Notes under the pieces: generated by a model | Told to the model about the DNA's origin: nothing | What the model saw: only the letters and a program-made list of their open reading frames with translations | Databases searched by the model: none | Shown: piece after piece, positions 1 through 64,000 of the stretch | Position numbering within the stretch: the stretch's first letter is position 1 | Layout of the letters: every line of letters begins with the position of its first letter | Source: Deltaproteobacteria bacterium | GTDB taxonomy: Bacteria; Desulfobacterota; Binatia; HRBIN30; JACQVA1 | Direction: 5' to 3' | DNA: 64,000 bases | Assembly (NCBI GenBank): GCA_016178705.1 | Contig: JACOST010000028.1 | Location: 516,951-580,950 of the forward strand | Made by a program: the position numbers and the translations under genes

Positions 1-881
1 GTCGCCGCCACTTCGTAAGCTTCTTCCACCGTTGCCGTGCGACGCATACCGGCCTGGCGCGCGACGCCGTCGAACACGCGTTCATCCGACGCCAACGCGC
101 CGGTGTGACTCGATGCCGCGCGTTGGCCGAAGCCGGTCGTGCCGCCCTTGAGCACGACGAGCGGTTTGCGCCGCGTGAACGCCGTCGCGCGTTGCACGAG
201 ATCACGCCCATCACGCACGCCCTCCAAGTATGCGAGCCCGACGGTGGTGTCGGGATCGGCGGCGAAGTACTCCAGGTAGTCGGCGATGCCGACCGCCGCC
301 GCATTGCCGGCGGAGATACCCTTGCTGAATCCGACGCCGGTGAGTTCGCCGTAGTTCATGAAAGACGAAAGGATGTTGCCGCTCTGACTCACCGCGGAAA
401 TGCGTCCCGGTGGCGGATACGGCGGGACGATCTGCGCGCACATCTGGGCACCGGTGGAGATCAGTCCCTGTCCGTTCGGACCAGCGAGCAGGATGCCCAA
501 CTCCTTGGCGACGCGCGCCAACTCGTGTTCGGCGGCGGCGCCGTCAGCGCCCGCTTCGGCGTAGCCGCCCGAGACCACGAACGCGGCGCGCACGCCGATC
601 TGCGCGCAGGCGCGCAACACGTCGAGATTGGCGGCAGCCGGCGTACAGATGAACGCAAGATCAGCGCGACCGGCCGGGATCGCGGTGATGTCGCGGAAGG
701 TTGATCGATCCAGCACGGTGCTGCCGTCGCGATTGACCGGAAACAATTCGCCGGTGAACCCGTGGCAGAGGAGATTGTGCAGCGCGGCGAAGCCGAACTT
801 GCCCGGGTGCGTCGACACCCCGGGGATCACGATGCCGCGCGGATAGAAGAGCGGACGGTAGCGCTCGACCAGATCGGACAT
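1..881 (-). CDS. NDP-forming acyl-CoA synthetase, CoA-binding/ligase-CoA domain protein (C-terminus runs off window start)
   Basis: Minus-strand frame starting ATG at 879-881 (overlaps stop of upstream gene: TGATG). Reads MSDLVERYRPLFYPRGIVIPGVSTHPGKFGFAALHNLL...AFVVSGGYAEAG, a typical CoA-binding (succinyl-CoA synthetase alpha-like) fold. Not in ORF track because no stop lies in the window. Confidence 0.6.
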   Translation of the reverse strand, partial: MSDLVERYRPLFYPRGIVIPGVSTHPGKFGFAALHNLLCHGFTGELFPVNRDGSTVLDRSTFRDITAIPAGRADLAFICTPAAANLDVLRACAQIGVRAAFVVSGGYAEAGADGAAAEHELARVAKELGILLAGPNGQGLISTGAQMCAQIVPPYPPPGRISAVSQSGNILSSFMNYGELTGVGFSKGISAGNAAAVGIADYLEYFAADPDTTVGLAYLEGVRDGRDLVQRATAFTRRKPLVVLKGGTTGFGQRAASSHTGALASDERVFDGVARQAGMRRTATVEEAYEVAA

Positions 882-1537
882 CAGTCGGCGACCTCCATCA
901 GCGCGTCGACGGCGATCGGGCTGGCACCCCGCACGATGAGAGGATTGATGTCGAGCGAGCGCACGGCATCCCGTTCGAGGCCGATGCGGCCGACCGCGAT
1001 CAGCACCTGAGCCAGCGCGTCGCGATCGATGCTGGGTTCGCCGCGGAAGGCTCCGAGCAGATGTGCGGCTTGCAGATCGCCGACCATGTCGTCGGCGTCG
1101 GCGCGCGAGAGCGGGGCCATGCGGAATACCACGTCGCGCATCGCTTCGGCGAGAATGCCGCCGAGCCCGAGCATCACGCAGGGACCGAACTGCGGATCAC
1201 GGATCAACCCGACGATGATCTCGCGCCGTCCGTGTACCATCGCCTGCACCAACAACTGCGCGTCGCCATCAGCCGGCTGCTTCTTCGCCAACAGTTCTGT
1301 GGCCGCAGCGCGCACCATGCCAGCGTCTATCAAATTGAGTCGGACGAGATCGCGCTCGGTCTTGTGTGCGATGGCACGACCGCACAGTTTGAGCACCACC
1401 GGAAAGCCGAGCTGCGTAGCCGCCGCGACCGCCCGATCGGGATCCGTCGCCAAATGTTCGGGCGTGGTGGCGATGCCGTACTCGCGCAGCAGTTGCTTCG
1501 ATTCGAACTCAGAGAGCGTGTGACTCATGCGCGACAA
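881..1537 (-). CDS. acetate--CoA ligase (ADP-forming) family, ATP-grasp domain subunit
   Basis: 218-aa ORF with ATP-grasp features (EFESKQLLREYGI...GFPVVLK...DINPLIV). Translationally coupled to the CoA-binding ORF downstream. Confidence 0.7.
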   Translation of the reverse strand: MSRMSHTLSEFESKQLLREYGIATTPEHLATDPDRAVAAATQLGFPVVLKLCGRAIAHKTERDLVRLNLIDAGMVRAAATELLAKKQPADGDAQLLVQAMVHGRREIIVGLIRDPQFGPCVMLGLGGILAEAMRDVVFRMAPLSRADADDMVGDLQAAHLLGAFRGEPSIDRDALAQVLIAVGRIGLERDAVRSLDINPLIVRGASPIAVDALMEVAD

Positions 1538-1785
1538 CCATTAGGGGAGCGATTCGCGAATTACAAGTTACGGAGAGCCGCAGCGAGCGAGTGATTGGGC
1601 GTGATAGCCTGATGCCGTTCGATACCCGGTGTGGTGGAGGGCGGCCTACGACGGTAGTTCCTTGAAGCCGTAATGCATTCGGGTGTATGAGGCGCGCATA
1701 CATGCCCGCGAAGTTTGGTGAGGGTTGCCGCTTCGTTGTTACGCCTCGTTCAAACTCGTCATGCATGACATGAGAGGAGGCCATC

Positions 1786-2262
1786 ATGAGCATACTTACA
1801 GACGACATGAAGCGCGTCGTGCGCCAACAGCGCCTCGCCTTCGTTGCGACCGTCTGTCCCGACAACACGCCCAACGTTTCGCCGAAGGGCTGCATCGCTG
1901 TCTGGGGTGACGATCATCTCGTGTTCGCGAACATTCGATCGCCTCGCACCATTTCCAATCTTCGGCACAACCCCGCGATCGAGATCAACGTTATCGATCC
2001 CTTCGTTCGCAAGGGTTATCGCTTCAAGGGTACTGCAACGGTCGTGGAAGCTGGCGCGAGGTACGAGGAGATCACAGCTTTCTTCCGGGCACGGGGGGTT
2101 CAAAGCCCCATCTTAGAAGTGGTGGTCGTTACGGTCGAGCGTGCAACTCCCGTGACGTCGCCAGCCTACGATCGCGGGGTCTCAGAAGCGGAAACCCGCG
2201 CGCGGTGGGAGCGCCATCACGAGGCGGTCAAGCGGGGTACGGAGGAGTCTACTGGTGAGTAG
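1786..2262 (+). CDS. pyridoxamine 5'-phosphate oxidase-like FMN-binding protein
   Basis: 158 aa. N-terminal PPOX split-barrel signature (RLAFVATVCPDNTPNVSPKG...HLVF). RBS-like GAGGAGG upstream. Confidence 0.65.
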   Translation: MSILTDDMKRVVRQQRLAFVATVCPDNTPNVSPKGCIAVWGDDHLVFANIRSPRTISNLRHNPAIEINVIDPFVRKGYRFKGTATVVEAGARYEEITAFFRARGVQSPILEVVVVTVERATPVTSPAYDRGVSEAETRARWERHHEAVKRGTEESTGE

Positions 2263-2305
2263 GCGGTGAGCGGCTCGGTTGTTGGGCGTCGGAGAAGGAG
2301 GCAGC

Positions 2306-2935
2306 ATGCAGTCACCCGACTCGCGCTTCGACATTGGCAGCGAATCAGATCTGGTGCGTCTGTTCGACCCTCCGAAGGAGGCATCGCTCGTCAAGGAGTT
2401 CGACCACGTCGATGCCAACTATGCGGCCTGGATCGCGGCCTCCCCGTTTTTCGTGTTGTGCACCGCAGGGGACACTGGGCTCGATGCCTCGCCGCGCGGG
2501 GACGCGGCCGGCTTCGTAGAGGTCATGGATTCGAAGACCCTGCTGATTCCCGACCGCCGCGGCAACAATCGCATCGATAGCCTGCGCAATCTGATGGTGG
2601 ATCCGCGCGTCGCGCTCCTGTTTCTGATTCCGGGTATGGGTGAAACCTTGCGCGTGAACGGTCGTGCACGAGTCAATGCCGATCCGGCCACGCTGTCCCG
2701 CTTCCAGGTTCGGGGAGTCGAACCCAAACTCATCCTCGTGGTGACCGTCGACGCGGCCTACTTCCAGTGCTCGCGCGCCGTGGTGCGCAGTGACCTCTGG
2801 AACGTTGAGCGTCACGTGGCGCGCGGAAATCTGCCCACACCTGGCAAGGTCCTCAACGACGCGACGGCTGGCAGGATTGACGGTGGCGTGTACGACCGGG
2901 AGCTACCTGCACGCATCAAGTCCACGCTCTACTGA
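2306..2935 (+). CDS. PPOX-class (pyridoxamine 5'-phosphate oxidase family) flavoprotein
   Basis: ORF 2279-2935. Start chosen at ATG 2306, preceded by GGAGAAGGAGG. PPOX-like motifs (PFFVLCTAGDTGLDASPRGD...TLLIPDRRGNN). Confidence 0.65.
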   Translation: MQSPDSRFDIGSESDLVRLFDPPKEASLVKEFDHVDANYAAWIAASPFFVLCTAGDTGLDASPRGDAAGFVEVMDSKTLLIPDRRGNNRIDSLRNLMVDPRVALLFLIPGMGETLRVNGRARVNADPATLSRFQVRGVEPKLILVVTVDAAYFQCSRAVVRSDLWNVERHVARGNLPTPGKVLNDATAGRIDGGVYDRELPARIKSTLY

Positions 2936-2997
2936 GGTGTTGGCATCGATCTCAGCGAGATGCCCATGCTCCCACCCGGGCCCAACGGCTCAACTCC

Positions 2998-3651
2998 TTG
3001 GGACGGACCAGTGAGGATGGGGTCGTGAGTTGGGAGCACCTTCGCTTCTCCTACGACCTCGTGGCGACGAAGTACGAGGAGCGGTTTCGTGACGAGCTTC
3101 AGGGCAAACCGCGCGACCGAGAGCTGCTCGAGTCGTTTGCGGCAGCGGTCGGCGACCCGATCGTGGAGATCGGATGCGGGCCTGGCCAAGTCGGCGTGTT
3201 TGTCCGAGAACGGGGTCGACGCGTCGTTGGGCTCGACCTCAGCCACGAGATGGCAAAGCTCGCGAGCCGCCGGCTGAACGGGGCGGTTACTGCAGACATG
3301 CGCGCACTTCCGCTACGCATGGGTGCGGTCGGCGGCATCCTCGCGTTCTATTCCCTTATCCACCTTCGTCGGCTGGAGCTGGAATCGGTGCTGCGGGCGT
3401 TCCACCGAGTTCTGCGGCCAGCCGGGAGGATACTGCTCTCAGCTCACGAGGGCCAGGGCGAAGTTGGAGTCGCTGAGTTCCTCGGGGAACCTGCACCCGT
3501 CGCCGCCACGCTCTTTGAGCTCGCAGAGCTGACTAAATCCGCCATAGCCGCCGGGTTCGACATCATCCGCGCGGAGCGGCGCGAGCCATATCCGTCAGAG
3601 GGCCAGACAGTTCGCCTCTACGTCGAGGGGCGGCGACGGGGCGTCACCTGA
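2998..3651 (+). CDS. class I SAM-dependent methyltransferase
   Basis: Motif I VEIGCGPGQVG and post-I acidic residue (VVGLDLS). 217 aa. Confidence 0.7.
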   Translation: MGRTSEDGVVSWEHLRFSYDLVATKYEERFRDELQGKPRDRELLESFAAAVGDPIVEIGCGPGQVGVFVRERGRRVVGLDLSHEMAKLASRRLNGAVTADMRALPLRMGAVGGILAFYSLIHLRRLELESVLRAFHRVLRPAGRILLSAHEGQGEVGVAEFLGEPAPVAATLFELAELTKSAIAAGFDIIRAERREPYPSEGQTVRLYVEGRRRGVT

Positions 3652-3802
3652 CGCCCGGTTGAGGGCCAGATGACCTACCTGCCGAACACGGCGCGGCGCA
3701 CCACGGGCAGGGCCTTCGAAGTGAGTCACTACTCGAAAGGCGGAATCGATGAATAGCGGAATTGGTTGCGAGCGATGCCAGCCTTTGCTACCCTCCGCGA
3801 CA

Positions 3803-4492
3803 ATGCGCCTGAACCAGGCTTGGCTGGCGACGCGTCAACGCATCGCGTTCGCCGTCACACTCTGCGCCCTCACTTTGACCTTGCGACCGATGACGGTTGC
3901 CGCCCAACGGGCGGCGGAGGCGAAGTATGTCGATCCGGCGCGGGCTGCCGAACTCGCGCAACGCTCGATTGTTCTGATGAAGCAAGGCGAAGACGCCTAT
4001 GATCCGGCGCAGAAGGAGCAACTCTACCGCGAGGGCTATGATCTGGCTCAGCAAGCGGTGGCGGCCGACGACTCGAATGCGGATGCTCACTTCGCGCTGT
4101 TTGCGACGATGGGTCGCGTGATGTTGGCCGACGGGGTGACGCTCAACCCATTCAGCCTGGTGCGCGTGAATCGCGAGTTGGAACGCGCCCTCGAACTCAA
4201 TCCGCAACACTCCGACGCGCTCGCGGCGAAGGGCGGCCTCTATCGCCAACTCCCGCGGCTGCTCGGCGGGAATCTCAGCAAGGCCGAGCAATACTTGCAG
4301 CGATCGATCGAGCTGGACCCGAATGCGGTCGGCGCGCGCATCGAGCTGGCGTTGACCTATCAAGAGATGGGCGAGGCTGAGAAAGCCGTCGAGCCGCTGA
4401 AGCTCGCCGCGGCGATCGCGGAGCAGCAGGGCAAAACGCGTCAGTTGTACGAAGCTCGCGAGTTGCTGAGCACGATCCAACCGAAGAACTAA
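3803..4492 (+). CDS. TPR-repeat secreted protein
   Basis: Signal-peptide-like N-terminus from internal ATG (MRLNQAWLATRQRIAFAVTLCALTLTL), followed by TPR-like helical repeats. Confidence 0.5.
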   Translation: MRLNQAWLATRQRIAFAVTLCALTLTLRPMTVAAQRAAEAKYVDPARAAELAQRSIVLMKQGEDAYDPAQKEQLYREGYDLAQQAVAADDSNADAHFALFATMGRVMLADGVTLNPFSLVRVNRELERALELNPQHSDALAAKGGLYRQLPRLLGGNLSKAEQYLQRSIELDPNAVGARIELALTYQEMGEAEKAVEPLKLAAAIAEQQGKTRQLYEARELLSTIQPKN

Positions 4493-4520
4493 AGGCGCCC
4501 CGTCGCCGGCACGTCGCCGG

Positions 4521-4859
4521 TCACTTGGGTGTAAACGTTTTCAAATAAGCAAGCAAGTTTTCGATGTCGTCCGACGACAGCGAGGTACCGAACGGTACCA
4601 TCGGCGTGCCGGGCTTGCCGTTCTTGATCGCGTTCTTCACTTGCTCGTCGTTGGAGGTCTTCCAGTAGTCCGTGGACGTGAAGTTCGACGGCGGCGGCTT
4701 GAGCGCGGCACCGACCGGACCCTCGCCCTTGCCGGTGGCGCCGTGACAGAACGCGCAGCGGCCTGTGTACAGTGCCTTGCCCTTGTCGACATCGCCGGCT
4801 TGGGCCACAGCGACCACGCATAGGAGCCCACCGATCGCCATCAGTATCCGTTGTCTCAC
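4521..4859 (-). CDS. class I c-type cytochrome (mono-heme)
   Basis: Signal peptide plus heme-binding CAFCH (CxxCH) and distal Met. 112 aa. Confidence 0.8.
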   Translation of the reverse strand: MRQRILMAIGGLLCVVAVAQAGDVDKGKALYTGRCAFCHGATGKGEGPVGAALKPPPSNFTSTDYWKTSNDEQVKNAIKNGKPGTPMVPFGTSLSSDDIENLLAYLKTFTPK

Positions 4860-4987
4860 AGTACGTTCCTCCGGAGCGGCGCATAGAATCGTATCGCCTT
4901 GAGCAGGTCAAGCCGAACGCGAGTATTGCGAGCGGCGAGCAGCGGAGCACCAAGCATTGGGCGCTCGTGATGTGCTAGGGTGCCGCG

Positions 4988-5761
4988 ATGCACAGCGCGG
5001 TTGCGGAAGGTGTGGCGGTCTTTGCGGCCGCGTTCGTCGCCGGCATGATCAACTCTGTGGCGGGTGGCGGAACGCTGATCACCTTCCCAACGCTAGTGTG
5101 GCTCGGACGCGATCCGATCATCGCCAACGTCACCAGCACCGTTGCGTTGTGGCCGGGCTCGCTCGGCGGGATGTTGGGATTCCGCCGCGAGCTGGGCGAC
5201 AGCCGTCGCTGGATGCTGCTGCTCGCGGGGCCGTCGATCGCCGGCGGATTGCTGGGGGCGTTCTTGTTGTTGCGCACGCCGTCGCGGACGTTTGCGGCGA
5301 TCGTGCCGTACCTGATTCTGTTTGCCACTATCTTGTTCGCCGTCCAAGAACCGCTGGCGCGCTGGCTGCGGCGGAACGAGGAAGCGCCAGGCGGGCAGCG
5401 TGACGACTGGTGGTTGGGCATCGCAGCGTTTCAGTTTCTGGTCGCGGTGTACGGCGGCTACTTCGGCGCCGGTATCGGCATTCTGATGCTGGCGGCGCTC
5501 GGCCTGCTCGGGCTCAGTGACATTCATCAGATGAACGGGCTGAAGAATTTCTGCGCGGTATGCATCAATCTGGTCGCGGCGGGCTACTTCATGTTGTGGG
5601 GGCCGGTGAATTGGCTCGACGCGATGGTGATGGGCGCCGGAGCGATCACTGGCGGCTTCGGTGGCGCAGGCTTGGCGCGCCGATTGGGACGTGAGTTCGT
5701 GCGCCACGTCGTCGTGGTGATCGGTTTCGCGATGGCGATCTCGCTGTTCTTGCGGGGCTAG
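4988..5761 (+). CDS. TauE/SafE family sulfite exporter-like membrane protein
   Basis: Polytopic membrane protein with duplicated glycine-rich helices (MINSVAGGGTLITFP...GYFGAGIGILM), typical of TauE/SafE (DUF81). Confidence 0.8.
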   Translation: MHSAVAEGVAVFAAAFVAGMINSVAGGGTLITFPTLVWLGRDPIIANVTSTVALWPGSLGGMLGFRRELGDSRRWMLLLAGPSIAGGLLGAFLLLRTPSRTFAAIVPYLILFATILFAVQEPLARWLRRNEEAPGGQRDDWWLGIAAFQFLVAVYGGYFGAGIGILMLAALGLLGLSDIHQMNGLKNFCAVCINLVAAGYFMLWGPVNWLDAMVMGAGAITGGFGGAGLARRLGREFVRHVVVVIGFAMAISLFLRG

Positions 5762-5786
5762 GCGTCTTCCCATATTGGCTGCCGGC

Positions 5787-8700
5787 ATGTCGCGGGTTCG
5801 GGCACAGACGGTTGCGGCGCTGCTGTTCGGCTCCGGGTTTTGCGCACTGATCTACGAAGTCGCGTGGTTGCGCCTGCTGCGGTTGGTGTTCGGCGCATCG
5901 ACTGCGGCGAACGCTGCGGTGCTGGCGATCTTCCTCGGCGGGCTGGGATTCGGTGGATGGTGGCTCGGGCGGCGGGCGGACGCCGCACGCAATCCGCTCG
6001 CGTTCTATGCGCGCCTGGAGTTTGGGGTGGCGGTGGCGGCGGCGGCGAGTCCGCTGCTGGTCATGCTGGTGCGCTCGCTCTATCTCGCCCTCGGCGGAAC
6101 CGCCGCGCTCGGCACAACCGGCGGCACCTTGCTGCGACTAGGGTTGTCGACGCTGGTGCTGGGTTTTCCCACCGTACTCATGGGCGGAACACTGCCGGCC
6201 GCTGTGCGTGCGGTTGAGCGCCGCGCCGACGCCGGCCGGCGCCAGATGGGTCTGATCTACGGCGCCAACACGCTCGGCGCCGTGGCGGGCAGCTTGTGCG
6301 CGAGTTTTTTATGCCTTGAGACGGTCGGCACCAATCGCACCGTCTGGCTGGCGAGCGTGATCAATCTGATGGTGGCGTTGCTGGCGTCCGGCATCGCGCG
6401 CCGCGTCGTGGTGGTGACGGATGAGGATTCCGTCGAGTCGCGCTTGCCCGCCGTCTCATCCGCACCGGTGGCGTTGATCTGGATGGCGGCCGCGGTGGTT
6501 GGCTTCGCGTTCCTGCTGATGGAGCTGGTGTGGTACCGCATGCTGGCACCGCTGCTCGGCGGGTCGTCGTATACATTCGGATTGATTCTGGCGGTGGCGC
6601 TGCTCGGCATCGGTGTCGGCAGCGTCCTGTACGCGGTCGGCGCACAACAACGCCGGCCGACGTTGATGACATTCGCCGCGAGCTGCGCGCTCGAAGCCTT
6701 GTGCATCGCCCTGCCTTACGCAGCGGGCGATCGAATCGCCGTGGCGGCGATGGTGATGCGCCCGCTGGGTTTCATCGGCTTCCTGCCTTTGGTCGGCACG
6801 TGGCTGGCGATCTCGCTGGTGGTGGTGTTTCCGGCCGCGGTCGTGTCGGGGTATCAGTTCCCGCTCTTGGTTGGATTGCTCGGAGCGGGTGACCAACGCG
6901 TGGGCCGCGAGGTCGGCCAAGCGTACGCATGGAACACGGTCGGCGCGATCGTCGGCTCATTGGCGGGAGGCTTTGGCTTGCTACCGCTGCTGTCGGCCCC
7001 GGGCGTGTGGCGGCTCGTCGTGTACTTGCTGATCGGGTTGGCCGTGATCAGTGTGGCGCGGGCGCTGCGCGACGCCGCTAGTCGGAGTCGCGCCTTGACG
7101 CCGTTGCTAGTCGCGGCGGTGAGCGTATTGTTGTGCCGCGCGGAGGGGCCCACCGCGTTTTGGCGTCACTCCCCGATCGGCGCCGGGCGGCTGCACATGT
7201 CGATCGATGCACCAAACGACTTGCAGCGTCTCTTCAACGAGCGGCGACGTCCGATCATTTGGGAAGCCGATGGCGTCGAAAGCACCGTCGGGCTCGACCG
7301 GTCGAATGCCTACGCATTCATCGTCCACGGCAAATCCGACGGCAACGCGATCGCTGACGCACCGACGCAGGTGATGTCGGGGCTCATCGGCGCGCTGCTT
7401 CACCTCGAGCCCAAGCGCGTTTTGGTGATTGGCCTCGGCACTGGCAGCACCGCCGGTTGGTTGGCGCAGGTACCGTCGGTCGAACGGGTCGATGTGGTCG
7501 AGCTGGAGCCGGCGATTTTGCACGTCGCCGAAGTCTGCAGTCCGGTGAATCAGAATGTGCTCGCGAATCCGAAGGTGCATATCGTCATCGGCGACGGCCG
7601 CGAGTTCTTGCTAACCACGAGCGAGCGCTATGACATCATCTTTTCCGAGCCGTCCAATCCGTATCGCGCGGGTGTGGCCAGTCTGTTCACGCATGAGTTC
7701 TACGACGCGGTGCGCGCGCGGCTGACCGAGGCCGGGGTGTTCGTGCAATGGGTCCAGGCCTATGAGGTTGGTGCGTCCACGCTCCGCAGTGTGTATGCAA
7801 CGGTCGGCCGCACGTTCCCGGCGGTGGAAACCTGGGAAGTGAATCGCAACCACGATCTCGTCCTGACGGCGCGCCAACGGGTGAGCCCGCACGACGTGGC
7901 GCAACTACGTGCGCTCGTCGCCACTGAGCCGTATCGCAGCGCGCTGCAACTTGTCTGGGGTGTTACGGGCGTGGAAGGATTTTATAGCCGGTACCTCGGC
8001 AACGCAGGATTCGGTGAGGCGCTGGCGCACGCCGACGATGGCCGGATCAATACCGATGATCGGACCCTGATCGAGTTCGAGTTTGCCCGCACCGTGGGCC
8101 GCGAAGGTCTGTTGAACGTGGACGATTTGCGCGCGCTGGCGGTGGCGCATGGAAATCACCGGCCGCCGATCCAAGGCGGCGCGATCGATTGGAACTTGGC
8201 GGATGAGTTGCGCAGCTTGCGCGCGGCGACCGAAGCGTCGGTTCCAGAAACCGTCCCTTCGCCGGATGCCGCGTTGAACGAGCGACTGCGCGCGCGTCAG
8301 GCCTATGCGAGCGGAAATATCAATGAGGCGCGGTTGCACTGGCAGGCGCAGACCGAAGGACCGAAAGGGCCGCGCGACATCACCATGCTGGCGGAGATGT
8401 ATACGGTGGCGGGTGATGCCCGGGCGCTGGAGTACATCGATGCGCTCCAGTCGCTGTTCCCGCCGGAGGCCGAAGCGTTGCTGGCGCAGTGGCATCACCG
8501 CGCCGGCGAGGTGGACAGTGCGGCGGCGCATCTGCTCGCCGCATTCTCCGCTTACCGCGAGTTCCCGTGGGCGCATCCGATCGTCCTGAACCATGCGCTC
8601 GCGCTGGCGTGGACGATCGCGACTCAGCGGCCGCAGTGGGCGGGCGAACTCTTCACTGCGCTCGCGGAGCCCTTTGCGGTGCGGGTCCTCGACGAAGCGC

Positions 8701-8936
8701 GCATGCACGCCTACGCCGATATTGGGCTGATGACCGACTTCGACGGCAAGTGCATCGCGGCATTGGCGCCGTTCGAGCCGCATACGATTTGGGATCGTCG
8801 GTTCCTCGAAGAGCGCGCTCGCTGTTACGACACACACCACCATCCACTGGCTGAGCGCGCGCGGCGTGAGCTCGCCACCTACCTCGCGAACGCACCGGGC
8901 CGGATCGATCAGGGGCTGACCCCGGCGCAGCCGTAG
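5787..8936 (+). CDS. fused membrane (MFS-like) domain / spermidine synthase-like aminopropyltransferase domain / C-terminal TPR-like protein
   Basis: About 1050 aa. N-terminal ~480 aa multi-TM region. Central spermidine-synthase fold (VLVIGLGTGSTAGWL...DIIFSEPSNPYRAGVASLFTHEFY). C-terminal helical repeats. Start ATG 5787 (alternative 5775). Confidence 0.7.
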   Translation: MSRVRAQTVAALLFGSGFCALIYEVAWLRLLRLVFGASTAANAAVLAIFLGGLGFGGWWLGRRADAARNPLAFYARLEFGVAVAAAASPLLVMLVRSLYLALGGTAALGTTGGTLLRLGLSTLVLGFPTVLMGGTLPAAVRAVERRADAGRRQMGLIYGANTLGAVAGSLCASFLCLETVGTNRTVWLASVINLMVALLASGIARRVVVVTDEDSVESRLPAVSSAPVALIWMAAAVVGFAFLLMELVWYRMLAPLLGGSSYTFGLILAVALLGIGVGSVLYAVGAQQRRPTLMTFAASCALEALCIALPYAAGDRIAVAAMVMRPLGFIGFLPLVGTWLAISLVVVFPAAVVSGYQFPLLVGLLGAGDQRVGREVGQAYAWNTVGAIVGSLAGGFGLLPLLSAPGVWRLVVYLLIGLAVISVARALRDAASRSRALTPLLVAAVSVLLCRAEGPTAFWRHSPIGAGRLHMSIDAPNDLQRLFNERRRPIIWEADGVESTVGLDRSNAYAFIVHGKSDGNAIADAPTQVMSGLIGALLHLEPKRVLVIGLGTGSTAGWLAQVPSVERVDVVELEPAILHVAEVCSPVNQNVLANPKVHIVIGDGREFLLTTSERYDIIFSEPSNPYRAGVASLFTHEFYDAVRARLTEAGVFVQWVQAYEVGASTLRSVYATVGRTFPAVETWEVNRNHDLVLTARQRVSPHDVAQLRALVATEPYRSALQLVWGVTGVEGFYSRYLGNAGFGEALAHADDGRINTDDRTLIEFEFARTVGREGLLNVDDLRALAVAHGNHRPPIQGGAIDWNLADELRSLRAATEASVPETVPSPDAALNERLRARQAYASGNINEARLHWQAQTEGPKGPRDITMLAEMYTVAGDARALEYIDALQSLFPPEAEALLAQWHHRAGEVDSAAAHLLAAFSAYREFPWAHPIVLNHALALAWTIATQRPQWAGELFTALAEPFAVRVLDEARMHAYADIGLMTDFDGKCIAALAPFEPHTIWDRRFLEERARCYDTHHHPLAERARRELATYLANAPGRIDQGLTPAQP

Positions 8937-8978
8937 CGATTGTGTGGTGACGGGATGTTGAGGCAGGCAACCGCGCGG

Positions 8979-9797
8979 TCACGACACGGCGCGAGGTTTG
9001 TAGATCGCGGTGTGTCGAATGTGTTGGACGACGTGGTCGGGATCGGCAACCACCAGGATGTCGAGGACCACGAATTCGTGACCCTTGCGCTCGAAACACT
9101 CGGCGACCCGGGTGCGCAGACTGATGGTCTGGCCGTAGCGCGCGAGAGAATAGTGTGTGACCTCGCTGGCGGTATGGATCCACGGGCCGAGCACGACGTT
9201 GCGGGCAAGAACTCGATTGGCGAGTGCAAGCAACAGGGCAGGGTGAGCGATCCCGTCGGCGCCGCGGTACAGCGGCAAGTCATCACCGACGGCATCGACG
9301 AAGGCGATGGCCTTGCGTGCATCGAGACGCAACCCGAGCGTGCCGAGCACGGTGCCCGCGGCCAGTGCTGACGCGGCCGCGGGCGGACGCATGACCGGCA
9401 GCGGCGCGATTGGGTAGTTCGCCACGTCGGGTTCTGCGCTCGGCGACGACGTGCGGGCGCTGCCCCGCGCGCAAACGACTCCGTCGGGTCGTTGCACCGT
9501 CAGCTCGATGTGGTCGTTGGTGTTGTGCGCAACGACGGTGATCTCTTCGCCGTCGTAACACGGTTGCATGAAGCGGCCGCTCGCGCCTCCGCGCGCCAGC
9601 CACTGGGCGCCCAAGCGCGCGACGACCGGGCGAGTGAGGTACCCGAACACCGCGATGCCCGGCACCAGCCCGCCGGCGAAACCGTACTGGCGCGCAACGG
9701 TGTCGTCGTGGATCTTGTTGTCCGAGTCGGACGCGATATTGCGCGCCAGCACTCGATAGGTGCCGAACGGTTCAGCCGATGGGGAGTGACCGCTCAC
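8979..9797 (-). CDS. MaoC-like (R-specific enoyl-CoA hydratase-type) double hot-dog fold protein
   Basis: MaoC dehydratase motif NKIHDDTVARQYGFAGGLVPG. 272 aa, GTG start. Last gene of the minus-strand CoA operon. Confidence 0.6.
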   Translation of the reverse strand: MSGHSPSAEPFGTYRVLARNIASDSDNKIHDDTVARQYGFAGGLVPGIAVFGYLTRPVVARLGAQWLARGGASGRFMQPCYDGEEITVVAHNTNDHIELTVQRPDGVVCARGSARTSSPSAEPDVANYPIAPLPVMRPPAAASALAAGTVLGTLGLRLDARKAIAFVDAVGDDLPLYRGADGIAHPALLLALANRVLARNVVLGPWIHTASEVTHYSLARYGQTISLRTRVAECFERKGHEFVVLDILVVADPDHVVQHIRHTAIYKPRAVS

Positions 9798-9800
9798 GGG

Positions 9801-9920
9801 TTACTTCTTCTGCTCCATCTCTTGCCCGCAGCATTTGATTGAGCCGGTGCCGGCTTTGGTGACGATGACCTGCGAGCCGCACTTGCCGCAGATGTACATT
9901 TTGCCGAGTTGGTTTGCCAT
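9801..9920 (-). CDS. desulforedoxin-like Fe(Cys)4 / zinc-ribbon small protein (39 aa)
   Basis: Not in ORF track (<60 aa). Minus-strand ATG 9920-9918 to TAA 9803-9801 encodes MANQLGKMYICGKCGSQVIVTKAGTGSIKCCGQEMEQKK. It matches the desulforedoxin signature Y-x-C-x-x-C-G-x-x-V-x-V-...G-x-G-...-C-C-G-x-x-M. Sits 4 nt after the hot-dog gene start and 19 nt after the crotonase stop. Confidence 0.6.
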   Translation of the reverse strand: MANQLGKMYICGKCGSQVIVTKAGTGSIKCCGQEMEQKK

Positions 9921-9938
9921 TGCTCTCTCTCTGCTCGA

Positions 9939-10673
9939 TCACGAGCCTTTGAATGTGGGCCGCCGCTTTTCAAGGAAGGCGCGGATGCCTTCGGTGCGGT
10001 CGGCGGTTGTCTGTAGCAAGACATAGAGGTCTTGCTCAAGCCGGATGCCGTGATCGAGGGGGAGATCGACGCCATCGCGCACAGCTTCCTTGGCGTAGCG
10101 CAGCGCGACCGGTCCTTTCGCGGCCAGGTCGCCCACTACACGGCGGACATCGGTCGCGAACGATTTGGCGGGAAACACGCGCGTTGCCAACCCCATCGCC
10201 TCGGCTTCAGCGGCGGTGAGCGCGCGGCCGCTGAGCAGAAGATCCAGCGCGCGCGTCCGACCGACGATGCGCGGCAGCCGCTGCGTGCCGCCGTGCGACG
10301 GCAACTCGCCGCGTTGGAGTTGCGGCATTTGGAAGCGCGCGCGCGTCGAGACCAGCCGCAAATCACACGCGAGCGCCAGTTCGAACCCTTCCGCAATCGC
10401 ATCGCCGTCAATCGCGGCGATCACCGGGACGGTGAGATGGCCGATCGCCGCGATCCAATCAACGCGGCGTTCCCAGTCGCCGGCGTTCGCCACACCCTGG
10501 CAAAAGTGTTGCCCGCTTCCGGCGATCAGGACGACGCGGATGGTTTCATCCAACTCGATCGATTCGACCGCGGTGCAGAGTGCCTGCGCTGTTGCTTGGT
10601 TGATCGTTGTGTGAGTCAGCGTGAAGGTGGCGATGCCGTTGCGCAGAGTGGTACGGAGTGTCTGGGCTCGCAT
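9939..10673 (-). CDS. enoyl-CoA hydratase/isomerase family protein
   Basis: Crotonase fold (…LIAGSGQHFCQGVAN…). Start set to internal ATG (MRAQTLRTTLRNGIATFTL) because the upstream ORF extension overlaps the ligase gene. 15-nt gap to ligase stop. Confidence 0.75.
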   Translation of the reverse strand: MRAQTLRTTLRNGIATFTLTHTTINQATAQALCTAVESIELDETIRVVLIAGSGQHFCQGVANAGDWERRVDWIAAIGHLTVPVIAAIDGDAIAEGFELALACDLRLVSTRARFQMPQLQRGELPSHGGTQRLPRIVGRTRALDLLLSGRALTAAEAEAMGLATRVFPAKSFATDVRRVVGDLAAKGPVALRYAKEAVRDGVDLPLDHGIRLEQDLYVLLQTTADRTEGIRAFLEKRRPTFKGS

Positions 10674-10687
10674 GGGTTTGGCTGTTC

Positions 10688-12244
10688 TCATGCGGCGCCG
10701 AATTGCTTGCGCAGATCCTTCTTCAGAATCTTTCCCATCGGGTTCTTGGGCAGCTCGGGCAGGAAGTGGATGATCTCCGGTTTCTTGAAGCTGGCCAAAC
10801 GCTGGCGACAGAACTCGATGATGTCGTCGGCGCCGAGCATGACCTCGGGGCGCGTCACCACCACCGCGCAGATCCGTTGTCCCCACTCGACGTCGGGTAC
10901 GCCGATCACGGCTGCCTCTTCGACGCTCGGGTGCGAATAGAGCACTGCTTCAACCTCCGCCGGCGCGATGTTCTCGCCGCCGCGGATGATCATGTCGTCC
11001 TTGCGACCGGCGAGAAAGATGTAGCCGTCGGAGTCGAGCCAGCCCATGTCGCGTGTCGGCAACCAACCGTCGGCGTTGAGCGGCGAACTGGCACCCTCCT
11101 TGGCGGCGTAGCCCTTCATCACGCGTGGTGTACGCACCCAGATCTCGCCCACTTCGCCAGCCGGGAGGTCATGGCTGTCGTCGTCCACCACCTTTACCTC
11201 AACGTCCGGTAGCGGACGACCAATGGAGACGAGGCGCTTCAAGCGCAACTCGACTTCCGCGGCTGAGCCGTCGAGCCGATGATCGTCGGGACCGAGCACG
11301 GTCAACGTCGAAGTGGTTTCGGTCTGCCCGAACGCGTTGACGAAGCCGACCGTCTTCGGGAACATCTCGAGCGCGCGGCGGATCACCGGGAACGGCATGG
11401 CGGCACCACCGTAGGAGAGATTCTGCAGGCTCGACAAATCGCACGTGGCGAAGTCGGGATGGTCGATGAGCTGCTTCAGCATCGTCGGCACGACGAAGGC
11501 GTGGGTGACCTGCTCGCGCGCAACCGTGTGCAGCCACTCGGTGGCGTCGAACTGGCGCAGCAGCACGAGTTTGCGACCGGTAAACAGATTACTCATCACG
11601 TTGGTGGCACCGGCGATGTGGTAGAGCGGTACGCACAACAACGACGTGCCGCGCGGCGTGCCATCGGCCAGCTCGACGTTGGCGGTAACGTAGGCAGTGA
11701 AGTCGTTGAAGCGCAGCATCACGCCTTTCGGCAGCGCGGTGGTGCCACTGGTGTACATCAAGATCGTGGTGTCGTCGTCGTTGGTCTCGCGCTCCTGGAA
11801 TTCAGCGGCGGCCGCGGCGATGAGTGGCTCGATATGCCGAAAGCCTTCGTGCTCGCCCTCCATCGCGATGCAGGTGGTGACGCTCGGCAGCTTGGGAAGC
11901 AGCTGCCGCACGGTCTCGACGTAGCGATCACCGACGAGCAGCACCTTGGTCTCGGCGGCGCCGAGCATGTACTCCAGCTCCGGCAGCTTGGCGCGGTAGT
12001 TCACCGGAATGAATACCGCATTGAGCGCGGCGGCGGCGAAGTAGGCTTCCACATATTGCGCCGAGTTGGTCTGCAGCACGGCGATGCGATCGCCGCGGCG
12101 GACGCCGATGCCTTCGAGCGCGTTGGCCAGCCGCTGAATGCGCTCCCACAGTTCGCCGTAGGTGCGGCGTTGCGTGTCGTAGACGAGGATCTCCTGGTCA
12201 GGAAACATCATCGCCGGAATGCTGACGAAGTTGGACGTGTTCAC
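10688..12244 (-). CDS. long-chain fatty-acid--CoA ligase (AMP-dependent synthetase/ligase)
   Basis: AMP-binding motif MYTSGTTALPKGV, and GYAAKEG...DMIIRGGENI...KKPE...GKILKKDL C-terminal motifs. 518 aa. Confidence 0.85.
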   Translation of the reverse strand: MNTSNFVSIPAMMFPDQEILVYDTQRRTYGELWERIQRLANALEGIGVRRGDRIAVLQTNSAQYVEAYFAAAALNAVFIPVNYRAKLPELEYMLGAAETKVLLVGDRYVETVRQLLPKLPSVTTCIAMEGEHEGFRHIEPLIAAAAAEFQERETNDDDTTILMYTSGTTALPKGVMLRFNDFTAYVTANVELADGTPRGTSLLCVPLYHIAGATNVMSNLFTGRKLVLLRQFDATEWLHTVAREQVTHAFVVPTMLKQLIDHPDFATCDLSSLQNLSYGGAAMPFPVIRRALEMFPKTVGFVNAFGQTETTSTLTVLGPDDHRLDGSAAEVELRLKRLVSIGRPLPDVEVKVVDDDSHDLPAGEVGEIWVRTPRVMKGYAAKEGASSPLNADGWLPTRDMGWLDSDGYIFLAGRKDDMIIRGGENIAPAEVEAVLYSHPSVEEAAVIGVPDVEWGQRICAVVVTRPEVMLGADDIIEFCRQRLASFKKPEIIHFLPELPKNPMGKILKKDLRKQFGAA

Positions 12245-12297
12245 GATGCCTCCCTCAAAAGTGACAGTATGCAGTCGGCAGTGGGCAGTGTTGAGAC

Positions 12298-13023
12298 TCA
12301 GAGTGGCGCGTCGGACCAGCGACTGTCAACCGCGGCGAGCCGCGCCTCCAGCGCCAAGCCATCGCGCAGCGATTGGTCGAGTCCTTCGTGCACGGCGCGC
12401 TTGGTGCGAGCCGCGAGTGACGGTTCGATCGCACTCAGACGATGTGCGAGTGCCGATGCTTCCGACTGCAACTCAGCCGTTGGAACCACCCGGGTGACCA
12501 GACCGAAGTGTTGCGCCTCGGTTGCGTTGAGCATGCGACCGGTCAGCACTAGATCGAGCGCGCGACCGAGTCCGAACAAGCGCGACGTGGTTTGCGTGCC
12601 GGCAACACCGGGAATCATTCCGAGTCGTGTTTCCGGCAAACCGAAGCGCGCGTTGTCGGCAGCGACGCAGAGGTCGCACAGCATCGCCATCTCGAAGCCA
12701 CCGCCGACGGCGTAGCCGTGCACGGCCGCGATCGTGATCTGCGGCAGACTCTTCAGTGTACCCCACACGTCGCGCTGAAAGCGCACCGCGCGTGCGACAG
12801 TGGGCGACGGGGCGGTGCCGAACTCGCGTACGTCACCACCCGTGCTGAACGCCGGCCCATTGCCGCGCAGGATCATCACCCGGATATCCGGATCGTCGCG
12901 CACCGCCGTCAGCGCGGCAAACAACGCGTCGCGCATCGCGACGTTGTACGCATTGAGGACGGCGGGTCGGTTGAGCGAGACGATCGCCACCGGCCCGTCG
13001 GTCTCGTAGAGAACCGCGGGCAT
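12298..13023 (-). CDS. enoyl-CoA hydratase/isomerase family protein
   Basis: Crotonase signatures (VAIVSLNRPAVLNA...GGDVREF...AVHGYAVGGGFEMAMLCD). Start ATG at 13023 (MPAVLYETDG). Confidence 0.8.
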   Translation of the reverse strand: MPAVLYETDGPVAIVSLNRPAVLNAYNVAMRDALFAALTAVRDDPDIRVMILRGNGPAFSTGGDVREFGTAPSPTVARAVRFQRDVWGTLKSLPQITIAAVHGYAVGGGFEMAMLCDLCVAADNARFGLPETRLGMIPGVAGTQTTSRLFGLGRALDLVLTGRMLNATEAQHFGLVTRVVPTAELQSEASALAHRLSAIEPSLAARTKRAVHEGLDQSLRDGLALEARLAAVDSRWSDAPL

Positions 13024-13062
13024 GACGCTTCCGTTCCCCCTCACGGCGGATCAGGAGGCAGA

Positions 13063-13206
13063 CTAGTCGCTCGACGGCAGCGGCTTGGCTTCCTTGATTT
13101 TCATCTCCTGTCCGCAGCACTCGACCGCGCCGGTGCCCGGCTTGTTGCACAAGGCCTCGGTGCCACAGGTCGCGCACAGGTATCGTTTGCCAAGTTGGTT
13201 TGCCAT
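13063..13206 (-). CDS. desulforedoxin-like Fe(Cys)4 / zinc-ribbon small protein (47 aa), paralog of 9801-9920
   Basis: Not in ORF track. Encodes MANQLGKRYLCATCGTEALCNKPGTGAVECCGQEMKIKEAKPLPSSD. Same MANQLGK...Y-x-C-x-x-CG...G-x-G-...-CCGQEM architecture. Sits between the YgfZ-like gene and a crotonase. Confidence 0.6.
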   Translation of the reverse strand: MANQLGKRYLCATCGTEALCNKPGTGAVECCGQEMKIKEAKPLPSSD

Positions 13207-13232
13207 GAGTCACCTCTCTTCAACTGTACTGG

Positions 13233-14303
13233 TCATGATCGATAGAACGGTCGCGCTGTAATGGTCAAATCGATTGGTTGATCGTTGACGCCGGCCTGCA
13301 ACACGGTGCCGATATCGCCCGCGCTGCGATGCACGTAGCCGAGGGCGATGATGGAGGAAAGCGCGGGTGACGCCGCCGCACTGGTGACATGGCCGACGTC
13401 CTTGCCGTCGCGGGTCAGCGTCGTCCCTGCCGGCGGAACGATCGATGCCTCCCCGACAAGTCCGGAGAGTTTGCGATTCACATGGCCGCGCGCGGCGACG
13501 CGCTCGACGACTTCTTGGCCAAGATAGCAACCCTTGCTGAAACTGATCGCGTCGTCGAGGCCGACTTCCATCACCAGGGTCTCTTCGTCCATATCGAGTC
13601 CGTACCAAGGAATGCCGGCTTCGAGTCGCAGTACGTTGAGGGCGTCGAGCCCCACCGGTGTCGCACCCGCCGCAGTCAATCGTTGCCACACGGTCGCCGC
13701 GTTGGCGCGAGCGCTCAGCAGACGGAATCCCGTCTCGCCGGTCTGACCGATCGCCACCACACGAACGGTAACGCTGTCGATCGTGATCTCGCGATGCTGA
13801 TACGGTTGCAGATCGGCGAGCGTTGCGCCGGTGACATCGGACAGTAACGGAGCGGCGCGCGGCCCTTCGATCGACAGCAACGCGTCCATGTCGTCGCCGA
13901 TCGCCAGCTCCACGTCGTCAGCGATGATGAAGCGTTCGAGCGCTTTCCGCACCGCGTCGACGCGTATCGCCGGAACGTCGAGCAGGACACGGTCGGCGAG
14001 TACGAAGACGTACAAATCCGCGACCACTCGGCCTTGGATGGTGAGCAGCGCCGCGTGCGTGCCGCTCCCGGGCGCAAGCTGTTTCACGTCATTGGTGAGC
14101 TGGCCTTGTAGGAACGTGATGCGGTCTTCGCCGGTGACGGCGATGAGACCACGATGCCGCGCATCGAGAATACCGACGGCGCGGCGGACAGCCTGCCATT
14201 CGCGCTGTGGCGATCCGAACGCGCGCGGCACGCGCACGCCGAACGTGTCGTCACACGTAGCACCGGCTGCCGCCTGCGCTCGGTCGAGATCTGCCCAGCT
14301 CAT
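13233..14303 (-). CDS. YgfZ/GcvT-family folate-binding protein (aminomethyltransferase-like)
   Basis: 356 aa with GcvT-like folate-binding domain features (GLIAVTGEDRITFLQGQLTNDV...LNVLRLEAGIPWYG...KGCYLGQE). First gene of the minus-strand operon. Confidence 0.7.
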   Translation of the reverse strand: MSWADLDRAQAAAGATCDDTFGVRVPRAFGSPQREWQAVRRAVGILDARHRGLIAVTGEDRITFLQGQLTNDVKQLAPGSGTHAALLTIQGRVVADLYVFVLADRVLLDVPAIRVDAVRKALERFIIADDVELAIGDDMDALLSIEGPRAAPLLSDVTGATLADLQPYQHREITIDSVTVRVVAIGQTGETGFRLLSARANAATVWQRLTAAGATPVGLDALNVLRLEAGIPWYGLDMDEETLVMEVGLDDAISFSKGCYLGQEVVERVAARGHVNRKLSGLVGEASIVPPAGTTLTRDGKDVGHVTSAAASPALSSIIALGYVHRSAGDIGTVLQAGVNDQPIDLTITARPFYRS

Positions 14304-14449
14304 TGATCGAGGGTGGTAACAAGAAACCCAAGCGAGCGAAAGCGTGGCGTCGGGCCCCTATGACAACGGAGTTCACCTCGGCGATAGAACAGTAGCTTCC
14401 GACGCTCGTCGGTTTCCGCCGCTCGGATTGCCCGCTATGATCCGCGCCC

Positions 14450-15679
14450 ATGAAGATAGTGTCGGCCCGCGAGGCGATTCGTGCAATCCCCGACGGCGCG
14501 CGTGTCGTGTTCCCTCACGACGCCGTTGAACCGACCGAGATCTATCAAGCCTTCGCTGCGGAGTACCAGCGCTTCACCGCGCTGCGGCTCTACTCCGGCC
14601 TGCAGTTCGGCAGCTATCCGTTTCTTCAGGCCGGTCTCGGGACGCACTTCAGCTACACGACCTGGCAAGCGTCGCCGAAGCTGCGACCGTTGGTGCGAGA
14701 CGGCCGCATCGAGATTCTCCCGCTGCGCTACCGCGACGTGCCGCGCATGGTTGCGCGCACCGGGACAATTGTTCCCGATGTCGTGGTGGCGCAGGTCAGC
14801 AAACCACGTCATCACGAAGTGAGCCTCGGGATCGCGTTGAGCTTCTACCGCGAGCTGATCGACAACGCATCGCTAGTGATCGCTGAAATCAACGAGCACA
14901 TGCCGTGGACGCGCGGGCCGACGCGCGTGCCGATCAGTGCGATTGATCTGGCTGTGGAGTCGTCGCATCCGCTCGGCGAGTATCGATTTGCGCAGAAGAG
15001 TGCGCGTGATGAGCAGATCGTCGAGAACGTGCTCGGGGTGATTCCCGCCGGCGCGTGGGTGCAGTTCGGCGTCGGGGCCATTCCCGACGCGGTCCTGAGC
15101 CGGCTGCACGAGATTCGCGGTGCCAACGTGTTCTCGGGTATCGTCACGGACGGACTGCTCGACTGCATCCGGCGCAGCCGGCATCGCGTGCGCGTCATCA
15201 CCGGCGAAGCCGGCGGCACCCGGCCGCTATACGATTTCGTTGGCGAGTCGGCGCAAGTCGAGTTTCAACCGGTGAGCGTCACTCATAGCGTTGCCGAGCT
15301 GGCGAAACGCGCGCCTTTCGTGTCGGTGAACTCGGCGATCGAGGTCGATCTCTCCGGCCAGATCAACGGCGAGACGATCGATGGCGTGCAGGTCAGCGGC
15401 GTCGGTGGCAGCCTGGACTTCCTCGAAGGGGCCGAGCACTCGCGCGGCGGCGCGTCGATCATCGCGCTGTCGTCGACAACCGAGGACGGCACTCGCTCGA
15501 AGATCGTTGCGCACCTCGGCGAGCAGACGCCGGTGACGATCCCGCGCTTTTGCGCCGACTACATCGTCACCGAGTACGGCGCCGCGCGCTTGCGCGGCAA
15601 GACGCTGCGCGAACGCGCCGCGGCGCTGATGACGATCGCGCATCCGGATTGGCGCGACCGCTTGACGGCGGAAGTGTGA
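14450..15679 (+). CDS. acetyl-CoA hydrolase/transferase family protein (4-hydroxybutyrate CoA-transferase-like)
   Basis: 409 aa. Family-wide similarity, including the conserved GGSLDF region near the C-terminus. Confidence 0.75.
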   Translation: MKIVSAREAIRAIPDGARVVFPHDAVEPTEIYQAFAAEYQRFTALRLYSGLQFGSYPFLQAGLGTHFSYTTWQASPKLRPLVRDGRIEILPLRYRDVPRMVARTGTIVPDVVVAQVSKPRHHEVSLGIALSFYRELIDNASLVIAEINEHMPWTRGPTRVPISAIDLAVESSHPLGEYRFAQKSARDEQIVENVLGVIPAGAWVQFGVGAIPDAVLSRLHEIRGANVFSGIVTDGLLDCIRRSRHRVRVITGEAGGTRPLYDFVGESAQVEFQPVSVTHSVAELAKRAPFVSVNSAIEVDLSGQINGETIDGVQVSGVGGSLDFLEGAEHSRGGASIIALSSTTEDGTRSKIVAHLGEQTPVTIPRFCADYIVTEYGAARLRGKTLRERAAALMTIAHPDWRDRLTAEV

Positions 15680-15688
15680 AGCCTCCCA

Positions 15689-16816
15689 TCACGGGAGGTC
15701 GTTGCGGTCGACTACCTCGATATCGACCGCCATGGTGTTGTTGGCAGTATCGGCGCCGTCATCGACGGCGTTGAAGGCGGCGGTGTCGACGGCATCCGCT
15801 TCCACATCGACGCTGCAGCGAAATGGCGTCGTGGCGGTGACCGACAAGACGGCTTCGACGGGAAACTTGACCGTGAAGCTGCCGTAGACCCTTCCGCCCC
15901 TGGGGACCGTCGCGGTGGCTTGCAGCCCGGGGACGAGTGAGCCGGCATTGGAATCGACCTGCGTCACCGTGCCGGCGGGACACGAGCCGTCGGTAACGGC
16001 CAACGAGTAGTCGCGAGTTGCCGGGGCGCTTGCACCGAATTCAATGTTCGACACCGCCACGCGCACGGTGCGCGATACGGACGGTTTGCCCTTGGTCATG
16101 AAGAGGCGGACTGGATAGAGTACGCCGACAGAGAAATCGGGTCCCTGCGCGCGGGTCTCCGCGATGCCGTTGGGTCCGGAGTTGACGACGATGGTGTTCT
16201 TGTTGCCGCAGGCAGCGTTCACGGCGAGGACTTGGACGTCGTCGCCCGCGGCGACGTTGTTGGCAGTGGTTTCGACAACCTTGTTCGGCCCGCACCGAAT
16301 CACAGCGGTCGTCGCCTTGGCGGTGCCGGCGGCTTGGATTTGCACATCATCGCCGGCGGCGGTGGTGCTGGCGATGCCGTTGCCGCCGACCGTGACGCAC
16401 GTCGCGTTGGCTTGCCCGGCGCCCGGGGCGAGTACGGTCGAGTCATCGACGGCCGCGGTTGTGTTGGCGACGCCATCGGCGCCGGTGTCGATCACCGGCG
16501 TATTCGCGTTCGCGCAGCCGGCCGAGACTGCCACGAGTTGCACATCGTCGCCCGCGGCGGTGGTATCTGCGGTCATGTTAGTGCCACATCTGATCTCGGC
16601 CTGATTGGCCAATCCCTTGCCGGCCGTGATGACTTGCACGTCATCGGTTCCCAGCGGCACCGTGGTTTCGCACACGCCATTGGCGCCACTGTCGATGACC
16701 ACCGCGCTCTGCAGGCCTTTGCCGGGTGGGATCACCTGGATATCAGCGACGACGCGTGAACCGGACGCCAGTGCCAAGAGTGTGGCGATGATCGAGGGTC
16801 GAACGACCGATTTCAT
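15689..16816 (-). CDS. secreted tandem-repeat protein (GDDVQ-type ~36-aa repeats)
   Basis: Signal peptide MKSVVRPSIIATLLALASG. At least 5 imperfect repeats of the form G-x-(N/D)G-(V/I)-x-(E/N)TT-x-A-x-GDDVQ-x-x-A-x-G. Underlying ~108-bp DNA periodicity in 16160-16700. Confidence 0.6.
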   Translation of the reverse strand: MKSVVRPSIIATLLALASGSRVVADIQVIPPGKGLQSAVVIDSGANGVCETTVPLGTDDVQVITAGKGLANQAEIRCGTNMTADTTAAGDDVQLVAVSAGCANANTPVIDTGADGVANTTAAVDDSTVLAPGAGQANATCVTVGGNGIASTTAAGDDVQIQAAGTAKATTAVIRCGPNKVVETTANNVAAGDDVQVLAVNAACGNKNTIVVNSGPNGIAETRAQGPDFSVGVLYPVRLFMTKGKPSVSRTVRVAVSNIEFGASAPATRDYSLAVTDGSCPAGTVTQVDSNAGSLVPGLQATATVPRGGRVYGSFTVKFPVEAVLSVTATTPFRCSVDVEADAVDTAAFNAVDDGADTANNTMAVDIEVVDRNDLP

Positions 16817-16976
16817 TCATCCTCCTTCAATCGGGCAGCGACCATAGACATCGCTAGTGTTATGGTCGCCGAGATCGCACGAGTCGTCAATCGAGAATGT
16901 GCGAGCACCGCATCTGCGAGCATGCGTTGACCGAGTATGTACGTGTGCTCTAAATGCCTCGCACAGGGAGGGCGCG

Positions 16977-17414
16977 ATGCAAATCCAGAAAACCGGGATC
17001 GTTATGGTCGGTGTGATCGGATTGCTGGCGATCGCCGGCCGAAGTCAGTCGGCGCAGCCGCAGTGGGCGCCTAACGACTGGGCGAAGGAGGAAACGCTGA
17101 AGCTCTGCACCAACGACCCCGGCGAAGGGGAATACTGCTTTAAGGTTTGGCTAGTTGTGGTCGATGGCGATGTGTACGTGCGGCTGGGCTCGAAGGCTGC
17201 CGACCGCATGAGCAAGAACGCCACCGGAATGAGCTTGCCGGTCGAGATCGCCGGACATCGATTTGAGCACGTGCGCGCGACAGAGGCGCCAGACAAGGTC
17301 GAGGGAGTCAACAAAGCCATCGGCGAGAAGTATTGGAGCGACGTATTCGTGCATCTCATGAATCACCCGCTGACGCTGCGGCTGCGGCCCGAGGACGCGG
17401 CGGCCTCACGCTGA
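16977..17414 (+). CDS. hypothetical secreted protein
   Basis: Internal ATG with RBS GGGAGGG. Signal peptide MQIQKTGIVMVGVIGLLAIAG. No recognised catalytic motif. Confidence 0.45.
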   Translation: MQIQKTGIVMVGVIGLLAIAGRSQSAQPQWAPNDWAKEETLKLCTNDPGEGEYCFKVWLVVVDGDVYVRLGSKAADRMSKNATGMSLPVEIAGHRFEHVRATEAPDKVEGVNKAIGEKYWSDVFVHLMNHPLTLRLRPEDAAASR

Positions 17415-17495
17415 CATTCCCGGCTGATTGCGCTAGTGAAGGAAGACTCTCGCCGCCAGGGCGGGAGGAAAACACGGAATCGAGGTGTGAGCGCA

Positions 17496-18884
17496 ATGGC
17501 AGAACTGAAACTTCCTTCCGGTGGCGACCGTATCCGCGTGCGTGACGGCAAGCTGCAGGTTCCCGACAATCCGATCCTCCCATTCATCGAGGGCGACGGT
17601 ACCGGCCCCGACATTTGGCGCGCGAGCCAAGCGGTCTTCGACGCCGCGGTGCAGAAGGCCTCCGGCGGCAAGCGCCGCATCGTGTGGATGGAGGTGCTCG
17701 CCGGCGAGAAGGCGTTCAATCGCACCGGTAACTGGCTGCCCGACGAGACCGTCGCCGCATTTCAAGAACTCATCGTCGGCATCAAGGGTCCGCTGACGAC
17801 ACCGATCGGCGGCGGTATCCGCTCACTCAACGTCGCCTTGCGGCAACTGCTCGATCTGTATGTCTGCTTGCGGCCGGTGCGCTACTTCACCGGCGTGCCG
17901 AGTCCGGTGAAGCGTCCCGAAGCCGTCGACATGGTGATCTTCCGCGAGAACACGGAAGACATCTACGCCGGCATCGAGTGGCAGTCGGAGTCGTCTGATG
18001 CGCGCAAGATCGTCGCATTCCTGCAGAAGGAAATGGGGGTCAAGAAGATCCGCTTCCCCGAGACCAGCGCGATCGGGATCAAGCCGGTGTCGCGCGAGGG
18101 CTCGGAGCGCCTGGTGCGCGCCGCGATCGACTACGCCCTGCGCCATCAGCGCCGCAGCATTACGTTGGTGCACAAGGGCAACATCATGAAGTTCACCGAG
18201 GGTGCGTTCCGCGATTGGGGCTACGCGCTGGCGACGCGCGAGTTCCGCGCGCAAGTGATCACGGAACGCGAGAGCTGGATTCTTGGTAACCGCGAGGCCA
18301 AGGCCGATATTTCGGCCGAAGACAACGCGCGCGCCATCGACCCGGGCTACGACCTGATGACGCCCGATCAGCAGAAGACCGTGCTCGCCGACGTCGAAGC
18401 GGCGCTCACGCTGTGGGGCACGCACGGCAACGGCCAGTGGAAGAAGAAGCTGATGATCCGCGATGCGATCGCCGACATCACGTTGCAGCAGGTGCTGACG
18501 CGGCCGCGCGAGTTCGACGTGATTGCGACGTTGAATCTCAACGGCGACTATCTCTCCGACGCGCTGGCCGCGCAGGTCGGTGGCATCGGCATCGCGCCCG
18601 GCGGCAACATCAACTACGTCAGCGGGCATGCGATCTTCGAAGCCACGCACGGCACCGCACCGAAGTACGCCAATCTCGATCAGGTCAACCCGGGCTCGGT
18701 GATTCTCTCCGGCGAGATGATGTTCCGCCACCTCGGCTGGGACGAGGTCGCGGATCTCATCATCAAGGGCGTGGAAGGCGCGATCACGGCCAAGACCGTC
18801 ACCTACGACTTCCATCGCTTGATGGAGGGGGCCACCAAAGTGAAGTGCTCGGAGTTCGGCCAGGCGATCATCAAACACATGTGA
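17496..18884 (+). CDS. icd: NADP-dependent isocitrate dehydrogenase
   Basis: Start [10 protein letters not shown] after GAGGTG RBS. Full-length similarity to dimeric IDH (…[13 protein letters not shown]…[17 protein letters not shown]…). Confidence 0.9.
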
Positions 18885-18992
18885 GATGACAGTAGGCAGT
18901 AGGCAGAGGGCAGTAGGCAGTGCGGAATGTGGAATGATTGACCCATCTGCCACCAGCGATCTGCCATCAGCCATCGGCCATCAACCAATCCG
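18885..18992. repeat. intergenic paired heptamer arrays: (CAGTAGG)x4-5 followed by (CCATCNG)x6
   Basis: Sequence tgacagtaggcagtaggcagagggcagtaggcagtg ... ccatctgccaccagcgatctgccatcagccatcggccatcaacc. The second block is roughly the reverse complement of the first, so the two arrays can pair into a long imperfect hairpin. Confidence 0.5.
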
Positions 18993-19925
18993 ATGGCCCT
19001 GCTGAGCATTCTGGCGGCGAAGGCGCAGCGCGGCGAGCAGATCTTCACCGCAGAGATCAGTCCGCCGCGCTTGTACCTCGAAATCGATCGCATCGTCGGC
19101 ATTGCGCGGCGCTTGCGTGCGCTCGGGCTCGACGCCATCGCTGTTACCAATTCGACCGGCGGCGGCTACAAGTTCAGTCCGTGGGCGATCGTCGAAGACA
19201 TTCAGCGGGCGATGGGGCACGTGCCGCTGATCATTCATCTGACGGCGCGCGACGAAGGCTCGGCGCGCAGCGTCTACTACCACTTGCACGAGATGTCGCT
19301 GAAGGGCGTGCGCGACGTGCTGATCATCCGCGGCGACCCGTCGCCCGGTAACTCGAAAGTGCTCGACTCGTACCGCTTCAACACCACCGATCTGGTCCAG
19401 ATGGTGGCCGGCTATCGCGCCGGCACGTTGATCGACGGTTCGCAGAGCGAACCTTTGCCGACGCTCGACGTCTTCGTCGCCGCGCATCCCGAGTTCCCCG
19501 AGCGCGCGCTCGATAAGCACTTCCGCTTCCTGCGTGGGAAGATCGATGCGGGCGCGAACGGGTTGATTGCCAACATCGTCACCGACGTTGACGGGTTTGT
19601 CCGCTATCGCGACCGCGCGGTCGCTGCGGGAATCACGTGCCCGATCGTGCCGTCGCTCTTGCCGCTGAACAGCGCGCGTCGCTGCGACTTCTTGAGCGCG
19701 CAACTGCACATCCCGGTTCCGCCTGCGGCGGTCGAGCAGCTCCGCAGTGCCGATCGCGATCGCGCGCATCAGTTTGGACTCGACGATCTTGTCACCAAGC
19801 TCCGTCGTCTGGTTGCCGAAGGGGCTCCCGGAGCGAACTTCAACATCGTCGTCCCCAGCGATGCCGAGGTGATCGTTGAAGCGCTCAACGCGTTTCGCGG
19901 TGGCGGTTACCGGCGATCACGCTGA
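18993..19925 (+). CDS. metF: 5,10-methylenetetrahydrofolate reductase
   Basis: 310 aa. MetF-like TIM barrel (…EISPPR…VTNSTGG…IHLTARD…LIIRGDP…). Confidence 0.85.
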   Translation: MALLSILAAKAQRGEQIFTAEISPPRLYLEIDRIVGIARRLRALGLDAIAVTNSTGGGYKFSPWAIVEDIQRAMGHVPLIIHLTARDEGSARSVYYHLHEMSLKGVRDVLIIRGDPSPGNSKVLDSYRFNTTDLVQMVAGYRAGTLIDGSQSEPLPTLDVFVAAHPEFPERALDKHFRFLRGKIDAGANGLIANIVTDVDGFVRYRDRAVAAGITCPIVPSLLPLNSARRCDFLSAQLHIPVPPAAVEQLRSADRDRAHQFGLDDLVTKLRRLVAEGAPGANFNIVVPSDAEVIVEALNAFRGGGYRRSR

Positions 19926-21899
19926 TTCATTGCCCGACGCATGTGCCCGATGGGCACGGCGTGGCAACCACACGGAGAAGGACGATCCCTTGCCGACTTC
20001 GCTGTCGACCGTGATGGTGCCGCTGAGCATCTCGACCAGGCGCCGCACGATGTAAAGGCCCAGGCCGGCGCCGCCGCTGCGTCGCGTCGGCGAGTGGTCG
20101 ACTTGCCGGAAGGGCTCGAAGATGAGCTCGAGTGCTTCGGACGGAATGCCGATGCCGGTGTCGCTGACGCGGAACTCGACGCCGCCGTCGCGTGTGTGTG
20201 CGCACACCGTGATCTGGCCCTCGTCGGTAAACTTGATGGCGTTGCCGATCAGGTTCTTCAGCACCATGCGCAGTTTGACCGGATCGGTCGACAGGGTGAT
20301 GGGCTCGCTGCTGACCTCCCACTGCACCGCAAGCTGCTTCTTGCGCGACACCGCTTGCATCTCGGCACCGACCTCATCGAGCAGCGTGTCGATCGCCACG
20401 ACTTCCTGGTTCAAGGGCACCTGCCGGCTCTCGAATCGGCTGAGATCGAGCGTTGCGTTGACGAGATCGAGCAACTCCAGAGCGTTCTTGTTGGCGCGAC
20501 GCAAGATGTCGGCTTGTTCATCTGAGACCGCGCCAAACGTGCCGTCGAGCAGCAACTCATTGTAGCCCATGATCACGGTCAGAGGATTGCGCAACTCGTG
20601 CGACATGGTGGCGACGAAGTCCGAGCGGAAACTGTCGGCGCGCTCCAGCTCTTCCACCAGCCGCGCGTTTTCCAGCGCGAACGAGCCGAGCTGCGCGATG
20701 CCGCGTGCGATGCGCAGCTGCTGCGGTGTGAACGACTCGTCGCGACTGAGGTACGAGGCGCTCAGCACGCCGATGAGTTCGCCAGCGCGTCGCAGCGCGA
20801 CAAACATGATGGCGTTCGTCCCTCCGGGACGGAACATCGCCAGCGCGCGCCGGCCGCGAGCGTCGGCGCGCCGAACCTGCACGAGTTCTTCGCGCTCGAG
20901 CTGCTCGTGCAGCGGCCGAATGAGGGCCAGTGGAAACTTCATCACCCGCATCGCTTCCCATTGCTCGGGCGTATGCCCGTGGCCGGACATGGGAACGTAG
21001 GCCTCTTCGCCGGGCTGCCACAGGTAGATGTGACTCGCATCGCAGGGCAGCACCTCGGTGGTGAGTCGACACAGCCGCTCCAGTACCACTGGGGTGGCCA
21101 GCGATGTAATCATTTCGCTGCCGACCCGAGCCAGTGCGGCGGTGACGTCGACATCTTCGCGCAGTTGTTCGCGCTGGACCTGTAGCGCGGCTTCGATTCG
21201 CTTCTGTTCGGTGAGATCACGCGCGATGCCTTGGACGCCGACGGGCACGCCAGCGCGAAAGATCACGCGGCTGTTGACTTCGAGCGGCACGCGCCGCCCG
21301 TCTTTGGCGACAATCTCCAACTCGTAGGTCGCCGTCGTCGTCTCGGCCCCAGCGCGCAGCACCCAGGGCAGAACCGCGTCGAGATACTCGGGCGGCACGA
21401 TCTGCGCGATGTTCATCTGCAGCGCTTCCTCGCGACTGTAGCCGCTGATGCGCTCCGCAGCATTGTTGACGGCGGTGAAGTTCCCGGCGAAATCGTGGGT
21501 GTAGTTGAGGTCCTTCGCGTTATCGAACAGCTCGCGATAGCGCTCTTCGCTTTCGCGCAAGGCTTCTTCGGTGCGTTTGGCTTCGGTGATGTCGCGCGCG
21601 ACGGCGTACGAGGTGCCGTCGACCATGCGCGACCCGCTCCACGACAGCCACCGATAGGAGCCGTCCTTGTGGCGATAGCGATTGACGAAGTGGACGGGTT
21701 GAGTGTCTGCTTGGCGAAGGGCGCGGGTAGCCGCTACGTCGTCGGGGTGGACGAACTCGATCCACGGCCGCGCCCGCAGTTCATCCAGGGTCCAGCCCAG
21801 GCATCGAGTCCACGCAGGGCTCAGCTCGTGGAAGCGGTCGTCAGGCTCGGTGGTGGCGAGCAGTTCCGGCGAGAGCGCAAAGAAGCGGTCGCGATCCAT
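19917..21899 (-). CDS. PAS/GAF-domain sensor histidine kinase
   Basis: Two PAS-like segments and a GAF-like region. HisKA H-box (FVATMSHELRNPL). HATPase_c N/G boxes (NLIGNAIKF, DTGIGI, GGAGLGL). 3' end overlaps metF by 9 nt (convergent). Confidence 0.85.
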   Translation of the reverse strand: MDRDRFFALSPELLATTEPDDRFHELSPAWTRCLGWTLDELRARPWIEFVHPDDVAATRALRQADTQPVHFVNRYRHKDGSYRWLSWSGSRMVDGTSYAVARDITEAKRTEEALRESEERYRELFDNAKDLNYTHDFAGNFTAVNNAAERISGYSREEALQMNIAQIVPPEYLDAVLPWVLRAGAETTTATYELEIVAKDGRRVPLEVNSRVIFRAGVPVGVQGIARDLTEQKRIEAALQVQREQLREDVDVTAALARVGSEMITSLATPVVLERLCRLTTEVLPCDASHIYLWQPGEEAYVPMSGHGHTPEQWEAMRVMKFPLALIRPLHEQLEREELVQVRRADARGRRALAMFRPGGTNAIMFVALRRAGELIGVLSASYLSRDESFTPQQLRIARGIAQLGSFALENARLVEELERADSFRSDFVATMSHELRNPLTVIMGYNELLLDGTFGAVSDEQADILRRANKNALELLDLVNATLDLSRFESRQVPLNQEVVAIDTLLDEVGAEMQAVSRKKQLAVQWEVSSEPITLSTDPVKLRMVLKNLIGNAIKFTDEGQITVCAHTRDGGVEFRVSDTGIGIPSEALELIFEPFRQVDHSPTRRSGGAGLGLYIVRRLVEMLSGTITVDSEVGKGSSFSVWLPRRAHRAHASGNESA

Positions 21900-21966
21900 G
21901 CGGCGTGCCTACGGACTTCTTGTAACACACGCGTGCCGCCTTCGAGAGGGGCCGCGTCGAAAGGGC

Positions 21967-22359
21967 CTAGGCTCCCCGCATCAGGTGGAGGAGGGCGCCA
22001 ATGAGGCCACCCAGCAACAACAGCGCGTTGGCGATGGCGGTCAGCAGGGCGCCGGTGGAACGCTGCTTGGGATCAGCGACGTAGCCACGGGCATAGATGG
22101 CACGCGCGGCGATGAACACCAGCCCGAGCGCCGCACCGATTCCGGCGCTCACATACGTTGCGAACATCCACAACGCCGGGACAAATATCACGAGCTGTTC
22201 GAGCGTGTTCTGGTGCACACGGAAGTGGCGTTCGAAGATCGGGTGGCCGATGGTGGCCGGCGCCTCGACGCCATAGCGTCCACGCGCTTGTCCAACCTGC
22301 ACGCCGAGGACGAAGTACTCGATCAATGCCAACGCAGCTACGATCGCGACTGCTTCCAT
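21967..22359 (-). CDS. MAPEG family membrane protein (microsomal GST-like)
   Basis: 130 aa, 3-4 TM helices. MAPEG-like core (HQNTLEQLVIF, ARAIYARGY). Confidence 0.7.
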   Translation of the reverse strand: MEAVAIVAALALIEYFVLGVQVGQARGRYGVEAPATIGHPIFERHFRVHQNTLEQLVIFVPALWMFATYVSAGIGAALGLVFIAARAIYARGYVADPKQRSTGALLTAIANALLLLGGLIGALLHLMRGA

Positions 22360-22415
22360 ATCAACCCCCTCCGGTTCTGGGCGCCTTTACTCGGCGCGCG
22401 TCGTCACGTGTCACT

Positions 22416-24416
22416 TCACCGCAGCAGGCGCGCCAGTGCCATTTGGTGCTGGCCCTCCCAGCGTTCTAGGCGGGCGCGGTAGCGGGCGCGCAGAGCGGGT
22501 GCGCCGGCGGCGATGTCGTTCTGTTCGCTCGGATCGCCGTGTCGATCGTACAGTTGCTCGGCATCGACGTGCGGCGTGTAGACGTAGCTGTAGTGGGCGT
22601 CGCGCAAGCCAAACCGCGCCACGCCGTTCTCGGTAAAATTCATCACCGTACGATTCGGATCCTCGCGCAGCAGCGACATGCCGTCCCCGGGTTCGGCGTC
22701 GGTCATCCCGAGAATGTCGAGGATTGTCGGTTTGAGATCGACCTGCGAACCCAACTGCGCGATCCGTGGCGGCAACCCGAGTCGGCGGGGGTGCAGAATG
22801 AAGCACGGGATGTGGACGTTCTCTTCGTAAATCGCTCCGGCATGGCCGAAGGTGTTGGGATGTTCGCCGAAGGCCTCGCCGTGATCGCCGAGGACGAGCA
22901 GGAGCGTGTTCTCGGCCACCCCCGTCTCCTTCATCCACTCATACAACTCGGCCAGCAGGCGCAGGTTGTAGTCCACCAAGCGATCGTACGCCTGGTGATC
23001 ATCGCCCGCGGCTGACTCGCCAGGAATCATGTCGATCGAGTAGGGGTGGTGCGGGTTGCTGGTGGCGGCGATGATGAAGAACGGTCGCTGATCGCGCGCG
23101 CTGAGCGTTCGCTTGAGTTGATCGAGCAGCAAGCGATCGTCGTAGCCCCACGGCAGCAACGCGTAGTGCTCCTTGTCCGGCCAGTCGTTGGAGTCGAGCA
23201 CCTCGTCGAAGCCGCGCGCGGCAAAGCTGCGCACGTCGTCGTAGTTGAGGTCGGCGGTGACGAACAAGTGCGTCGCGTAGCCGGCGCGACCGAAGATCTG
23301 CGCCATCGAGTCGGCCACCACCGCTTTGCCCGCACTGGTCCAGAAGGCCCCGATGTAGGGATAGACGCCGTAGAGGATGGAGAACATCGCGTGCGCGGAG
23401 GTGGGCACCGGCGCGTACACGTTGTCGAACACGACCGCCTCATCGCGGAAGCGCAGCAAGCCGCGGCCTGCGGGTGCGGCGAGGTTGTAGAGTGCAACGC
23501 TCGACGAGCGCGTCGATTCGAGCAGGAAGATGAGCACGTTGGTCGGCCGCTCGGTGGCGTGATAGCGCTGGTGGGCGGCGGTGACTTCGGGTGCGACGGC
23601 GAGATCGGAGCCCAGATTGCTGGCTTGCCAAACGTGTTCCTGCTGATTGCCGGCTACTAACCATAACAGCGGGTGCGGTGTCAGCATCGCATCATTTATG
23701 ATCGGCTTCGGTGCCGCAATGGCGAACGACGCGGTGACCAAGAGCCCGACCAACGTCGCGATGCCAAGTGGTCTGGCCCACGACCAGTCGAGCCGCCACA
23801 CGAACGGACCCAAGCCGTATCCTATCGCGGCCAGTTGCAGCCCGGTTGTGACCTCGGGGACTTCGAGCACATTCGCCGCCGTCACGATGTGGCGAGTCCA
23901 ACCGATCATCCGCACTTCGTCCGGCCCGAGTGGCGTCATGAAGAGCGCGAAGTGTGCGAGACCGAAGATTTCGACGATGGACAATCCCGGCAAGATGATC
24001 AGCCCGAGCGTCCAGGCGACGGTGCGCGATGCGACGCCGGGACGCGGCACGGTGCGGCGCCACAGCAGCACCATGATCACCAGTGCCGCAAACACCGAGA
24101 TCTCCTGCCCACAGAAAAGCAGCAGGTGCGAACAGTTGGCGAACAGGTGGCCACCGGCGAACCAGGCCGATCCGTACTCCGCCGTCAGTCGCATCTCACT
24201 GAACTTCACGTACAGACTGACCAGGAAGAATGTGACGAGCTGACCGAGGAGCCAAGTGAACGGGCGCGCCAACACCGCGCGATAGCGCTGCCAGCAACCG
24301 GCGACCCAAGCGGTCGCCGAGGATACGGCGGTGATCATGAAAGTGTGGGAGGGTACTGCGAACCGACCGAATTGGTCAAGCGCGACCACTCGGCCGCAAC
24401 GCGGACATCTCGCCAA
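22416..24416 (-). CDS. sulfatase-like hydrolase/transferase (LTA-synthase/alkaline-phosphatase superfamily) with N-terminal polytopic membrane domain
   Basis: C-terminal AP-superfamily metal/nucleophile regions (VLIFLLESTRS, LVLGDHGEAFGEH). N-terminal ~250 aa hydrophobic. Start uncertain (24416 or internal ATG). Confidence 0.75.
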   Translation of the reverse strand: MARCPRCGRVVALDQFGRFAVPSHTFMITAVSSATAWVAGCWQRYRAVLARPFTWLLGQLVTFFLVSLYVKFSEMRLTAEYGSAWFAGGHLFANCSHLLLFCGQEISVFAALVIMVLLWRRTVPRPGVASRTVAWTLGLIILPGLSIVEIFGLAHFALFMTPLGPDEVRMIGWTRHIVTAANVLEVPEVTTGLQLAAIGYGLGPFVWRLDWSWARPLGIATLVGLLVTASFAIAAPKPIINDAMLTPHPLLWLVAGNQQEHVWQASNLGSDLAVAPEVTAAHQRYHATERPTNVLIFLLESTRSSSVALYNLAAPAGRGLLRFRDEAVVFDNVYAPVPTSAHAMFSILYGVYPYIGAFWTSAGKAVVADSMAQIFGRAGYATHLFVTADLNYDDVRSFAARGFDEVLDSNDWPDKEHYALLPWGYDDRLLLDQLKRTLSARDQRPFFIIAATSNPHHPYSIDMIPGESAAGDDHQAYDRLVDYNLRLLAELYEWMKETGVAENTLLLVLGDHGEAFGEHPNTFGHAGAIYEENVHIPCFILHPRRLGLPPRIAQLGSQVDLKPTILDILGMTDAEPGDGMSLLREDPNRTVMNFTENGVARFGLRDAHYSYVYTPHVDAEQLYDRHGDPSEQNDIAAGAPALRARYRARLERWEGQHQMALARLLR

Positions 24417-24440
24417 CGTGCCCGCGCACTCGCCGTATCT

Positions 24441-24740
24441 TCAATGCCGTACGCCGCGGACGTCGAAGTAGACCACCCGTTCGCGTTCACAGAGGTGACA
24501 TTCGAGGTGGACGACGCGCAGTTGGCCGCGGGAGCCTTCGCCGCGTATGGAGAAGCGGCCACCGCATTGACACTGTTCGCGCAGCAGGGCGGCGTCAATC
24601 TCGCCGTAGTCGGCGACCGCGATGGGGTTGTCCTCGTTGCGGCCCGGACGCCTCCCCTCGCGGCGCCATATGCGCGCCTTGCGCCAGCCCACAACCAGTA
24701 CGGCCAGCAACACCGCCAAGCCGAGCGCGCTACCGATCAC
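24441..24740 (-). CDS. small membrane-anchored protein with C-terminal Cys-pairs (zinc-ribbon-like), hypothetical
   Basis: 99 aa. N-terminal TM helix MIGSALGLAVLLAVLVVGW. C-terminal CQCGG...CHLCE. Fits the 24-nt and 48-nt gaps to flanking co-directional genes. Confidence 0.35.
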   Translation of the reverse strand: MIGSALGLAVLLAVLVVGWRKARIWRREGRRPGRNEDNPIAVADYGEIDAALLREQCQCGGRFSIRGEGSRGQLRVVHLECHLCERERVVYFDVRGVRH

Positions 24741-24788
24741 GTGCGCGCTCCTCCCGCGTGTTGAACTCGCGGCGCGGCGTGCACCGGA

Positions 24789-26039
24789 CTAGGGCAGGTC
24801 TTTGAGGCCCGCGCGAGGTGCGCCCACCAGTGCCACCATCTTCCCCTCGGGCGCCTTGTTTTCATGCATGAGCTGATGGGACAGGGGGATTTCATCGAAT
24901 TTGAACGTACGCGCCAAGCAGGGATCGATCTTGCCGTCGAGCACGAGCTGATTGAACGCGTAGGCCTGATCGTCATTGGCGAAGTGGGATCCTTGGAAGC
25001 GTTTCTGCCGCATCCAAAGATAGCGCAGATCAGCGACCGCGTTGTAACCGGTAGTGCCGGCGCAGATGACCACCATACCGCCGCTGTCGCAGACGAAGAT
25101 CGACGTCGGAACAGTGTCCTCACCCGGATGCTCGAAGACGATGCGCGGGCTGCGGCGTTCGCCCAGGACGTCCCAGATCGCCTTGCCGAACGCGCGGCAC
25201 CCCGCCGCCCACTTGGTGTACGCGTCGGTGTCCTTCCAGTGCGGCATCATGCCCCAGTGGCTGAACTGCTTGCGGTTGATGCAGCCCTTGGCGCCGAGCT
25301 TCATGCAGAAATCGAACTTGCGATCGTCACCGACGACGGCGACCGGAACGCCGCCTTGCGCCTTGACGATTTGAATCGCCATGCAGCCGAGGCCGCCGGA
25401 CGCGCCCCACACCAGTACGACGTCGTTCGGTCGTACCGTGTGCGGCGGCCACGCCATCAGCATGCGATAGGCGGTGGCGCCGACCAGCGAGGGCGCGGCG
25501 GCTTCTTCCCACGTGAGGTGCTTGGCCTTCGGCATGCACTGATGCGCCTGCACTTTGGTGAACTGCGCGAAGCTGCCCCAGTTGGTCTCGTAGCCCCAGA
25601 TTTTGAACGACGGATCGAACATCGGATCGTCGCCCGCCTTCACCGCCGCGCAGTCGCGCTCCCACACGCCGCAATGGATGACGACCTGATCGCCGACCTT
25701 CACGCGGGTCACGTCGCGTCCGACCGCGTAGACGATGCCCGAGGCGTCGCTGCCGCCGATGTGAAAATCGCTCGGATCGTAATTCGACTTCTGCCGCGCG
25801 GCGATGACGTTGACGGGTGAGCCGAGCGCGGCCCACACGTTGTTGAAGTTCACGCCCGCCGCCATCGTGTACACGAGCGCTTCGTCGGGCTTGAGATCGG
25901 GCACGGCGACCTTCTCCACCTGGAACGCTTTGGTCGGTTCGCCAAAACGATCGGCCCGGATGAGCTGGCCGTACATGTACTTGGGAACCTGACCTAGCGG
26001 TGGGACTTCGCCGATCTCGTAGAGGTCCTTCGCGCTCAT
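24789..26039 (-). CDS. ccr: crotonyl-CoA carboxylase/reductase-type MDR enoyl reductase
   Basis: About 416 aa from ATG ([17 protein letters not shown]...). Long MDR with the characteristic Ccr N-terminus and NADPH-binding region ([11 protein letters not shown]). Confidence 0.75.
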
Positions 26040-26238
26040 GTTGAGAGTCCTTTCATCTTTGCGGGCCCGACCGCGCACGATCTACCGTGGCGCGTAGGTG
26101 AAGGCAACCGACCAGAAGTGAAGCGCGTTTGGTTGACTCGTGCAAGGTGCTTTGGTTGTGTCGGAGCATGCCGATCGCCGAGTGCGTGCGCAGCGGAGCG
26201 CGGGTGCATTGTCGTTGCGCGACTCGGACGGCGGCATC

Positions 26239-27264
26239 ATGAGAGCGGCGTTCTGTGTTGCCCCGGGGCAGTTCGAGCTGCGTGACGTTCCCGAACCGGC
26301 GCCCGCTCCGGGCGAGGTCTTGATCAAGATCCACAACTGCGGCATCTGCGGCAGCGATCTACACTGGTATCACGGCGGCGGCATTCCGATTCCGTCGGTA
26401 TGCCCCGGCCACGAAATCAGCGGCGAGGTGGCGGCGCTGGGTAACGGGGTGCGGGGCGTGCGCGCTGGCGACCGCGTCGCGATTGAACCGCTGCTGGTGT
26501 GTCACGAGTGTCGCTACTGTCGCAGCGGCGAGTACCAACTCTGCCGTCGGATGCGCATTCGCGGCATTAGTGCGGACGGCGGCTTTGCCGACTACGTGAG
26601 CATGCCGGAGTCCGCCGTCTTTCCGCTGCCGCAGTCGGTGGACTGGGAACTGGGTGCGATGGCTGAGCCGATGGCCGTGTGCGTGCATGCGCTGCGGCTC
26701 GCAGCGTTGCCGGTGGGCGCGCGGGTGTTGGTGCTGGGTGCGGGCACCATTGGTTTGCTGGCGATCGTGGCTGCACGCGCGGCCGGTGCGGCCGAGGTGT
26801 TGATCAGTGCGCGCTATCCGCACCAACACGCGGCGGCCGAACGGCTCGGGGCGCGAGTGTTTGACGCGAGCAGTGAGGGCGCGGCGCGATTGATCGACTA
26901 CGGCTATCACAATCCCGTCGATGCCGTGATTGAAACCGTCGGCGGTGTAGCGGACACGCTCAACGATGCCGTGCAACTCGTTCGGGCGGGCGGCGTCGTG
27001 GTCGTGCTCGGCGTGTTTACCGGTCCGGTGACGTGCAACGGTTTGTTGCTGGTGTCGAAGGAGGTTCGCATCGTCGGTTCGCTGACCTATAGCCGCGCCG
27101 GCGTGCGCGCCGAATTCGAGATCGCGTTGCAGCTCCTCGCCGAGCAGCGCACGAGCTTGCGACCGCTGGTTACGCACACCTTCTCGCTCGATCGCGTCGG
27201 CGAGGGCTTTGCCGCGGCGAGCGACAAAACGTCTGGCGCGATCAAGGTGACGGTCACATCCTGA
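26239..27264 (+). CDS. zinc-dependent alcohol/polyol dehydrogenase (MDR family)
   Basis: Catalytic and structural zinc motifs (GICGSDLH, CHECRYCRSGEYQLC). Rossmann motif LVLGAGTIG. Start at internal ATG (MRAAFCVAPGQF). Confidence 0.8.
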   Translation: MRAAFCVAPGQFELRDVPEPAPAPGEVLIKIHNCGICGSDLHWYHGGGIPIPSVCPGHEISGEVAALGNGVRGVRAGDRVAIEPLLVCHECRYCRSGEYQLCRRMRIRGISADGGFADYVSMPESAVFPLPQSVDWELGAMAEPMAVCVHALRLAALPVGARVLVLGAGTIGLLAIVAARAAGAAEVLISARYPHQHAAAERLGARVFDASSEGAARLIDYGYHNPVDAVIETVGGVADTLNDAVQLVRAGGVVVVLGVFTGPVTCNGLLLVSKEVRIVGSLTYSRAGVRAEFEIALQLLAEQRTSLRPLVTHTFSLDRVGEGFAAASDKTSGAIKVTVTS

Positions 27265-27267
27265 TTG

Positions 27268-27319
27268 AGAGGGCGAAGCTTCGCTGATTCGCGTGGCTCG
27301 CCAGAAGGCTCGCCCTCCC
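27268..27319. repeat. REP-like palindromic element copy 1
   Basis: gagggcgaagcttcgctg...gccagaaggctcgccctccc, with arms GGGCGAAGCTTC / GAAGGCTCGCCC. Degenerate relative to copies 2-4. Confidence 0.6.
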
Positions 27320-27354
27320 TCGGATCGTGGGCAGTGCGGAGAGTGATGGGTTGC

Positions 27355-27422
27355 GGGAGGGCGAAGCTTCCGCTGAGCCGCAGGGCACGGGATGCGCGGC
27401 TCGCCGGAAGGCTCGCCCTCCC
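27355..27422. repeat. REP-like palindromic element copy 2
   Basis: gggagggcgaagcttccgctgagccgcagggcacgggatgcgcggctcgccggaaggctcgccctccc. Terminal arms are reverse complements. Confidence 0.7.
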
Positions 27423-27449
27423 GGCCGTCTTGTGCGAAGGGGGATTCCG

Positions 27450-27908
27450 ATGGCGTTGCCAGAACGCAAACGCCCGACGACCGGGGTTGTCGTTTCGTCG
27501 GACGGACCGACGATCGTCTTCGTCACTGTTTGCACCAAGGATCGTCGTCGTTGGCTTGCCACGCCGCAGGTCCACGCCCTGTTGCGAACGCTATGGGCGG
27601 ACTCGCGCGCTTGGCGTGTTGGTCGGTACGTTCTCATGCCCGATCACCTTCATCTCTTCTGCGCCCCCGGGGTTTCCGACATCTCGCTGGCGCGTTGGGT
27701 GAAATACTGGAAGGCGCAAGTGACTCACCACCATCGTGTCGCGGACCATCAGTGGCAAGCCGGCTGCTGGGACACGCGCTTGCGAACCGGCGAGAGCTAC
27801 GAGCGCAAGTGGGACTACGTGCGCAACAACCCGGTGCGACAACAGTTGGTCGGAGGCGCGAAGGATTGGCCGTATCAAGGCGAGTTGGCTGTTCTCCCCT
27901 GGTATTAG
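27450..27908 (+). mobile_element. REP-associated tyrosine transposase (RAYT; IS200/IS605-like Y1 HuH transposase)
   Basis: 152-aa ORF from ATG 27450 (MALPERKRPTT...). HuH motif HLHLF and a conserved downstream Tyr region (RKWDYVRNNPV). Flanked on both sides by paired REP palindromes. Confidence 0.75.
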
Positions 27909-27924
27909 ACTCGGATGAGGTCTT

Positions 27925-27991
27925 GGGAGGGCGAAGCTCCCCTGAGCCGCAGGGCGGGGGATGCACGGCTCGCCGGAAGGCTCGCCCTCCC
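27925..27991. repeat. REP-like palindromic element copy 3
   Basis: gggagggcgaagctcccctgagccgcagggcgggggatgcacggctcgccggaaggctcgccctccc. Confidence 0.7.
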
Positions 27992-28027
27992 GTCGGACTG
28001 GTTGAACGTACCGAGCGTGATGATTCC

Positions 28028-28089
28028 GGGAGGGCGAAGCTTCCGCTGAGCCGCGGCAGTGCGCGGTTCGCCGGAAGGCTCGCCCTCCC
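28028..28089. repeat. REP-like palindromic element copy 4
   Basis: gggagggcgaagcttccgctgagccgcggcagtgcgcggttcgccggaaggctcgccctccc. Confidence 0.7.
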
Positions 28090-28193
28090 TTTTCTTTGCG
28101 CGCGTACCTGAGTAAGACAGCCACATCATGCCGGACATGGATTGGGGCAAGTCGCTGTACGGAGAGTCGTCCGCACAAAAGAAGGAGCGAACA

Positions 28194-29882
28194 ATGGCCG
28201 TTGTCGATGGAGGCACTCTGGTCGGTCGAGTCCTGCGCGAACAGAATGTGAAGCATTTGTTCGCGATCAATGGCGGACACACGTTCCCGATTCTTGCGAA
28301 TCTGCGCAACAACGACATCAAGCTGATTCACATGCGGCACGAACAAGCGTGCGCGTACGCCGCCGATGCCTATGCGCGCACGACGGCGGGCGTCGGCGTG
28401 TGCAGCGTGACGGCGGGCTGCGGCCTGACCAACGCGGTGACTGGCTTGTGCGTGGCGGGACTGACGAACAGCGCCGTGGTGTGCATCGCCGGCCAGCATC
28501 CGACGACGGAGGACTACCTCGGTTCGTTCCAAGAGGCGTACGGCTCGGACGTCTGCCGCAGCTTTTCGAAGTACGTGAAGCGGGTGCTCGACTGGAGCAC
28601 GATCGAATTCGATTTGCGGCTGGCTTTCCGCGAAGCCCTCAGTCCGCCGCAAGGGGTGGGTTTGATCGAGATTCCCACCAACATTCTCTATCACGGCGAC
28701 GATGAGTCGAAGCAGCGCAAAGGCGCCAAGGTCTACGAGCCGGATGCCGTGCGCTCGCAAGGCGACCCGGCGCAAATCGAACGCGCGCTCGAACTGCTGG
28801 TGCGCGCGGAACGGCCGTTGATCGCGTGCGGCGATGGGATCTTCTGGTCACAGGCCGGCGCCGAGTTGCGCGAACTCGTCGACCTGACGCACATCCCAGC
28901 CTATGCGCGGCGAGCCGGGCAGGGTGCGATTGCCGAGGATCATCCGCTGGCGATCCGCGGCTCGTGGAAGAAGCCGTTCACCGGTCGCGCGGATGTGGTG
29001 TTGGCGATCGGCTTCCGCTTCTGGAGCGGCGAGCATTTCGGCGAGCCTCCGACATGGAACGACAAGGCGACCTATATCCAGGCCGATCCGGTGCCGAGCC
29101 GCATCGGGTGGCAGGTGCCGGCGGAAGTTGCGATCGTCGGCGATCCGAAGTTGGTGCTGCGCCAATTGATCGATACGGCCAAGCGCCTGAAGTTGGACTT
29201 CTCGCGTCAGCGCCAGTCGGCGTGGGTGAAGGAAGTCGCCGAGGTGCGTGCAAACTACGAGAACCTGATCGACGAGAGCGAACAGAAAGTGCGCGACCGC
29301 ACCCCTATTCATCCCGATCGACTGGCGCGCGATCTGTGCGCGGTGATGGACAAGGACGCCACGGTCGTCATCGACTCGTTCACGCTCAGCGGTTGGATGA
29401 CGCAGTGGTTCCGCGCTCGCTTTCCCGGACAAGTTGTCGATGCCGGTCCGCTGGCTCCGGTCGGTCATGGCGTCGGTATGGCGATCGGTGTGCAACTCGC
29501 GCGACCAGGTAAGCAAGTCGTGCTCGTCACCGGCGACGGCGGCCTCGGCATCGGCGGCTGGGACATCGAAACCGCGCTGCGCTACGATCTGCCAGTCCAA
29601 ACCGTGCTGTGGAACAACAGCTCATGGGGCCCGAGCTTTGAGCAGATGCCGTTGCTCAAAGGCCGCACCGATCCGTTCAACATGATCGAGAACATCCGGT
29701 ACGATCAGATGTTCAAGATCATGGGTTGTCACGGCGAGCACGCCGAGAAACCCGACGAGATCGTCCCGGCGCTCGAACGCGCGTTCAAGTCCGGCAAAGC
29801 GTCGCTGATCAACGTGGTTGGCGACAAACGCGTGGGGCATCCGCGCTTAGGCGGTAATCTGCTCGGATCGACGCAGGTCTGA
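28194..29882 (+). CDS. thiamine-pyrophosphate-dependent enzyme (acetolactate synthase/benzoylformate decarboxylase-like)
   Basis: Start ATG after GAAGGAG. TPP-binding motif GDGGLGIGGWDIETA...NN. N-terminal Pyr domain (…AINGGHTFPI…). Confidence 0.8.
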   Translation: MAVVDGGTLVGRVLREQNVKHLFAINGGHTFPILANLRNNDIKLIHMRHEQACAYAADAYARTTAGVGVCSVTAGCGLTNAVTGLCVAGLTNSAVVCIAGQHPTTEDYLGSFQEAYGSDVCRSFSKYVKRVLDWSTIEFDLRLAFREALSPPQGVGLIEIPTNILYHGDDESKQRKGAKVYEPDAVRSQGDPAQIERALELLVRAERPLIACGDGIFWSQAGAELRELVDLTHIPAYARRAGQGAIAEDHPLAIRGSWKKPFTGRADVVLAIGFRFWSGEHFGEPPTWNDKATYIQADPVPSRIGWQVPAEVAIVGDPKLVLRQLIDTAKRLKLDFSRQRQSAWVKEVAEVRANYENLIDESEQKVRDRTPIHPDRLARDLCAVMDKDATVVIDSFTLSGWMTQWFRARFPGQVVDAGPLAPVGHGVGMAIGVQLARPGKQVVLVTGDGGLGIGGWDIETALRYDLPVQTVLWNNSSWGPSFEQMPLLKGRTDPFNMIENIRYDQMFKIMGCHGEHAEKPDEIVPALERAFKSGKASLINVVGDKRVGHPRLGGNLLGSTQV

Positions 29883-29886
29883 GCGC

Positions 29887-31089
29887 TCAGATCGCGCCGC
29901 CGTCGCGCAGAGCGGCGATCTCCCGCGCTGACAAACCGAGCAACTCAGACAACACCTCGTCGGTATGTTGTCCGATCGTTGGCGGTGGCGTCACTGAGGG
30001 CTCCGGATCGTCCGAGAGTTTGATCGGCGTGCCGATCACCTTCACGCTGCCGCGTCCGGGATACTCGACCTCGCGCACGATGGCGCGTTCGACGAGGTGC
30101 GGATCGCGGCCGACTTCGGGGAGCGTCCGCACCGGTGCGCTGGGGATGCCGGCGGCGGCGACGGCGTGCGCCACGTCATCGCGGTTGCGAGTGATCGTCC
30201 ATTTTTCAACTTCGGCTTCGATCGTCTGCCAATCGGCGGCGCGCTCGGGCACGCCGTGCCAGCGCGCGTTGGCGAGCATGTCGGGACGGTCCATCAAGCG
30301 GCAGAGATCGAGCCAGTGTTGGTTCGACACGCACATGATGGCGACGTAGCCGCCATCGGCGCAGGGGAAGTTGTTGTACGGCGTGGCACCACCAACGACA
30401 TGCCGATTGCCGCTGCGAGTGATTTCCTGGTTCAGTTCGTAGAACGGCGCGAGATAGCTGAGCAGGGCGGGGACGGCGGCGTCGAACATCGCGACTTCGA
30501 CACGTTGCCCGCGTCCGGTTCGTTCGCGCTCCCGCAACGCAAGCAGGATTCCGGCGAGCAGATGCGTGGCGCCGAGCATATCGATGAACGTCGGTCCACA
30601 CTTCACCGGCGGTAAGTCGGGGTAGCCGGTGATGGCCATCGCGCCGACGAGGGCCTGAATGGTGAAGTCCATCGCGGGGTAGCCGACATATGGACCGGTG
30701 GTGCCGAAGCCGCTGCCAGAGGCGAAGACGAGGCGCGGATTGCGCACGCTGACCACGTCGTAGCCGATGCCGAGTCGTTCCATCACGCCGGCGGCGAAGT
30801 TTTCGACGATCACGTCTGCATGTTCGGTGAGCTGCAGAAACAGCTCGCGTCCGCGCTCGTGCTTGAGGTTGATGGTGACGCCGCGCTTGTTGGCGTTGAG
30901 CATGAGGAACGGATAGCTGGCGCCGCCGGGCGAGCGGTCCATGCGCCGCAAGACGTCGCCCTGCGGCGACTCGATCTTGATGACGTCGGCGCCGTGATGC
31001 GCGAGCAGGAGTGAGCAGTACGGGCCGTTGTAGATCTGCCCCAGTTCGAGCACGGTGAGGCCGGCGAGCGGTCGCGTCGACGCGGTCAT
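29887..31089 (-). CDS. family III CoA-transferase (CaiB/BaiF/formyl-CoA transferase-like)
   Basis: Start at internal ATG (MTASTRPLAGLTVLELGQIYNGPYCSLLLAHHGADVIKIE). Typical CaiB N-terminus and conserved Asp region. Confidence 0.8.
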   Translation of the reverse strand: MTASTRPLAGLTVLELGQIYNGPYCSLLLAHHGADVIKIESPQGDVLRRMDRSPGGASYPFLMLNANKRGVTINLKHERGRELFLQLTEHADVIVENFAAGVMERLGIGYDVVSVRNPRLVFASGSGFGTTGPYVGYPAMDFTIQALVGAMAITGYPDLPPVKCGPTFIDMLGATHLLAGILLALRERERTGRGQRVEVAMFDAAVPALLSYLAPFYELNQEITRSGNRHVVGGATPYNNFPCADGGYVAIMCVSNQHWLDLCRLMDRPDMLANARWHGVPERAADWQTIEAEVEKWTITRNRDDVAHAVAAAGIPSAPVRTLPEVGRDPHLVERAIVREVEYPGRGSVKVIGTPIKLSDDPEPSVTPPPTIGQHTDEVLSELLGLSAREIAALRDGGAI

Positions 31090-31211
31090 GATTGGGGGGG
31101 TGTAGCAGGTGTCGCCGGGCAGGGGCCAGCGGCGACGCAATTCAATACCCGGCTTGCGCTACCGCTGGCAGACGCTGATACTCGCGGCAAATCTCATCCG
31201 GAGGTGCTGTG

Positions 31212-31859
31212 ATGAAGCTCTACAACATGAACCTGAGCAACTTCGCTTCGAAGTGCCGGCTGGCGATCTACGAGAAGAACGCGCCGGTCGACATCGTCGC
31301 GATTCCCGGCGGCGAGTTGAAGTCACCCGAGTATTTGAAAGTCTACCCACTCGGGAAGACGCCGGCGCTGGAAGTGAACGGGCAGATCATCGGCGAATCG
31401 GAAGTCATCGTCGAATACTTCGAAGAGAAGTTTCCCGACAAGCCGTTGCTGCCGAAGGACCCCGAGAGCCGGGCGCGGTCGCGTGGCTTCGGCCGTTTCC
31501 ACGATCTGTATCTCGAACCACCGATCCGGGCGCTGTTCCCGCAAGTGGCGGCGAAGGAGAAGGATCAGAAGTTGATCGCCGACAAGCTGGCGGAAATCAA
31601 AACCCGCTTCGATCAACTCGAAGGCATGTTGTCGTCGGGGCCGTACGCGTTGGGGAGCGCGTTCACGCTGGCCGACTGCGCGGTGATCCCGACGATGTTC
31701 TTCGCTAACTTGCTGTTGCCGATGCTCGGTGGCGCGGCGCCGACCGAGGGGCGTCCGAAGCTCGCCGCATGGTGGGCCAAGGTGCAAGAGCGCCCCGCCG
31801 TGCAGAAGGTGCTCGGCGAGCAGCAGCAGGCTCTGATGGAGATGCAGCAGCGGCGGTAG
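31212..31859 (+). CDS. glutathione S-transferase
   Basis: N-terminal thioredoxin-like GST domain (MKLYNMNLSNFASKCRLAIYEK...YPLGKTPALEV). RBS GGAGGTG. Confidence 0.8.
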   Translation: MKLYNMNLSNFASKCRLAIYEKNAPVDIVAIPGGELKSPEYLKVYPLGKTPALEVNGQIIGESEVIVEYFEEKFPDKPLLPKDPESRARSRGFGRFHDLYLEPPIRALFPQVAAKEKDQKLIADKLAEIKTRFDQLEGMLSSGPYALGSAFTLADCAVIPTMFFANLLLPMLGGAAPTEGRPKLAAWWAKVQERPAVQKVLGEQQQALMEMQQRR

Positions 31860-31861
31860 GG

Positions 31862-31895
31862 GTCAGGGGCTAGGGGTTAGGGGTTAGGGTCTGGG
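31862..31895 (+). other. G-quadruplex-forming telomere-like motif (GGGGYTA)x4
   Basis: tcaggggctaggggttaggggttagggtctggg immediately after the GST stop. Four or more G-tracts of 3-4 nt separated by 3-nt loops. Confidence 0.4.
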
Positions 31896-32012
31896 AAACG
31901 GCCGGCGCCCTACGCGGGCGATGGTGTTGAGTGCCGCGTCGTCGATTGATGTGGCGATAGCTCGCGCCGCCTGAACGTAGGCATCTCGACTCATCGCACT
32001 GGAGGATCACTC

Positions 32013-32792
32013 ATGGGCTACGAATTCATCAAATACGAGAAGGACGGGCGCATCGCCCGCATCATGATCAATCGGCCGGAGGTGATGAATTCCCTGCACC
32101 CGATGGCGAATCAGGAACTGTCGGCGATCTTCGACGATTTCGCGGGCGATCCCGAGTGTTGGGTGGCGATCGTCACCGGCGCGGGTGAGAAGGCGTTCTC
32201 GGCGGGCAACGACCTGAAGTACTCGGCGCAGCACGGCATGGGTGCGGTATCGATGGGCAAGGGCGGTTTTGGCGGCCTCACCGCGCGCTTCGATTTGTTC
32301 AAGCCGGTGATCGCGGCGGTCAACGGCTTCGCGCTCGGTGGCGGGTTCGAGATCGCGCTCGCGTGCGACATCATCGTCGCCGCCGATCACGCCCGCTTCG
32401 GCTTGCCGGAGCCCAAGGTCGGCTTGGCGGCGCTGGCCGGCGGCATGCAGCGATTGCCGCGCCACATTCCGCCGAAAATCGCGATGGGTCTGATGCTCAC
32501 CGGCCGTCATCTGATGGCGGCGGATGCGCTCAAACTCGGCATCGTCAACGAGGTCGTGCCGTTTAAGGACTTGGCGGCCACGGCGGATCGCTGGGCGAAT
32601 GAGATTCTCGAATGCTCGCCAACCTCGGTGCGCGCCACTAAGCAGGTCGCACTCCTCAGCGAGGGGATGCCGCTCGAAGATTCGCTCAAGAAATCCTATC
32701 CGTTGGTCGGTGCCCTGTTCGGGTCGGAAGACATGATGGAGGGCGTTACAGCGTTTGCGCAGAAGCGCAAGCCGCAGTGGAAGGGGAAGTAA
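32013..32792 (+). CDS. enoyl-CoA hydratase/isomerase family protein
   Basis: Crotonase signatures (ARIMINRPEVMNS...AVNGFALGGGFEIALACD). Confidence 0.85.
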   Translation: MGYEFIKYEKDGRIARIMINRPEVMNSLHPMANQELSAIFDDFAGDPECWVAIVTGAGEKAFSAGNDLKYSAQHGMGAVSMGKGGFGGLTARFDLFKPVIAAVNGFALGGGFEIALACDIIVAADHARFGLPEPKVGLAALAGGMQRLPRHIPPKIAMGLMLTGRHLMAADALKLGIVNEVVPFKDLAATADRWANEILECSPTSVRATKQVALLSEGMPLEDSLKKSYPLVGALFGSEDMMEGVTAFAQKRKPQWKGK

Positions 32793-32821
32793 CCCTCGCC
32801 CCGTCAGGGGTGCCTAAGATG

Positions 32822-32860
32822 ACAGAAGCCCGAGGGAGATACTCTCCCTCGGGCTTCTGT
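32822..32860. terminator. bidirectional stem-loop terminator between crotonase (+) and tRNA-Gly (-)
   Basis: Perfect 16-bp inverted repeat agaagcccgagggaga-tact-tctccctcgggcttct. Confidence 0.5.
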
Positions 32861-32869
32861 GCTTGTCAG

Positions 32870-32943
32870 AGCGGGCGACCGGGTTCGAACCGGCGACTTC
32901 AACCTTGGCAAGGTTGCGCTCTAGCCAGCTGAGCTACGCCCGC
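32870..32943 (-). tRNA. tRNA-Gly (anticodon GCC)
   Basis: Reverse complement GCGGGCGTAGCTCAGCTGGCTAGAGCGCAACCTTGCCAAGGTTGAGGTCGCCGGTTCGAACCCGGTCGCCCGCT folds as a cloverleaf. 7-bp acceptor stem, TTCGAAC T-loop, anticodon loop TTGCCAA. Confidence 0.8.
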
Positions 32944-33041
32944 ACGCATCGGAATCTAGCGAAGGATTGCCGCGGAGTCAAAACAGACTGAACGAACAGG
33001 CGGAAACGAATACCAGGACGGCACTGCGCGTCTAATCGGCC

Positions 33042-33515
33042 ATGAATCGTATTGCGAAACACGAACTCCCCAAGCAGCGGGTCGCCGCGCGCATGCGCCG
33101 TTTGGGGCTTGCCGTCCGTTCCGTGCACTCCAACCTGGGACACGATCTGTTGGTCGACGATCATCTGCTGGTCAGTTTGCGCGTCGCCTTTCCCAGCGTT
33201 CGCCATCACCGCGTGCGTGTGGGTGGGCGCGAGTACCGTTATCGGTACCCCAGTTGGCACTTCAACTTTCACCACCACGGCGAGATGAAGGATCGCTATA
33301 CCGACTTTTTCGTCTGCGTCGCGGTGCCGCCGGCGAACGCAGCACGCGCCACGGAGATCTTTGTGATTCCCTGGGAGGGCCTGCGTGGTAAGACGTTCTC
33401 GTTGCACGCCGGCCGCCACCGCTACGCGGGGCAATACGCCTGCTATCGCGACGGTTGGGCGCAACTTGTTGAGGCGGTTCGGCGCGAAGCAACCCACCTC
33501 CGCGCGGTTGCCTAA
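33042..33515 (+). CDS. hypothetical protein (His/Arg-rich; possible nuclease-like fold)
   Basis: 157 aa, adjacent to tRNA-Gly. Segment GHDLLVDDHLLVSLRV weakly resembles a PD-(D/E)xK core. No confident family assignment. Confidence 0.35.
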   Translation: MNRIAKHELPKQRVAARMRRLGLAVRSVHSNLGHDLLVDDHLLVSLRVAFPSVRHHRVRVGGREYRYRYPSWHFNFHHHGEMKDRYTDFFVCVAVPPANAARATEIFVIPWEGLRGKTFSLHAGRHRYAGQYACYRDGWAQLVEAVRREATHLRAVA

Positions 33516-33684
33516 CCTCAGTCCGATAAAGGAGAGGAAACCGCCGATGTACGCCGATGAACGCAGATGCGGAATTCGGCGCGACTGGCGACTCATCGCG
33601 TGATCACCACATGCGCTCCGATCAGATTTAGCGATCTCTCCTGTCTTGGCGGAACGCTCTGATCGGCGGACATCGCGGAGATGG

Positions 33685-34125
33685 CTACGGAGTGACGGTG
33701 ATGGTCACCGAGTCGCTGTCGGTCCGCCCGTCGGGGTCGCGAATGGTAACGGTCGTGTTGTACTCGCCCGGCTTTTCGTAAACGTGGTTTGGGCTCTGCT
33801 CCTTGACGTGCGGCGTCCCATCGCCGAAGTCCCATTCGAAGAGGGAGGGTCCGTCGGTGCAGCCGCCTTCGGCCTGCATCGAAGCGTTGAACGGCGCCTT
33901 GCCTTCGATGTTGGGAGGTACGGCGACGACCGCGCAGTGCGGCGGCTCGGGCGTGGTCGGCACTTCCGGTGCGGCGACCCGGGGCGGCGGTGGCGGCGGC
34001 AGCTTGCCCTCGATTCGTCGTGGTTGCGGTGGCGGCGGGGCTTCGGTGCACGACCGGCACGACGAAAGCAGGACGGCCGTGGAAAGCAACAGACTGAGGA
34101 GCAACAAGCGGCGTACGGACGACAT
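33685..34125 (-). CDS. PKD-domain lipoprotein
   Basis: Signal peptide plus lipobox (LLSSC). Pro-rich linker. One PKD domain (WDFGDGT...NHVY...GEYNTTVTIRD). Confidence 0.7.
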   Translation of the reverse strand: MSSVRRLLLLSLLLSTAVLLSSCRSCTEAPPPPQPRRIEGKLPPPPPPRVAAPEVPTTPEPPHCAVVAVPPNIEGKAPFNASMQAEGGCTDGPSLFEWDFGDGTPHVKEQSPNHVYEKPGEYNTTVTIRDPDGRTDSDSVTITVTP

Positions 34126-34188
34126 AGCGGCACTTTGTAGCGGGGCGGAGGCGGGGGCGTCAAGCCATCGTGGTCACCCTGTCGATGG

Positions 34189-34977
34189 TCAGTCCGTCGG
34201 CTCCTCTCCGTTGGGTTCGGTCTGCTCGGGTTCATCCACTTGGATTTCGATCTCCTTGCTGCCCTGCTGCCCGTTGGTGTGGGTGACCGTGAGCTTCAGC
34301 GTGTAGGTCCCCGCCGCGATGTAGACGTGTTCCGCGTTCTTGCCGCGCGTCGAGCCGCCGTCACCGAACGACCACTCGTACGCGGCCACATCGTTCTCCA
34401 TATCGTCCGGGACCACAGCGGACAGTTTCGTTTTCAGCGGCGCCGGGCCGATGTCGGGATCGGCTTCGATGTCGACGTCGAAGCCTTCCTCGGTGACGTC
34501 GATGCTGAACTCGCGCGTCTCGTCGATCTCCGGTCCGGCGAGCGTCAACACCGCCGTGTATTCGCCTGCGTTGCGATAGCGGTGGATGGGGCTCTTGACG
34601 GTCACCGGCGGGCTGGCGTCGCCGAAGTCCCAGCGGAAGGTGAGACCCGCAGGCGGATCCTCGATGGTGAGCGTGAACTCGACATCGAGAGGCGCGCCGC
34701 CGGAGGTTGGTTCGGCGTCGGCGTCGAAAGTGAAACCGCTCCCCGGCTCGTCGGCGCTGTCGTCGGACTCCTCGGCGGGCGGCGCGGTTGGGGCGATGAT
34801 GAGTCCGGCTCCCATCGACGGGGCGACGATGCGTCCGGCCGCGGGTACCGCAGCGGAATCACTCACGTCAGCGTCGCCTGCCCCGCCGCAACCGATGAAG
34901 CGGCAGCCCATCAGTGCGAGGCACAAGAGCAATGGCGCTTGCGTGATCCAGTGGCGCGCGCGCGCGTTCCGATTCAT
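34189..34977 (-). CDS. tandem PKD-domain lipoprotein
   Basis: Lipobox LALMGC. Two PKD repeats (FRWDFGDASPP...HRYRNAGEYTAVLT and YEWSFGDGGST...HVYIAAGTYTLKLTVT). Acidic C-terminus. Confidence 0.7.
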   Translation of the reverse strand: MNRNARARHWITQAPLLLCLALMGCRFIGCGGAGDADVSDSAAVPAAGRIVAPSMGAGLIIAPTAPPAEESDDSADEPGSGFTFDADAEPTSGGAPLDVEFTLTIEDPPAGLTFRWDFGDASPPVTVKSPIHRYRNAGEYTAVLTLAGPEIDETREFSIDVTEEGFDVDIEADPDIGPAPLKTKLSAVVPDDMENDVAAYEWSFGDGGSTRGKNAEHVYIAAGTYTLKLTVTHTNGQQGSKEIEIQVDEPEQTEPNGEEPTD

Positions 34978-35271
34978 CGCGAGTCATTTACTGGGGCCGC
35001 AGCGGGTGTGTCAATTCGCCGAGCGCTCGCTCGTCCTCACGGAGAGCCAGATTCGGAGGAAGAGAACTCAACGCAAAGTCGCCACGGCGCAAAGGCGCAA
35101 GGCGAGTATTCTTTGAAGGAGGGCTCATCCCTCTGAGCTACTACTCCCGAAAGTCGTTGTGCATCGCGAAGCGTTTTGCCAGCCACCTTCGACTTTGGAC
35201 TTTGAACCTTGAACTTCGGATTGAGGCTCGGTTGCGTGGGTACAGGGCGTATGTTAGCTGACCGCACGCGC

Positions 35272-35344
35272 GGCGGCGTACCCAAGTGGTTAAGGGAGGG
35301 GTCTGCAAAACCCCGATGCAGCGGTTCGAATCCGCTCGCCGCCT
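35272..35344 (+). tRNA. tRNA-Cys (anticodon GCA)
   Basis: GGCGGCGTACCCAAGTGGTTAAGGGAGGGGTCTGCAAAACCCCGATGCAGCGGTTCGAATCCGCTCGCCGCCT. Acceptor GGCGGCG/CGCCGCC, anticodon loop CTGCAAA, T-loop TTCGAAT. Confidence 0.8.
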
Positions 35345-35371
35345 TTCTCGCCTGTATGCCCGGACCGGCCG

Positions 35372-35456
35372 GCCGGGGTGGTGGAACTGGCAGACACACA
35401 GGACTTAAAATCCTGTGGGGGTTTCCCCCGTGCGGGTTCGAGCCCCGCCCCCGGCA
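35372..35456 (+). tRNA. tRNA-Leu (anticodon TAA), type II with long variable arm
   Basis: GCCGGGGTGGTGGAACTGGCAGACACACAGGACTTAAAATCCTGTGGGGGTTTCCCCCGTGCGGGTTCGAGCCCCGCCCCCGGCA. Anticodon loop CTTAAAA. Variable arm GGGGGTTTCCCCC. Confidence 0.8.
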
Positions 35457-35542
35457 CTTGCACTAACAGCCGCCCGGCGCGACGTTGCAGATAGTAGAGG
35501 ACGTGCGCTATAGCCCCGTCTTCAGCGCAGGGGCGATAGCCA

Positions 35543-36523
35543 ATGCCATTTTTCCTTCGCAAGGCGATGACGTTCGGTCCGCTTCGACTGAACGTATCCA
35601 AGTCGGGTCTCGGGGTGTCAGTCGGCGTCAAGGGCGCGAGGATAGGGATTCGCGGTTCAGACGGCCAGCCGTACGTGCACGGCGGGCGGTACGGGTTGTA
35701 CTACAGGCAGAATCTGGGGTCGGTGAAGCCGGGCGGTGGTGGCACCAGCCAAGGGACGCGTCCCGTGAAGCGTGATGCTGAAGCTCAGATCGAGCGCGCT
35801 ACTGCAATTGTTGTTGAAGTGCTTGAGGAAACACGTGACGACTGGCTCCCTACCTTCCGGTACGAACTCGATATCACGTTGCACCCGAGTGGAAAATTTG
35901 AGGATGAGGACTCCGCGACGACGAAAGAGAAGAGACGACTTGCCGACGAATTGGTGGAAGAGGCTCAAGGGCGGCTCACGCGTGAGGGCTTCCCGGTCGG
36001 CGACGAAAAGTTCGATCGAGTGACTGGCGCTACCCTAAGCGAATTGATGCTACAAATGGCCTTTCCCGTGGAGTCGCGTCAGCCGTGGGGCGTGGAGCTC
36101 GACGACATGCTCGGCAGAGTCGCGGACGTGGCCACGCAAATTGTGCATCTACGCAGGTTCGATACATGGGCAAGAGTGGCTCCAGGCGGCCAACTACCCA
36201 CCGACCAACGGGTATGGAGTCAGCGGGTAGGGGATGTAGCGATGGAATTGAATAATATCATCATGCTTGAGTTGAAACGCCAAGGGCTGGTGCTGGAGAG
36301 CAATCCGATCTACCTGGCGCGTCTCAACGACGTAGCCGCCGACGTGGTGGGAGCGAGCATCTTGCACCCCACACCCGATGTGATCTCGTGGCACCACCAG
36401 GGTTGCCCACCCAGAGGAGCCGCCCCCTCGGTCGACCCAGAGCAACAAATGAAGGCGGACCCTGAGTTGGCGCAGCCCGCGCCACAGCTTCACGGCGGGG
36501 TCATGGCCGTATGGCTTTTCTAG
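35543..36523 (+). CDS. DUF4236-like N-terminal domain protein (hypothetical)
   Basis: N-terminus MPFFLRKAMTFGPLRLNVSKSGLGVSVGVKGARIG matches the FRxRKSxKxGPxRxNLSKSGxSxSxG pattern of DUF4236. Remainder unassigned. Local GC drops to about 50-55%. Confidence 0.5.
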   Translation: MPFFLRKAMTFGPLRLNVSKSGLGVSVGVKGARIGIRGSDGQPYVHGGRYGLYYRQNLGSVKPGGGGTSQGTRPVKRDAEAQIERATAIVVEVLEETRDDWLPTFRYELDITLHPSGKFEDEDSATTKEKRRLADELVEEAQGRLTREGFPVGDEKFDRVTGATLSELMLQMAFPVESRQPWGVELDDMLGRVADVATQIVHLRRFDTWARVAPGGQLPTDQRVWSQRVGDVAMELNNIIMLELKRQGLVLESNPIYLARLNDVAADVVGASILHPTPDVISWHHQGCPPRGAAPSVDPEQQMKADPELAQPAPQLHGGVMAVWLF

Positions 36524-36920
36524 CCCTTTTGTTTTCCTATCTTGTGGTTGTTTTGGCCAAATAGGTGGCGATCCGGTTGCATCGAGACGCTTGCGGACAA
36601 GTCAACAATACAGTTGAGCTAGACGGGAAGGACGTGGCGCTGCGAACCAGCCCAGCCAGCGCCGGTAACCCGCCAGAGGACACCAGCACCAAACGCTCAG
36701 GCCGCCGTGATCGCGGTCGGTCCGGGCCGCTAGTGCAACGCTCAGTCTTTCATCTGCCGATGTTCGAGCGAGGGTCGGTGATGGCAACGGCATTGGAGAA
36801 GTGCCGAGTGGCGCGTAGCGAGTCACCTGGTTTGCCCGTGCGTGATAGCTGCGCGATGTCGAGGAAAGAGGAGGCGCTCTTGGCCGCGGACGATCTACCT
36901 AGTACAAATGCTAGAGGTAC

Positions 36921-37559
36921 ATGGACACTACAGAAACCGCGAGGCTCCGGAGATTCGCGCTGACGGCGGCCCTCCTCCTCATTACCTACGTAGAGGCGGG
37001 AATCGTTGTCGAACCCGATGCACGGATCTCGGTGTTCGGTGTTCCGGTTCATGTCGGGCGCCCTGATCTGCTTCCTGCCGGGCTCGCGCTCGCGGCGCTC
37101 TGCGGCGGCCTCCGCTTTTACTACTACGGTCTCATGCTTGCGACGAGCCCGCATCGAAAGCGCAGAGAACTCCTCAACGGTCTCACGGCCCATTTCGACG
37201 AATACATCCGGCCAGGAAAACCCATCAAGCCCGGCGCGGTCGTCTCCGGCACCAAGATTCCAATGTACTGGGGGCCGCAGAAGTTCGAGACAGCATCGCA
37301 CTATGACGAAGAGCTTGTGCGGAAGCGCGCCATGGCCTTCGACAATGTATTTCCAAAATTCGCTTGCAAGCGCGCATCCGCGCGAGTCGTGGGTGAAACG
37401 TTTCTTGATGATGAGGGCGAAACACATCAAAACTACTGCGTTGAAGTCATCGTGCCTCTACGTTGTCGTGCCGCAGCGATCTTCGAGGATCTCGACTACA
37501 CGGCTCCAGCGTGGGTGAGTGCTTGCGCCTTCCTGCTCTTTCTCCGGACGCTTGCTTGA
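36921..37559 (+). CDS. hypothetical membrane protein (2-3 N-terminal TM helices plus soluble C-terminal domain)
   Basis: 212 aa. Hydrophobic segments FALTAALLLITYV and LLPAGLALAALCGGL. Reduced GC. Follows the DUF4236-like gene after a ~400-bp AT-richer spacer. Confidence 0.45.
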   Translation: MDTTETARLRRFALTAALLLITYVEAGIVVEPDARISVFGVPVHVGRPDLLPAGLALAALCGGLRFYYYGLMLATSPHRKRRELLNGLTAHFDEYIRPGKPIKPGAVVSGTKIPMYWGPQKFETASHYDEELVRKRAMAFDNVFPKFACKRASARVVGETFLDDEGETHQNYCVEVIVPLRCRAAAIFEDLDYTAPAWVSACAFLLFLRTLA

Positions 37560-37701
37560 CCGAGCCCATGCTCTCCCAATCCCTTTGCAACCGCTCCCCC
37601 CACGGAGCGGCGACCGGGGAAGGCGAGGGTCAACACTCGCATGGCGGCCTTTGTTTCCTTGCAGTTGACACATGCGGGCAGTTTCACCCCGAAGGTGAGC
37701 G

Positions 37702-38358
37702 ATGACCCAGACCTCCGATCCCGCTCAGTTCTTTGCGGATAGAAGCCGAAGCTACGTTCGTTTCGTCCGCTCCGTGCGCTATCCGCAAGGGCTTCGCGGC
37801 TTCTTCCTGAGTTCGCCGTTGCTCCGTTCCGATCTCCGGGTACTTGACGCGGGCTGTGGGACCGGCATCGTCACGCTCGCGTTGCGCGAGGCTCTCCTGC
37901 GTCGCGGCCTTCGTCCTGGAATCACACACGGCTTCGATCTCACTCCGGCGATGATCGAGCGCTTCCGCCAGTCGCTGCGAACGCGGGCGATCGAAAACGT
38001 GGACCTCGTGCAGGCCGATGTCCTTCGACTGGATACGCTTCCGACTTCCTGGAACAACTACGACCTCATCGTTTCAGCCTCGATGTTGGAATACGTTCCG
38101 CCGAATCGATTGGTCGACGCGCTGCGCGGGCTGCGTGGACTGCTGAACGAAGAGGGCACGCTCTTGCTCTTCATCACGCGACGAAACTGCCTGACGCGGC
38201 CACTCATCGGCCACTGGTGGGCGTCGAATCTCTACACCGCGCAAGAGATCGAGGAAGCATTCCGTCAGGCGGGCTTCTCAGCGATCGCCTTCCGGAACTT
38301 CCCGCTCGCGGTCGCCTACCTTGCTCTGTGGGGTCATATCGTCGAGGCGCGACGCTGA
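37702..38358 (+). CDS. class I SAM-dependent methyltransferase
   Basis: Motif I VLDAGCGTGIV, post-I HGFDLT, motif II/III region DLIVSASMLEYV. Confidence 0.75.
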   Translation: MTQTSDPAQFFADRSRSYVRFVRSVRYPQGLRGFFLSSPLLRSDLRVLDAGCGTGIVTLALREALLRRGLRPGITHGFDLTPAMIERFRQSLRTRAIENVDLVQADVLRLDTLPTSWNNYDLIVSASMLEYVPPNRLVDALRGLRGLLNEEGTLLLFITRRNCLTRPLIGHWWASNLYTAQEIEEAFRQAGFSAIAFRNFPLAVAYLALWGHIVEARR

Positions 38359-38675
38359 GGGCGTTCGCATGTGCCCACCCCGCCGCAGTCTCGATGAGAC
38401 AAAAGAAGGTTCACCGCAGAGAACACCGAGGGCGCCGAGCCGCGCGAGAATTCACCCTGCATAGCAAATCTCATTGGGGATGACCTTTCGATCGCTGATG
38501 CGGTGATGCGATTGGTCGAGGTTCTCTGCGGTCTCGGCGATCTCGGCGGTGAATCGGTCTTCCGGCACGTGCCGGCTTGGCTCAGTCGCACCAGTGTGCT
38601 TTCATACCGCTCAAGGATGGGCGGGGTGGACTACGAAGGTAATTTGAATCGACGCAATCCCCTCCGAAAACTTCT

Positions 38676-39752
38676 GTGAACAAATCCTTCATCGTTGGTG
38701 TGCGTCTGCTGATCGCGACGCTCGTGGTGGCCAGTTCAACCGCTTACGCGCGGCAGTGGACGGAGGAGGACTTCCTCCACAAGCGCGGCGCCGCGCACTT
38801 CATGATCGTCGCCGGCAACGATTGGCGCGCCACGCAGTCGGTCGTCGGCAGCACGCGCTTCTACCAAGTGCAGCAAGGCGATACGTTCCTCGATCTCGCG
38901 CGCTACAACGGCCTCGGTTACAACGAGTTGGTCGAAGCCAATCCCGGCGTCGATGTGTGGATACCGCCCCCCGGGCAAGTGATCCTGCTGCCGACCGAGT
39001 TCGCCTTGCCCGACGTGAGCCCGCGCGGCGTGGTCGTCAACATTCCGGAGATGCGGCTGTACTACTTCCACAAGCGTCCCAACGAGCAGACGCCACTACT
39101 CGTCACCACCTACCCGGTCGGACTCGGGCGCGACGATTGGAAGACGCCGGTCGGTACGTTCAAGGTGGTCGAGAAGACCGTCAACCCACGATGGATCTTG
39201 CCCGAATCGATCCGTGCCGAGCATCGCAAGGACGGCCGGCCGGCGCCGCCGTTCATCGAGGGCGGTGATCCGGAGAATCCGCTCGGCAAGTATCGCTTGC
39301 GGCTGACGCTGCCGCTCTACGGCATCCACGGCACTGACATCCCGTGGGGTGTCGGCATGCAGGTCAGTCACGGCTGCGTGCGTTTGTATCCCGAGGACAT
39401 CGAACAGCTCTTTCCCCTGGTGTCGGTGGGCGACCCCGGCGAGTTCGTCTATCAGCCGGTCAAGATCGGATCGCGCAACGGTGAGATCTACGCCGAGGTG
39501 CACAAGGACATCTACAATCTGACGCCAGGTCCGTACCGTGAGGCGCAACGATTGTTGCAAAAATTCGGTTGGGCCAATCGGGTCGACGATGCTCGGCTCC
39601 GTCGCGCGATCACCGAGGAGTCGGGTGCTCCCATCTTGATCTCGCGCGATGCGGCGAGCGATGCGGTGGTGGAAGAGCGATTTCGCCCGCGGCCCACGCC
39701 AGCGCGCGTCGAGGGCGTCACGCCAGCCGTGCAAGCCGCGAAACCACGCTGA
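38676..39752 (+). CDS. LysM-domain L,D-transpeptidase (YkuD family)
   Basis: Signal peptide. LysM (YQVQQGDTFLDLARYNGLGYNELVEANPG). YkuD catalytic motif HGT...SHGCVRL. Confidence 0.8.
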   Translation: MNKSFIVGVRLLIATLVVASSTAYARQWTEEDFLHKRGAAHFMIVAGNDWRATQSVVGSTRFYQVQQGDTFLDLARYNGLGYNELVEANPGVDVWIPPPGQVILLPTEFALPDVSPRGVVVNIPEMRLYYFHKRPNEQTPLLVTTYPVGLGRDDWKTPVGTFKVVEKTVNPRWILPESIRAEHRKDGRPAPPFIEGGDPENPLGKYRLRLTLPLYGIHGTDIPWGVGMQVSHGCVRLYPEDIEQLFPLVSVGDPGEFVYQPVKIGSRNGEIYAEVHKDIYNLTPGPYREAQRLLQKFGWANRVDDARLRRAITEESGAPILISRDAASDAVVEERFRPRPTPARVEGVTPAVQAAKPR

Positions 39753-39992
39753 CGTTGTGGACAACCCTTCGCATTCCCAACGTGCTCCCTTTCCCGTGCG
39801 TCTCCGTGTCTCTGCGGCGAGAACCTTTCTGCCAGCAGCCCGTTGAAAAGTGCGGCGCCCTTCGAGACGGCGCTTCGCGCCTCCTCAGGGTGAGCGGGAA
39901 AATGTTGTGGCAGAAGGGAAGAACCGCTCATGCTGAGGAGCGCCGACAGGCGCGTCTCGAAGCATGCGGAGTTCTTCAACAGGCTGCTAGTT

Positions 39993-40847
39993 CTAGTTGC
40001 CCATCGCCAGCGGCGTACCGAGACAGAAACAGCGCGAGGCGACGGTGGGATCGGTCCGTCGTACCTCCTCACAACCGAGCTCGGTCCGGAACACCGTGCC
40101 CTGGACATCAGAGACTGTGACGATGCGGCGTGTCGGTGGAAACGTCTGTGGGTGCGGGTACGCATAGTAACCCCACACGGTGCACGTCAGCGCGGCGCTC
40201 AGCCGATACTGCAGCACGTTCACCTGGTCGTTGAGGGTCTGGTTCTCTTGCGCCAGTTGAGCTTGGCGCTCGCGCTGTGCGGCGGCGCGGCTGGCGACCT
40301 CTTCGGACTCCTTGCCGATGCGATCGAGTTCCTGCACCAGCACATTGTTCTCCTGCCGCAGCGCGGCGAGTTCTTCGTTCAGCGCGGCGTTCTCCGCCTC
40401 GCTTTGTTCGCGCTCGGCTTTGAGCGCGCTCAGCGACGCGTTGAGTTTGGTGAGCCGGGGTTCCGCCACCGGGCTCGGACTGGGAGTTGGCGATGCGGCG
40501 GCGACTGCAAAGCGCCGCTCGCTTTGAATTAGCGCCCCAAAAAACGGCGCGCGCACTTTCAATCGGTAGATGCCCGGTTCCGGAAGATCGGCGGCCGTCA
40601 ATTCGAACGGCGATCGTTGCAGGCCCAAGTCGCGCGGACTGCCGTCATCGCCGTGGAGCGAGAGCGCGAGTCGCGGTGGCCCATCCCACTGCACCACCAG
40701 CGGCAACGACACCAGCGCCCCTTCGCCGGGCGAGAGGATGGCTGGCTGCAGCAACCGGTAGAGCGGGGTGTCCAAGTACAGTTCGATCAACAGCAGGGCC
40801 GCTATCGTAACCGCCACGATCTCCAAGGTCCGCCGCACAGTCGGCAT
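39993..40847 (-). CDS. membrane-anchored coiled-coil protein (hypothetical)
   Basis: N-terminal TM helix. Central ~100-aa heptad-like region (LNASLSALKAEREQSEAENAALNEELAALRQENNVLVQELD...). Cys-containing C-terminus. Confidence 0.5.
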   Translation of the reverse strand: MPTVRRTLEIVAVTIAALLLIELYLDTPLYRLLQPAILSPGEGALVSLPLVVQWDGPPRLALSLHGDDGSPRDLGLQRSPFELTAADLPEPGIYRLKVRAPFFGALIQSERRFAVAAASPTPSPSPVAEPRLTKLNASLSALKAEREQSEAENAALNEELAALRQENNVLVQELDRIGKESEEVASRAAAQRERQAQLAQENQTLNDQVNVLQYRLSAALTCTVWGYYAYPHPQTFPPTRRIVTVSDVQGTVFRTELGCEEVRRTDPTVASRCFCLGTPLAMGN

Positions 40848-41081
40848 TATAGGTCAATCGCCGGGCGCGCGACTACCCCGGCTCTCGCAATTGGAGCGCT
40901 TGCGAAGGGCTCGCGCAGCGGCCAGAAACTTGACTCAGTGGAACATCCCGGTTAAGCGTCAACGGCTTTTCGACAGGATAAATCAAAGGCGTTTCACGGT
41001 GGATAGCGATGGGTTGGAACGACGGATGCCCGCGTCGACGCCGTTGAACCCTCGACCCGCGAACCGCTGAACCCCTCACCG

Positions 41082-42338
41082 ATGCGCTACGAGTTGTTCA
41101 TTGGCCTGCGCTACTTGCGCGCGAAGCGCAAGGAAGCCTTCGTGTCGCTGATCACCATCATGTCGATCTTCGGCGTACTGATCGGCGTGATGACACTCAA
41201 CATCGCGCTGGCGATCATGACCGGCCTCGAAGAGGACCTGCGCGACCGCATCCTCGGCTTCAATCCCCACGTCGTCGTGTTGAGCTACAGCGACAACATC
41301 CCGAGCTACCAATCGGTGGTCGACCGCATCCAAACCATCCCCGACATCGTGGCGGTGGAGCCGTTCGTCTACGGGCAGGTGATGCTGTCGACGCAACAGA
41401 ACATGTCCGGCGTCGTGGTGCGCGGCGTGCTCCCGGCACGCGGCGGCGCGGTGGATTTGGAGCGCTACCTGTCGCAAGGCCACCTCGAAGATCTCGCCAC
41501 GCTCCACACGGTGCAACGCGATCCCGGGATCGGCGGCACCGTGCAGTTGCCCGGCCTCATTGTCGGCAAGGAGCTGGCCCGGCAACTCAGTCTGGTGATT
41601 GGCGATCCGGTCAGCGTAGTCTCCCCGATGGGCACGCCGAGCGCGGCCGGATTGGTGCCGCGAGTGCGGCGCTTCGCGGTGGTGGGCGTGTTCGACTCGG
41701 GTATGTCGGAGTACGACGCCTCGCTGGTGTACATGAGCATCGTCGATGCGCAGCGGTTTTTCGATCTCACCGACGCCGCCACCGGCATCGAGATCCGCGT
41801 GCGCGATCTCTACCAAGCCAGCCGCGTCGCGGCGGCGGTTAGCAAGGAACTCGGCTTTCCCTACCGCGTACGCGATTGGATGGAGGTGAACCACAATCTG
41901 TTCTCGGCCCTCACGTTGGAAAAGACCGTGTACTTCATCGTGCTGATGCTGATCATCTTGGTGGCCGCGTTCAACATCGTGGCGACGCTGATAATGGTGG
42001 TGATGGAGAAACGCAAGGACATCGCGATTCTCAAATCGATGGGAGCGACCGCCACCAGCGTGGCGCGGGTTTTCGTCTACAAAGGCCTGATCATCGGCGT
42101 CGTCGGGACGCTGCTCGGCAACCTCGGTGGCTATCTGGGTTGTGTGGCGCTGCAACGCTACGAGTTCATCAAGCTGCCGGCCGATGTGTTCTACGTCTCC
42201 ACGGTACCGGCCAAGATGTATCCGGAGTACTTCGCGGCGGTGACGTTGGCGTCGCTGCTGATCTGTCTGCTGGCCACCATCTATCCCGCGCGTCAAGCGG
42301 CCCGCCTCGTGCCGGTCGATGTCATCCGCTATGAGTGA
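41082..42338 (+). CDS. lipoprotein-releasing system permease (LolC/LolE family, FtsX-like)
   Basis: 418 aa. MacB/FtsX-type topology. Typical LolCE N-terminus MRYELFIGLRYLRAKRKEAFVSLITIMSIFGV. Confidence 0.85.
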   Translation: MRYELFIGLRYLRAKRKEAFVSLITIMSIFGVLIGVMTLNIALAIMTGLEEDLRDRILGFNPHVVVLSYSDNIPSYQSVVDRIQTIPDIVAVEPFVYGQVMLSTQQNMSGVVVRGVLPARGGAVDLERYLSQGHLEDLATLHTVQRDPGIGGTVQLPGLIVGKELARQLSLVIGDPVSVVSPMGTPSAAGLVPRVRRFAVVGVFDSGMSEYDASLVYMSIVDAQRFFDLTDAATGIEIRVRDLYQASRVAAAVSKELGFPYRVRDWMEVNHNLFSALTLEKTVYFIVLMLIILVAAFNIVATLIMVVMEKRKDIAILKSMGATATSVARVFVYKGLIIGVVGTLLGNLGGYLGCVALQRYEFIKLPADVFYVSTVPAKMYPEYFAAVTLASLLICLLATIYPARQAARLVPVDVIRYE

Positions 42339-43011
42339 CGCGCCGTTGATTCGCGCAGTGGGCCTGACGAAAGTTTACGGCGACGGCGGCCACACGGTGC
42401 CCGTGCTCACCGGCCTCGACCTCGAAGTGCAAGCTGGAGAGATGGTGGTCATCGTCGGCGAGTCGGGCGTCGGCAAGAGCACACTGCTGCACATCCTGGG
42501 AGCGCTCGATCGGCCCACGTCGGGACAAATTTATTTCGACGGCACGGATCTCGCCACGCTCGGCGAGCGCGAGCTGGCGGGGCTGCGCAATCGCGAGGTC
42601 GGCTTCGTATTCCAGTTTCATCATTTGCTGCCCGACTTCAGTGCACTTGAGAATGCGATGATGCCGGCGCTGATTCGCGGCGACTCTTTCGAACAGGCTG
42701 CGACGCGGGCGCAGGAACGGCTGACGCAAGTCGGACTCGCCGATCGCTTGACCCACAAGCCGGGCGAGTTGTCGGGTGGCGAGCAGCAGCGCGTGGCGAT
42801 CGCACGGGCTGTCGTGGGCTCGCCGCGTGTGATCTTGGCCGACGAACCGACCGGCAACCTCGATCCAGCCACCGCCGATAGTGTCCACACTCTGTTGGTG
42901 GAGTTGAACAAAGGCCACGGGATTACCTTCGTGATCGTCACGCACAACGAACGGCTGGCGGCGCTGGCCGATCGGACGTTGCGGCTCTATCACGGAGCCC
43001 TGACGTGTTGA
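42319..43011 (+). CDS. lolD: lipoprotein-releasing system ATP-binding protein
   Basis: Walker A GESGVGKST, signature LSGGEQQRVAIARA, Walker B ILADEPTGNLD. Start 42319 or 42331 (ATGAGTGA overlap with lolCE stop). Confidence 0.85.
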   Translation: MSSAMSDAPLIRAVGLTKVYGDGGHTVPVLTGLDLEVQAGEMVVIVGESGVGKSTLLHILGALDRPTSGQIYFDGTDLATLGERELAGLRNREVGFVFQFHHLLPDFSALENAMMPALIRGDSFEQAATRAQERLTQVGLADRLTHKPGELSGGEQQRVAIARAVVGSPRVILADEPTGNLDPATADSVHTLLVELNKGHGITFVIVTHNERLAALADRTLRLYHGALTC

Positions 43012-43079
43012 GTCGCGGCGTGGCCCGGCCGCGCTTTACAGCGAGCAAGGCGTTTGGTAGCCAATCGCTCCAATCAAGC

Positions 43080-45443
43080 GTGCGGAGAGCGTGGGTGCGT
43101 GCACTGCCGATGATACTGCTGGTGGGGCTCGTGCTCCACATCGCCAACCGGCCGGGTCTCGCGGCAATGGTCGGCGACGGGCACCTCATCGTTTCGCGGG
43201 TCATCATCGCCGGCAACCAGCGCGTGGAGGAAGAAGCCATTCGTGTGCAACTGCGCATGCGCGCCGGGGCCGCCTACGATCCCGCGACGGTCGACGCTGA
43301 CGTGCGCGCCCTCTACAAAATGGGCTTCTTCGACAATGTGCAGGCCGATCTGTCGCAGCAAGGCGGTGCCGAGCAGGCCGATCAATTTATCCTCACCTAC
43401 CAGGTCACCGAGCGGCCGCAGATCAAAACTGTGGAGTTGGAAGGCAACAAAAAGATTGACAAGGAAGAACTCGAAAACGCCCTCAAGATTCGCCCACACA
43501 CCATTCTCGATCCGATCAAAGTGCGCCACGGCATCGAGGAAGCGCGCAAGCTGTACGAGGCGAAGGGCTACCTCGACGCGAAAATCACCTACACCGCCGT
43601 GCCGCTCGGCAACAACGAAGTGACCATGAAGTTGCTGGTGGACGAGGGCAAGATCATTCGCATCGACGAGATCATCTTCGAGGGCGCTCGCAAGATCCCG
43701 CCCAGCACCTTGCGCAAAGTGATGCAGACCAAGGAGAAATGGATCTTCTCCTTCATCACCGGTGCCGGCACGCTCGACCGCGACGTTCTCAAGACCGATG
43801 TCGAACGGCTCACCGCCTACTACTACGATCAGGGTTATATCGACGTGCGCATCGATGAACCGGTGATCGAGCGCAAAGGGGACGGGCTGTTCGTCACTAT
43901 CAAGATCGACGAGGGCGACATTTACAAAGTGGGCAAGGTCGACATCGCCGGCGATCTGGTGGCGGACATCGACGGCGCTCGCAAAGATCTCAGCTTGATA
44001 TCGGGCGAAACGTTTCGCACCAGCAAGCTGCGGGAGGACATCAACAAGCTGACGGAGTTCTACGGTGATCGCGGGTACGCCTTCGTCAACGTCGCGCCGG
44101 AAACCCAGGGAACCCCCGGCGAGAAGGTCATCAGCGTCACTTACAAGGTCAGCATGGGCCCCGCGGTCACGTTCAACAAGATCGAGATCACCGGCAACGT
44201 TAAGACCCGCGACAAAGTCATTCGCCGCGAACTGGCGGTGCAAGAGCAACAGCTGTTCTCCGGCTCCGGTTTGCGGCGGAGTCAGGAGAAACTGCGCCGC
44301 CTCGGATTCTTCGAGGACGTGAACCTGACGACCCGCAAAGCGGAAGGCGAGGATCGGCTCGATTTGCTGGTGGATGTGAAGGAAGGATCGACCGGGACGT
44401 TCTCGGCGGGCGCCGGGATCAGTTCGGGTGAGTCGTTCCTGTTCAACGTGCGGTTGTCAGAAATCAACTTGTTTGGCCGCGGCCAGCGTCTGGTGCTCAA
44501 CACCGACATCGGATCGCTCCGCCGACAGATTCAGTTGACCTTCACCGAGCCGCATTTCCTCGACACCGAGCTCAGCCTCGGCGTCGACGCGTTCAACTGG
44601 CAACTGATCTTCGATCAGTTCACCCGCGCCGGTACCGGTGGATCGATTCGGACGCTCTATCCGTTTTCGGCGTTGGGCTGGAACAAGCTGTGGGGCTTCT
44701 CGCTTGAGGACACGCGCGTGGGTCTCGAGTATCACATCGAAGACGTGACGATTAAGAATGTCGCCTCGGGGGCGTCCGTCAGCATTCTCGAAGCGGAGGG
44801 GACCAGCGTAGTCAGCAGCATCATCCCGCGGTTGTATCGCGACACGCGCAACCACCCCTTCGATCCCACCGGCGGATCGCTGCAAGACTTCTCACTCGAG
44901 GTGGCGGGAATCGGGGGCAATGCACGGTACATCAAGCCGGAGGTGCGCTTGCGTTCGTACTTCCCCTTTTACAAGAGTCCGACACTCGGCACCTTCGTGT
45001 TTGCGCCCGGCCTGACATTCGGGTACGGGCTCGGCTATGGAGGCCAGACCGATTTGCCGCTGTTCGAACGGTATTTCCCCGGCGGCATCAATTCGGTGCG
45101 CGGATTCAAAGTGCGCTCGCTCGGGCCGCTCGAGCAACTCTTCAACTCCCGTGGCCAGTCACTGGGTTTCGACGAGATCGGTGGGAGCCAGCAACTGATC
45201 TTCAACGAAGAAGTGATCTTTCCGATCGTCGAGTCGCTGGGGTTGAAGGGTGTCGTCTTTTTTGATGCCGGCAACGCGTTCGCCAATGGGATCGAGTTCA
45301 GTGAGCTGCGCCCGACAACGGGCGGGGGCATCCGCTGGTTGTCGCCGATCGGTCCGTTGCGGATCGAACTTGGCTTCCCGCTCAATTCGCGGCCGGGCGA
45401 CCAAACCAGCACGGTGTCGTTCTCGTTCGGCGGGCCGCCGTAA
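43080..45443 (+). CDS. bamA: outer membrane protein assembly factor BamA
   Basis: Five POTRA-like repeats then a C-terminal 16-strand barrel ending ...GFPLNSRPGDQTSTVSFSFGGPP. Start uncertain (GTG 43080; alternatives 43005 or ATG 43110). Confidence 0.85.
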   Translation: MRRAWVRALPMILLVGLVLHIANRPGLAAMVGDGHLIVSRVIIAGNQRVEEEAIRVQLRMRAGAAYDPATVDADVRALYKMGFFDNVQADLSQQGGAEQADQFILTYQVTERPQIKTVELEGNKKIDKEELENALKIRPHTILDPIKVRHGIEEARKLYEAKGYLDAKITYTAVPLGNNEVTMKLLVDEGKIIRIDEIIFEGARKIPPSTLRKVMQTKEKWIFSFITGAGTLDRDVLKTDVERLTAYYYDQGYIDVRIDEPVIERKGDGLFVTIKIDEGDIYKVGKVDIAGDLVADIDGARKDLSLISGETFRTSKLREDINKLTEFYGDRGYAFVNVAPETQGTPGEKVISVTYKVSMGPAVTFNKIEITGNVKTRDKVIRRELAVQEQQLFSGSGLRRSQEKLRRLGFFEDVNLTTRKAEGEDRLDLLVDVKEGSTGTFSAGAGISSGESFLFNVRLSEINLFGRGQRLVLNTDIGSLRRQIQLTFTEPHFLDTELSLGVDAFNWQLIFDQFTRAGTGGSIRTLYPFSALGWNKLWGFSLEDTRVGLEYHIEDVTIKNVASGASVSILEAEGTSVVSSIIPRLYRDTRNHPFDPTGGSLQDFSLEVAGIGGNARYIKPEVRLRSYFPFYKSPTLGTFVFAPGLTFGYGLGYGGQTDLPLFERYFPGGINSVRGFKVRSLGPLEQLFNSRGQSLGFDEIGGSQQLIFNEEVIFPIVESLGLKGVVFFDAGNAFANGIEFSELRPTTGGGIRWLSPIGPLRIELGFPLNSRPGDQTSTVSFSFGGPP

Positions 45444-45489
45444 GGACAATACGCACTATCGAGGTGTACAGAGGAATGGAGGCAAGGAC

Positions 45490-46038
45490 ATGAAGTGGGT
45501 TGTAGGGGCCGTGCTGCTGGGGCTCGTCGTTCCGGCGTGGGCCGAGGGCTCGCCGAAGATCGGTTACGTCGATCTACAGCGCGCGCTCAACGAGTCGGAA
45601 GCGGGCAAGAAGGCGCGTGAGGATTTCAAGGGTCAGGTCGACAAGGCACAGGCCGGCTTGAAGAAGCAAAAGGAAGAGGTCGAGGCATTGCGCGAGCAGC
45701 TCGAGAAGAAGGCGCTGGTGATGAAGGAAGAAGAGCGCGGCAACCTCGAGAAGGATCTCGGCCGCAAAGGGCGCGACTTCGAGCGCTCGTACAAGGATTC
45801 GCAGGCCGAGCTGCAAGCCAAGGACAACGAACTCACGGCCGTGATCCTGCGGGAGCTGCAGGTAGTGATCAAGGCCTTCGGCGATCACGAGGGCTATACG
45901 ATGATCTTCGAGAGCTCCAGTAACGCCATGCTGTACGGCGCCAAGGACGTGGATCTCACCGAGCAGATCATCCAGCTGTACAACGGCCAAAGCGGTGGCA
46001 AGAGCCGCGCGAAGACCAAGGACAAGGAGAAGGAGTAA
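45490..46038 (+). CDS. skp: periplasmic chaperone Skp/OmpH
   Basis: Signal peptide MKWVVGAVLLGLVVPAWA. Lys/Glu-rich coiled-coil body. Start from internal ATG with GGAGG RBS. The upstream ORF extension overlaps bamA. Confidence 0.8.
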   Translation: MKWVVGAVLLGLVVPAWAEGSPKIGYVDLQRALNESEAGKKAREDFKGQVDKAQAGLKKQKEEVEALREQLEKKALVMKEEERGNLEKDLGRKGRDFERSYKDSQAELQAKDNELTAVILRELQVVIKAFGDHEGYTMIFESSSNAMLYGAKDVDLTEQIIQLYNGQSGGKSRAKTKDKEKE

Positions 46039-46502
46039 TGGCGGCCGGCGATGGCGGCTTCGATCATCATGAGATCGCCCGCCTGCTTCCGCATCGCTAC
46101 CCATTTCAGTTCGTCGATCGCGTCGTCGAGTTCGTTGATGGCCAGCGCATCGTTGCGCTCAAAAATCTCTCGCTGCTCGATCCGTTCTTCCGCGGCCACT
46201 TCCCCGACAACCCGGTGATGCCGGGCGTCCTGATCTGCGAAGCCTTGGCGCAGGCGGGCGCCCTACTCGCGCATCGCTCGACCGACGGTGTGCCGCCGGA
46301 AGCCGGTGTGGTGCTGAGCGGCCTCGACAACGTGCGCTTCCGCCGCCCGGTGGTGCCCGGCGATCAGCTGCGACTCGAAGTCACCATCACGCGCCGTCAT
46401 CGCCCCTTGTGGCGCTTGCATGGGCGCGCGACCGTCGACGGGCAACTCGTGGCCGAAGCGGACATCCTCGCCATGGAAGTCAGCCGGAGCCGTCGTGCCT
46501 AA
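46038..46502 (+). CDS. fabZ: 3-hydroxyacyl-ACP dehydratase FabZ
   Basis: Hot-dog fold with LPHRYPFQFVDRVVE...FFRGHFPDNPVMPGVL. Overlaps the skp stop (TAATG). Confidence 0.9.
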   Translation: MAAGDGGFDHHEIARLLPHRYPFQFVDRVVEFVDGQRIVALKNLSLLDPFFRGHFPDNPVMPGVLICEALAQAGALLAHRSTDGVPPEAGVVLSGLDNVRFRRPVVPGDQLRLEVTITRRHRPLWRLHGRATVDGQLVAEADILAMEVSRSRRA

Positions 46503-47373
46503 GTCGATCCGTCAACGTCCGCGCAAACAGGCGGCGAGGCGGGTGCGGCCACAGCCTAAGCCGCGACGCGCGGCGCCCCGTCGTGCCAAGGCGGCGCCGT
46601 CACGCATTCATCCGACAGCGATCATCGCGTCCGGCGCTGTGCTCGGCGCCGACGTCACCGTCGGCGCCTACACCGTCATTGGTCCACGCGTCCGAATTGG
46701 AGCTGGCACCTGGATCGGCCCGCACGCCGTGATCGACGGCCACACCACGATCGGCGCCGGCAATCACATCTTTCAGTTCGCAGCGATCGGCGCGATTCCG
46801 CAAGATCTCAAGTACCGCGGGGAAGACAGCGAACTCATCATCGGCGATCACAACATGATCCGCGAGTTCACCACGCTCCACCCGGGCACCACCGGCGGCG
46901 GTATGATCACCCGCGTCGGCCACCACAATTTGCTGATGGCCTACACGCATGTCGCGCACGACTGCCGCCTCGGCGATCACAACATTCTAGCTAATGGGGC
47001 GCAGCTCGGCGGCCACGTGACCGTGCAAGACTACGCTGTCGTCGGCGCGCTGGTCGGCGTGCTGCAGTTTGCCAAGATCGGCGAATCGGTTATCTTGGGC
47101 GCCGGTTCGATGGTGTCACAAGACGTTGCCCCCTTCTGCAATGCGACCGGCGACCGGGCCGTGCTGCACGGCCTCAACACGCTCGGTCTACAACGGCGCG
47201 GGTTCGGTGAGGACATCGTTCGGGCGTTGAAGCAAGCGTATCGCATCGTGTTCCGCTCCGGGCTCAAGCTGGCCGAAGCGGTCGCGCAGGTGCGCGCCGA
47301 GTTGCCGGGTTTCCCAGAGGTCGACCGTTTCATCAGGTTCATCGAAACCTCCGAGCGGGGCGTGTGCCGCTAG
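46495..47373 (+). CDS. lpxA: acyl-ACP--UDP-N-acetylglucosamine O-acyltransferase LpxA
   Basis: Left-handed beta-helix hexapeptide repeats and the LpxA C-terminal helical domain. Unusual Lys/Arg-rich N-terminal extension. Start codon uncertain (GTG 46495 overlapping fabZ end, or GTG 46543). Confidence 0.8.
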   Translation: MPKSIRQRPRKQAARRVRPQPKPRRAAPRRAKAAPSRIHPTAIIASGAVLGADVTVGAYTVIGPRVRIGAGTWIGPHAVIDGHTTIGAGNHIFQFAAIGAIPQDLKYRGEDSELIIGDHNMIREFTTLHPGTTGGGMITRVGHHNLLMAYTHVAHDCRLGDHNILANGAQLGGHVTVQDYAVVGALVGVLQFAKIGESVILGAGSMVSQDVAPFCNATGDRAVLHGLNTLGLQRRGFGEDIVRALKQAYRIVFRSGLKLAEAVAQVRAELPGFPEVDRFIRFIETSERGVCR

Positions 47374-47425
47374 GAGTGGACGGTCCACGGTTGCGCAACC
47401 GTCGACTGTCGACTGGTCTGATCGT

Positions 47426-48250
47426 ATGCAACGCGTCGGACTAATTGCCGGCAACGGTCGCTTCCCGCTGATCTTCGCGGAAACCGCGCGCGCGGCCGGC
47501 TATGAAGTTGTCGCCGTGGCCCACGAGGGTGAAACGCCGCCCGAATTGAGCGCCGCCGTCGCCAGCATCACCTGGATTAAAGTCGGCGAATTGGAACGCA
47601 TGGTTCAGGCCTTCCGGTCGCATCAGATCACGCAGGCGGTGATGGCTGGCGGCATTCGCAAGGCGACGTTGCTCACGAACTTCGCGCCCGACGAGCGCGC
47701 CATGCGCTTCCTTGCGCGGCTCACCGCGTTCTCCGACGACACGCTGTTGCGCGGTGTGGCGGAGGAGCTCGAAAGTGAAGGCGTCCATATCGTCGACTCG
47801 ATGCCGTTCCTGGATTCCATCTGCACCACCGAAGGTGTGTTATCGGCGCGAGCGCCGGACGAGCGCCAGTGGCGCGACATTCGTTTCGGGTTTGATGTCG
47901 CCAAGGGTGTCGGCCGCTTTGACGTGGGGCAGAGCGTGGTCGTCCAGTCGGGGATGGTGCTGGCCGTCGAGGCGATCGAGGGCACCGATGCCGCGATGCA
48001 ACGCGCCGGGCAACTCGGAGCCCGCGGCGCCGTTGTGGTTAAGGCCAGCAAGCCGGGGCAAGATCTGCGCTTCGACGTGCCCGCCGTCGGACCCGGCACG
48101 GTGAACGTGGCGCGGGCGGCGGGGATTGCAGTGATCGCCCTCGAAGCCGGTCGGACGTTGATGCTCGACAAGGTCGCGTTTCTCGCCCAGGCCGATGCGG
48201 CCGATCTCGTCATCGTTGGAATCGCGGTTGGAGTCGCTCCCAGCCCATGA
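47426..48250 (+). CDS. lpxI: UDP-2,3-diacylglucosamine hydrolase LpxI (DUF1009)
   Basis: 274 aa. LpxI-like N-terminus MQRVGLIAGNGRFPLIFAE. Position between lpxA and lpxB. Confidence 0.75.
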   Translation: MQRVGLIAGNGRFPLIFAETARAAGYEVVAVAHEGETPPELSAAVASITWIKVGELERMVQAFRSHQITQAVMAGGIRKATLLTNFAPDERAMRFLARLTAFSDDTLLRGVAEELESEGVHIVDSMPFLDSICTTEGVLSARAPDERQWRDIRFGFDVAKGVGRFDVGQSVVVQSGMVLAVEAIEGTDAAMQRAGQLGARGAVVVKASKPGQDLRFDVPAVGPGTVNVARAAGIAVIALEAGRTLMLDKVAFLAQADAADLVIVGIAVGVAPSP

Positions 48251-49194
48251 CGCGCACCGGTTCATCTCCGCTGCGGGCCGCGGTGATCGGGGCGGGATAT
48301 CTCGGACCATTTCACGGCGACAAGTACGCGAGCTTGGAGAATGTCGAACTCGTCGGCATCGTCGACATCGATCCCACGCGCGCGGCCGAGTGCGCGCAAC
48401 GCTGTCATACGCGGGCGTTCACCGACTATCGCGCGCTGTTCAACCAAGTCGATTGCGTCAGCCTCGCCGTCCCGACCACGGCGCACGCGGTGATCGCGCG
48501 CGACCTGCTGCAGCACGGGATCGACGTGCTGGTCGAGAAACCGCTCACCGCGACGGTCGCTGAAGGGCGCGAGCTCGTCGCGGTGGCGGAAGCGTGCGGG
48601 CGTATTCTGCAGGTCGGACACCTCGAGCGGTTCAATCCCGCCATTCGTTCGCTCGCCGGCGTGTTGACGCAGCCGCGCTTCATCGAGTGCCATCGCCTCG
48701 CGTCGTTCGTCGAGCGCGGCACCGAAGTCGATGTCATTCTCGATCTGATGATTCACGACCTTGACGTGATCCTCAGCGTCGTGCGTGGCGAGGTGGAACG
48801 CATCGAGGCGGTGGGCGTGCCGGTGCTGACCGAACAGATCGACATCGCCAACGCGCGGCTCCGCTTCAGCAGCGGCTGCATCGCCAACGTGACCGCGAGT
48901 CGGGTGGCGACCAAGCGTGAACGCAAGATCAGGTTTTTCCAATCCGACACGTATGTCTCGGTCGACTACGACGCCAAGTACACGCGCATCCTGCGTCGGC
49001 GCGCGGGCGCGAGCGGTTCGCCCGAGATCGATGCGGAGGAACTCCAGTTCACCGACGCCGACTCGTTGCTGGCGGAGATCACGGACTTCGTCGACGCCGT
49101 CCGTCATCGTCGCGCGCCGGTGGTCGATGGACGCGCCGCGCTGCGCGCGCTCGAAGTCGCGCATCGCATCAAGGACGCCGTGGAAACCATATGA
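48247..49194 (+). CDS. Gfo/Idh/MocA family NAD(P)-dependent oxidoreductase
   Basis: Rossmann N-terminus (AVIGAGYLGPFH...) plus GFO_IDH_MocA C-terminal domain. ATGA overlap with lpxI. Confidence 0.8.
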   Translation: MTRTGSSPLRAAVIGAGYLGPFHGDKYASLENVELVGIVDIDPTRAAECAQRCHTRAFTDYRALFNQVDCVSLAVPTTAHAVIARDLLQHGIDVLVEKPLTATVAEGRELVAVAEACGRILQVGHLERFNPAIRSLAGVLTQPRFIECHRLASFVERGTEVDVILDLMIHDLDVILSVVRGEVERIEAVGVPVLTEQIDIANARLRFSSGCIANVTASRVATKRERKIRFFQSDTYVSVDYDAKYTRILRRRAGASGSPEIDAEELQFTDADSLLAEITDFVDAVRHRRAPVVDGRAALRALEVAHRIKDAVETI

Positions 49195-50342
49195 ACGACG
49201 GCCTCGCCGCCTCGTCTTCGGGGACGAAGCGCGTCTTGTTGGTTGCCGGTGAAGCCTCGGGTGATTTGCACGCTGCAGCCCTGGTTCTTGCGTTGCGTAA
49301 ACTGGATACGACCATTGAAGTGTCCGGCGTGGGTGGCCAGCATCTGCGCGCGGCCGGCATGCAGATCCTGGTCGATACGGCGCACGTCGCCACGATGGGG
49401 TTCACCGAGACTTTCGGCACACTCGGGCGGCTGCTCTCGACCTATCGCCGCTTGCTGCGCTTCCTCGACGAGCACAAGCCGCGGGTGGTGATCCTGGTCG
49501 ACTATCCCGAGTTCAACATGTTGTTGGCCCGGGCAGCGAAGCGCCGCGGCATCCGCGTATTCTACTTCATCGGCCCGCAAGTATGGGCGTGGCGGCGCGG
49601 GCGGGTGCGCAAGATCGTCGAGCGCATCGACCGCATGGCGGTGGTGTTTCCGTTCGAGCCCGAACTGTACAACGTCAACGGCAGATCGGTGGCGGAGTTC
49701 GTCGGCCATCCGCTCTTGGATCGCGTGCGCGTGACGGCATCACGCGCCGAGACGCTGGCGCGCCACGGGCTCGATCCCACCAAGCGCACGCTCGCGTTGT
49801 TGCCCGGCAGCCGCAAGAAGGAAGTGCGCCATCTGCTCGCGCCGAGCATCGCCGCGGCGCAACGTTTGATAGCCGAAGACGGGTGGCAGGCGATCGTGGC
49901 ACTGGCGCCAACGGTGAGCGTTGACGAACTGCGCGCGACGCTGGGTCGTGACGTGCCGATTCCAGTAGCCGTCGACGACACCTACAATGTCGTCGCCGCC
50001 GCGGATGCGGCGTTGGTGACCTCGGGCACCGCGACCCTCGAGACCGTCCTGCTCGGCTGCCCGATGGTGATCATGTATCGCGTATCGCCCGTGACCTTTG
50101 CGGTGGCGCGTCGATTGGTGCACCTCGATTACATCGGCATGCCGAACATCATTCTCGGCCGAGCGGTGTTTCCCGAGTTGCTTCAGCGGGCGGTCACTCC
50201 GGACGCGTTGGTGGCCGCAGTGCGCGGCCTAGCGGCGCGGCACGAGGAACACGTGGCGGCCTTGGCGACCGTTCGCTCACGTCTTGGCACGCCGGGGGCA
50301 GCGCAACGGGCCGCCGCTATGGTATTGGAGTTGGTGTCATGA
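49191..50342 (+). CDS. lpxB: lipid-A-disaccharide synthase LpxB
   Basis: GT19 family N-terminus (RVLLVAGEASGDLHAA) and overall length. Overlaps flanking genes by 4 nt. Confidence 0.85.
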   Translation: MNDGLAASSSGTKRVLLVAGEASGDLHAAALVLALRKLDTTIEVSGVGGQHLRAAGMQILVDTAHVATMGFTETFGTLGRLLSTYRRLLRFLDEHKPRVVILVDYPEFNMLLARAAKRRGIRVFYFIGPQVWAWRRGRVRKIVERIDRMAVVFPFEPELYNVNGRSVAEFVGHPLLDRVRVTASRAETLARHGLDPTKRTLALLPGSRKKEVRHLLAPSIAAAQRLIAEDGWQAIVALAPTVSVDELRATLGRDVPIPVAVDDTYNVVAAADAALVTSGTATLETVLLGCPMVIMYRVSPVTFAVARRLVHLDYIGMPNIILGRAVFPELLQRAVTPDALVAAVRGLAARHEEHVAALATVRSRLGTPGAAQRAAAMVLELVS

Positions 50343-52093
50343 GCCAGATGTATCGCCGCCTGCTCAAGTACCTGCGCCCGTACTGGTGGCCGCACTTCAC
50401 GCTCGCCGTCGTGTGCATGGTGTTCTACAGCGCCAGCAACGGCGTGATGCCGTTCCTGGTGCGCCATATCTTCGATGACGTGTTCACCAACAAGGACGCG
50501 CTGTCGCTCCAAGTGCTTCCCGGCATCATCATTGCCACCTTTCTGGCGCGGGGCCTGTTCGGGTTCGGCAATACCTACCTCACCGAATACGTCGGCCAAC
50601 GCATCATCGCCGATTTGCGCAACGAACTGAACGAGCACGTCCAGCGCCTGTCGCTGTCGTTCTTCAATCGCACTCCGACCGGCACGATTCTGTCTCGTAT
50701 CACCAACGACGTGGCGTTGGTGCGCTCGGCCCTCACCGACGCCGTCGCGTCGATTCTAAAGGACGCGACCTCGCTGCTGGTGTTGGTCGGGGTCGCCTTC
50801 TGGCAAGACTGGCTGCTGTCGCTGATCGCGTTCATCGTGTTCCCGGCCTCGGTGCTGCCGATCATCCGGCTCTCCAAGCGGTTGCGGGGCTTCAGCAAGA
50901 AGGGTCAGGTATCGATGGCCAACCTCACCGTCCTGCTGCAGGAAACGGTGCAGGGCAATCGCGTGGTGAAAGCGTTTGGGATGGAACAGTACGAGCAGCG
51001 CCGCTTCGCCGAGGAGAATGATCGCCTGTTCAAGTTGTCGATGAAGGCCACGCGCATCCGGGCATTCACGAACCCGATGATGGAAGTCCTGGCAGCGTTC
51101 GGGATCGCCGGCGTGGTCTGGTACGGCGGCCACAGCGTCATCGCCGGCGGCCGTACCCAGGGCTCGTTCCTAGCGTTCCTGACCGCGTTGTTTCTGCTCT
51201 ACGATCCGTTCAAAGCGCTGGCGAAGACCAACAACGTCGTGCAGCAAGGCCTCGCCGCCGCCGAGCGCGTCTTCGAGTTGCTCGACACCGAGACCGACGT
51301 GCCCGAGCACGCCGACGGCCGACCGATGGGTCTGCTACGCGATGGTATCGAGTTTCAGCATGTCGGCTTTCGCTACGATCACGACCTCGTGTTGAACGAC
51401 GTGAACCTCAAGATCATGCGTGGAGAGTTGGTGGCGCTGGTGGGGACGAGCGGTGGCGGCAAAAGCACGCTCGCCGACTTGGTGCTGCGGTTTTACGACG
51501 TCACAGAAGGCGTCATCAAAATCGACAGTGTGCCGGTGCGGGACTTCAGCCTGCAGAGCCTGCGCGCGCAGATCGCGCTGGTCACGCAGCATACGTTTCT
51601 CTTCAACGACACGGTGCGGAGCAATATCGCGTACGGCAACATCGACTGCGGCATGGACGCCATCATGGCGGCGGCCCGGGCGGCCAACGCGCACGACTTC
51701 ATCACGGACTTGCCCAACGGCTACGACACCGTGATCGGCGAGCTCGGCTTCAAACTCTCGGGCGGCCAACGTCAACGGCTCGCGATCGCGCGGGCGTTGT
51801 TGAAGAACGCGCCGATTCTGGTGTTGGACGAAGCCACCTCGGCGCTCGATAACGAGTCGGAGCGGCTCGTGCAGGTCGCGCTCGAAACGCTGATGGCGGG
51901 GCGCACCACGCTGGTGATCGCTCACCGGCTTTCGACCATCCGCCGCGCCGACAAGATCGTCGTGCTCTCCGGCGGCCGGGTGATAGAGCAGGGCACGCAT
52001 GATGAGCTGCTCGCGCTCAATGCCGAGTATCGCAAGTTGCACGATCTGCAATTCGAAGAGCCCGAGTCGTCGGGCGCCAAGCTGCTGCACTGA
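50339..52093 (+). CDS. msbA: lipid A export ABC transporter (permease/ATPase fusion) MsbA
   Basis: 6-TM ABC exporter domain plus NBD (GTSGGGKST, LSGGQRQRLAIARA, ILVLDEATSALD). Confidence 0.85.
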   Translation: MSQMYRRLLKYLRPYWWPHFTLAVVCMVFYSASNGVMPFLVRHIFDDVFTNKDALSLQVLPGIIIATFLARGLFGFGNTYLTEYVGQRIIADLRNELNEHVQRLSLSFFNRTPTGTILSRITNDVALVRSALTDAVASILKDATSLLVLVGVAFWQDWLLSLIAFIVFPASVLPIIRLSKRLRGFSKKGQVSMANLTVLLQETVQGNRVVKAFGMEQYEQRRFAEENDRLFKLSMKATRIRAFTNPMMEVLAAFGIAGVVWYGGHSVIAGGRTQGSFLAFLTALFLLYDPFKALAKTNNVVQQGLAAAERVFELLDTETDVPEHADGRPMGLLRDGIEFQHVGFRYDHDLVLNDVNLKIMRGELVALVGTSGGGKSTLADLVLRFYDVTEGVIKIDSVPVRDFSLQSLRAQIALVTQHTFLFNDTVRSNIAYGNIDCGMDAIMAAARAANAHDFITDLPNGYDTVIGELGFKLSGGQRQRLAIARALLKNAPILVLDEATSALDNESERLVQVALETLMAGRTTLVIAHRLSTIRRADKIVVLSGGRVIEQGTHDELLALNAEYRKLHDLQFEEPESSGAKLLH

Positions 52094-52770
52094 TGCGGTC
52101 GCGAAGAAAGTTGCGCGAGCGGCTGCTCGGGATGCTGGTGGTGGTTGCACCGATGCTACTGAGCGGGGCGCTCTGGCTGGTGGCCAAGACGATTCGAGTC
52201 GAGTATCGCGGTGCCGAGCCGCTGTTCGAGTGCTGGCGGCGCGGCGAGAAGGTGATCATCGCCTTCTGGCACAACCGATCCGTGCTCATGCCGGTGCCAT
52301 ATCGCGGCGAGAAGATGTGCATCATGAATAGCCAGCACCGCGACGGCGAGATCGCCACACGCGCGCTCGCGCGTTGGGGCATTCGTTCCGTGCGTGGCTC
52401 GGCGACGCGTGGCGGAGCCACCGGGTTCCTGCAACTCGTCAACGCCTATCGTGAGGGATACGATCTGGCGGTGGTACCCGACGGACCGCGCGGTCCACGC
52501 TACGTCGTGAAGCCCGGCGTGATCCATCTCGCCAAAGCCACCGGCGCACGCATCTTTCCGGTTACCTACGCTGCGGGTTGGCGGAAGCAGCTGCGCAGTT
52601 GGGATCGGCTGATCATTCCTCTCCCATTTTCGCGCGTGACGTTCATCATTGGTGCACCGATTGAAGTGGATCGGCACGCCGACGAGGGCGAAGTCGAGCG
52701 CCAGCGCGGCGCGCTTGAACAGCACCTCAACGCCATCACCGCGAGTGCCGATCAGGCGTTGGCCGCTTGA
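52093..52770 (+). CDS. DUF374-domain protein (lysophospholipid acyltransferase-like, lipid A/Kdo locus-associated)
   Basis: 225 aa with N-terminal TM helix. Conserved position between msbA and kdtA. Confidence 0.65.
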   Translation: MRSRRKLRERLLGMLVVVAPMLLSGALWLVAKTIRVEYRGAEPLFECWRRGEKVIIAFWHNRSVLMPVPYRGEKMCIMNSQHRDGEIATRALARWGIRSVRGSATRGGATGFLQLVNAYREGYDLAVVPDGPRGPRYVVKPGVIHLAKATGARIFPVTYAAGWRKQLRSWDRLIIPLPFSRVTFIIGAPIEVDRHADEGEVERQRGALEQHLNAITASADQALAA

Positions 52771-52787
52771 CGAATCTGTCGAGAGTG

Positions 52788-54089
52788 ATGCCGCGCACGA
52801 TGAGGCGGACAATGAGCAGGTTGGCCTACGATGCCCTCGGTGCGGTGGTGACAGTGGTCGCCACGCCGGTGCTGCCGGTGGTGGCGCTCACGCGGCATGG
52901 CAGCGGGCTCGGCGAACGTCTCGGCGTGCTGCCCGAATCCGTGCGCGCCCTCGCCGGACGCGGCGCGATCTGGATTCACGCCGCCTCGGTGGGCGAGGTG
53001 CACGCGGCGGCGCCGTTGATTGAGGCGCTGCACGCGCGCCAGCGCGGACGGCCGATTCTGGTCACCACGACCAGCCGCACCGGGCGCGAGCAGGCACGCG
53101 GCCTTGCCGGGGTCGCCGCCGCGATGCTGTTGCCGGTCGACATCCGCTGGATCGTGGCGCGCGTGGTCCGTTTCGTTGCGCCGTCCGTCCTCGTGATCGT
53201 CGAGACCGAAATTTGGCCCGCACTATTGCACGCGGCGGCGGATGCCGGCGTGCCGGTGGTGATGGTCAGTGGCTGCATTTCGGATCGCAGTGTGGCGCGG
53301 TTCGGCTTCATGGGGACCGTTGTGGGGCCATTGATGCGCGATGCGCTTGCGCGGGTCACGGAGTTCGGGATGCAGACCGCGGCCGATGCCGACCGCATGA
53401 TGGCGTTGGGCGCGCCACCCGATCGCGTGCGTGTGACCGGGAGTTTGAAATACGCCCGCTTGGCCCCGGCGCAATTGCCCGACGTACCTCATCCGCTACC
53501 TGGGTTGGCGGGCCGTCCGTTGTTGATCGCAGCGAGTACGCAGCCTGGTGAAGAACAGGTGGTGATCGAAGCCTGCGCCGGACTTTGGTCCGCATACCCC
53601 GACTGCGTGTTGCTGCTGGCGCCACGCCGGCCCGAGCGCTTTGACGAAGTGGATCGCTTGCTGCAGCAAGCCGGCGTGCGCCGGCAGCGGCGCAGTGATC
53701 TCGGATCGGCGGTGCGGCCCGACACCCAGGCGGTTTTGCTCGATTCGGTCGGCGAACTGGCCGGCCTGTTGCCGACGGCGCGCGCCGTGTTCGTCGGGGG
53801 CACGCTCGCACCGTTGGGCGGACACAACGTGCTCGAACCCGCGGCAGCCGGCGTGCCGGTCTGCTTTGGCCCGTGCACGGAGAACGTCGCCGAGGCGGCG
53901 ACGGCGTTGCTTGTCGGTGGCGGGGCTACGCTCGTCCACGACGCCAACGAGTTGCGCGCGCTGTGGCGACGATTGCTCGCGGATGAAGGGGAGGCTCGCG
54001 CGATAGGCGCGCGCGCCTTGGCGGTGGTGCGCGCGCGCGCGGCAGTGATCGAAGATACCGTGGCGCTGGTGGAGCGGGCGCTCCGATGA
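52788..54089 (+). CDS. kdtA: 3-deoxy-D-manno-octulosonic acid transferase KdtA/WaaA
   Basis: GT30 family (IWIHAASVGEV...). First ATG chosen. The ORF opens at a TTG at 52767 overlapping the upstream stop. Confidence 0.8.
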   Translation: MPRTMRRTMSRLAYDALGAVVTVVATPVLPVVALTRHGSGLGERLGVLPESVRALAGRGAIWIHAASVGEVHAAAPLIEALHARQRGRPILVTTTSRTGREQARGLAGVAAAMLLPVDIRWIVARVVRFVAPSVLVIVETEIWPALLHAAADAGVPVVMVSGCISDRSVARFGFMGTVVGPLMRDALARVTEFGMQTAADADRMMALGAPPDRVRVTGSLKYARLAPAQLPDVPHPLPGLAGRPLLIAASTQPGEEQVVIEACAGLWSAYPDCVLLLAPRRPERFDEVDRLLQQAGVRRQRRSDLGSAVRPDTQAVLLDSVGELAGLLPTARAVFVGGTLAPLGGHNVLEPAAAGVPVCFGPCTENVAEAATALLVGGGATLVHDANELRALWRRLLADEGEARAIGARALAVVRARAAVIEDTVALVERALR

Positions 54090-55183
54090 CCGTTGCCCGA
54101 CGCGTGCGCGAATCGGTGTGGCCGCGACGTGGCGTCGCCGGCTGGATCGGGTGGTTGGCGCTGCGGCCGCTGGCGAGCGTCTTCGGCGTCGCGGTGAGCG
54201 CCCGCAATCTCGGCTATCGCGTCGGTGTGTTGCGCACGGCGCACGCACCGCTGCCGGTGGTCAGCATCGGCAACCTTACGGTCGGTGGAACCGGCAAAAC
54301 GCCGATGACGCTGTGGCTGGCGGACACCTTGCGGTTGCGCGATTGTCGCCCCGCGATCTTGCTGCGCGGCTATCGCGGGAGTGCCGATGGAGTGACCGTG
54401 GTGTCGGAGGGACAGGGGCCGCTGGTGAGTGTCGAGGATGTTGGTGACGAGGCGGTGATGCTGGCGCGCCGTTTCGCCGGCGTCGTGCTCACCGCGCGCC
54501 GCCGGATCGACGGTGCGCGACGCGCCGCGGAACTTGGCTGCAGCTTGCTCCTGCTCGACGACGGATTTCAACATCGCGCGTTGGCGCGCGACTTCGACGT
54601 GGTGTTGGTGAGCGAGATGCGCGGACCGTTGCTGCCTGCCGGCCCGAATCGCGAACGGCCAAGCGCGTTGCGGCGCGCCGATGCCATCGTCGCGATCGGC
54701 AGCGACGGCGAGCGGACGGCGCCGACGTTGCCGCGCAGCGTGGCCAACAAGCCATTCTTTCATGGGCGGTTTGTGCCGAGCGGGTTGATCACGTCTGATG
54801 CGGGCATGTGGCGCGAGTTGCCGCTCGCCGACCTCGCCGGGCGGCGGGTCGCGGCGGTGGCGGGCATCGGGTCGCCCGATCGCTTCTACCGGCTGCTCCA
54901 CCAACTGGAGGCGCAACTGGAAGAGATCATCGAATACCCGGATCACCACCGCTACACACGCGCGGATTGGCAAGAGATCACGCGCCGCACGCGCAACCTG
55001 GATTTGGTGGTGACGACGGAGAAGGACCTGGTGAAGCTGGAGGCCTTTCCCTTTGCAAGAGGTAAACTGGTTGCGCTACGAATTACCGCGGAAGTCGACC
55101 GCGGCGACGAATTGGTCGAGCTGATGCTGGCTCGCGCCGAAACCAGCGCCGCGACTGTAGGAGGAACCCATGGCGATCAGTAA
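54086..55183 (+). CDS. lpxK: tetraacyldisaccharide 4'-kinase LpxK
   Basis: P-loop VSIGNLTVGGTGKTP. ATGA overlap with kdtA. Confidence 0.85.
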   Translation: MTVARRVRESVWPRRGVAGWIGWLALRPLASVFGVAVSARNLGYRVGVLRTAHAPLPVVSIGNLTVGGTGKTPMTLWLADTLRLRDCRPAILLRGYRGSADGVTVVSEGQGPLVSVEDVGDEAVMLARRFAGVVLTARRRIDGARRAAELGCSLLLLDDGFQHRALARDFDVVLVSEMRGPLLPAGPNRERPSALRRADAIVAIGSDGERTAPTLPRSVANKPFFHGRFVPSGLITSDAGMWRELPLADLAGRRVAAVAGIGSPDRFYRLLHQLEAQLEEIIEYPDHHRYTRADWQEITRRTRNLDLVVTTEKDLVKLEAFPFARGKLVALRITAEVDRGDELVELMLARAETSAATVGGTHGDQ

Positions 55184-55343
55184 GGAACTATTGGACATCC
55201 TGGCGTGCCCCAAGTGCAAGGGCGAGATTCATCTGACCCCAAAGGAAGACGGCTTGGTGTGCAACGCGTGCAAGCTGTTGTACCCGATCAAGGATGACAT
55301 CCCGATCATGCTGATCGACGAGGCGATTCGAATGGAATCGTGA
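55170..55343 (+). CDS. Trm112/YcaR-like small zinc-ribbon protein (DUF343)
   Basis: 57 aa, not in ORF track. MAISKELLDILACPKCKGEIHLTPKEDGLVCNACKLLYPIKDDIPIMLIDEAIRMES. ATG overlaps the last codons of lpxK, with GGAGGAA RBS. Confidence 0.7.
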   Translation: MAISKELLDILACPKCKGEIHLTPKEDGLVCNACKLLYPIKDDIPIMLIDEAIRMES

Positions 55344-55435
55344 AGCGTGAAGCGTGAGTCGTGAGACGTGAGCCGAGCTTGGGACACGTCTACATCGGGA
55401 CAATTCACGAGTCACGACTCACCACTCACGCCGCC
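55341..55435. repeat. inverted heptamer arrays (GTGARNC)x5 ... (CACNANT)x4 forming a long imperfect hairpin
   Basis: gtgaagc gtgaagc gtgagtc gtgagac gtgagcc, then a ~30-nt spacer, then cacgagt cacgact caccact cacgccg. The blocks are approximate reverse complements. Confidence 0.45.
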
Positions 55436-55439
55436 CGCC

Positions 55440-56498
55440 ATGCGCATCGTAGTTGCCCAGACCAGCTTCCTCGGCGACGTGGTGCTGAGCACTCCGGTGT
55501 TCGCGGCACTCAAACGGCGCTGGCCCGAGAGTCACCTCACCGCGTGGCTGCGACCCGAGGCGGCTGCCGTGCTCGCGGGTCATCCGCACGTTGATGCGGT
55601 GCTGGTTGACGACAAGCGCGGTGCCGACCGCGGGCTGCGCGGTCTCATGCGATTGCGCGCGCGACTGCGTGCTGAACGCTTTGATCTCGCGGTCGCACTC
55701 CACAAGTCTCTGCGTACCGCCGTGCTGCTCGCGCTGGCCGGGGTGCCGCGACGAGTCGGCTTCCGCCAAAGTGCGGGCTGGTTTCTTTATCCTGAGCGCG
55801 TGAATCGCGACCCGACCTGTCACGACGTGGAACGCAATCTGTCGATCGTATCGGCGCTAGGCATCGATCCTAAGCAGGGGTCGCCACGGCTGTTGGTGGT
55901 ACCGACCAGCAGCGCGTGCGATCGTGTCGCGGCGTTGTTGCGGGAGGCGAACGTTGGCGAACAGCAGCCACTCGTTGGAATCGCCCCGGGATCGACGTGG
56001 GCGACGAAACGATGGACAGTCGAAGGCTACGCCGAGGCAGTGCGCTCACTCGCCGCCGAAGGCTATGGCGTGCTCCTGTTCGGCGCACCGAACGAGGGTG
56101 GGATCGCTGACCGGGTTAACCAAATGGCTGGTGGCGTCGCGCTGAACCTGGTGGGTCGCACCGACGTGGGCATGTTGGTGGCGGCGATCGATCGTGTCCA
56201 AGTATTGCTGTGCAACGACAGCGCGCCGATGCACATCGCGGTCGCGCGTGACATCCCGGTGGTCGCGGTATTCGGCCCGACGCATCCGCAGCAAGGCTAT
56301 GGTCCGTACAGCGTTCGCGCGACCGTGGTGCAGCGTGACGATCTCGATTGTCGGCCGTGCGGTCGCCATGGTGCCGCCGTCTGTCCGATCGCGACCCACG
56401 CGTGCATGGTCGGGATCAATGCAGCGACGGTACTCGCGGCGGCGCGCCGCCTTCTCGATGCGCGCGTGGTGGCGCGCCCTCACTTGGTTGCTCCGTGA
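55440..56498 (+). CDS. GT9 ADP-heptose--LPS heptosyltransferase (WaaF/RfaF-like)
   Basis: GT9 pattern (MRIVVAQTSFLGDVVLSTPVF...; C-terminal ...GNDSAPMHIA...). Confidence 0.8.
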   Translation: MRIVVAQTSFLGDVVLSTPVFAALKRRWPESHLTAWLRPEAAAVLAGHPHVDAVLVDDKRGADRGLRGLMRLRARLRAERFDLAVALHKSLRTAVLLALAGVPRRVGFRQSAGWFLYPERVNRDPTCHDVERNLSIVSALGIDPKQGSPRLLVVPTSSACDRVAALLREANVGEQQPLVGIAPGSTWATKRWTVEGYAEAVRSLAAEGYGVLLFGAPNEGGIADRVNQMAGGVALNLVGRTDVGMLVAAIDRVQVLLCNDSAPMHIAVARDIPVVAVFGPTHPQQGYGPYSVRATVVQRDDLDCRPCGRHGAAVCPIATHACMVGINAATVLAAARRLLDARVVARPHLVAP

Positions 56499-57247
56499 GC
56501 GCGCGGCGCGAGCTGCCCCGTGGTTTCGAGTTGATCCGGGACGGGCGGGTTGAGATGGAGGTGCGCACCGATGTGCGCGCGCCCGTCCTCGAATTGCTCC
56601 AACAATGGGCAGCGAATGCGATGCCGGTGGCCTCGCGGTCACTCGCCGGTGGCCGCGGCGGCATTGCGGTGTTCGACCTGGCGCCTTCGCTGGCGGTCGT
56701 GCTGAGGCCAGGTCGCCGTGGCGGCTGGGTCGGCCGCTTCAATCGCGGCCTGTATCTCGGCTTCGAGCCGCGCCCGTTCAGTGAATTGGCGGTCGCCGAG
56801 ATCATCCGCGCGCGTGGCGTGCCGACGGTCGAAGTACTCGGTGCGGCGGTGAACTGGCGCGCGCCTGGCTGCTATCAAGGCGCGGTCATCAGCCGCGAAG
56901 TCCCGCAGGCGGTCAATCTGTGGCAGTACCTCAACTCGATCGGTGCGAGTGAGCGAGTGCGCATCTGCGCGGTGGCTGCACAGGTGACACGCCGGCTCCA
57001 CGATGCCGGTGCCATTCATCCTGATCTGAATCTGCAGAACTACTTGGTGCGGCGCGGGGCAGCCGGAGTCGAGGTGATGATCATCGACTGCGACGGTGTG
57101 CGACTGCGGCCGGCGTTTGATCGGGATCGCCAGGCGGCGCTCGCGCGGCTGCTCCGCTCGGTGCACCGTCTCGATTCATCGTCACGAATCGTCACTGGCG
57201 AATGCATCGAGGCGCTGCGAGCCATCGGCGTAGCGGACGGGACGTGA
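56495..57247 (+). CDS. kdkA: Kdo/LPS kinase (KdkA/WaaP-type lipopolysaccharide kinase family)
   Basis: Protein-kinase-like catalytic loop IHPDLNLQNYLV...DCDG. GTG start overlapping the heptosyltransferase stop (GTGA). Confidence 0.6.
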   Translation: MSARRELPRGFELIRDGRVEMEVRTDVRAPVLELLQQWAANAMPVASRSLAGGRGGIAVFDLAPSLAVVLRPGRRGGWVGRFNRGLYLGFEPRPFSELAVAEIIRARGVPTVEVLGAAVNWRAPGCYQGAVISREVPQAVNLWQYLNSIGASERVRICAVAAQVTRRLHDAGAIHPDLNLQNYLVRRGAAGVEVMIIDCDGVRLRPAFDRDRQAALARLLRSVHRLDSSSRIVTGECIEALRAIGVADGT

Positions 57248-57249
57248 GT

Positions 57250-58509
57250 ATGCGGGCGCAAGTGGCGGCGTGGCTCACCAGTGCAGCCGGGCGGCGATGG
57301 ATTCTGCGCGCACTGTTGGCGTATGCGGTGATCGGCTGCGTTGTGTGGATCCAGCGGCCGGGCGACTTCGCTGGCTACGTTGTGGTCGGCGACTTGGTGC
57401 GGAGCGGCGCTCACATTTACCGTGACGCGCCGCCGGGGCTGAACACGTGGCCGCCGTTCTTCAGTCTGTTGTGCGTGCCGCTCGCCGTGTTGGCGACACC
57501 GACCCCGTATCTGGCGCGAGGCGTTTGGCTCCTCCTCAACATCGGGTTGTTGCTGCTCGTGCTGCATCTCATTTGCCGGCTGGTCTATGGCCGCGCGCTC
57601 AGCCTGCGCGCCAGCGAGTCCACCGGGACCTCGTTGGCGGCGCCGGAGATGCTGATGCCATTGCTTATCACTGATCGCTACGTGAGTGGTAACTTCGATC
57701 ACCTGCAGGTCAACATCGTGATCTTCGCGCTCGCGTTGGGCGGCCTGTACTGGCAACGGCGTGGTCGTTGGCTGCTCGGCAGCGCCGCGCTTGGGTGCGC
57801 CGCGGCGATGAAGGTCATGCCGGTGGTGTTCATTCCCTACCTCGCCTACCGGCGTCGCTGGCGTGAGGCGATCGCCACCGCAGTCGCGACGGCGTTGCTG
57901 TCGCTTAGTCCGATGTTGCTGTTCGGTTGGAATCGCTTCTGGGACTACGTGGCAGCGTGGCGCGCGGCGGTTGCGGTCGGCTGGGGCGTCGGCAAGATGA
58001 ATCAATCGGTGTTTGCGATGTGGGATCGATTGCTCGGTCACGGCATGTGGCCGTTCACGGTCGACGGCATGAACGATGTGCCCGAGTCGGGCGCGGCGAT
58101 AGTGACAATCGTTTCAGCGCTGACTCTGGTGGCGATCACACTCGCGGCCTTGTGGTGTTTTCGCGCAGAGCACGATGACGAGTGGCGCACCGTTGCAGAA
58201 TGGAGCGTCGTGTTCATCGTCTCCGCCTTGTTCGGTCCGCTAACTTGGAAGGCGTACCTGGTGGTGTTGCTGTTGCCGCATACGCTGCTGTTCGCCGCGT
58301 GGCGCGTGCCGGATGCCGATCCGCACATACAGCGACGGGTGGGCTGGATTCTCGCATTGTCGGTCGCGCTCGGCGCGCTTCCGTCGCCCGGGCTGGTAGG
58401 CAAGAGCGTGGCAGGAATGCTGGAGATGTCGTCGGCAGTGACCGTGTCGGTGCTGGTGCTCCTGAGCGGAGTGCTGTGGCTCATCAGTCGGCGGTCCCGT
58501 TTCCTGTAG
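57250..58509 (+). CDS. DUF2029 / GT87-like polytopic membrane glycosyltransferase
   Basis: About 420 aa with 10 or more TM helices. Conserved DUF2029-like hydrophilic loops. Confidence 0.6.
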   Translation: MRAQVAAWLTSAAGRRWILRALLAYAVIGCVVWIQRPGDFAGYVVVGDLVRSGAHIYRDAPPGLNTWPPFFSLLCVPLAVLATPTPYLARGVWLLLNIGLLLLVLHLICRLVYGRALSLRASESTGTSLAAPEMLMPLLITDRYVSGNFDHLQVNIVIFALALGGLYWQRRGRWLLGSAALGCAAAMKVMPVVFIPYLAYRRRWREAIATAVATALLSLSPMLLFGWNRFWDYVAAWRAAVAVGWGVGKMNQSVFAMWDRLLGHGMWPFTVDGMNDVPESGAAIVTIVSALTLVAITLAALWCFRAEHDDEWRTVAEWSVVFIVSALFGPLTWKAYLVVLLLPHTLLFAAWRVPDADPHIQRRVGWILALSVALGALPSPGLVGKSVAGMLEMSSAVTVSVLVLLSGVLWLISRRSRFL

Positions 58510-58590
58510 GGGCGACGCATGCGTCGCCCGCAGCGAAGTGATGCACCCACTGCGGAGAAGACGGAGGGCGATGCATGCATCGCCCCTACG
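58507..58590. terminator. bidirectional palindromic terminator region with nested palindromes
   Basis: taggggcgacgcatgcgtcgccc ... agggcgatgcatgcatcgcccctac. Outer arms GTAGGGGCGA/TCGCCCCTAC pair. Two inner perfect palindromes centred on GCATGC and ATGCAT. Lies between convergent genes. Confidence 0.5.
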
Positions 58591-58640
58591 CTTCAGAGAA
58601 GGCCGCATGTCACTGACATTTGCGAGGCAGGACGCTAGGA

Positions 58641-59534
58641 CTAGCGCGGAGCGATCGCGCCGGCTGCCGGCCGCAGCCGCTTTACGCCGGCGTCGAGGTC
58701 GACGCGCTCGTCACCCCAGACCACCAGCACATCGTACGGATCGCGACCGCGGAAGGCGGGTGCACGCATCCTGTGCCACAGCTTCTCAAGTTCCTTCCGA
58801 ACGCGGCGCAGACGCAGGCGCCACCCCCACTTCGACTCGAGCAGCGTCTTGTTCGGGTTCTTCACGCGCTTCCATGCTGTGCCGGCTAGTGCGCGTTGGG
58901 TCACTTGGCTGAAGTGATGGATCAACGCTGCGCCGGTGATTGCCGTGCGCAAACGCGCGCGGCGTAGCCGGATGTCAAAGTCGTCGTCCTCGAAACCACC
59001 GCCGACGAAGCGTTCGTCGAACAGCCCGACTTGGTCGTAGACCGCGCGCGGCACGAGGAAACATTCGCCGCGCCAACCCGGCCGCCAACGATCCCCGAAT
59101 CGGTGACGGTATTGGGCTGCCATCGTGGCGAGTTCGTAGTCGGCCGAGCCGTTGATGACAGCCGGACTGACCACTGCGGCACCGGTGCGCTGTTGGAACT
59201 CCGCGAGCGCGCCCAGCCAACCCGCAGAGACAACGATATCGTTGTTCATGATGAGGATCAGCGGCGCCCGCGCAGCGCGGATGCCCTGGTTCCACGCGCG
59301 TGCACAGCCGAGGTTCTGTTCGTTGCGAATGACGCGGCAGCCGGCTGCGGCGCAGACCTCAGCGCTGCCATCGCGGCTACCGTTGTCGACAATGATGACT
59401 TCGTGCGGCAGGTCGGTGCACGCCCGGATGCTGGAGAGACACTCACGGGTGTAGTCGAGCTGATTGAGGACCGCGATCACGATGCTGACGCCGCCTGCGA
59501 GCGCCGGGTCGCGCTCGACATCCGTGGACTCCAT
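58641..59534 (-). CDS. family 2 glycosyltransferase
   Basis: GT-A fold (VSIVIAVLNQLDYTRECLSSI...IIVDNGS...D-x-D-like FEDDDFD). Confidence 0.8.
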   Translation of the reverse strand: MESTDVERDPALAGGVSIVIAVLNQLDYTRECLSSIRACTDLPHEVIIVDNGSRDGSAEVCAAAGCRVIRNEQNLGCARAWNQGIRAARAPLILIMNNDIVVSAGWLGALAEFQQRTGAAVVSPAVINGSADYELATMAAQYRHRFGDRWRPGWRGECFLVPRAVYDQVGLFDERFVGGGFEDDDFDIRLRRARLRTAITGAALIHHFSQVTQRALAGTAWKRVKNPNKTLLESKWGWRLRLRRVRKELEKLWHRMRAPAFRGRDPYDVLVVWGDERVDLDAGVKRLRPAAGAIAPR

Positions 59535-59543
59535 GGCTCGTGG

Positions 59544-60137
59544 TCAGCGGTCCGTCGCGCCCGGAGGGTCCTTGACGACTTCGAGCACCGCGCGCATCTC
59601 TTTTGCCCGGATGATGAAAGCGAGATACTCTTCCCAGAACTTGCGGACGAAGCGGAACCCGCGGTGGCGATTCTCGAGGTTCAGCAGGATTTGCAAGCCG
59701 AGGCGGCGCCACACCCTTGGCATCGACACGGTCAGCGACACGCACCGATAGCGTGCATGGGTGTAATGAGCGGAGAAGTGTCCTTCGGTAAAGTACATGA
59801 ACGTGCGCGTGCTCAAGTGCCAGCGGTGGGTCGGATCAGTCCATGAGGCAATCCAGGAGAAGTGTGGCGTTGCGATGCAGACCAAAGCGCCCGGGCGTGC
59901 CACGCGATGGATCTCACCCATGAAGTCCGGTAGCGACTGGACGTGCTCGATGATGTGGGAGGCGTTCACCTCGTCGAAGGTATCATCGCGAAATGGCAGC
60001 GGCGGCCGATCCGCGTCGGCGACGACGTCCACGCCGGCAACCGGGAAGAGGTCGACGCCGATTGCGCCAGCGCGCTTGCTCCGGCCACAGCCCACATCCA
60101 ACGTATGCCGCCTGGGTCGCATGGTGTCATGGGTCAC
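59544..60137 (-). CDS. class I SAM-dependent methyltransferase (Methyltransf_11-like)
   Basis: LDVGCGRS motif I and acidic post-I residue. 9-nt gap to the downstream GT2 gene. Confidence 0.7.
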   Translation of the reverse strand: MTHDTMRPRRHTLDVGCGRSKRAGAIGVDLFPVAGVDVVADADRPPLPFRDDTFDEVNASHIIEHVQSLPDFMGEIHRVARPGALVCIATPHFSWIASWTDPTHRWHLSTRTFMYFTEGHFSAHYTHARYRCVSLTVSMPRVWRRLGLQILLNLENRHRGFRFVRKFWEEYLAFIIRAKEMRAVLEVVKDPPGATDR

Positions 60138-60191
60138 GGGCGTTCATAGCGTGGGGTTCGGCAGCGCCGCAAGCTTGATGCGAACAACAAC

Positions 60192-61226
60192 ATGAAGGTC
60201 TCCGCCGACCGCATCTTGTTTGTGCTCCACGGCGCCATCGGTGACGTGGTGCGCGCACTGCCGTTGCTGAATCGCGTGCGCGCCGCCTATCCGCAGGCAT
60301 CCATCGCCTGGGCGGTCGAGCCGATCGCCGCGCCCTTGCTCGAAGGCCACCCGGCGATCGACCAGCGCATTGTCTTCGACCGGGCACGCGGGGCGCGCGC
60401 GTTTGCACCCTTTCTGCGTCAGGTGCGCGCATTCGGTGCCGATCTGACGCTCGATCTCCAGCGCCATCTCAAGAGCGGCGTGGTCAGCTTCGCGTCGCGT
60501 GCGCCGGTGCGGCTCGGCTTTGATCGCTCCAACAGCAACGAAGCGAACTGGTTGTTCAATACGCATCACCTGCCGCCGATGGAGCACTTCAGCTTGAAGT
60601 GGCGCCAGTATCTCGCGTTCGCCGATGTGTTGGAGTTGTCCGCGACCGCGATCACGTTCGGCCTTGCTCCGACGGACGAAGAGCGCGCCCATGTCGACGA
60701 GCTACTCGACGGCGCGTCGGGGCCGCTGGCGCCGATGTTCGTCGGCTCGACGTGGCCGAGCCGCTTCTGGTTTGCGGCCGCGAGTGCCGAAGTCGTGCGT
60801 CAGGTATCAGCGCGTGGGTTGCAGCCGGTGTTGGTGGGGGTGGCGAGTGAGGTGGCGTTCGCTGACGAGATCGCAGGTCTCGCGGGCGTGCCAGTAATCA
60901 ACTTGGCCGGCCGCACGCGCTTGCGCGACCTCGTTGCGCTGTTCGCACGCAGCAGCGTCGCGATCGGGCCGGACTCCGGCCCGATGCACATTGCCGCCGC
61001 GATGGGGTGCCCGGTCGTTTCGCTGTGGGGAGCCACCAGCCCGAAGCGGTCGGCGCCGTACGGATCAGAGCACCTGATTGTTCAGGGTGAGGCGAAGTGC
61101 GTGCCGTGCTACCGGAAGACGTGTCCGATTGGCCGAGTGTGCATGCAGTCGATCACACCCGCGGCGGTGTTGGCGCAAATCGACGCCGGGCTGGCAGAGC
61201 GGACTCACGACGGAAGCAAGATATAG
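60192..61226 (+). CDS. GT9 heptosyltransferase (WaaC/RfaC-like)
   Basis: GT9 N- and C-terminal motifs (ILFVLHGAIGDVVRALPLL...IGPDSGPMHIAAAMG). Confidence 0.8.
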   Translation: MKVSADRILFVLHGAIGDVVRALPLLNRVRAAYPQASIAWAVEPIAAPLLEGHPAIDQRIVFDRARGARAFAPFLRQVRAFGADLTLDLQRHLKSGVVSFASRAPVRLGFDRSNSNEANWLFNTHHLPPMEHFSLKWRQYLAFADVLELSATAITFGLAPTDEERAHVDELLDGASGPLAPMFVGSTWPSRFWFAAASAEVVRQVSARGLQPVLVGVASEVAFADEIAGLAGVPVINLAGRTRLRDLVALFARSSVAIGPDSGPMHIAAAMGCPVVSLWGATSPKRSAPYGSEHLIVQGEAKCVPCYRKTCPIGRVCMQSITPAAVLAQIDAGLAERTHDGSKI

Positions 61227-62089
61227 TTCCGGTGTTCACCGACCTTGAAGCCGAGGATGCGTTGCTCGACGAAGCTGAGCGCGCGCTCCGATAGCCGGTC
61301 GTGTCGTTGCGTCGACTCGGGGCTGGCGTGCACCGTCCAGTTCTTCTCTTCGATCCGCGCCTGCATCACCGCCGGATGCGTACCGCTGAAGCGTGTGCGC
61401 CCTTTGAGTAGGCCGAAGTCGAAACTGGCATTGGCGTCGGGGAACTTCTGCTGTGCGGTCTCGGCGCCCTCGTGAATCGTGACGAAGGCGATGCGCTTAC
61501 GCGTCATGTTGCGCGGCGGGCGCACCCAACCGTAGTGGTAGATGGCGGCGTCGGCGTGCGCGACGTGCAACTTGCGCCCATCGGCGAAGCGGAAACCCTG
61601 CGCACTCTTCCATGAGCGCGCCCCGATTCGGTTGCGAACGATGCGCACCTCGCGCCGGTACCAGGTGTGCGAGGTGTGGTAGTGCTCGTAGTCGGCGAAG
61701 AAGTGGACGTAGTCGAACAGCAATCCCTCGATGCGATCATCGGCGAGATAGGTCTCCATGCGCGCGTGCAGAGCGGGCAGGTAGCGCTCGTGCACGACCT
61801 CATCGGCCTGGACATAGAAACACCAGTCGCCCGTGCAAGCGTCGAGCGCGATGTTGGTTTGCTGCGCGTTGATCGCGCCGCGCTTGAAGAGGTTGCGGTC
61901 CCATACGGTCTCGATGATTTTGACTTTGGGATCGTCGATCGAGCGCAAAAGTTCGGTGGTGCCGTCGGTCGAATCGCCCGCGGCAATGACGAACTCGTCG
62001 CAAATGGGCAGGATCGAGCGGATCGATTCCACCACCGGGTAGTACAACTCGATGGCGTTGCGTACGAACGAGAAGCCGCTGATCCGCAT
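61205..62089 (-). CDS. glycosyltransferase (GT-A-like; family uncertain)
   Basis: 294 aa. Acidic DxD-like motif (YVQADEV). 22-nt convergent overlap with the upstream GT9. Confidence 0.55.
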   Translation of the reverse strand: MRISGFSFVRNAIELYYPVVESIRSILPICDEFVIAAGDSTDGTTELLRSIDDPKVKIIETVWDRNLFKRGAINAQQTNIALDACTGDWCFYVQADEVVHERYLPALHARMETYLADDRIEGLLFDYVHFFADYEHYHTSHTWYRREVRIVRNRIGARSWKSAQGFRFADGRKLHVAHADAAIYHYGWVRPPRNMTRKRIAFVTIHEGAETAQQKFPDANASFDFGLLKGRTRFSGTHPAVMQARIEEKNWTVHASPESTQRHDRLSERALSFVEQRILGFKVGEHRNYILLPS

Positions 62090-62203
62090 GGGTGACGGCG
62101 GCTGTACCGCAGGCGCTGGAACGGGTCAATGCGAACTGAATCGGCGTTCGGAATCTCGCGAGCACTTGCGCTGAGCCGTACCGGTGTGATTTCTGACCTC
62201 ACG

Positions 62204-63310
62204 ATGCTGTCGATCTTGCACGTTGACCCCGAGCGCCGCTGGGGCGGAGGCCAAGTTCATCTGGTGGAACTGTGCCGTCGCATTCAAGAGCTGGGCGCCA
62301 AGCAGATGGTGGCGTGCCATCCCGGTGGGCCGCTTGAGCGCGCGTTGGAGGCGGAGGGCTTCGCGACGGTTCCGGTGGCGGTTCGCAACGCGCTCGATGT
62401 GCGCGCGGTCGTGCGTCTGCGACAGGTGCTTCGCGTCGTGGCGCCCAACATAGTCCACTTCCACACCGCGCACGCGCACGCGATGAGCTTGTGGCTGCCG
62501 CGCGCACACCGGTCGTTTGTGGTCACCCGCCATATGGACTACCCGCCCCGCAACGCGTTCTTGTTCAACTCGGCCGTCGACGGGGTGATTGCGATCTGCG
62601 AAGCCGTCCGCGGGTCGTTGCTCGGCGTGGGCGTTGAGCCACTGCGGGTGAGGGTGATCTACCTTGGCATCGATGCGACGCCGTTTCCGGCATCCGCAGA
62701 CGAGCGTCGGGAACAACGGCGAGTCTGGGGGGTTGCGGACGACGAGGTGGTGGCAGTTACCGCGGCGGTGCTCGAAACACGCAAAGGCCATCGGTTTCTA
62801 ATCGACGCGATAGCGGAGTTGCACAAGCGCAGCGGACCGCGAGCGCGTTTTGTCTTTTGCGGCGACGGCTCGCAGCGGGCGGCGCTCGCCGCGCAAGTCC
62901 GCGCGGCGGGGCTGGAGGAGCACATCCTCATGCCTGGCTTTAGTGCGCAAATGGCGCAGGTGTTGGCCGCAGCTGACCTGTTCGTGCTGCCGTCGCTGGC
63001 GGAAGGGTTGCCAATGGCGATCATGGAAGCGATGGCCTCGCGGTTGCCGGTCGTTGCGACCCGCGTGTCGGGCACGCCGGAGATCGTTGCCCACGGCGTC
63101 ACCGGGCTGCTGGTACCGCCGGCCGATCCCCGCGCGCTGGCGACCGCGTTAGCGAACCTGCTTGGTAACGCCGCGCGCCGCGCGCAACTGGGCCAGCGCG
63201 GGCGTGAGCGCGTCGAGCAGCAGTTCACCAGCGCTCGTATGGCGCGTGAGTTCGTTAGCTACTACGAAAGTCTGCGCCTTCATCCGTCAGTACAGCGGGC
63301 GGCCCCATGA
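62204..63310 (+). CDS. GT4 (group 1) glycosyltransferase
   Basis: GT-B fold. C-terminal EX7E-like region (PSLAEGLPMAIMEAMASRLPVVATRVSGTPEIV). Confidence 0.8.
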   Translation: MLSILHVDPERRWGGGQVHLVELCRRIQELGAKQMVACHPGGPLERALEAEGFATVPVAVRNALDVRAVVRLRQVLRVVAPNIVHFHTAHAHAMSLWLPRAHRSFVVTRHMDYPPRNAFLFNSAVDGVIAICEAVRGSLLGVGVEPLRVRVIYLGIDATPFPASADERREQRRVWGVADDEVVAVTAAVLETRKGHRFLIDAIAELHKRSGPRARFVFCGDGSQRAALAAQVRAAGLEEHILMPGFSAQMAQVLAAADLFVLPSLAEGLPMAIMEAMASRLPVVATRVSGTPEIVAHGVTGLLVPPADPRALATALANLLGNAARRAQLGQRGRERVEQQFTSARMAREFVSYYESLRLHPSVQRAAP

Positions 63311-64000
63311 CGCGGGCGGCGGCCATGCGGCTACTGCGCCGCTTTCACAGCGTGCGGGTGTTGGTCATCGGAGACGTCATCCTCGACCAATTCATCCGTG
63401 GCCGTGTGGATCGCATCTCGCCCGAAGCGCCAGTACCCGTGGTGCGCGTGACGGAAGAGGACTTCCGCCTGGGTGGCGCCGCCAATGTCGTCCACAACCT
63501 GCGCGCGCTGGAGGGGCGCGCTACCACGTGTGGCGTCGTGGGTAGCGATGCGGCCGGGAGACGGTTGGTTGGACTGTTGCGTCGTATCGGAGCGAGCACG
63601 GCCGGCGTGGTTGCGAGTCGAACGGTTGAAACCACGCGCAAGACGCGCATCGTGGCGCACCAGCAACAGGTCGTGCGACTCGATCGTGATCCACCGCCGC
63701 AACGCACCGCCGCGCTCGGGGCACGCGTGCAGCACTACCTCGCGCGCCACCTGCGCGAATTCGATGTGGTGATCGTGTCGGACTATGGCAAAGGCGTCGT
63801 CTCGCCCGCGGTGCTTGAGATGCTGGCCGCCGCGCGCGCGACAGGGCGCGTGCGCGTGATCATCGATCCGAAAAAACAGAACTTCGCGCATTACCGCGGC
63901 GCGAGCCTGGTGACGCCCAATGCAGCCGAAGCGAGCGACGCCGCCGGTGTAGAGATTCACGACGAGGCGACCCTGCGTGAAGCCGGGGCGGTGCTGCTCA
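63307..64000 (+). CDS. rfaE: D-glycero-beta-D-manno-heptose-7-phosphate kinase (RfaE/HldE domain I, PfkB ribokinase family), 3'-truncated by window end
   Basis: ATGA overlap with the GT4 stop. MTRAAAMRLLRRFHSVRVLVIGDVILDQFIRGRVDRISPEAPVPVV...GGAANV is the canonical RfaE kinase N-terminus. Not in ORF track because no stop lies in the window. Confidence 0.75.
   Translation, partial: MTRAAAMRLLRRFHSVRVLVIGDVILDQFIRGRVDRISPEAPVPVVRVTEEDFRLGGAANVVHNLRALEGRATTCGVVGSDAAGRRLVGLLRRIGASTAGVVASRTVETTRKTRIVAHQQQVVRLDRDPPPQRTAALGARVQHYLARHLREFDVVIVSDYGKGVVSPAVLEMLAAARATGRVRVIIDPKKQNFAHYRGASLVTPNAAEASDAAGVEIHDEATLREAGAVLL

Follow-up and report, generated by a model that had tools for sequence, protein, structure and literature searches.

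Two small genes of a minus-strand operon, whose products we call Dx39 and Dx47, each encode one half of a widely distributed, previously unstudied protein pair with the desulforedoxin (Dx) fold, split by the Binatia lineage to which this operon belongs. That both are genuine genes with this fold we regard as nearly certain, and that they form an obligate two-part (heteromeric) module as highly probable. Their role is a more tentative matter: we favour, with a probability of roughly 45%, a small non-catalytic adaptor or accessory subunit and not an iron redox carrier.

The genes lie in the window (the whole stretch of 64,000 nucleotides that was analysed) within a run of seven ORFs that occupies positions 8979–14303 of the minus strand in a single direction, each exactly where the first-pass annotation had placed it, with intergenic spacings of −4 to +53 nt (Table 1). 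The ATG of crotonase 2 overlaps the ligase stop codon as ATGA, and the ATG start was used for crotonase 1, with a GTG at position 13044 as a possible alternative beginning of that ORF. A possible extension of the neighbouring ORFs over the small ones was checked, and neither neighbour is able to span them.

Table 1. Genes of the operon and the divergent neighbouring gene, with the basis of each assignment.
Feature	Position	Strand	Basis
YgfZ/GcvT-like, COG0354 folate-binding protein, 356 aa	13233..14303	-	Pfam, NCBIfam, signature motif
Dx47, 47-aa ‘47-type’ Dx-fold half	13063..13206	-	PF06397, AF2/Foldseek, conservation, dN/dS
Crotonase 1 (ECH1), 241 aa	12298..13023	-	PF00378 179 bits
Acyl-CoA ligase, ANL superfamily, 518 aa	10688..12244	-	PF00501, PF13193, NF004837
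Crotonase 2 (ECH2), 250 aa	9939..10691	-	PF00378 155 bits
Dx39, 39-aa ‘39-type’ Dx-fold half	9801..9920	-	PF06397, AF2/Foldseek, dN/dS
272-aa protein, family uncertain	8979..9797	-	Sub-threshold PF01575
CoA-transferase, acetyl-CoA hydrolase/transferase family, 409 aa	14450..15679	+	PF13336 180 bits

Dx39 and Dx47, which are 56% identical in the window, both begin with MANQLGK, and both ORFs are preceded by purine-rich, Shine-Dalgarno-like stretches. Dx39 has Cys residues at positions 11, 14, 30, and 31 and a basic C-terminus (MEQKK); Dx47 has them at positions 11, 14, 20, 30, and 31 and ends in the flexible tail KEAKPLPSSD. Against PF06397 (threshold 23 bits), Dx39 scores above the threshold (30.8 bits) and Dx47 below it (20.8 bits), and a profile of the family retrieves desulfoferrodoxin (2e-6) and desulforedoxin (3e-5) from the PDB. 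The AF2 models have pLDDT values of 79.8 (Dx39) and 77.6 (Dx47), with the tail block of Dx47 predicted to be flexible (pLDDT 53), and the best Foldseek match of either model is 1dxg_A (rmsd 0.8 Å for Dx39; rmsd 0.7 Å and TM 0.92 for Dx47). The homology to Dx and the paralogy of the two peptides, both claimed in the first-pass annotation, are thereby borne out. Related loci number more than 588 in species-representative genomes, and the small ORFs and their Cys pattern are kept in syntenic regions. Across loci, pS is ~0.7 and pN 0.15–0.19, with median dN/dS values of 0.13 (Dx39) and 0.17 (Dx47); the small ORFs are under strong purifying selection, and the evidence as a whole lies well beyond chance. 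The description of the genes as unannotated was mistaken: both are already called in public records (JGI and NCBI), under the names ‘hypothetical protein’, ‘desulfoferrodoxin-like iron-binding protein’, or ‘desulfoferrodoxin’, and a protein identical to Dx39 is present on 11 public contigs.

Both partners are present in about 98% of testable loci, with the 39-type and 47-type genes adjacent in 68 loci and split in 61; a partner is absent from just two loci with enough flanking sequence, in one of which the cluster runs off its contig. Outside the Binatia, adjacent pairs have the fixed order 39-type to 47-type, separated by gaps of 14–133 nt (mode 31–33), and many genomes encode a single chain composed of a 39-type half, a linker, and a 47-type half (e.g. 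P0121, P0125, and P0269), an arrangement that speaks for a 1:1 heterodimer. In the Binatia, where the pair is split, the YgfZ gene always directly precedes Dx47 and the second crotonase gene always precedes Dx39. Most Binatia-type loci have an insert of 1.6–5.6 kb between Dx47 and crotonase 1, with Dx47 still adjoining YgfZ; in two loci checked, the insert is an Amidohydro_3 gene, which the window operon itself lacks. One further locus (L081) has YgfZ–Dx47 with no crotonase, ligase, or Dx39 downstream within 10 kb. Identity within a type is 62–65% between architectures and identity between types is 51–57%, the 39-type and 47-type being ancient orthologous groups and the two peptides anciently diverged paralogs.

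The two microproteins are the most conserved genes of the operon: across the Binataceae their identity is 77–87%, compared with ~60% for crotonase 1 and the ligase, ~45% for crotonase 2, and ~35% for YgfZ. Conservation extends to the 47-type tail, in which P44, S45, and D47 are kept in 100% of sequences and S46 in 96%. Stand-alone forms like those of the window have all four ligand Cys residues (C11, C14, C30, and C31) essentially invariant. Over the 47-type as a whole the fourth ligand varies (CCCC 64%, CCCH 19%, CCCD 10%), and a minority of about 6% is Cys-free. Four fusions (P0215, P0231, P0256, and P0203) have lost the ligands and retained both the LGKRY motif and the PLPSSD tail. The first of these lies between YgfZ and a crotonase 1 gene whose product is 72% identical to that of the window, and downstream of P0231 comes CoA_transf_3, an arrangement shared with other clusters. 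The retention of the motif, the tail, and the operon position in Cys-free fusions speaks for a structural or adaptor function and not for electron transfer.

As for the neighbouring enzymes, the operon-head gene, initially annotated as YgfZ-like, proved to encode a true YgfZ/COG0354 member: it matches PF01571 (179 bits), PF08669 (59 bits), and NCBIfam TIGR03317 (77.2 against a cut-off of 49), and the COG0354 signature KGCYLGQEVVER (motif definition from PMC3245475), which begins at window position 13535, is found in 94 of the 94 loci that have a YgfZ gene. Crotonase 1 keeps both catalytic Glu positions (GGGFE...LPE), and its orthologs (47–72% identity) sit in Dx-pair clusters of other lineages; crotonase 2 has Gln instead of the second catalytic Glu and AEG instead of the GGG loop. 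The ligase matches PF00501 (294 bits), PF13193 (77 bits), and NF004837 (494 against a cut-off of 476). The label ‘MaoC double hot-dog’ for the 272-aa protein is not supported: residues 29–94 give a weak MaoC-like signal (PF01575, 17.4 bits against a threshold of 27), NCBIfam and PDB sequence searches returned no match, and the gene is limited to close relatives (L001, L003, L012, L019, and identical contigs), being a lineage-specific addition outside the conserved core. The divergent plus-strand CoA-transferase gene is likewise kept only in the closest relatives (L001, L003, L011, L012, and L019).

In several phyla, the pair recurs with a CoA ligase or CoA transferase, a crotonase, and an amidohydrolase, in at least three different gene orders, so that the co-occurrence with crotonases suggested by the window is confirmed by the wider neighbourhood survey. 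In Chloroflexota, the pair or its fusion is surrounded by housekeeping genes (pyrK-UPF0047...folE; rpsT-relA-hisS) and has no CoA enzymes nearby, which means that the partner does not have to belong to a CoA pathway. One 47-type fusion protein gene adjoins genes for a Zip permease and a P-type cation ATPase.

Under the adaptor reading, Dx39 and Dx47 would form a 1:1 heterodimer patterned on the homodimer of Desulfovibrio gigas Dx. In the window proteins, each half would hold one metal (Fe or Zn) by four Cys residues, and this metal would be chiefly structural, becoming dispensable after the halves were covalently joined. The conserved functional surface would consist of the LGK(R)Y strand and the disordered acidic tail of Dx47 (...K-P-L-P-S-S-D-COOH), through which the module might dock on one or more acyl-CoA pathway enzymes, the candidates being the two crotonases, the CoA ligase or CoA transferase, and, in many cases, an Amidohydro_3 enzyme. 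Against this role, the invariant ligand Cys residues of stand-alone forms would be just as consistent with a working Fe(Cys)4 redox site, the Cys-free minority could have changed function, and the universal YgfZ–Dx47 adjacency in the Binatia points toward Fe-S metabolism instead.

The best-placed alternative, which we nevertheless consider unlikely, is that of an electron carrier: Fe bound in distorted Fe(Cys)4 centres like those of D. gigas Dx would pass electrons one at a time between the pair and an enzyme, either one of the acyl-CoA pathway or one with a general redox or oxidative-stress function whose gene lies elsewhere. Besides the Cys invariance just mentioned, membership by sequence and fold in the Dx/desulfoferrodoxin (Dfx) centre-I family speaks for it, as do the stand-alone pairs of anaerobe-like Chloroflexota, which suit a general redox role, and a Dfx-like protein encoded on a short contig (P0073), the N-terminus of which is 86% identical to the 47-type. 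However, none of the cluster architectures has a conserved oxidoreductase, oxygenase, acyl-CoA dehydrogenase, or reductase; the fourth ligand is His or Asp in 29%, more typical of structural Zn sites; and known Dx redox chemistry assigns no part to the most invariant features other than the Cys residues, namely LGKRY and the C-terminal PSSD. With a Cys-free fusion occupying the same slot between YgfZ and crotonase 1 and bearing the same tail, the redox-partner and iron-sulfur theme of the first-pass annotation is left unsupported.

A role in Fe-S or metal handling, in which Dx47 with Dx39 would give YgfZ iron, a cluster ligand, or electrons during Fe-S assembly or repair and the acyl-CoA genes would be mere syntenic neighbours, strikes us as improbable. 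YgfZ-family proteins do function in Fe-S cluster metabolism (PMC3245475), every Binatia-type locus (L081 included) has, ahead of Dx47, a gene bearing the complete COG0354 signature, and the fusion beside the Zip permease and cation ATPase would be in keeping with such a role; but the pair is not beside ygfZ outside Binatia-type loci, other phyla embed it tightly between CoA-transferase or ligase genes, and the fusion that does adjoin YgfZ in L176 is devoid of any metal ligand.

Quite doubtful, too, is a LysW-like carrier, the tail of which (by its C-terminal Asp or a conserved Lys) would bear intermediates as amides, with the ligase or CoA transferase activating, the crotonases modifying, and Amidohydro_3 releasing them. 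A small metal-ribbon body with an invariant, disordered, acidic C-terminal tail that survives loss of the metal ligands suits this design, and the clusters are rich in amide-making or amide-cleaving enzymes (Amidohydro_3, Amidohydro_2, C45 acyltransferase/hydrolase, and GNAT). Yet the clusters have no conserved ATP-grasp enzyme or other ligase acting on a protein tail, and the interchange of the ligase with CoA transferase A/B implies that a free acid is converted to a CoA ester; crotonases normally depend on the CoA moiety, the window operon has no releasing enzyme of the Amidohydro_3 type, and a carrier role is difficult to square with the stand-alone pairs among housekeeping genes. Finally, the first-pass proposal that a [Dx + crotonase] cassette was recently duplicated around the ligase, inspired by two Dx-like and two crotonase genes in one operon, is hardly credible, being contradicted by gene order (Dx47–ECH1 versus ECH2–Dx39, with Dx47 staying by YgfZ across the insert and the two Dx genes elsewhere lying next to each other, or fused, instead of beside crotonases), by crotonase divergence (37% identity, catalytic residues differing), and by type orthology, Dx39 and Dx47 each being closer to orthologs of other phyla than to one another.

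Among known systems, D. gigas Dx (e.g. PDB 1DXG and 1CFW), a 36-aa peptide that forms a dimer of two (6 PDB entries, 12 chains), shares the CxxC...CC spacing and the fold, on which the AF2 models superpose at 0.7–0.8 Å. Unlike that homodimer from one gene, the present system comprises two distinct paralogs, co-encoded or fused, which have in common an LGK(R)Y N-terminal motif that is absent from Dx; the 47-type also has a conserved fifth Cys (C20) and an invariant tail of 11 residues that terminates in PLPSSD, His or Asp can serve as the fourth ligand or every ligand can be gone, and the module occurs in Binatia, Chloroflexota, and other lineages, not in sulfate reducers. The centre-I domain of desulfoferrodoxin/2Fe-superoxide reductase (1DFX, 1VZG, and 2JI1) is likewise similar, through PF06397 and as the best profile match, but the window proteins end at 39 or 47 residues without the superoxide reductase catalytic domain (PF01880), and because of this absence the public name ‘desulfoferrodoxin’ is an over-annotation. 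The paired rubredoxins of alkane hydroxylation (AlkF/AlkG and RubA/RubB) offer another case in which a catabolic operon with an acyl-CoA synthetase gene encodes two small Cys4 metalloproteins that are paralogs; there the operon has an obvious redox client (AlkB) and a reductase, whereas here the fold is that of Dx instead of rubredoxin and both are missing. LysW (~50 aa), which consists of a Zn-ribbon body and, as its functional part, a flexible and conserved acidic C-terminal tail, is similar in design only, the tail sequence being unrelated and no ATP-grasp LysX-type ligase or Lys/Arg-pathway gene lying nearby. DUF35 Zn-ribbon/OB-fold proteins are small Cys4 non-catalytic subunits encoded in CoA-ester operons of thiolase complexes (e.g. 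archaeal thiolase/HMG-CoA synthase and BbsA of BbsAB). Although the window proteins have no Pfam DUF35 matches, belong to another fold family, lack an accompanying thiolase, and make up a much smaller, two-part unit, the DUF35 scaffold is the nearest functional analogy for the adaptor model.

The operon at 8979-14303 of the window consists of seven co-directional minus-strand ORFs, all present as the first-pass annotation described them and separated by -4 to +53 nt. The start of ECH2, the second of its two crotonase genes, overlaps the stop of the ligase gene as ATGA (window 10688-10691), which suggests translational coupling. The ORFs of the 39-aa microprotein (Dx39) and the 47-aa microprotein (Dx47) both begin MANQLGK, as first read, and each has a purine-rich Shine-Dalgarno-like sequence 5-10 nt upstream. 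The concern that starts of neighbouring genes might extend across these small ORFs is settled, as no neighbouring ORF can be extended over either. A promoter scan returned 0 promoter-like sites, and a terminator scan returned terminator-like sites no more often than shuffle expectation.

Genes of the operon, in order of transcription (window coordinates)
Feature	Position	Strand	Basis and remarks
YgfZ-like protein, GcvT-fold, 356 aa	13233-14303	-	ORF
Dx47, 47 aa	13063-13206	-	ORF
ECH1 crotonase	12298-13023	-	ORF; ATG start at 13023 preferred, GTG at 13044 possible
AMP-binding ligase	10688-12244	-	ORF
ECH2 crotonase	9939-10691	-	ORF
Dx39, 39 aa	9801-9920	-	ORF
272-aa protein	8979-9797	-	ORF

Two other window genes were recorded. 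A 375-aa protein (15689-16816, minus strand) has a signal-peptide-like N-terminus and many ...G.NG.A.TTAAGDDVQ... repeats; its counterparts in two surveyed loci (L001 2926-4056, 376 aa; L003 2048-3175, 375 aa) have no recorded Pfam match. Convergent with the operon, at 5775-8936 (plus strand), lies the gene of a 1053-aa multi-pass membrane protein, a public homolog of which carries a spermine/spermidine-synthase domain (PF01564).

Taken together, Pfam and PDB profile matches, AF2 models with Foldseek comparison, dN/dS, and public gene calls establish that Dx39 and Dx47 are real genes, and they predict a desulforedoxin (Dx) fold for both products. Dx39 matches Pfam PF06397 (Desulfoferrodoxin N-terminal domain) at 30.8 bits, over the threshold of 23, and Dx47 falls narrowly under it at 20.8 bits; neither reaches the NCBIfam TIGR00319 cut-off of 36.05 (27.3 bits for Dx39, 13.3 for Dx47). 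A profile built from 36 family members matched desulfoferrodoxin (E=2.3e-6) and Desulfovibrio gigas desulforedoxin (E=2.7e-5) in the PDB. The two peptides are 56% identical and share C11, C14, C30, and C31 (spacing C-x2-C ... C-C, the last two Cys being neighbours). For both AF2 models (pLDDT 77.6 for Dx47 and 79.8 for Dx39), the top Foldseek match in the PDB is 1dxg_A, with an rmsd of 0.7 A (Dx47) and 0.8 A (Dx39), a probability of 1.00, and target-normalised TM scores of 0.92 and 0.83. The homology to desulforedoxin suspected at first reading is thus upheld by the PF06397 match of Dx39 and the fold match of both peptides, which by ligand pattern and fold belong to the Dx/desulfoferrodoxin centre-I family. 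Among the distinct nucleotide versions compared (146 and 75), synonymous sites are close to saturation (pS ~0.7), non-synonymous differences amount to 0.15-0.19, and median dN/dS is 0.17 (47-type) and 0.13 (39-type).

The description of the two ORFs as unannotated did not hold: both are already called as genes in public records, an identical Dx39 protein being encoded on 11 public contigs, under the names ‘hypothetical protein’, ‘desulfoferrodoxin-like iron-binding protein’, or the erroneous ‘desulfoferrodoxin’. We rejected the last of these because both peptides are without the superoxide reductase domain: neither has a Pfam match to PF01880 (Fe(His)4Cys centre II), the chains end at residue 39 or 47, and TIGR00320 gives scores of 20.8 and 25.7 where its cut-off is 146.9. 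Annotation sometimes overlooks micro-ORFs of this family; at L182 (3095-3211) and L183 (2146-2262), a 39-type ORF absent from the public annotation lies directly upstream of a called 47-type gene.

The first gene, initially taken to be YgfZ-like, proved to be a true COG0354/YgfZ member. Its product matches both PF01571 and PF08669 and scores 77.2 bits against NCBIfam TIGR03317 (YgfZ domain; cut-off 49); it carries KGCYLGQEVVER, a motif present in all 94 loci holding this gene, which fits the COG0354/YgfZ signature KGC-[YF]-x-GQE-x3-[KR] (PMC3245475). Models of true GcvT stay under their cut-offs (217 vs 300; 182 vs 236). Both crotonases match PF00378 (ECH1, 179 bits; ECH2, 155 bits), and neither reaches an NCBIfam equivalog cut-off. 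When the two are aligned, ECH1 has both catalytic Glu positions of hydratases. ECH2, a crotonase-fold enzyme, is probably no standard hydratase because it has Gln at the second position (MPQ vs LPE in ECH1) and AEG where the oxyanion-loop motif is GGG; it is also missing ~13 residues downstream of its first FxxG conserved segment and has a C-terminal segment absent from ECH1. The ligase is predicted to be an ANL acyl-CoA ligase, with matches to both AMP-binding domains (N-terminal PF00501, 293.8 bits; C-terminal PF13193, 76.7 bits) and to the NCBIfam subfamily model NF004837 (494.1, cut-off 476). For the 272-aa protein, initially read as a MaoC double hot-dog, the sole Pfam match, to the MaoC-like PF01575, covers residues 29-94 only rather than both halves and is under threshold (17.4 bits vs 27), and searches of NCBIfam and of PDB sequences gave nothing and no significant match, respectively. 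Analogies to DMSP demethylation, carnitine (Cai), ferulate/vanillate, and menaquinone (MenE/MenB) pathways were rejected: none of the equivalog models scored up to its cut-off, and key enzymes, acyl-CoA dehydrogenase among them, are absent.

Species-representative genomes were scanned and gave at least 588 loci related to the pair; nearly all of the best 80 come from Candidatus Binatia/Binataceae MAGs. The gene order found by tblastn in Binatia is YgfZ-like, Dx47, an optional insert of 1.6-5.6 kb, ECH1, ligase, ECH2, Dx39. The insert is a 520-aa Amidohydro_3 gene in both loci checked, and an Amidohydro_3 match occurs in the majority of Binatia-type loci; the window operon represents a minority form without this gene, no homolog of which was found anywhere in the window. 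The 272-aa gene and the divergently transcribed CoA-transferase gene are confined to the closest relatives. The small ORFs and their Cys pattern are retained in syntenic regions of related genomes, as the first-pass annotation anticipated for genuine genes. Dx39 and Dx47 are the best-conserved genes of the cluster across Binataceae (77-87% identity, compared with ~60% for ECH1 and the ligase, ~45% for ECH2, and ~35% for YgfZ). Binatia-type operons also appear on contigs labelled Klebsiella pneumoniae, Enterobacteriaceae, or Margulisiibacteriota (L041, L032, L069, and L015); these labels are likely taxonomic mislabels of public MAG bins.

Metagenome contigs were additionally scanned with more divergent 47-type sequences and surveyed by tblastn in the same way. 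In 68 loci the 47-type gene immediately follows the 39-type, with gaps of 14-133 nt (mostly 31-33), and the split arrangement of Binatia is seen in 61. The partner is missing in only two loci with adequate flanks, in one of which the cluster runs off the contig. At a single locus (L156 4767-5154), the 39-type gene is on the opposite strand and convergent with the 47-type rather than directly upstream. Four classes of genomic context were found: (i) the Binatia split; (ii) 3-oxoacid-CoA-transferase A/B, Dx39, Dx47, two family-III CoA-transferases, and Amidohydro_3, with two crotonases, Amidohydro_2, and a C45 acyltransferase/hydrolase upstream; (iii) ECH2, ECH1, and ligase, then Dx39, Dx47, and Amidohydro_3 or CoA_transf_3, in variable order; and (iv) housekeeping surroundings on Chloroflexota-type contigs, such as carA-carB-pyrK-UPF0047-Dx39-Dx47 beside folE, or a position beside rpsT-relA-hisS. 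Co-occurrence with crotonases, a check proposed at first reading, recurs in several phyla. The CoA transferases, crotonases, and amidohydrolases of the other lineages received generic or sub-threshold NCBIfam names only. A PyrK-like gene near the Chloroflexota pair was considered as a reductase and dropped, since it belongs to the carA-carB-pyrK pyrimidine operon.

The first-pass annotation had proposed that a unit of Dx and crotonase was duplicated around the ligase. Same-type identity across architectures (62-65%) exceeds between-type identity (51-57%), so the 39-type and 47-type are ancient orthologous groups and not products of local duplication; moreover, in Binatia-type loci Dx47 stays beside the YgfZ-like gene, not ECH1, and Dx39 stays beside ECH2. 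The proposed duplication is accordingly abandoned.

When 1.84 billion representatives were searched exhaustively with a profile, 1404 proteins matched at E <= 1e-3, 299 of them at E <= 1e-10. The family comprises at least 3150 clusters at 90% identity (1404 representatives at 50%), and its named hosts are Binatia, Chloroflexota including SAR202, Syntrophales, and Acidimicrobiia. Among the best matches, dozens are proteins of 79-122 aa in which two stretches match: these are fusions, single chains in which a 39-type domain, a linker of 10-35 residues, and a 47-type domain ending ...LPS[SA]D follow one another. True fusions came from this exhaustive search; matches of 57-83 aa from the first search, once considered as fusions, were merely ORFs over-called at the N-terminus. 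Dx39 and Dx47 very probably form an obligate two-part module. Fixed gene order, tight spacing, near-obligate co-occurrence, and the fusions argue for a 1:1 complex. If modelled on the Dx homodimer, of which each PDB entry has two chains, this complex would be a pseudo-twofold symmetric heterodimer; gene adjacency and the fusions point to a heterodimer rather than a homodimer.

Other domain arrangements were also observed. P0248 (195 aa) has four Dx-like CxxC...CC repeats in one protein. In P0194 (L181 278-616), P0202, P0205, P0209, P0224, P0235, P0250, and P0253 (104-118 aa), a ~60-aa unknown N-terminal domain replaces the 39-type half and is followed by a 47-type domain with a PSSD tail; P0194 adjoins a Zip metal permease and a P-type cation ATPase. 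P0073, an 80-aa desulfoferrodoxin-like fragment (PF01880) on a 576-bp ENA contig, has an N-terminal domain 86% identical to the 47-type and then a superoxide reductase domain where the 47-type has its PLPSSD tail. This is either a genuine desulfoferrodoxin whose centre I is of the 47-type or a chimera created in assembly.

In the 39-type, C11, C14, C30, and C31 are 100% conserved. In the 47-type, C11, C14, C20, and C30 are ~100% conserved, and position 31 is Cys in 88% and otherwise Asp or His; of 236 domains, 64% have CCCC as their ligand quartet, 19% CCCH, and 10% CCCD, and ~6% are degenerate. The 47-type tail (P44, S45, and D47, 100%; S46, 96%), predicted to be flexible in Dx47 (AF2 pLDDT 53), and the L5-G6-K7-R8 motif (100%) are conserved at least as well as the Cys ligands. 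In P0215, P0231, P0256, P0203, and other fusions, one domain or both no longer have the metal ligands, yet LGKRY, the TK-G-G segment at the centre, and the PLPSSD tail persist. The P0215 locus reads YgfZ, fusion, ECH1, with an ECH1 72% identical to that of the window, and at the P0231 locus the fusion precedes a CoA_transf_3 gene and an ECH1-like gene. Because such fusions keep the tail, and these two the familiar neighbourhood as well, the metal centre appears dispensable, and the tail indispensable, within the same operon type.

We tentatively favour, at a probability of roughly 45%, a reading of the pair as an adaptor and not a redox carrier. On this view it would be a non-catalytic heterodimeric Dx-fold adaptor whose bound metal (Fe or Zn) is mainly structural, and its contacts with partner enzymes would be made by the LGKRY face together with the acidic tail at the C-terminus of Dx47. 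The enzymes that recur beside it are the candidates, namely crotonases, CoA ligase or CoA transferase, and Amidohydro_3. The chief caveat is the Chloroflexota housekeeping context, which any CoA-specific model explains poorly. That the pair is instead a genuine Fe(Cys)4 electron carrier is unlikely: no redox client, and no oxidoreductase of any kind, was found in the conserved cores of the surveyed clusters, and Cys-free orthologs exist, which together weaken the redox-partner role proposed at first reading. Less probable still is an Fe-S or metal role linked to YgfZ, for although YgfZ-Dx47 adjacency is universal in Binatia, it was not seen outside them. A covalent carrier resembling LysW, of similar design and with amide-chemistry enzymes nearby, is improbable given that there is no conserved tail ligase and that ligases and CoA-transferases replace one another. 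A bolder form of the adaptor reading, to which we assign little credence, makes the pair a new class of adaptor/carrier for CoA-ester and amide metabolism, its PLPSSD tail inserted into or covalently loaded by partners: the ligase or CoA transferase would do the loading, crotonases the modification, and the amidohydrolase the release. The Dx fold, originally an iron redox centre, would then have become a scaffold for presenting the tail.

Desulforedoxin has served as a bioinorganic model since the 1970s, and its physiological role is not established; to our knowledge, it occurs solely as a one-peptide homodimer or as the N-domain of superoxide reductase. Our search of the available literature turned up no description of the Dx39/Dx47 pair, of heteromeric Dx, or of a Dx protein within a CoA operon. 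The pair is widespread and uncharacterised, and the genomic evidence gives a clear structural hypothesis for it. A large family of Dx-fold microproteins comes as an obligate two-gene or fused pair with invariant motifs of its own, tolerates loss of metal ligands, and has repeatedly been built into clusters of CoA ligase/transferase, crotonase, and amidohydrolase genes in soil and marine bacteria that are abundant and uncultured. If true, the adaptor model would add a new type of accessory subunit for acyl-CoA catabolism, and the YgfZ link, if functional, would provide a new handle on a protein that is poorly characterised mechanistically. The recurring ‘desulfoferrodoxin’ mis-annotation of these genes is also corrected.

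Among known systems, DUF35 Zn-ribbon/OB-fold scaffold proteins, with which the first-pass annotation compared the pair, offer a functional analogy that stands at that level only: neither peptide has a Pfam match to the DUF35 domains, and no surveyed cluster has a partner thiolase gene. LysW is likewise a functional analogy whose defining features the pair does not share: LysW has an EDWGE-type tail where Dx47 has KPLPSSD, and no ATP-grasp (LysX) ligase was found in the clusters, the only ATP-grasp seen being carB in the housekeeping context. Classical Dx is like the pair in ligand pattern and fold, but the pair is heteromeric or fused, has an extra Cys20, the LGKRY motif, and an invariant tail, tolerates ligand loss, and differs in host range and genomic context.

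Follow-up and report, generated by a model that had tools for sequence, protein, structure and literature searches.

An intact REP-associated tyrosine transposase gene bracketed by GGAG-tagged REP doublets between an alcohol dehydrogenase and a thiamine-pyrophosphate enzyme gene in a Binatia genome

A conserved pair of genes encoding a Zn-dependent alcohol dehydrogenase (ADH) and a thiamine-pyrophosphate (TPP) enzyme is divided by an intergenic region of 863 nt in the 64-kb stretch of DNA that we analyzed here, referred to as the window, which belongs to a metagenome-assembled genome (MAG) of the Binatia. What occupies this region, and how did it come to lie there? An initial annotation, made from the letters of the window, had proposed a REP-associated tyrosine transposase (RAYT) flanked by REP palindromes. 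Based on the evidence presented below, we consider it highly probable that the locus is a REPtron, in which one intact RAYT gene is bracketed by its cognate REPs and inserted between the ADH and TPP genes; this result accounts for the 863-nt region. The locus is an ordinary example of the known RAYT/REP system, with GGAG as a variant tag.

Results

Features of the locus

The features of the locus are collected in Table 1. The start of the ADH gene as annotated in the MAG corresponds to position 26239. The TPP gene starts either at 28128, which gives an N-terminal peptide (MPDMDWGKSLYGES) that is also conserved among relatives, or at the annotated position 28194. With the ADH stop at 27264, the element lies between the two genes, as had been proposed. 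Genes for a CoA-transferase of family III and for an enoyl-CoA hydratase are located nearby.

Table 1. Positions of genes, REP doublets and associated sequences in the window.
Feature	Position	Strand	Evidence or remark
Zn-dependent alcohol dehydrogenase gene	26140..27264	+	Pfam ADH_N, ADH_zinc_N; MAG gene call (L001)
REP doublet R1, decayed, shorter	27268..27319	+	DNA fold -15.2 kcal/mol, z -2.1
REP doublet R2, intact	27355..27422	+	DNA fold -32.6 kcal/mol, z -5.5
Purine-rich stretch GAAGGGGGA, putative ribosome-binding site	27437..27445	+	ends 4 nt 5' of ATG; read from the sequence
RAYT/TnpAREP gene, 152 aa	27450..27908 (ATG to stop)	+	NF047646, 4ER8 alignment, homologue columns, predicted fold
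REP doublet R3	27925..27991	+	DNA fold -22.2 kcal/mol, z -2.0
36-nt spacer GTCGGACTGGTTGAACGTACCGAGCGTGATGATTCC	27992..28027	+	similar to upstream spacer 27320-27354
REP doublet R4	28028..28089	+	DNA fold -27.1 kcal/mol, z -4.3
T-rich tract TTTTCTTT	28090..28097	+	immediately 3' of R4; resemblance to a terminator judged by eye
Thiamine-pyrophosphate enzyme gene	28128..29882	+	Pfam TPP_enzyme_N, _M, _C

The ORF encodes a protein of the RAYT family

The ORF between the REP doublets is intact and carries the HuH and Tyr motifs that the initial annotation had ascribed to it. The HuH motif is H66-L67-H68 (encoded at 27645-27653), and the catalytic Tyr123 (codon 27816-27818) lies inside the sequence YVRNNPV. 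Both motifs are present on alignment to TnpAREP of E. coli (PDB 4ER8; phmmer, E 2.5e-10), where H66/H68 correspond to H59/H61, Tyr123 to Y115 and Asn127 to N119, residues with roles described for the E. coli enzyme (PMC3479197). Residues H66, H68, Y123, N127, P128 and V129 are unchanged in an alignment of 30 homologues. The guide-recognition motif of the window RAYT reads W102-Q103 ... W107-D108-T109-R110-L111-R112.

Curated models agree with this assignment. The protein scores 82.3 bits against NCBIfam NF047646 (REP_Tyr_transpos; E 3.1e-23, residues 22-142), a narrow margin over the cut-off of 80, and fails the IS200 equivalog model NF033573 with 19.8 bits at a cut-off of 55, on which ground IS200 was rejected. 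The Pfam model Y1_Tnp (PF01797) stays below threshold (19 bits versus a gathering score of 23, E 0.0016); a precomputed PF01797 match is present in a few homologues. An AlphaFold model of the protein (pLDDT 88) was compared with known structures by Foldseek: the top PDB match is 4er8_A (E 1.6e-8, TM 0.69), followed by TnpA of ISDra2 and IS608 (TM ~0.52). Among 5.8 billion proteins, the closest other sequence shares just 64% identity. A longer version of the ORF beginning with a GTG at 27327 (193 aa) was rejected: it would read through REP doublet R2, and homologues begin near the ATG. Taken together, these data support the ORF as a REP-associated tyrosine transposase of the HUH-Y1 family of single-strand DNA nucleases, with an activity that may be assumed by analogy to E. 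coli.

Four inverted REP doublets flank the gene

Two palindromes of about 52-68 bp are located on each side of the RAYT gene with a spacing of ~100 bp, and all four share one orientation. In the initial annotation, each ~65-bp palindrome had been taken as one REP. Number and sides of the elements were correct, whereas the repeated unit is smaller: each palindrome is a REPIN/BIME-like heterodimer of two short, non-identical, inverted REPs, which differ in their inner stem (AGC:GCT versus GCC:GGC). The REP unit comprises 24 nt, namely a 5' GGAG, an 8-bp G+C-rich stem with a tandem G.A/A.G mismatch and a TTCC loop. The intact doublet R2 consists of REP-A on the top strand (27356-27379: GGAG / GGC-GA-AGC / TTCC / GCT-GA-GCC) and REP-B on the bottom strand (27398-27421: GGAG / GGC-GA-GCC / TTCC / GGC-GA-GCC), arranged tail to tail. 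R4 has exactly the same REP-A as R2 (top strand, 28029-28052 in R4).

Three of the eight REP arms show lesions. In R1, which begins 3 nt past the ADH stop codon, the head of the top-strand arm is mutated (GAGAG) and the stem of this arm is broken, next to an intact REP on the bottom strand (27295-27318: GGAG / GGCGAGCC / TTCT / GGCGAGCC). In R3, the top-strand arm (27926-27948) has a 1-nt deletion next to an intact REP-B on the bottom strand (27967-27990), and the bottom-strand arm of R4 (28065-28089) contains a single stem mismatch (GGCGAACC). Apart from the mutated R1 head, the REP arms of the window carry the tag GGAG instead of the canonical GT[AG]G.

The four copies are unreachable by chance. 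The 27-nt left arm occurs twice in exact form, with no matches in 100 shuffles, and the 13-nt core GGGAGGGCGAGCC occurs four times against 0.25 expected. When the four copies were combined into a profile, it recovered them with E values of 1e-16 to 1e-19, as expected by construction, and it matched on the + strand only, an asymmetry that is informative. Equally informative, no other site in the 64 kb reaches an E value below 0.03. A strict detector for GGAG plus hairpin accepts six of the eight arms and finds two unrelated matches in the remainder of the window. Profile, arm and core counts and structural detector thus agree with the earlier statement that the window holds no further copies of this REP.

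R2 and R4 have the geometry of REPINs: their arms of 27-28 nt are 82-86% complementary and lie 6-14 nt apart, and fold energies of -27 to -33 kcal/mol would allow one long hairpin. None of the known RNA families fits these hairpins, as an Rfam scan of 27000-28400 gave only sub-threshold noise from miRNA precursors on them (24-26 bits versus gathering scores of 70-99). Together with the adjoining T-rich tract, R4 looks like an intrinsic terminator and might act as one, judged from its sequence; an automatic scan for terminators and promoters called none of the REPs. The tract itself belongs to the ancestral spacer between the ADH and TPP genes; the relative L120 has a similar one. For the REP hairpins in general, a role as terminators or mRNA stabilisers, as suggested in the initial annotation, is conceivable.

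REPs accompany the gene across the family

For comparison, we analyzed 80 metagenome loci encoding related proteins. The sequence profile of the four window doublets detected REPs in only six of them, all adjoining the gene. Because this profile is too specific, we adopted a structural detector based on tag and hairpin. With it, 180 GGAG-headed hairpins were found at distances of up to 300 bp from the gene (3.97 per kb) compared to 33 farther away (0.09 per kb), a 44-fold difference in density. At least one such hairpin is present in 63 of the 80 loci, and 58 distinct stems are represented. When sites were chosen on GGAGGG alone, 70% of the stem positions paired in register versus 34-51% with the partner slid, and stem pairs 3-7 each occur as several types of Watson-Crick pairs, indicating that the stems covary. 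Moreover, proteins with the same REP class are more alike than others (52.8% versus 48.6%), a difference reached in none of 2000 permutations. In many loci, the minimal layout places a single REP to either side of the gene, with the heads facing outward. The REP/BIME-RAYT arrangement proposed for the window is supported by the NF047646 score, by the alignment to E. coli TnpAREP with HuH and catalytic Tyr in place, by 4ER8 as the best fold match, and by palindromes of its own on both sides of the gene, as in most of the 80 homologues.

The tags of 350 hairpins near the genes include GGAG (177), GTAG (17) and GTGG (7). Aspartate is aligned to E100 of the E. coli protein in all 54 GGAG loci and histidine in all nine GT[AG]G loci. 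The tag, GGAG or GT[AG]G, thereby appears to track the residues aligned to those reported to contact GTAG in E. coli, in a correlation that ignores shared ancestry.

REPs in other loci and genomes suggest a low-copy population

Of the 33 distal hairpins in the homologue loci, 23 share their stem with gene-adjacent REPs of the same locus, and at more than 1 kb from the gene such same-stem REPs amount to about one per 22 kb. At this density ~2.9 further copies would be expected in 64 kb (Poisson P(0) ~0.05), so that their absence from the window is reasonably regarded as weak evidence for a focal locus of the REP.

The exact 22-nt right arm was found at 33 places in 27 assemblies from several phyla among GTDB species-representative genomes. 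No RAYT was detected near these 33 sites within up to 8 kb of DNA per locus. Doublets with this arm occur singly in these 27 assemblies, and an exact REP arm is present once or twice per representative genome. This exact right arm also forms part of a REP doublet at an unrelated site in another Binatia genome (L006, from the assembly that is also the source of L121). These numbers suggest a REP population of low copy number, in contrast to classical REPs, which reach hundreds of copies.

The module is an insertion between the ADH and TPP genes

Two relatives from the Binatia, whose TPP enzymes are 93% and 88% identical to that of the window, have adjacent ADH and TPP genes with only 52-75 nt from the stop of the ADH gene to the conserved start MPDMDW. 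Neither RAYT nor REP is present in this spacer of the two relatives, and we therefore interpret the module as an insertion. Its absence from the orthologous spacer favors the view that it moved to this site or was acquired there. The window contains one copy of the RAYT gene. The 105-bp unit of REP doublet plus spacer is present in one more copy in the NCBI MAG contig (L001) than in the window, a difference of three versus two copies that may be real polymorphism or may stem from collapse during assembly.

Arrival as a unit, to which the empty spacers of the relatives point, would also be expected if the locus were no domesticated single-copy RAYT but an autonomous, still-mobile element of the IS200/IS605 type, in which transposase and hairpins move together and the palindromes represent the element ends. 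The many homologue loci with a single outward-headed REP per side would fit such an element as well. We nevertheless regard this explanation as unlikely. The protein passes the RAYT model and fails the IS200 model, and inverted doublets of the same kind occur on both sides instead of a left and a right end that differ from each other on one strand. In addition, same-stem REPs are found kilobases away from the gene in homologue loci, REPs exist without a nearby RAYT in representative genomes, and a nearest relative of 64% identity gives no sign of recent multi-copy spread.

It is very improbable that the REP and its spacer were purely amplified in tandem at this site with a period of ~100 bp, as hairpins acting at most at transcript ends, beside an inactive or irrelevant transposase and without any dissemination in this genome: the lack of other copies in 64 kb, the repetition of the spacers themselves, the additional 105-bp unit in the MAG contig (typical of unequal recombination or slippage) and the T-rich tract directly after R4 would agree with it, but most of the 80 homologues are surrounded by the same architecture, the stems of which covary with the protein, another Binatia genome (L006) has a doublet with the same exact right arm at an unrelated position, the ORF is intact with all catalytic residues kept, and the T-rich tract is ancestral spacer outside the repeat.

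Discussion

Relation to known systems

Among systems with a solved structure, the REPtron of E. coli K-12 (TnpAREP/RayT/YafM, PDB 4ER8; subclass 2.2 of Quentin 2018, group 2 of Bertels) is the best match in both sequence and fold. The window RAYT shares with it the HuH motif, the catalytic Tyr in Y-x-x-x-N-P and the W-Q motif, and in both cases the gene is bracketed by REPs of two types in alternating orientation. An E. coli REP consists of a 5' tetranucleotide and an imperfect hairpin whose mismatch is required for binding (PMC3479197), and the window REPs have the same build. The two proteins are only ~26-30% identical, however, and the window RAYT (152 versus 165 aa) lacks an equivalent of the inhibitory C-terminal tail that contains E161. 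Other differences concern the tag (GGAG versus GTAG), the residues at the position of E. coli E100-H101 (D108-T109), the stem, which is short (8 bp) with a tandem G.A mismatch in the window and long and bulged in E. coli, and the host, a Binatia MAG as opposed to a gammaproteobacterium.

By motifs and size, the REPIN-RAYT systems of Pseudomonas and Xanthomonads (Bertels group 3; subclass 2.5) are the most similar in Table 1 of Quentin, where they are listed with DH[LF]H, WQ, ~151 aa and short REPs. They likewise have inverted REP doublets that can fold into one hairpin (REPIN) and flank the RAYT gene. This likeness is drawn from motif descriptions; the window protein differs in its Y motif (YVRNNP versus YI[VI]ANP) and in its GGAG tag, and Pseudomonas REPINs reach high copy numbers (hundreds) compared to four doublets in 64 kb. 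Subclass 2.4 of Quentin, which corresponds to group 4 of Bertels and is known from Cyanobacteria, Bacteroidetes and scattered phyla, is similar in its Y motif (YIxNNP), in WQ and in being scattered over multiple phyla. One homologue (P0063) carries an insertion of GASPSH repeats as found in that subclass. In contrast to the window, the HuH motif of this subclass is NH[IFV]H rather than DHLH, its proteins have a median length of 194 aa, and its REPs are long or of the 'double foot' type with GT[AG]G.

TnpA proteins of the IS200/IS605 family (IS608, ISDra2) share the HUH-Y1 fold (TM ~0.52) and the logic of a subterminal hairpin with a 5' guide tetranucleotide. They are set apart by the IS200 model, which the window protein fails, and by the repeated inverted REPs that stand in place of distinct ends. 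The 'class 3' TnpAY1 proteins of Quentin occur in the same phyla (Planctomycetes, Acidobacteria, Proteobacteria) with flanking hairpins that are sometimes abundant; they were rejected as relatives because they have Y----Q, NHVH and a CnGA foot, whereas the window has YxxxNP, DHLH and a GGAG foot.

Proposed mechanism and wider reading

By analogy to TnpAREP of E. coli, the REPtron of the window would work through binding of the folded REP on single-stranded DNA, with the enzyme reading the 5' tag and the mismatched stem. Cleavage nearby would then be carried out by Tyr123 with a metal bound by the HuH motif, followed by rejoining of the strands, and this activity could generate and maintain copies of REPs or REPINs. 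The whole module entered the short spacer between ancestrally adjacent, co-directional ADH and TPP genes, and the REP hairpins are now located in this transcript region.

A non-canonical tag is variation of a descriptive feature and no ground for exclusion from the RAYT family. The text of the two REP surveys that we compared does not mention 'GGAG'. We tentatively put forward, as a possibility that falls somewhat short of probable, a joint reading in which a large multi-phylum RAYT clade combines a GGAG guide and matched contact residues with a REP conserved across phyla and with insertion as a unit. Such a clade, found in Binatia, Planctomycetota, Acidobacteriota, Chloroflexota and others, may be undescribed in the surveys compared. 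At the positions that are said to touch the guide, a matched replacement of E/H-H by D-T/R would amount to a natural switch in specificity. The REP may be conserved nearly letter for letter across phyla, whereas REPs are held to be species-specific, and the gene with its REPs may still be able to insert as a unit at new intergenic sites.

The clade offers paired natural variants (GGAG with W-D-T/R; GT[AG]G with W/F-H-H) that bear on how a guide tetranucleotide is read, and a supposedly immobile RAYT module that is present or absent at one site among related genomes. Each of them is an incremental addition to a system that has been in the literature since 2010-2012. As a warning for annotation, several long ORFs over 27250-28780 are artefacts of REP translation.

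The ORF between the ADH and TPP genes encodes a RAYT

The initial annotation described an IS200-like ORF with HuH and Tyr motifs between the gene for a Zn-dependent alcohol dehydrogenase (ADH) and that for a thiamine-pyrophosphate (TPP) enzyme. Family model, sequence alignment and fold agree that it encodes a REP-associated tyrosine transposase (RAYT). The protein scores 82.3 bits against NF047646, the NCBI equivalog model for REP-associated tyrosine transposases (cut-off 80), and falls slightly under the threshold of Pfam Y1_Tnp. Its sole real match among all PDB sequences is 4ER8, E. coli TnpAREP (E 2.5e-10). Both the HuH motif and the catalytic Tyr are present: H66-L67-H68 aligns with H59-M60-H61 of the E. 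coli protein, Y123 with the catalytic Y115 and N127 with N119 (residue roles from Messing et al. 2012, PMC3479197). H66, H68, Y123 and N127 are invariant in an alignment of the ORF with 29 homologues. An AlphaFold model from a 30-sequence alignment (pLDDT 88, pTM 0.82) finds its best solved-structure match in 4er8_A (TM 0.69), compared with TM ∼0.52 for the ISDra2, IS608 and IS200 transposases. Assignment as an IS200 transposase was rejected, as the curated model gives only 19.8 bits against a cut-off of 55.

The protein family is very large (1409 matches, many with the JGI label RayT), and the closest non-identical protein shows just 64% identity. In one RAYT homologue, P0063, the HuH and Tyr motifs are separated by an in-frame insertion, EVMGYGSAGASPSHPAGASPSHPAGASPSH (alignment columns ∼94-120), which looks like translated REP repeats; such insertions are typical of subclass 2.4 (Quentin et al.).

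The palindromes are heterodimeric REP doublets

The palindromes noticed around this ORF (R1-R4) are real. The 27-nt left arm occurs exactly twice and the 13-nt palindrome core four times, versus 0 and 0.25 occurrences expected from shuffles. A profile made from R1-R4 recovers them at E 1e-16 to 1e-19, which its construction alone would predict. Its scores are 55-66 bits on the + strand versus at most 18 on the – strand, showing that the palindromes are asymmetric and share one orientation. In the rest of the 64 kb, this profile gives no match better than E 0.03, in line with the earlier statement that no further copies were seen.

Features of the RAYT-REP locus and its surroundings
Feature	Position	Strand	Remarks
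RAYT ORF, intact, 152 aa	27450-27908	+	GAAGGGGGA stretch just upstream
Palindromic element R1	27268-27319	+	degraded
Palindromic element R2	27355-27422	+	very stable ssDNA fold, -32.6 kcal/mol, z -5.5
Palindromic element R3	27925-27991	+	degraded
Palindromic element R4	28028-28089	+	very stable ssDNA fold, -27.1 kcal/mol, z -4.3
REP-A		top	GGAG / GGC-GA-AGC / TTCC / GCT-GA-GCC
REP-B		bottom	GGAG / GGC-GA-GCC / TTCC / GGC-GA-GCC
Mechanical ORF	27392-28111	+	239 aa
Mechanical ORF	27591-28775	-	394 aa
Mechanical ORF	27905-28321	-	138 aa
Second ADH-superfamily gene (429 aa), family III CoA-transferase, glutathione S-transferase, enoyl-CoA hydratase	24789-26078, 29887-31140; L001 downstream genes	- (both window intervals)	

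Flanks of 42 homologue loci revealed a common REP plan: 5′-[T/G]GGAG, a 7-8 bp stem starting with GG, and a TCC-rich loop. The window's arms, each read on its own strand, match this plan, with an 8-bp stem interrupted by a tandem G.A/A.G mismatch; the inner three pairs of REP-A and REP-B differ through compensating changes. Since both arms fit the 24-nt plan separately, the ∼65-bp element taken for one REP in the initial annotation is a genuine palindrome but consists of two distinct REPs whose tails face each other and whose heads point outward, an arrangement called REPIN or BIME unit in the literature. Two doublets precede the gene and two follow it, in the order A→ ←B, A→ ←B, RAYT, A→ ←B, A→ ←B, repeating every ∼100 bp; of the eight arms, five are intact.

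L001 is a contig of GCA_016195705.1, a MAG of soil or sediment origin deposited as "Deltaproteobacteria bacterium", and is 99.9% identical to the window over 17.7 kb. It carries three doublets 3′ of the RAYT gene versus two in the window. The two sequences differ here (L001 7789-7926, window 27992-28027) by one 105-bp unit comprising a spacer and a doublet that has a distinct loop sequence. Three Logan contigs stop exactly where R3 ends. The 105-bp difference is either a real copy-number polymorphism or an assembly collapse.

Several long mechanical ORFs, three of which are listed in the table as examples, cross the REPs on both strands (27087-28775). Translated REP sequence appears in them as peptides such as GRLALP and REGEPSGEP, and they probably give rise to spurious "hypothetical proteins".

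RAYT genes and REPs belong together

We scanned 80 metagenome loci whose encoded homologues are 37-58% identical, using a strict detector for GGAG followed by a hairpin that is either perfect or interrupted by G.A. It found 180 hairpins within 300 bp of the gene (3.97 per kb) and 33 beyond (0.09 per kb); 63 of the 80 loci have at least one, and 58 distinct stems are represented. Control heads (CGTC, GCAG, GGAC etc.) gave 0-1 matches near the gene. For a non-circular check, all GGAGGG sites up to 300 bp from the gene were collected without requiring pairing (263 unique sites). Across the eight stem positions, 70% of cells pair in register, compared with 34-51% after the 3′ partner is shifted by 1-3 nt. 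CG, GC, AT and TA are each represented at stem pairs 3-7, and the tandem G.A is present at ∼16% of the sites. In line with co-evolution, proteins with REPs of one geometry class resemble each other more than they resemble the rest (52.8% vs 48.6%; reached by 0 of 2000 label permutations). RAYT gene and REP thus belong together, and the stems covary. Protein, REP doublets and this association support the REP/BIME-RAYT reading of the initial annotation, and hence a RAYT/REP system (REPtron) of known type.

Some genomes contain tandem arrays of partial REP arms: locus L005 has three GGCTCGCCGGGAGGCTCGCCCTCGCGATCC copies before a full arm (3170-3310, –), and L045 a repeated unit (C/G)AAGAGGGCGAAGCTCTT 5′ of its RAYT (∼1080-1175). 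REP fragments can apparently amplify locally.

The GGAG tag tracks the protein type

Two features go beyond a routine REPtron: the GGAG tag with matching protein changes, and near-identical REP arms across phyla. The canonical tag is GTAG or GTGG (GT[AG]G), with a second super-family CGTC and Quentin's class 3 CnGA (PMC3733652, PMC6006769); the main text of these two surveys does not contain "GGAG". In the homologue clade, GGAG heads 177 of 350 near-gene hairpins, GTAG 17 and GTGG 7. Quentin et al., citing 4ER8, implicate E. coli W94, Q95, E100, H101 and R104 with GTAG; the window protein's aligned motif is W102-Q103 ... D108-T109 ... R112. Position 108 is D in all 54 GGAG-majority loci, with T, R, K or S as the next residue, and H in all nine GT[AG]G loci, where the next residue is mostly H (11 H-type loci altogether). 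The tag thus tracks the protein type. The counts, uncorrected for shared ancestry, are suggestive of a specificity switch at the tag's second base; identity is 0.50 within the H group, 0.49 within the D group and 0.44 between them.

By analogy to E. coli TnpAREP, the enzyme would bind single-stranded DNA at a folded REP, using its 5′ tag and mismatched stem, and cleave at a nearby site via a phosphotyrosine at Y123; rejoining of strands would then create or move REP doublets. The E. coli enzyme cuts at a CT dinucleotide, and the A and G of its tag, both retained in GGAG, face the active site.

REP arms are dispersed across phyla

Among the GTDB species-representative genomes, 33 stretches from 27 assemblies contain an exact match to the 22-nt right arm, TCGCCNGAAGGCTCGCCCTCCC. 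The MAGs are labeled Planctomycetota, Acidobacteriota, Chloroflexota, Binatia, Acidimicrobiia, Bacillota and Ignavibacteria. Most matches are complete doublets of the window's heterodimer design, and none of the 33 loci contains a RAYT in up to 8 kb per locus. The exact arm occurs once or twice per representative genome, which suggests modest copy numbers. One match (L006) lies in the same Binatia assembly as L121, a RAYT-less TPP locus. At the homologue loci, 23 of the 33 distal hairpins share a stem with near-gene REPs of their own locus, and at distances above 1 kb there is about one same-stem REP per 22 kb. At this density ∼2.9 copies are expected in the other 63 kb of the window, where 0 were seen (Poisson P ∼0.05).

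In Isosphaeraceae (L018, L021, L024, L028, L035, L037), the doublet GGGAGGG...CCCTCCC has extra conserved flanks, CGTGATTCC on the left and GGAATCGTGC on the right. They pair by G.T wobbles only, so this extension would be strand-specific. Their GTGAT..TTCC part also occurs in the window spacers before R2 and R4.

The module is an insertion into the ADH-TPP spacer

As first described, the transposase module separates the ADH and TPP genes: it lies in the 863 nt between the ADH stop (27264) and the TPP start (28128 or 28194), with all three genes on the + strand. The closest relatives of the TPP enzyme are labeled Candidatus Binatia. We compared a Binatia MAG (L118/L119) and a metagenome contig (L120), whose TPP enzymes share 93% and 88% identity with that of the window. 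Both carry the same ADH gene directly 5′ of the TPP gene, with only 52-75 nt from the ADH stop to the conserved MPDMDW start, and no RAYT or REP anywhere in 13.7 kb. The window's final 38 nt before the TPP start, with the TTTTCTTT tract after R4 included, are similar to the ancestral spacer in L120, indicating that the module landed a few nucleotides from the ADH stop codon. The RAYT-REP module is thus an insertion, present or absent at one site among related genomes, which also exceeds the routine.

This insertion sits awkwardly with the common view of RAYTs as single-copy genes that do not move and are inherited vertically (PMC5581495). It keeps alive the minority view that RAYT gene and REPs move together as one unit. 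The hairpins after ADH and before TPP are putative 3′-end stabilizers or terminators; an automatic terminator scan called none of them.

In the window (28128-28193), L118, L120 and L121, a conserved peptide, MPDMDWGKSLYGES..., precedes the annotated TPP start. The true start is probably 28128 (584 aa), not 28194 (562 aa); otherwise, the peptide would be a conserved leader. Genes 3′ of TPP differ in the 93% and 88% relatives (Band_7, M24 peptidase, HSP20), and only the ADH-TPP pair is conserved between their neighborhoods and the window.

Follow-up and report, generated by a model that had tools for sequence, protein, structure and literature searches.

How much of the DNA around the tRNA-Leu(UAA) gene of a Candidatus Binatia soil bacterium has been acquired, and do the two genes that follow this tRNA act together? 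The locus lies within 64,000 nucleotides of contig JACOST010000028.1 (assembly GCA_016178705.1), a stretch referred to here as the window, whose numbering is used throughout. A preliminary description treated the region as an accessory stretch bracketed by three tRNA genes and followed by a soluble sensor-like protein and a small membrane effector, in the manner of a two-gene defence module. The reading preferred here, at a probability of roughly 70%, is that positions 35480–37686 are a decayed, tRNA-linked islet at tRNA-Leu(UAA) that carries two unrelated cargo genes. These encode a DUF4236 protein and a 212-aa membrane protein (TM212), which would most likely be separate mobile-element cargo, if they are active at all, and not a sensor and its effector.

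The three tRNA genes were all recovered with ARAGORN and Rfam: tRNA-Gly(GCC) on the minus strand (32869–32943; 65.9 bits), and tRNA-Cys(GCA) (35272–35344) and tRNA-Leu(UAA) (35372–35457) on the plus strand. The Gly–Cys interval measures 2,328 bp, close to the 2.3 kb first estimated. It contains an ORF on the plus strand for h157, a conserved hypothetical protein of 157 aa (33042–33515), and two genes on the minus strand whose products have one PKD domain in 146 aa (33685–34125; Pfam PKD_4, 1.1e-14) and two PKD domains in 262 aa (34189–34977; PKD_4, 8.4e-28 over two stretches). Both of these products have a signal peptide and, by pattern only, a lipobox (LSSC at residues 20–23 of the shorter, LMGC at residues 22–25 of the longer), which upholds their description as PKD-domain lipoproteins.

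This interval is shared by relatives. The position of tRNA-Gly is kept in the sister genome L110 and in L111, L113 and L114, and the block of tRNA-Gly, h157, PKD gene or genes and tRNA-Cys is complete in L110 and L113; L111 has the block without the h157 gene, L114 has it with no tRNA-Cys detected, and in L098 a PKD gene adjoins tRNA-Cys. Across these relatives the block proteins are 45–92% identical in aa sequence. Orthologues of h157 occupy the same position in L110 (92%), L113 (55%) and L114 (57%), those of the 146-aa lipoprotein are found in L110, L111 and L114, and the 262-aa lipoprotein has the orthologues P0141 (84%) and P0142 (57%), with further copies in L098, L113 and L114. A Gly–Cys–Leu tRNA cluster is also present in E. 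coli. The tRNA-Gly(GCC) gene is the left member of this ancient cluster, inverted here with respect to Cys and Leu, and together with h157, the PKD lipoprotein genes and tRNA-Cys it represents an old Binatia arrangement of the widespread cluster. The assignment of h157 and the PKD genes to an accessory stretch does not hold, since the block is kept in five relatives, and h157 is a lineage-core gene. The tRNA bracket is thus a rearranged ancient cluster that encloses conserved genes and not an island, and flexible DNA at this locus is limited to the 2.2 kb after tRNA-Leu. Nor can h157 be called nuclease-like with any assurance. The protein has no match in Pfam, NCBIfam or PDB, and its one resemblance is to a PDDEXK_3 protein, whose PD-(D/E)XK core (DVLVEDELILELK) aligns to a 13-aa segment of h157 (DLLVDDHLLVSLR). 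Where the core has E-x-K, h157 reads S-L-R, and S/A-L-R is kept in four orthologues; the motif is possibly a degenerate PD-(D/E)XK-like one.

The variable DNA can be delimited by comparison with L110, which has 88–96% nucleotide identity to the window and is collinear with positions 25944–44162. Homology ends at position 35479, 22 bp past tRNA-Leu(UAA), and returns 15 bp ahead of the start codon of a methyltransferase gene, as placed by blastn breakpoints and a junction alignment. The strain-variable cassette between these points (35480–37686; 2,207 bp) holds the DUF4236 gene, a spacer and the TM212 gene, and in its place L110 carries an unrelated 3,261 bp. The genes of the L110 cassette also have a low GC3 (0.67–0.71), and beside the tRNA lies a 58-aa ORF with no Pfam match, whose sole database matches are weak ones to integrase C-termini (E = 0.2). 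Neither cassette gene is present at the tRNA-Cys locus of the more distant Binatia L111, L113 and L114 or in the surroundings of the L,D-transpeptidase gene at 40 loci. The comparison of synteny proposed earlier therefore finds a different cassette at the exact site and a gene order that is not common to relatives. Independent assemblies of the source samples (L001 and L002) are interrupted within tRNA-Leu and immediately ahead of the L,D-transpeptidase gene.

On the right, the cassette is followed by a plus-strand gene for a class I SAM-dependent methyltransferase of 218 aa (37702–38358; Pfam Methyltransf_25, 3.6e-16). The protein is 88% identical in L110, the 3' end of the gene is also found in L015, and more distant Binatia do not have the gene beside that for the L,D-transpeptidase. 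It is a genus-level conserved right flank and, with a GC3 of 0.735, may be an older acquisition. Its candidacy as mad2 of a MADS system was rejected: the match is limited to the SAM-methyltransferase core (profile positions 271–426 of 492), there are no other mad genes nearby and the gene is conserved in L110. The next gene, on the plus strand, encodes an L,D-transpeptidase with LysM and YkuD domains by Pfam (38676–39752), a core gene with orthologues across Binatia that is syntenic with a coiled-coil gene at 39993–40847.

The cassette deviates modestly from its host in base composition. The GC content of positions 35458–37560 is 0.595, compared with a window mean of 0.641, and the lowest 400-bp windows reach 0.57. 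The GC drop noted after tRNA-Leu is thus real, to about 59.5% from 64%, but not to the 50–55% first given, and the spacer (0.592) is not richer in AT than the DUF4236 gene (0.598) or the TM212 gene (0.588) on its sides. The deviation is clearer in GC3, which is 0.68 in the DUF4236 gene (z = −2.7) and 0.65 in the TM212 gene (z = −3.3), relative to a mean of 0.788 (sd 0.041) for the 57 other ORFs; these are the two lowest values among the approximately 59 ORFs of the window.

The 3' end of tRNA-Leu(UAA) is the left boundary of the cassette and the likely integration target. In L095/L101, about 60 bp of the 3' part of tRNA-Leu recur without a mismatch 3.9 kb downstream, and in L111 a 56-bp 3' fragment of tRNA-Leu adjoins AbiEi_1 and PDDEXK_3 genes. 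Together with the exchange in L110 and the lowest GC3 values, these att-type duplications in other lineages bear out the proposal that the two genes belong to variable DNA acquired at a tRNA hotspot. The suggested search for att-like repeats of the tRNA 3' end was negative for the window itself: no repeat of the tRNA end was found anywhere in it within 2–4 mismatches, and local alignments did not exceed shuffled controls. Positions 35458–37700 contain no integrase ORF or remnant and no other mobility gene. We therefore infer integration from the position of the cassette and from the relatives. Tyrosine integrases would have repeatedly targeted the 3' part of tRNA-Leu(UAA), and decay may then have cost the cassette both its integrase gene and its distal att repeat, so that two cargo genes with a lowered GC3 would be left over. 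The site is spanned by one close relative, L110, and the change can be either a gain here or a replacement there.

The first cassette gene encodes a soluble protein of 326 aa (35543–36523, plus strand) whose residues 5–55 match Pfam DUF4236 (PF14020) with 44.9 bits at a cut-off of 27. No TM segment is predicted, in agreement with its earlier designation as a cytoplasmic DUF4236-like protein 3' of tRNA-Leu. The N-terminal domain contains the family motif FYxRKxxxxGPLRLNLSKSGxGxSxGxxGARxG and also has matches in nine PHROG phage families whose functions are unknown. It is followed by a rare all-helical domain (about 75–285) and a unique Pro/Ala-rich tail. In 113 of 120 DUF4236 members retrieved, a TM segment lies after the domain, at about residue 100–150, whereas the subfamily to which the window protein belongs (6 proteins) lacks it and has the rare helical domain instead. 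Full-length homologues number only five, the closest of them elsewhere being 41% identical and in an unrelated context, and the helical domain forms only 7 clusters among 1.84 billion representatives. The helical part of the AlphaFold model has a pLDDT of 70–87, and the protein has no PDB or viral fold match. There is a solved structure for no member of DUF4236, and the sole paper found on the family just lists one member as a hypothetical protein of a prophage remnant.

A non-coding spacer of 397 bp (36524–36920) separates this gene from the next. It has no Rfam match, promoter or terminator, its ORFs have no Pfam match, and it does not resemble the spacers that follow homologues. Beyond it, the TM212 ORF (36921–37559, plus strand) corresponds to the small protein with N-terminal TM helices described earlier after a spacer of about 400 bp. 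An N-terminal TM helix is predicted, and the AlphaFold model (pLDDT 83.6) shows a second helix and a C-terminal one as well, with an alpha/beta domain of about 100 aa between helices 2 and 3. TM212 is thus a predicted three-helix inner-membrane protein of an orphan family, and its alpha/beta domain is probably cytoplasmic. Its 14 homologues are 40–68% identical and complete a family of 15 members; the closest one elsewhere (68%) is in an unrelated context. The strongly conserved charged motifs of the family imply a selected function. No match was found in Pfam, PADLOC, PDB or BFVD.

The two families do not travel together. The contexts of homologues of the DUF4236 protein (L003–L007) and of TM212 (L008–L014 and L103–L109) were compared, and in 13 loci, a small sample of about seven independent contexts, the homologues are never neighbours; all-against-all BLAST of the neighbouring ORFs in these 13 loci found no shared partner. 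The neighbours belong to the flexible genome in several cases, and include an IS5-type transposase (L007, L008), an IS630 element (L104), an integrase fragment (L103), a truncated HsdR with an Mrr fragment (L008–L010) and toxin–antitoxin genes (L003). One TM212 homologue directly follows ribD, a housekeeping context (L011), and another is frameshifted (L012/L013). The DUF4236 and TM212 genes are thus evolutionarily independent, each occurring singly and sporadically in environmental genomes, mostly in flexible regions.

Such a distribution can also be read as that of genes with a conflict function of their own. One or both could act singly on mobile elements, for instance TM212 by acting at the membrane in exclusion, in defence or like a toxin, and the DUF4236 protein as an anti-host or anti-defence factor. 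The rarity and patchiness of both families beside IS, integrase, restriction–modification and toxin–antitoxin remnants, the charged motifs of TM212 and the PHROG matches of the DUF4236 N-domain are consistent with this explanation. However, neither protein matches PADLOC-DB at E ≤ 1 or has homologues in IMG/VR or in phage and plasmid collections, the ribD neighbour and the frameshift do not fit, and the link to flexible regions counts for little in so small a sample, so that a single-gene conflict role is unlikely, if the best-placed of the alternatives. It is doubtful to a further degree that TM212 is the first known representative of a hitherto undescribed conflict system, made up of one gene and acting at the membrane, that moves between integration hotspots of soil bacteria and might serve in exclusion, defence or addiction, and less likely still that the TM-less DUF4236/helical protein has that role in its place.

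Alternatively, the two genes could be ancestral, lineage-core DNA of the genus that was replaced or deleted in L110 alone. The single close relative that spans the site and the absence of mobility genes and att sites from the window cassette, with the integrase remnant lying in the L110 cassette, are compatible with such a history. It is nonetheless improbable, because both genes are GC3 outliers in the window, neither is found at the tRNA-Cys locus of L111, L113 and L114 or in the 40 L,D-transpeptidase loci, and their closest homologues elsewhere are distant and in unrelated contexts. Least credible is the two-gene abortive-infection or defence module first proposed, in which the soluble DUF4236 protein, from a subfamily without the membrane anchor of most DUF4236 proteins, would be the sensor for the membrane effector TM212: the genes are neighbours on one strand, their cassette at the tRNA hotspot is variable, restriction-enzyme remnants lie near TM212 homologues in L008–L010 and AbiEi adjoins the tRNA-Leu fragment in L111, but the families neither co-occur nor share a partner, the 397-bp gap makes no tight operon, no effector-type domain or fold was recognized, and neither the PADLOC search suggested for this purpose nor the fold searches gave a defence match for either protein.

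With the proposed decayed islet, tRNA-Leu(UAA) is recorded as a site of repeated integration in Binatia, a class that has been little studied. Attention is also drawn to two protein families of great rarity, one with a confident fold prediction that lacks any match. If neither protein gives a phenotype, they would be routine content of a flexible genome. Compared with known systems, the cassette recalls CBASS with a 2TM/SLATT effector and Thoeris-like layouts, in that its hotspot site has one gene for a soluble protein and, behind it, one for a small membrane protein with several helices. Unlike in these modules, the pairing is not conserved, the genes stand well apart, no PADLOC model or Pfam domain (SLATT-type domains being covered) is matched in support of such a system, and there is no nucleotide-signalling or other sensor domain. 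The tRNA genes resemble the glyW-cysT-leuZ type of cluster in that tRNA-Gly(GCC), tRNA-Cys(GCA) and tRNA-Leu(UAA) are all in the window and Cys adjoins Leu, as in E. coli and the metagenomic loci L097 and L102, whereas in Binatia tRNA-Gly is inverted, and conserved genes, those for h157 and one or more PKD lipoproteins, stand between it and tRNA-Cys. The cassette also bears a likeness to a tRNA-associated genomic island. Although it lacks both an integrase gene and direct repeats at its flanks, and at 2.2 kb with two genes would be the decayed remnant of an island at best, its variable DNA starts no more than about 22 bp past the end of tRNA-Leu(UAA), its GC3 is deviant, the sister genome has other content at the site, and the remnant of an integrase and att-type duplications of the 3' end of the tRNA are present in relatives.

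The two genes downstream of tRNA-Leu(UAA) make up an ordinary small tRNA-linked cassette of the flexible genome. They lie on an 850-kb contig of a MAG labelled 'Deltaproteobacteria bacterium', whose relatives are Candidatus Binatia. ARAGORN and Rfam both call tRNA-Gly(gcc) (32869-32943, minus strand), tRNA-Cys(gca) (35272-35344, plus strand) and tRNA-Leu(taa) (35372-35457, plus strand), and Rfam, promoter and terminator scans of the region found nothing else non-coding. Three genes occupy the 2,328-bp interval from tRNA-Gly to tRNA-Cys: a 157-aa ORF without family match (33042-33515, plus strand) and two lipoproteins on the minus strand, one of 146 aa with a single PKD domain (33685-34125) and one of 262 aa with two (34189-34977). 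On the plus strand beyond tRNA-Leu follow a 326-aa protein (35543-36523), of which residues 1-55 match Pfam DUF4236 (44.9 bits; cut-off 27), a spacer of 397 bp, a 212-aa protein without family match (36921-37559), a class I SAM methyltransferase (37702-38358) and a LysM-YkuD L,D-transpeptidase (38676-39752). A further ARAGORN call, an 82-nt tRNA-Arg(ccg) at 25296-25377 (minus strand), is probably a false positive: it is unsupported by Rfam at the gathering threshold and falls within a conserved 429-aa ORF (24789-26078, minus strand), whose counterparts in other Binatia are 75% identical.

The extent of the cassette is set by a sister genome, identified through a homologue of the 262-aa PKD protein (P0141, 84% identical) on a 198-kb JGI contig (locus L110). 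Positions 25944-44162 of the window are collinear with L110 at 88-96% nucleotide identity. This homology spans tRNA-Cys and tRNA-Leu, ends at 35479, 22 bp beyond the 3' end of tRNA-Leu, and restarts at 37687, 15 bp ahead of the start codon of the methyltransferase. Between the breakpoints the window carries 2,207 bp with two genes, whereas L110 carries an unrelated 3,261 bp (L110 6164-9424). Because L110 has unrelated DNA between the same breakpoints, the segment encoding the DUF4236 and 212-aa proteins is a replaceable cassette at the 3' end of tRNA-Leu(UAA), and the idea of a tRNA hotspot in the preliminary description holds. In Logan assemblies made independently from the source samples, contigs of 100% identity break within tRNA-Leu and just ahead of the L,D-transpeptidase gene, which fits a replaceable cassette. 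The L110 cassette encodes a 715-aa, Cys-rich and Thr/Pro-rich, secreted-looking ORF without Pfam match, a lipoprotein with a SHOCT domain and a 58-aa ORF abutting tRNA-Leu. In database searches this last ORF matches nothing but the C-terminal ends of genes annotated as integrases (45% over 38 aa, E = 0.2, 106 plasmid records), and at that E-value it is a putative integrase C-terminal remnant. The methyltransferase and L,D-transpeptidase flank is conserved in sequence comparison with relatives. The intergenic stretch between these two genes (38362-38543), about 180 bp long against only about 40 in L110, includes an imperfect inverted repeat with arms at 38413-38429 and 38516-38532 and may be a small inserted element.

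The cassette also deviates in composition, and third codon positions give a clearer signal than overall GC. GC3 is 0.68 in the DUF4236 gene and 0.65 in the 212-aa gene, against a mean of 0.788 (sd 0.041) in the 57 other ORFs (z = -2.7 and -3.3, respectively); no other real gene in the window is as low. The genes of the L110 cassette are likewise low (0.67-0.71 versus 0.79 in the flanks). Mean GC over 35458-37560 is 0.595, versus 0.641 for the entire window, with a minimum of 0.57 over 400-bp windows. The preliminary description was right about the three tRNAs, the PKD lipoproteins, the 326-aa and 212-aa genes and the spacer of about 400 bp, whereas its GC of 50-55% after tRNA-Leu is too low, and the spacer it called AT-richer has a GC of 0.592, no AT-richer than the flanking genes. 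A second stretch at about 42900-45300, within an 812-aa gene, is as low in GC as the cassette (0.59-0.60); the gene has a normal GC3 (0.80) and is conserved in L110 and in a further locus (L016), so its low GC reflects amino-acid composition and not acquisition. For the same reason, GC by itself is not diagnostic.

Integration into tRNA-Leu(UAA) has left traces in other lineages. Eight loci were recovered when metagenomes were scanned for the junction of tRNA-Cys and tRNA-Leu. Two of them, L095 and its sibling L101, have the 3' part of tRNA-Leu(taa) as an exact repeat: about 60 bp, running from the anticodon loop to the tRNA end, recur 3.9 kb downstream (L095 926-1012 and 4893-4950). Between the two copies lie a TPR/DUF4034 gene and an AAA_22-like gene, with no integrase, and the interval resembles a small islet bounded by att sites. 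Locus L111, from a Binatia MAG, carries a 3' fragment of tRNA-Leu, 56 bp long and lacking the 5' half (2501-2556), which adjoins AbiEi_1 and PDDEXK_3 genes (714-1109 and 1518-2318). The L,D-transpeptidase gene of L111 is inverted and directly adjoins tRNA-Cys, and the arrangement suggests an island insertion plus inversion at tRNA-Leu. The repeat and the fragment are classic footprints of integrase-mediated insertion into tRNA-Leu. In the window, no integrase was found in the cassette, and exact, mismatch-tolerant and local-alignment searches recovered no repeats of the tRNA-Leu, tRNA-Cys or tRNA-Gly 3' ends above shuffled controls, so that the att-like repeats looked for are not seen here. 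The cassette would be the decayed remnant of an element once integrated into tRNA-Leu(UAA).

The two genes do not travel together. Five full-length homologues of the DUF4236 protein were found (35-41% identity); its helical domain (residues 80-290), searched exhaustively with phmmer against 1.84 billion representatives, recovered just 7 clusters. For the 212-aa protein there are 14 homologues (40-68% identity). Homologues of the former lie beside small hypothetical genes and toxin-antitoxin genes (L003, L004) or upstream of an IS5-type transposase domain (L006, L007). Homologues of the latter are found with a truncated HsdR/ResIII gene, an Mrr fragment and a transposase (L008-L010), directly after ribD (L011), as a frameshifted gene among hypothetical genes (L012, L013), with an unrelated methyltransferase and an integrase fragment (L103), or in a four-gene operon followed by IS630 (L104-L109). 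The frameshifted copy, from another Binatia MAG (L012 8001-8637, L013 2930-3566), is split into two overlapping ORFs and is probably a pseudogene. An all-against-all BLAST of neighbourhood ORFs of at least 50 aa found nothing common between contexts except the two families themselves, which never occur together.

Candidate partners were also rejected one by one. Small ORFs and spacers downstream of the DUF4236 homologues share no conserved partner or element. As a partner of the 212-aa protein, the methyltransferase fails in that the one in L103 is only 27% identical over 75 aa and in reversed gene order, and none of the other contexts has one; as a 'mad2' gene it fails in that the PADLOC match spans only the generic SAM-methyltransferase core and the gene is conserved in L110. 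The 244-aa gene that overlaps the 212-aa homologue in L104-L109 is unrelated to the DUF4236 protein or the methyltransferase.

A role in defence or exclusion for either gene alone is unlikely; these flexible-genome neighbourhoods are the one positive argument for it, as they are for a defence pair. That the genes form such a pair, as had been proposed, is highly improbable, given that the families never co-occur in the surveyed contexts and that PADLOC matches neither protein. As components of a decayed tRNA-linked cassette, the two genes would be unrelated cargo, acting separately if at all.

The cassette remains of value mainly because each of its proteins belongs to a very rare orphan family, and the fold of one is predicted confidently but has no match. 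Searches of Pfam, NCBIfam, PHROGs and PADLOC with both proteins returned nothing except the DUF4236 N-domain, and PDB sequence profiles matched neither. Foldseek at E <= 0.001 gave no match in PDB (both models) or BFVD (212-aa model only). Neither family was found in IMG/VR or a GenBank phage collection, nor the 212-aa protein in PLSDB plasmids. The 212-aa model is confident (pLDDT 83.6, pTM 0.71), with helices at 3-26 (strongly hydrophobic), 51-73 and 180-211 and an alpha/beta domain of about 100 residues between the second and third; a basic stretch after helix 2 suggests that this domain is cytoplasmic. Conserved motifs of the family are RPDLLPxGLA, RFYYYGxMLATSPxRxRRD, MYWGP, FPKF and PxRCRxAAxxEDxDY. 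In the model of the DUF4236 protein, the beta-rich N-domain is of low confidence, and residues 75-285 form a helical bundle (pLDDT 70-87). DUF4236 proteins would typically be membrane-anchored, since a TM segment is predicted at about residue 100-150 in 113 of the 120 retrieved (P0001-P0120); in the subfamily of the window it is predicted in none of the six members. No solved structure was found for any DUF4236 protein, and the sole literature mention found concerns a prophage remnant of Salmonella, in which one is listed as hypothetical.

Unlike the cassette, the block to its left is conserved. The L,D-transpeptidase gene was rejected as a synteny anchor (40 Binatia loci have no tRNA within 10 kb of it); it is unlinked to the tRNA cluster outside the genus, and the PKD gene was therefore taken instead. 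Orthologues of the window genes at 24441-29882 directly adjoin the L,D-transpeptidase and coiled-coil pair (38676-40847) in many other Binatia, so the segment at 30-38.6 kb, including the tRNA cluster, lies at a synteny breakpoint in the genus. L110 keeps the order tRNA-Gly, 157-aa protein (92% identical), both PKD genes and tRNA-Cys. L111 has tRNA-Gly, two PKD genes and tRNA-Cys and lacks the 157-aa gene; in the more distant L113 and L114 (45-57% aa identity), tRNA-Gly is retained along with the 157-aa protein and the PKD gene(s), with tRNA-Cys also present in L113; and in L098 a PKD gene adjoins tRNA-Cys-Leu. The PKD stretch, previously described as accessory, is not accessory: it is kept in L110, L111 (apart from the 157-aa gene), L113 and L114. 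The orthologues of the 157-aa protein in L110, L113 and L114 (55-92% identity) all lie between tRNA-Gly and the PKD genes, and its invariant motifs include SWHFNFHHHG and GKTFSLHA; no relatives were found in IMG/VR. Its segment DLLVDDHLLVSLR can be aligned to the D...E-x-K core of a PDDEXK_3 protein, with S/A-L-R at the E-x-K positions; to judge from this alignment, the D...x-L-R segment resembles a degenerate PD-(D/E)XK core, the sole hint of a nuclease. The tRNA cluster Gly(GCC)-Cys-Leu(UAA) is ancient; it is intact in loci L097 and L102 and in E. coli, where it lies between pgsA and yecA, whereas the Binatia version is rearranged and has conserved protein genes inside.
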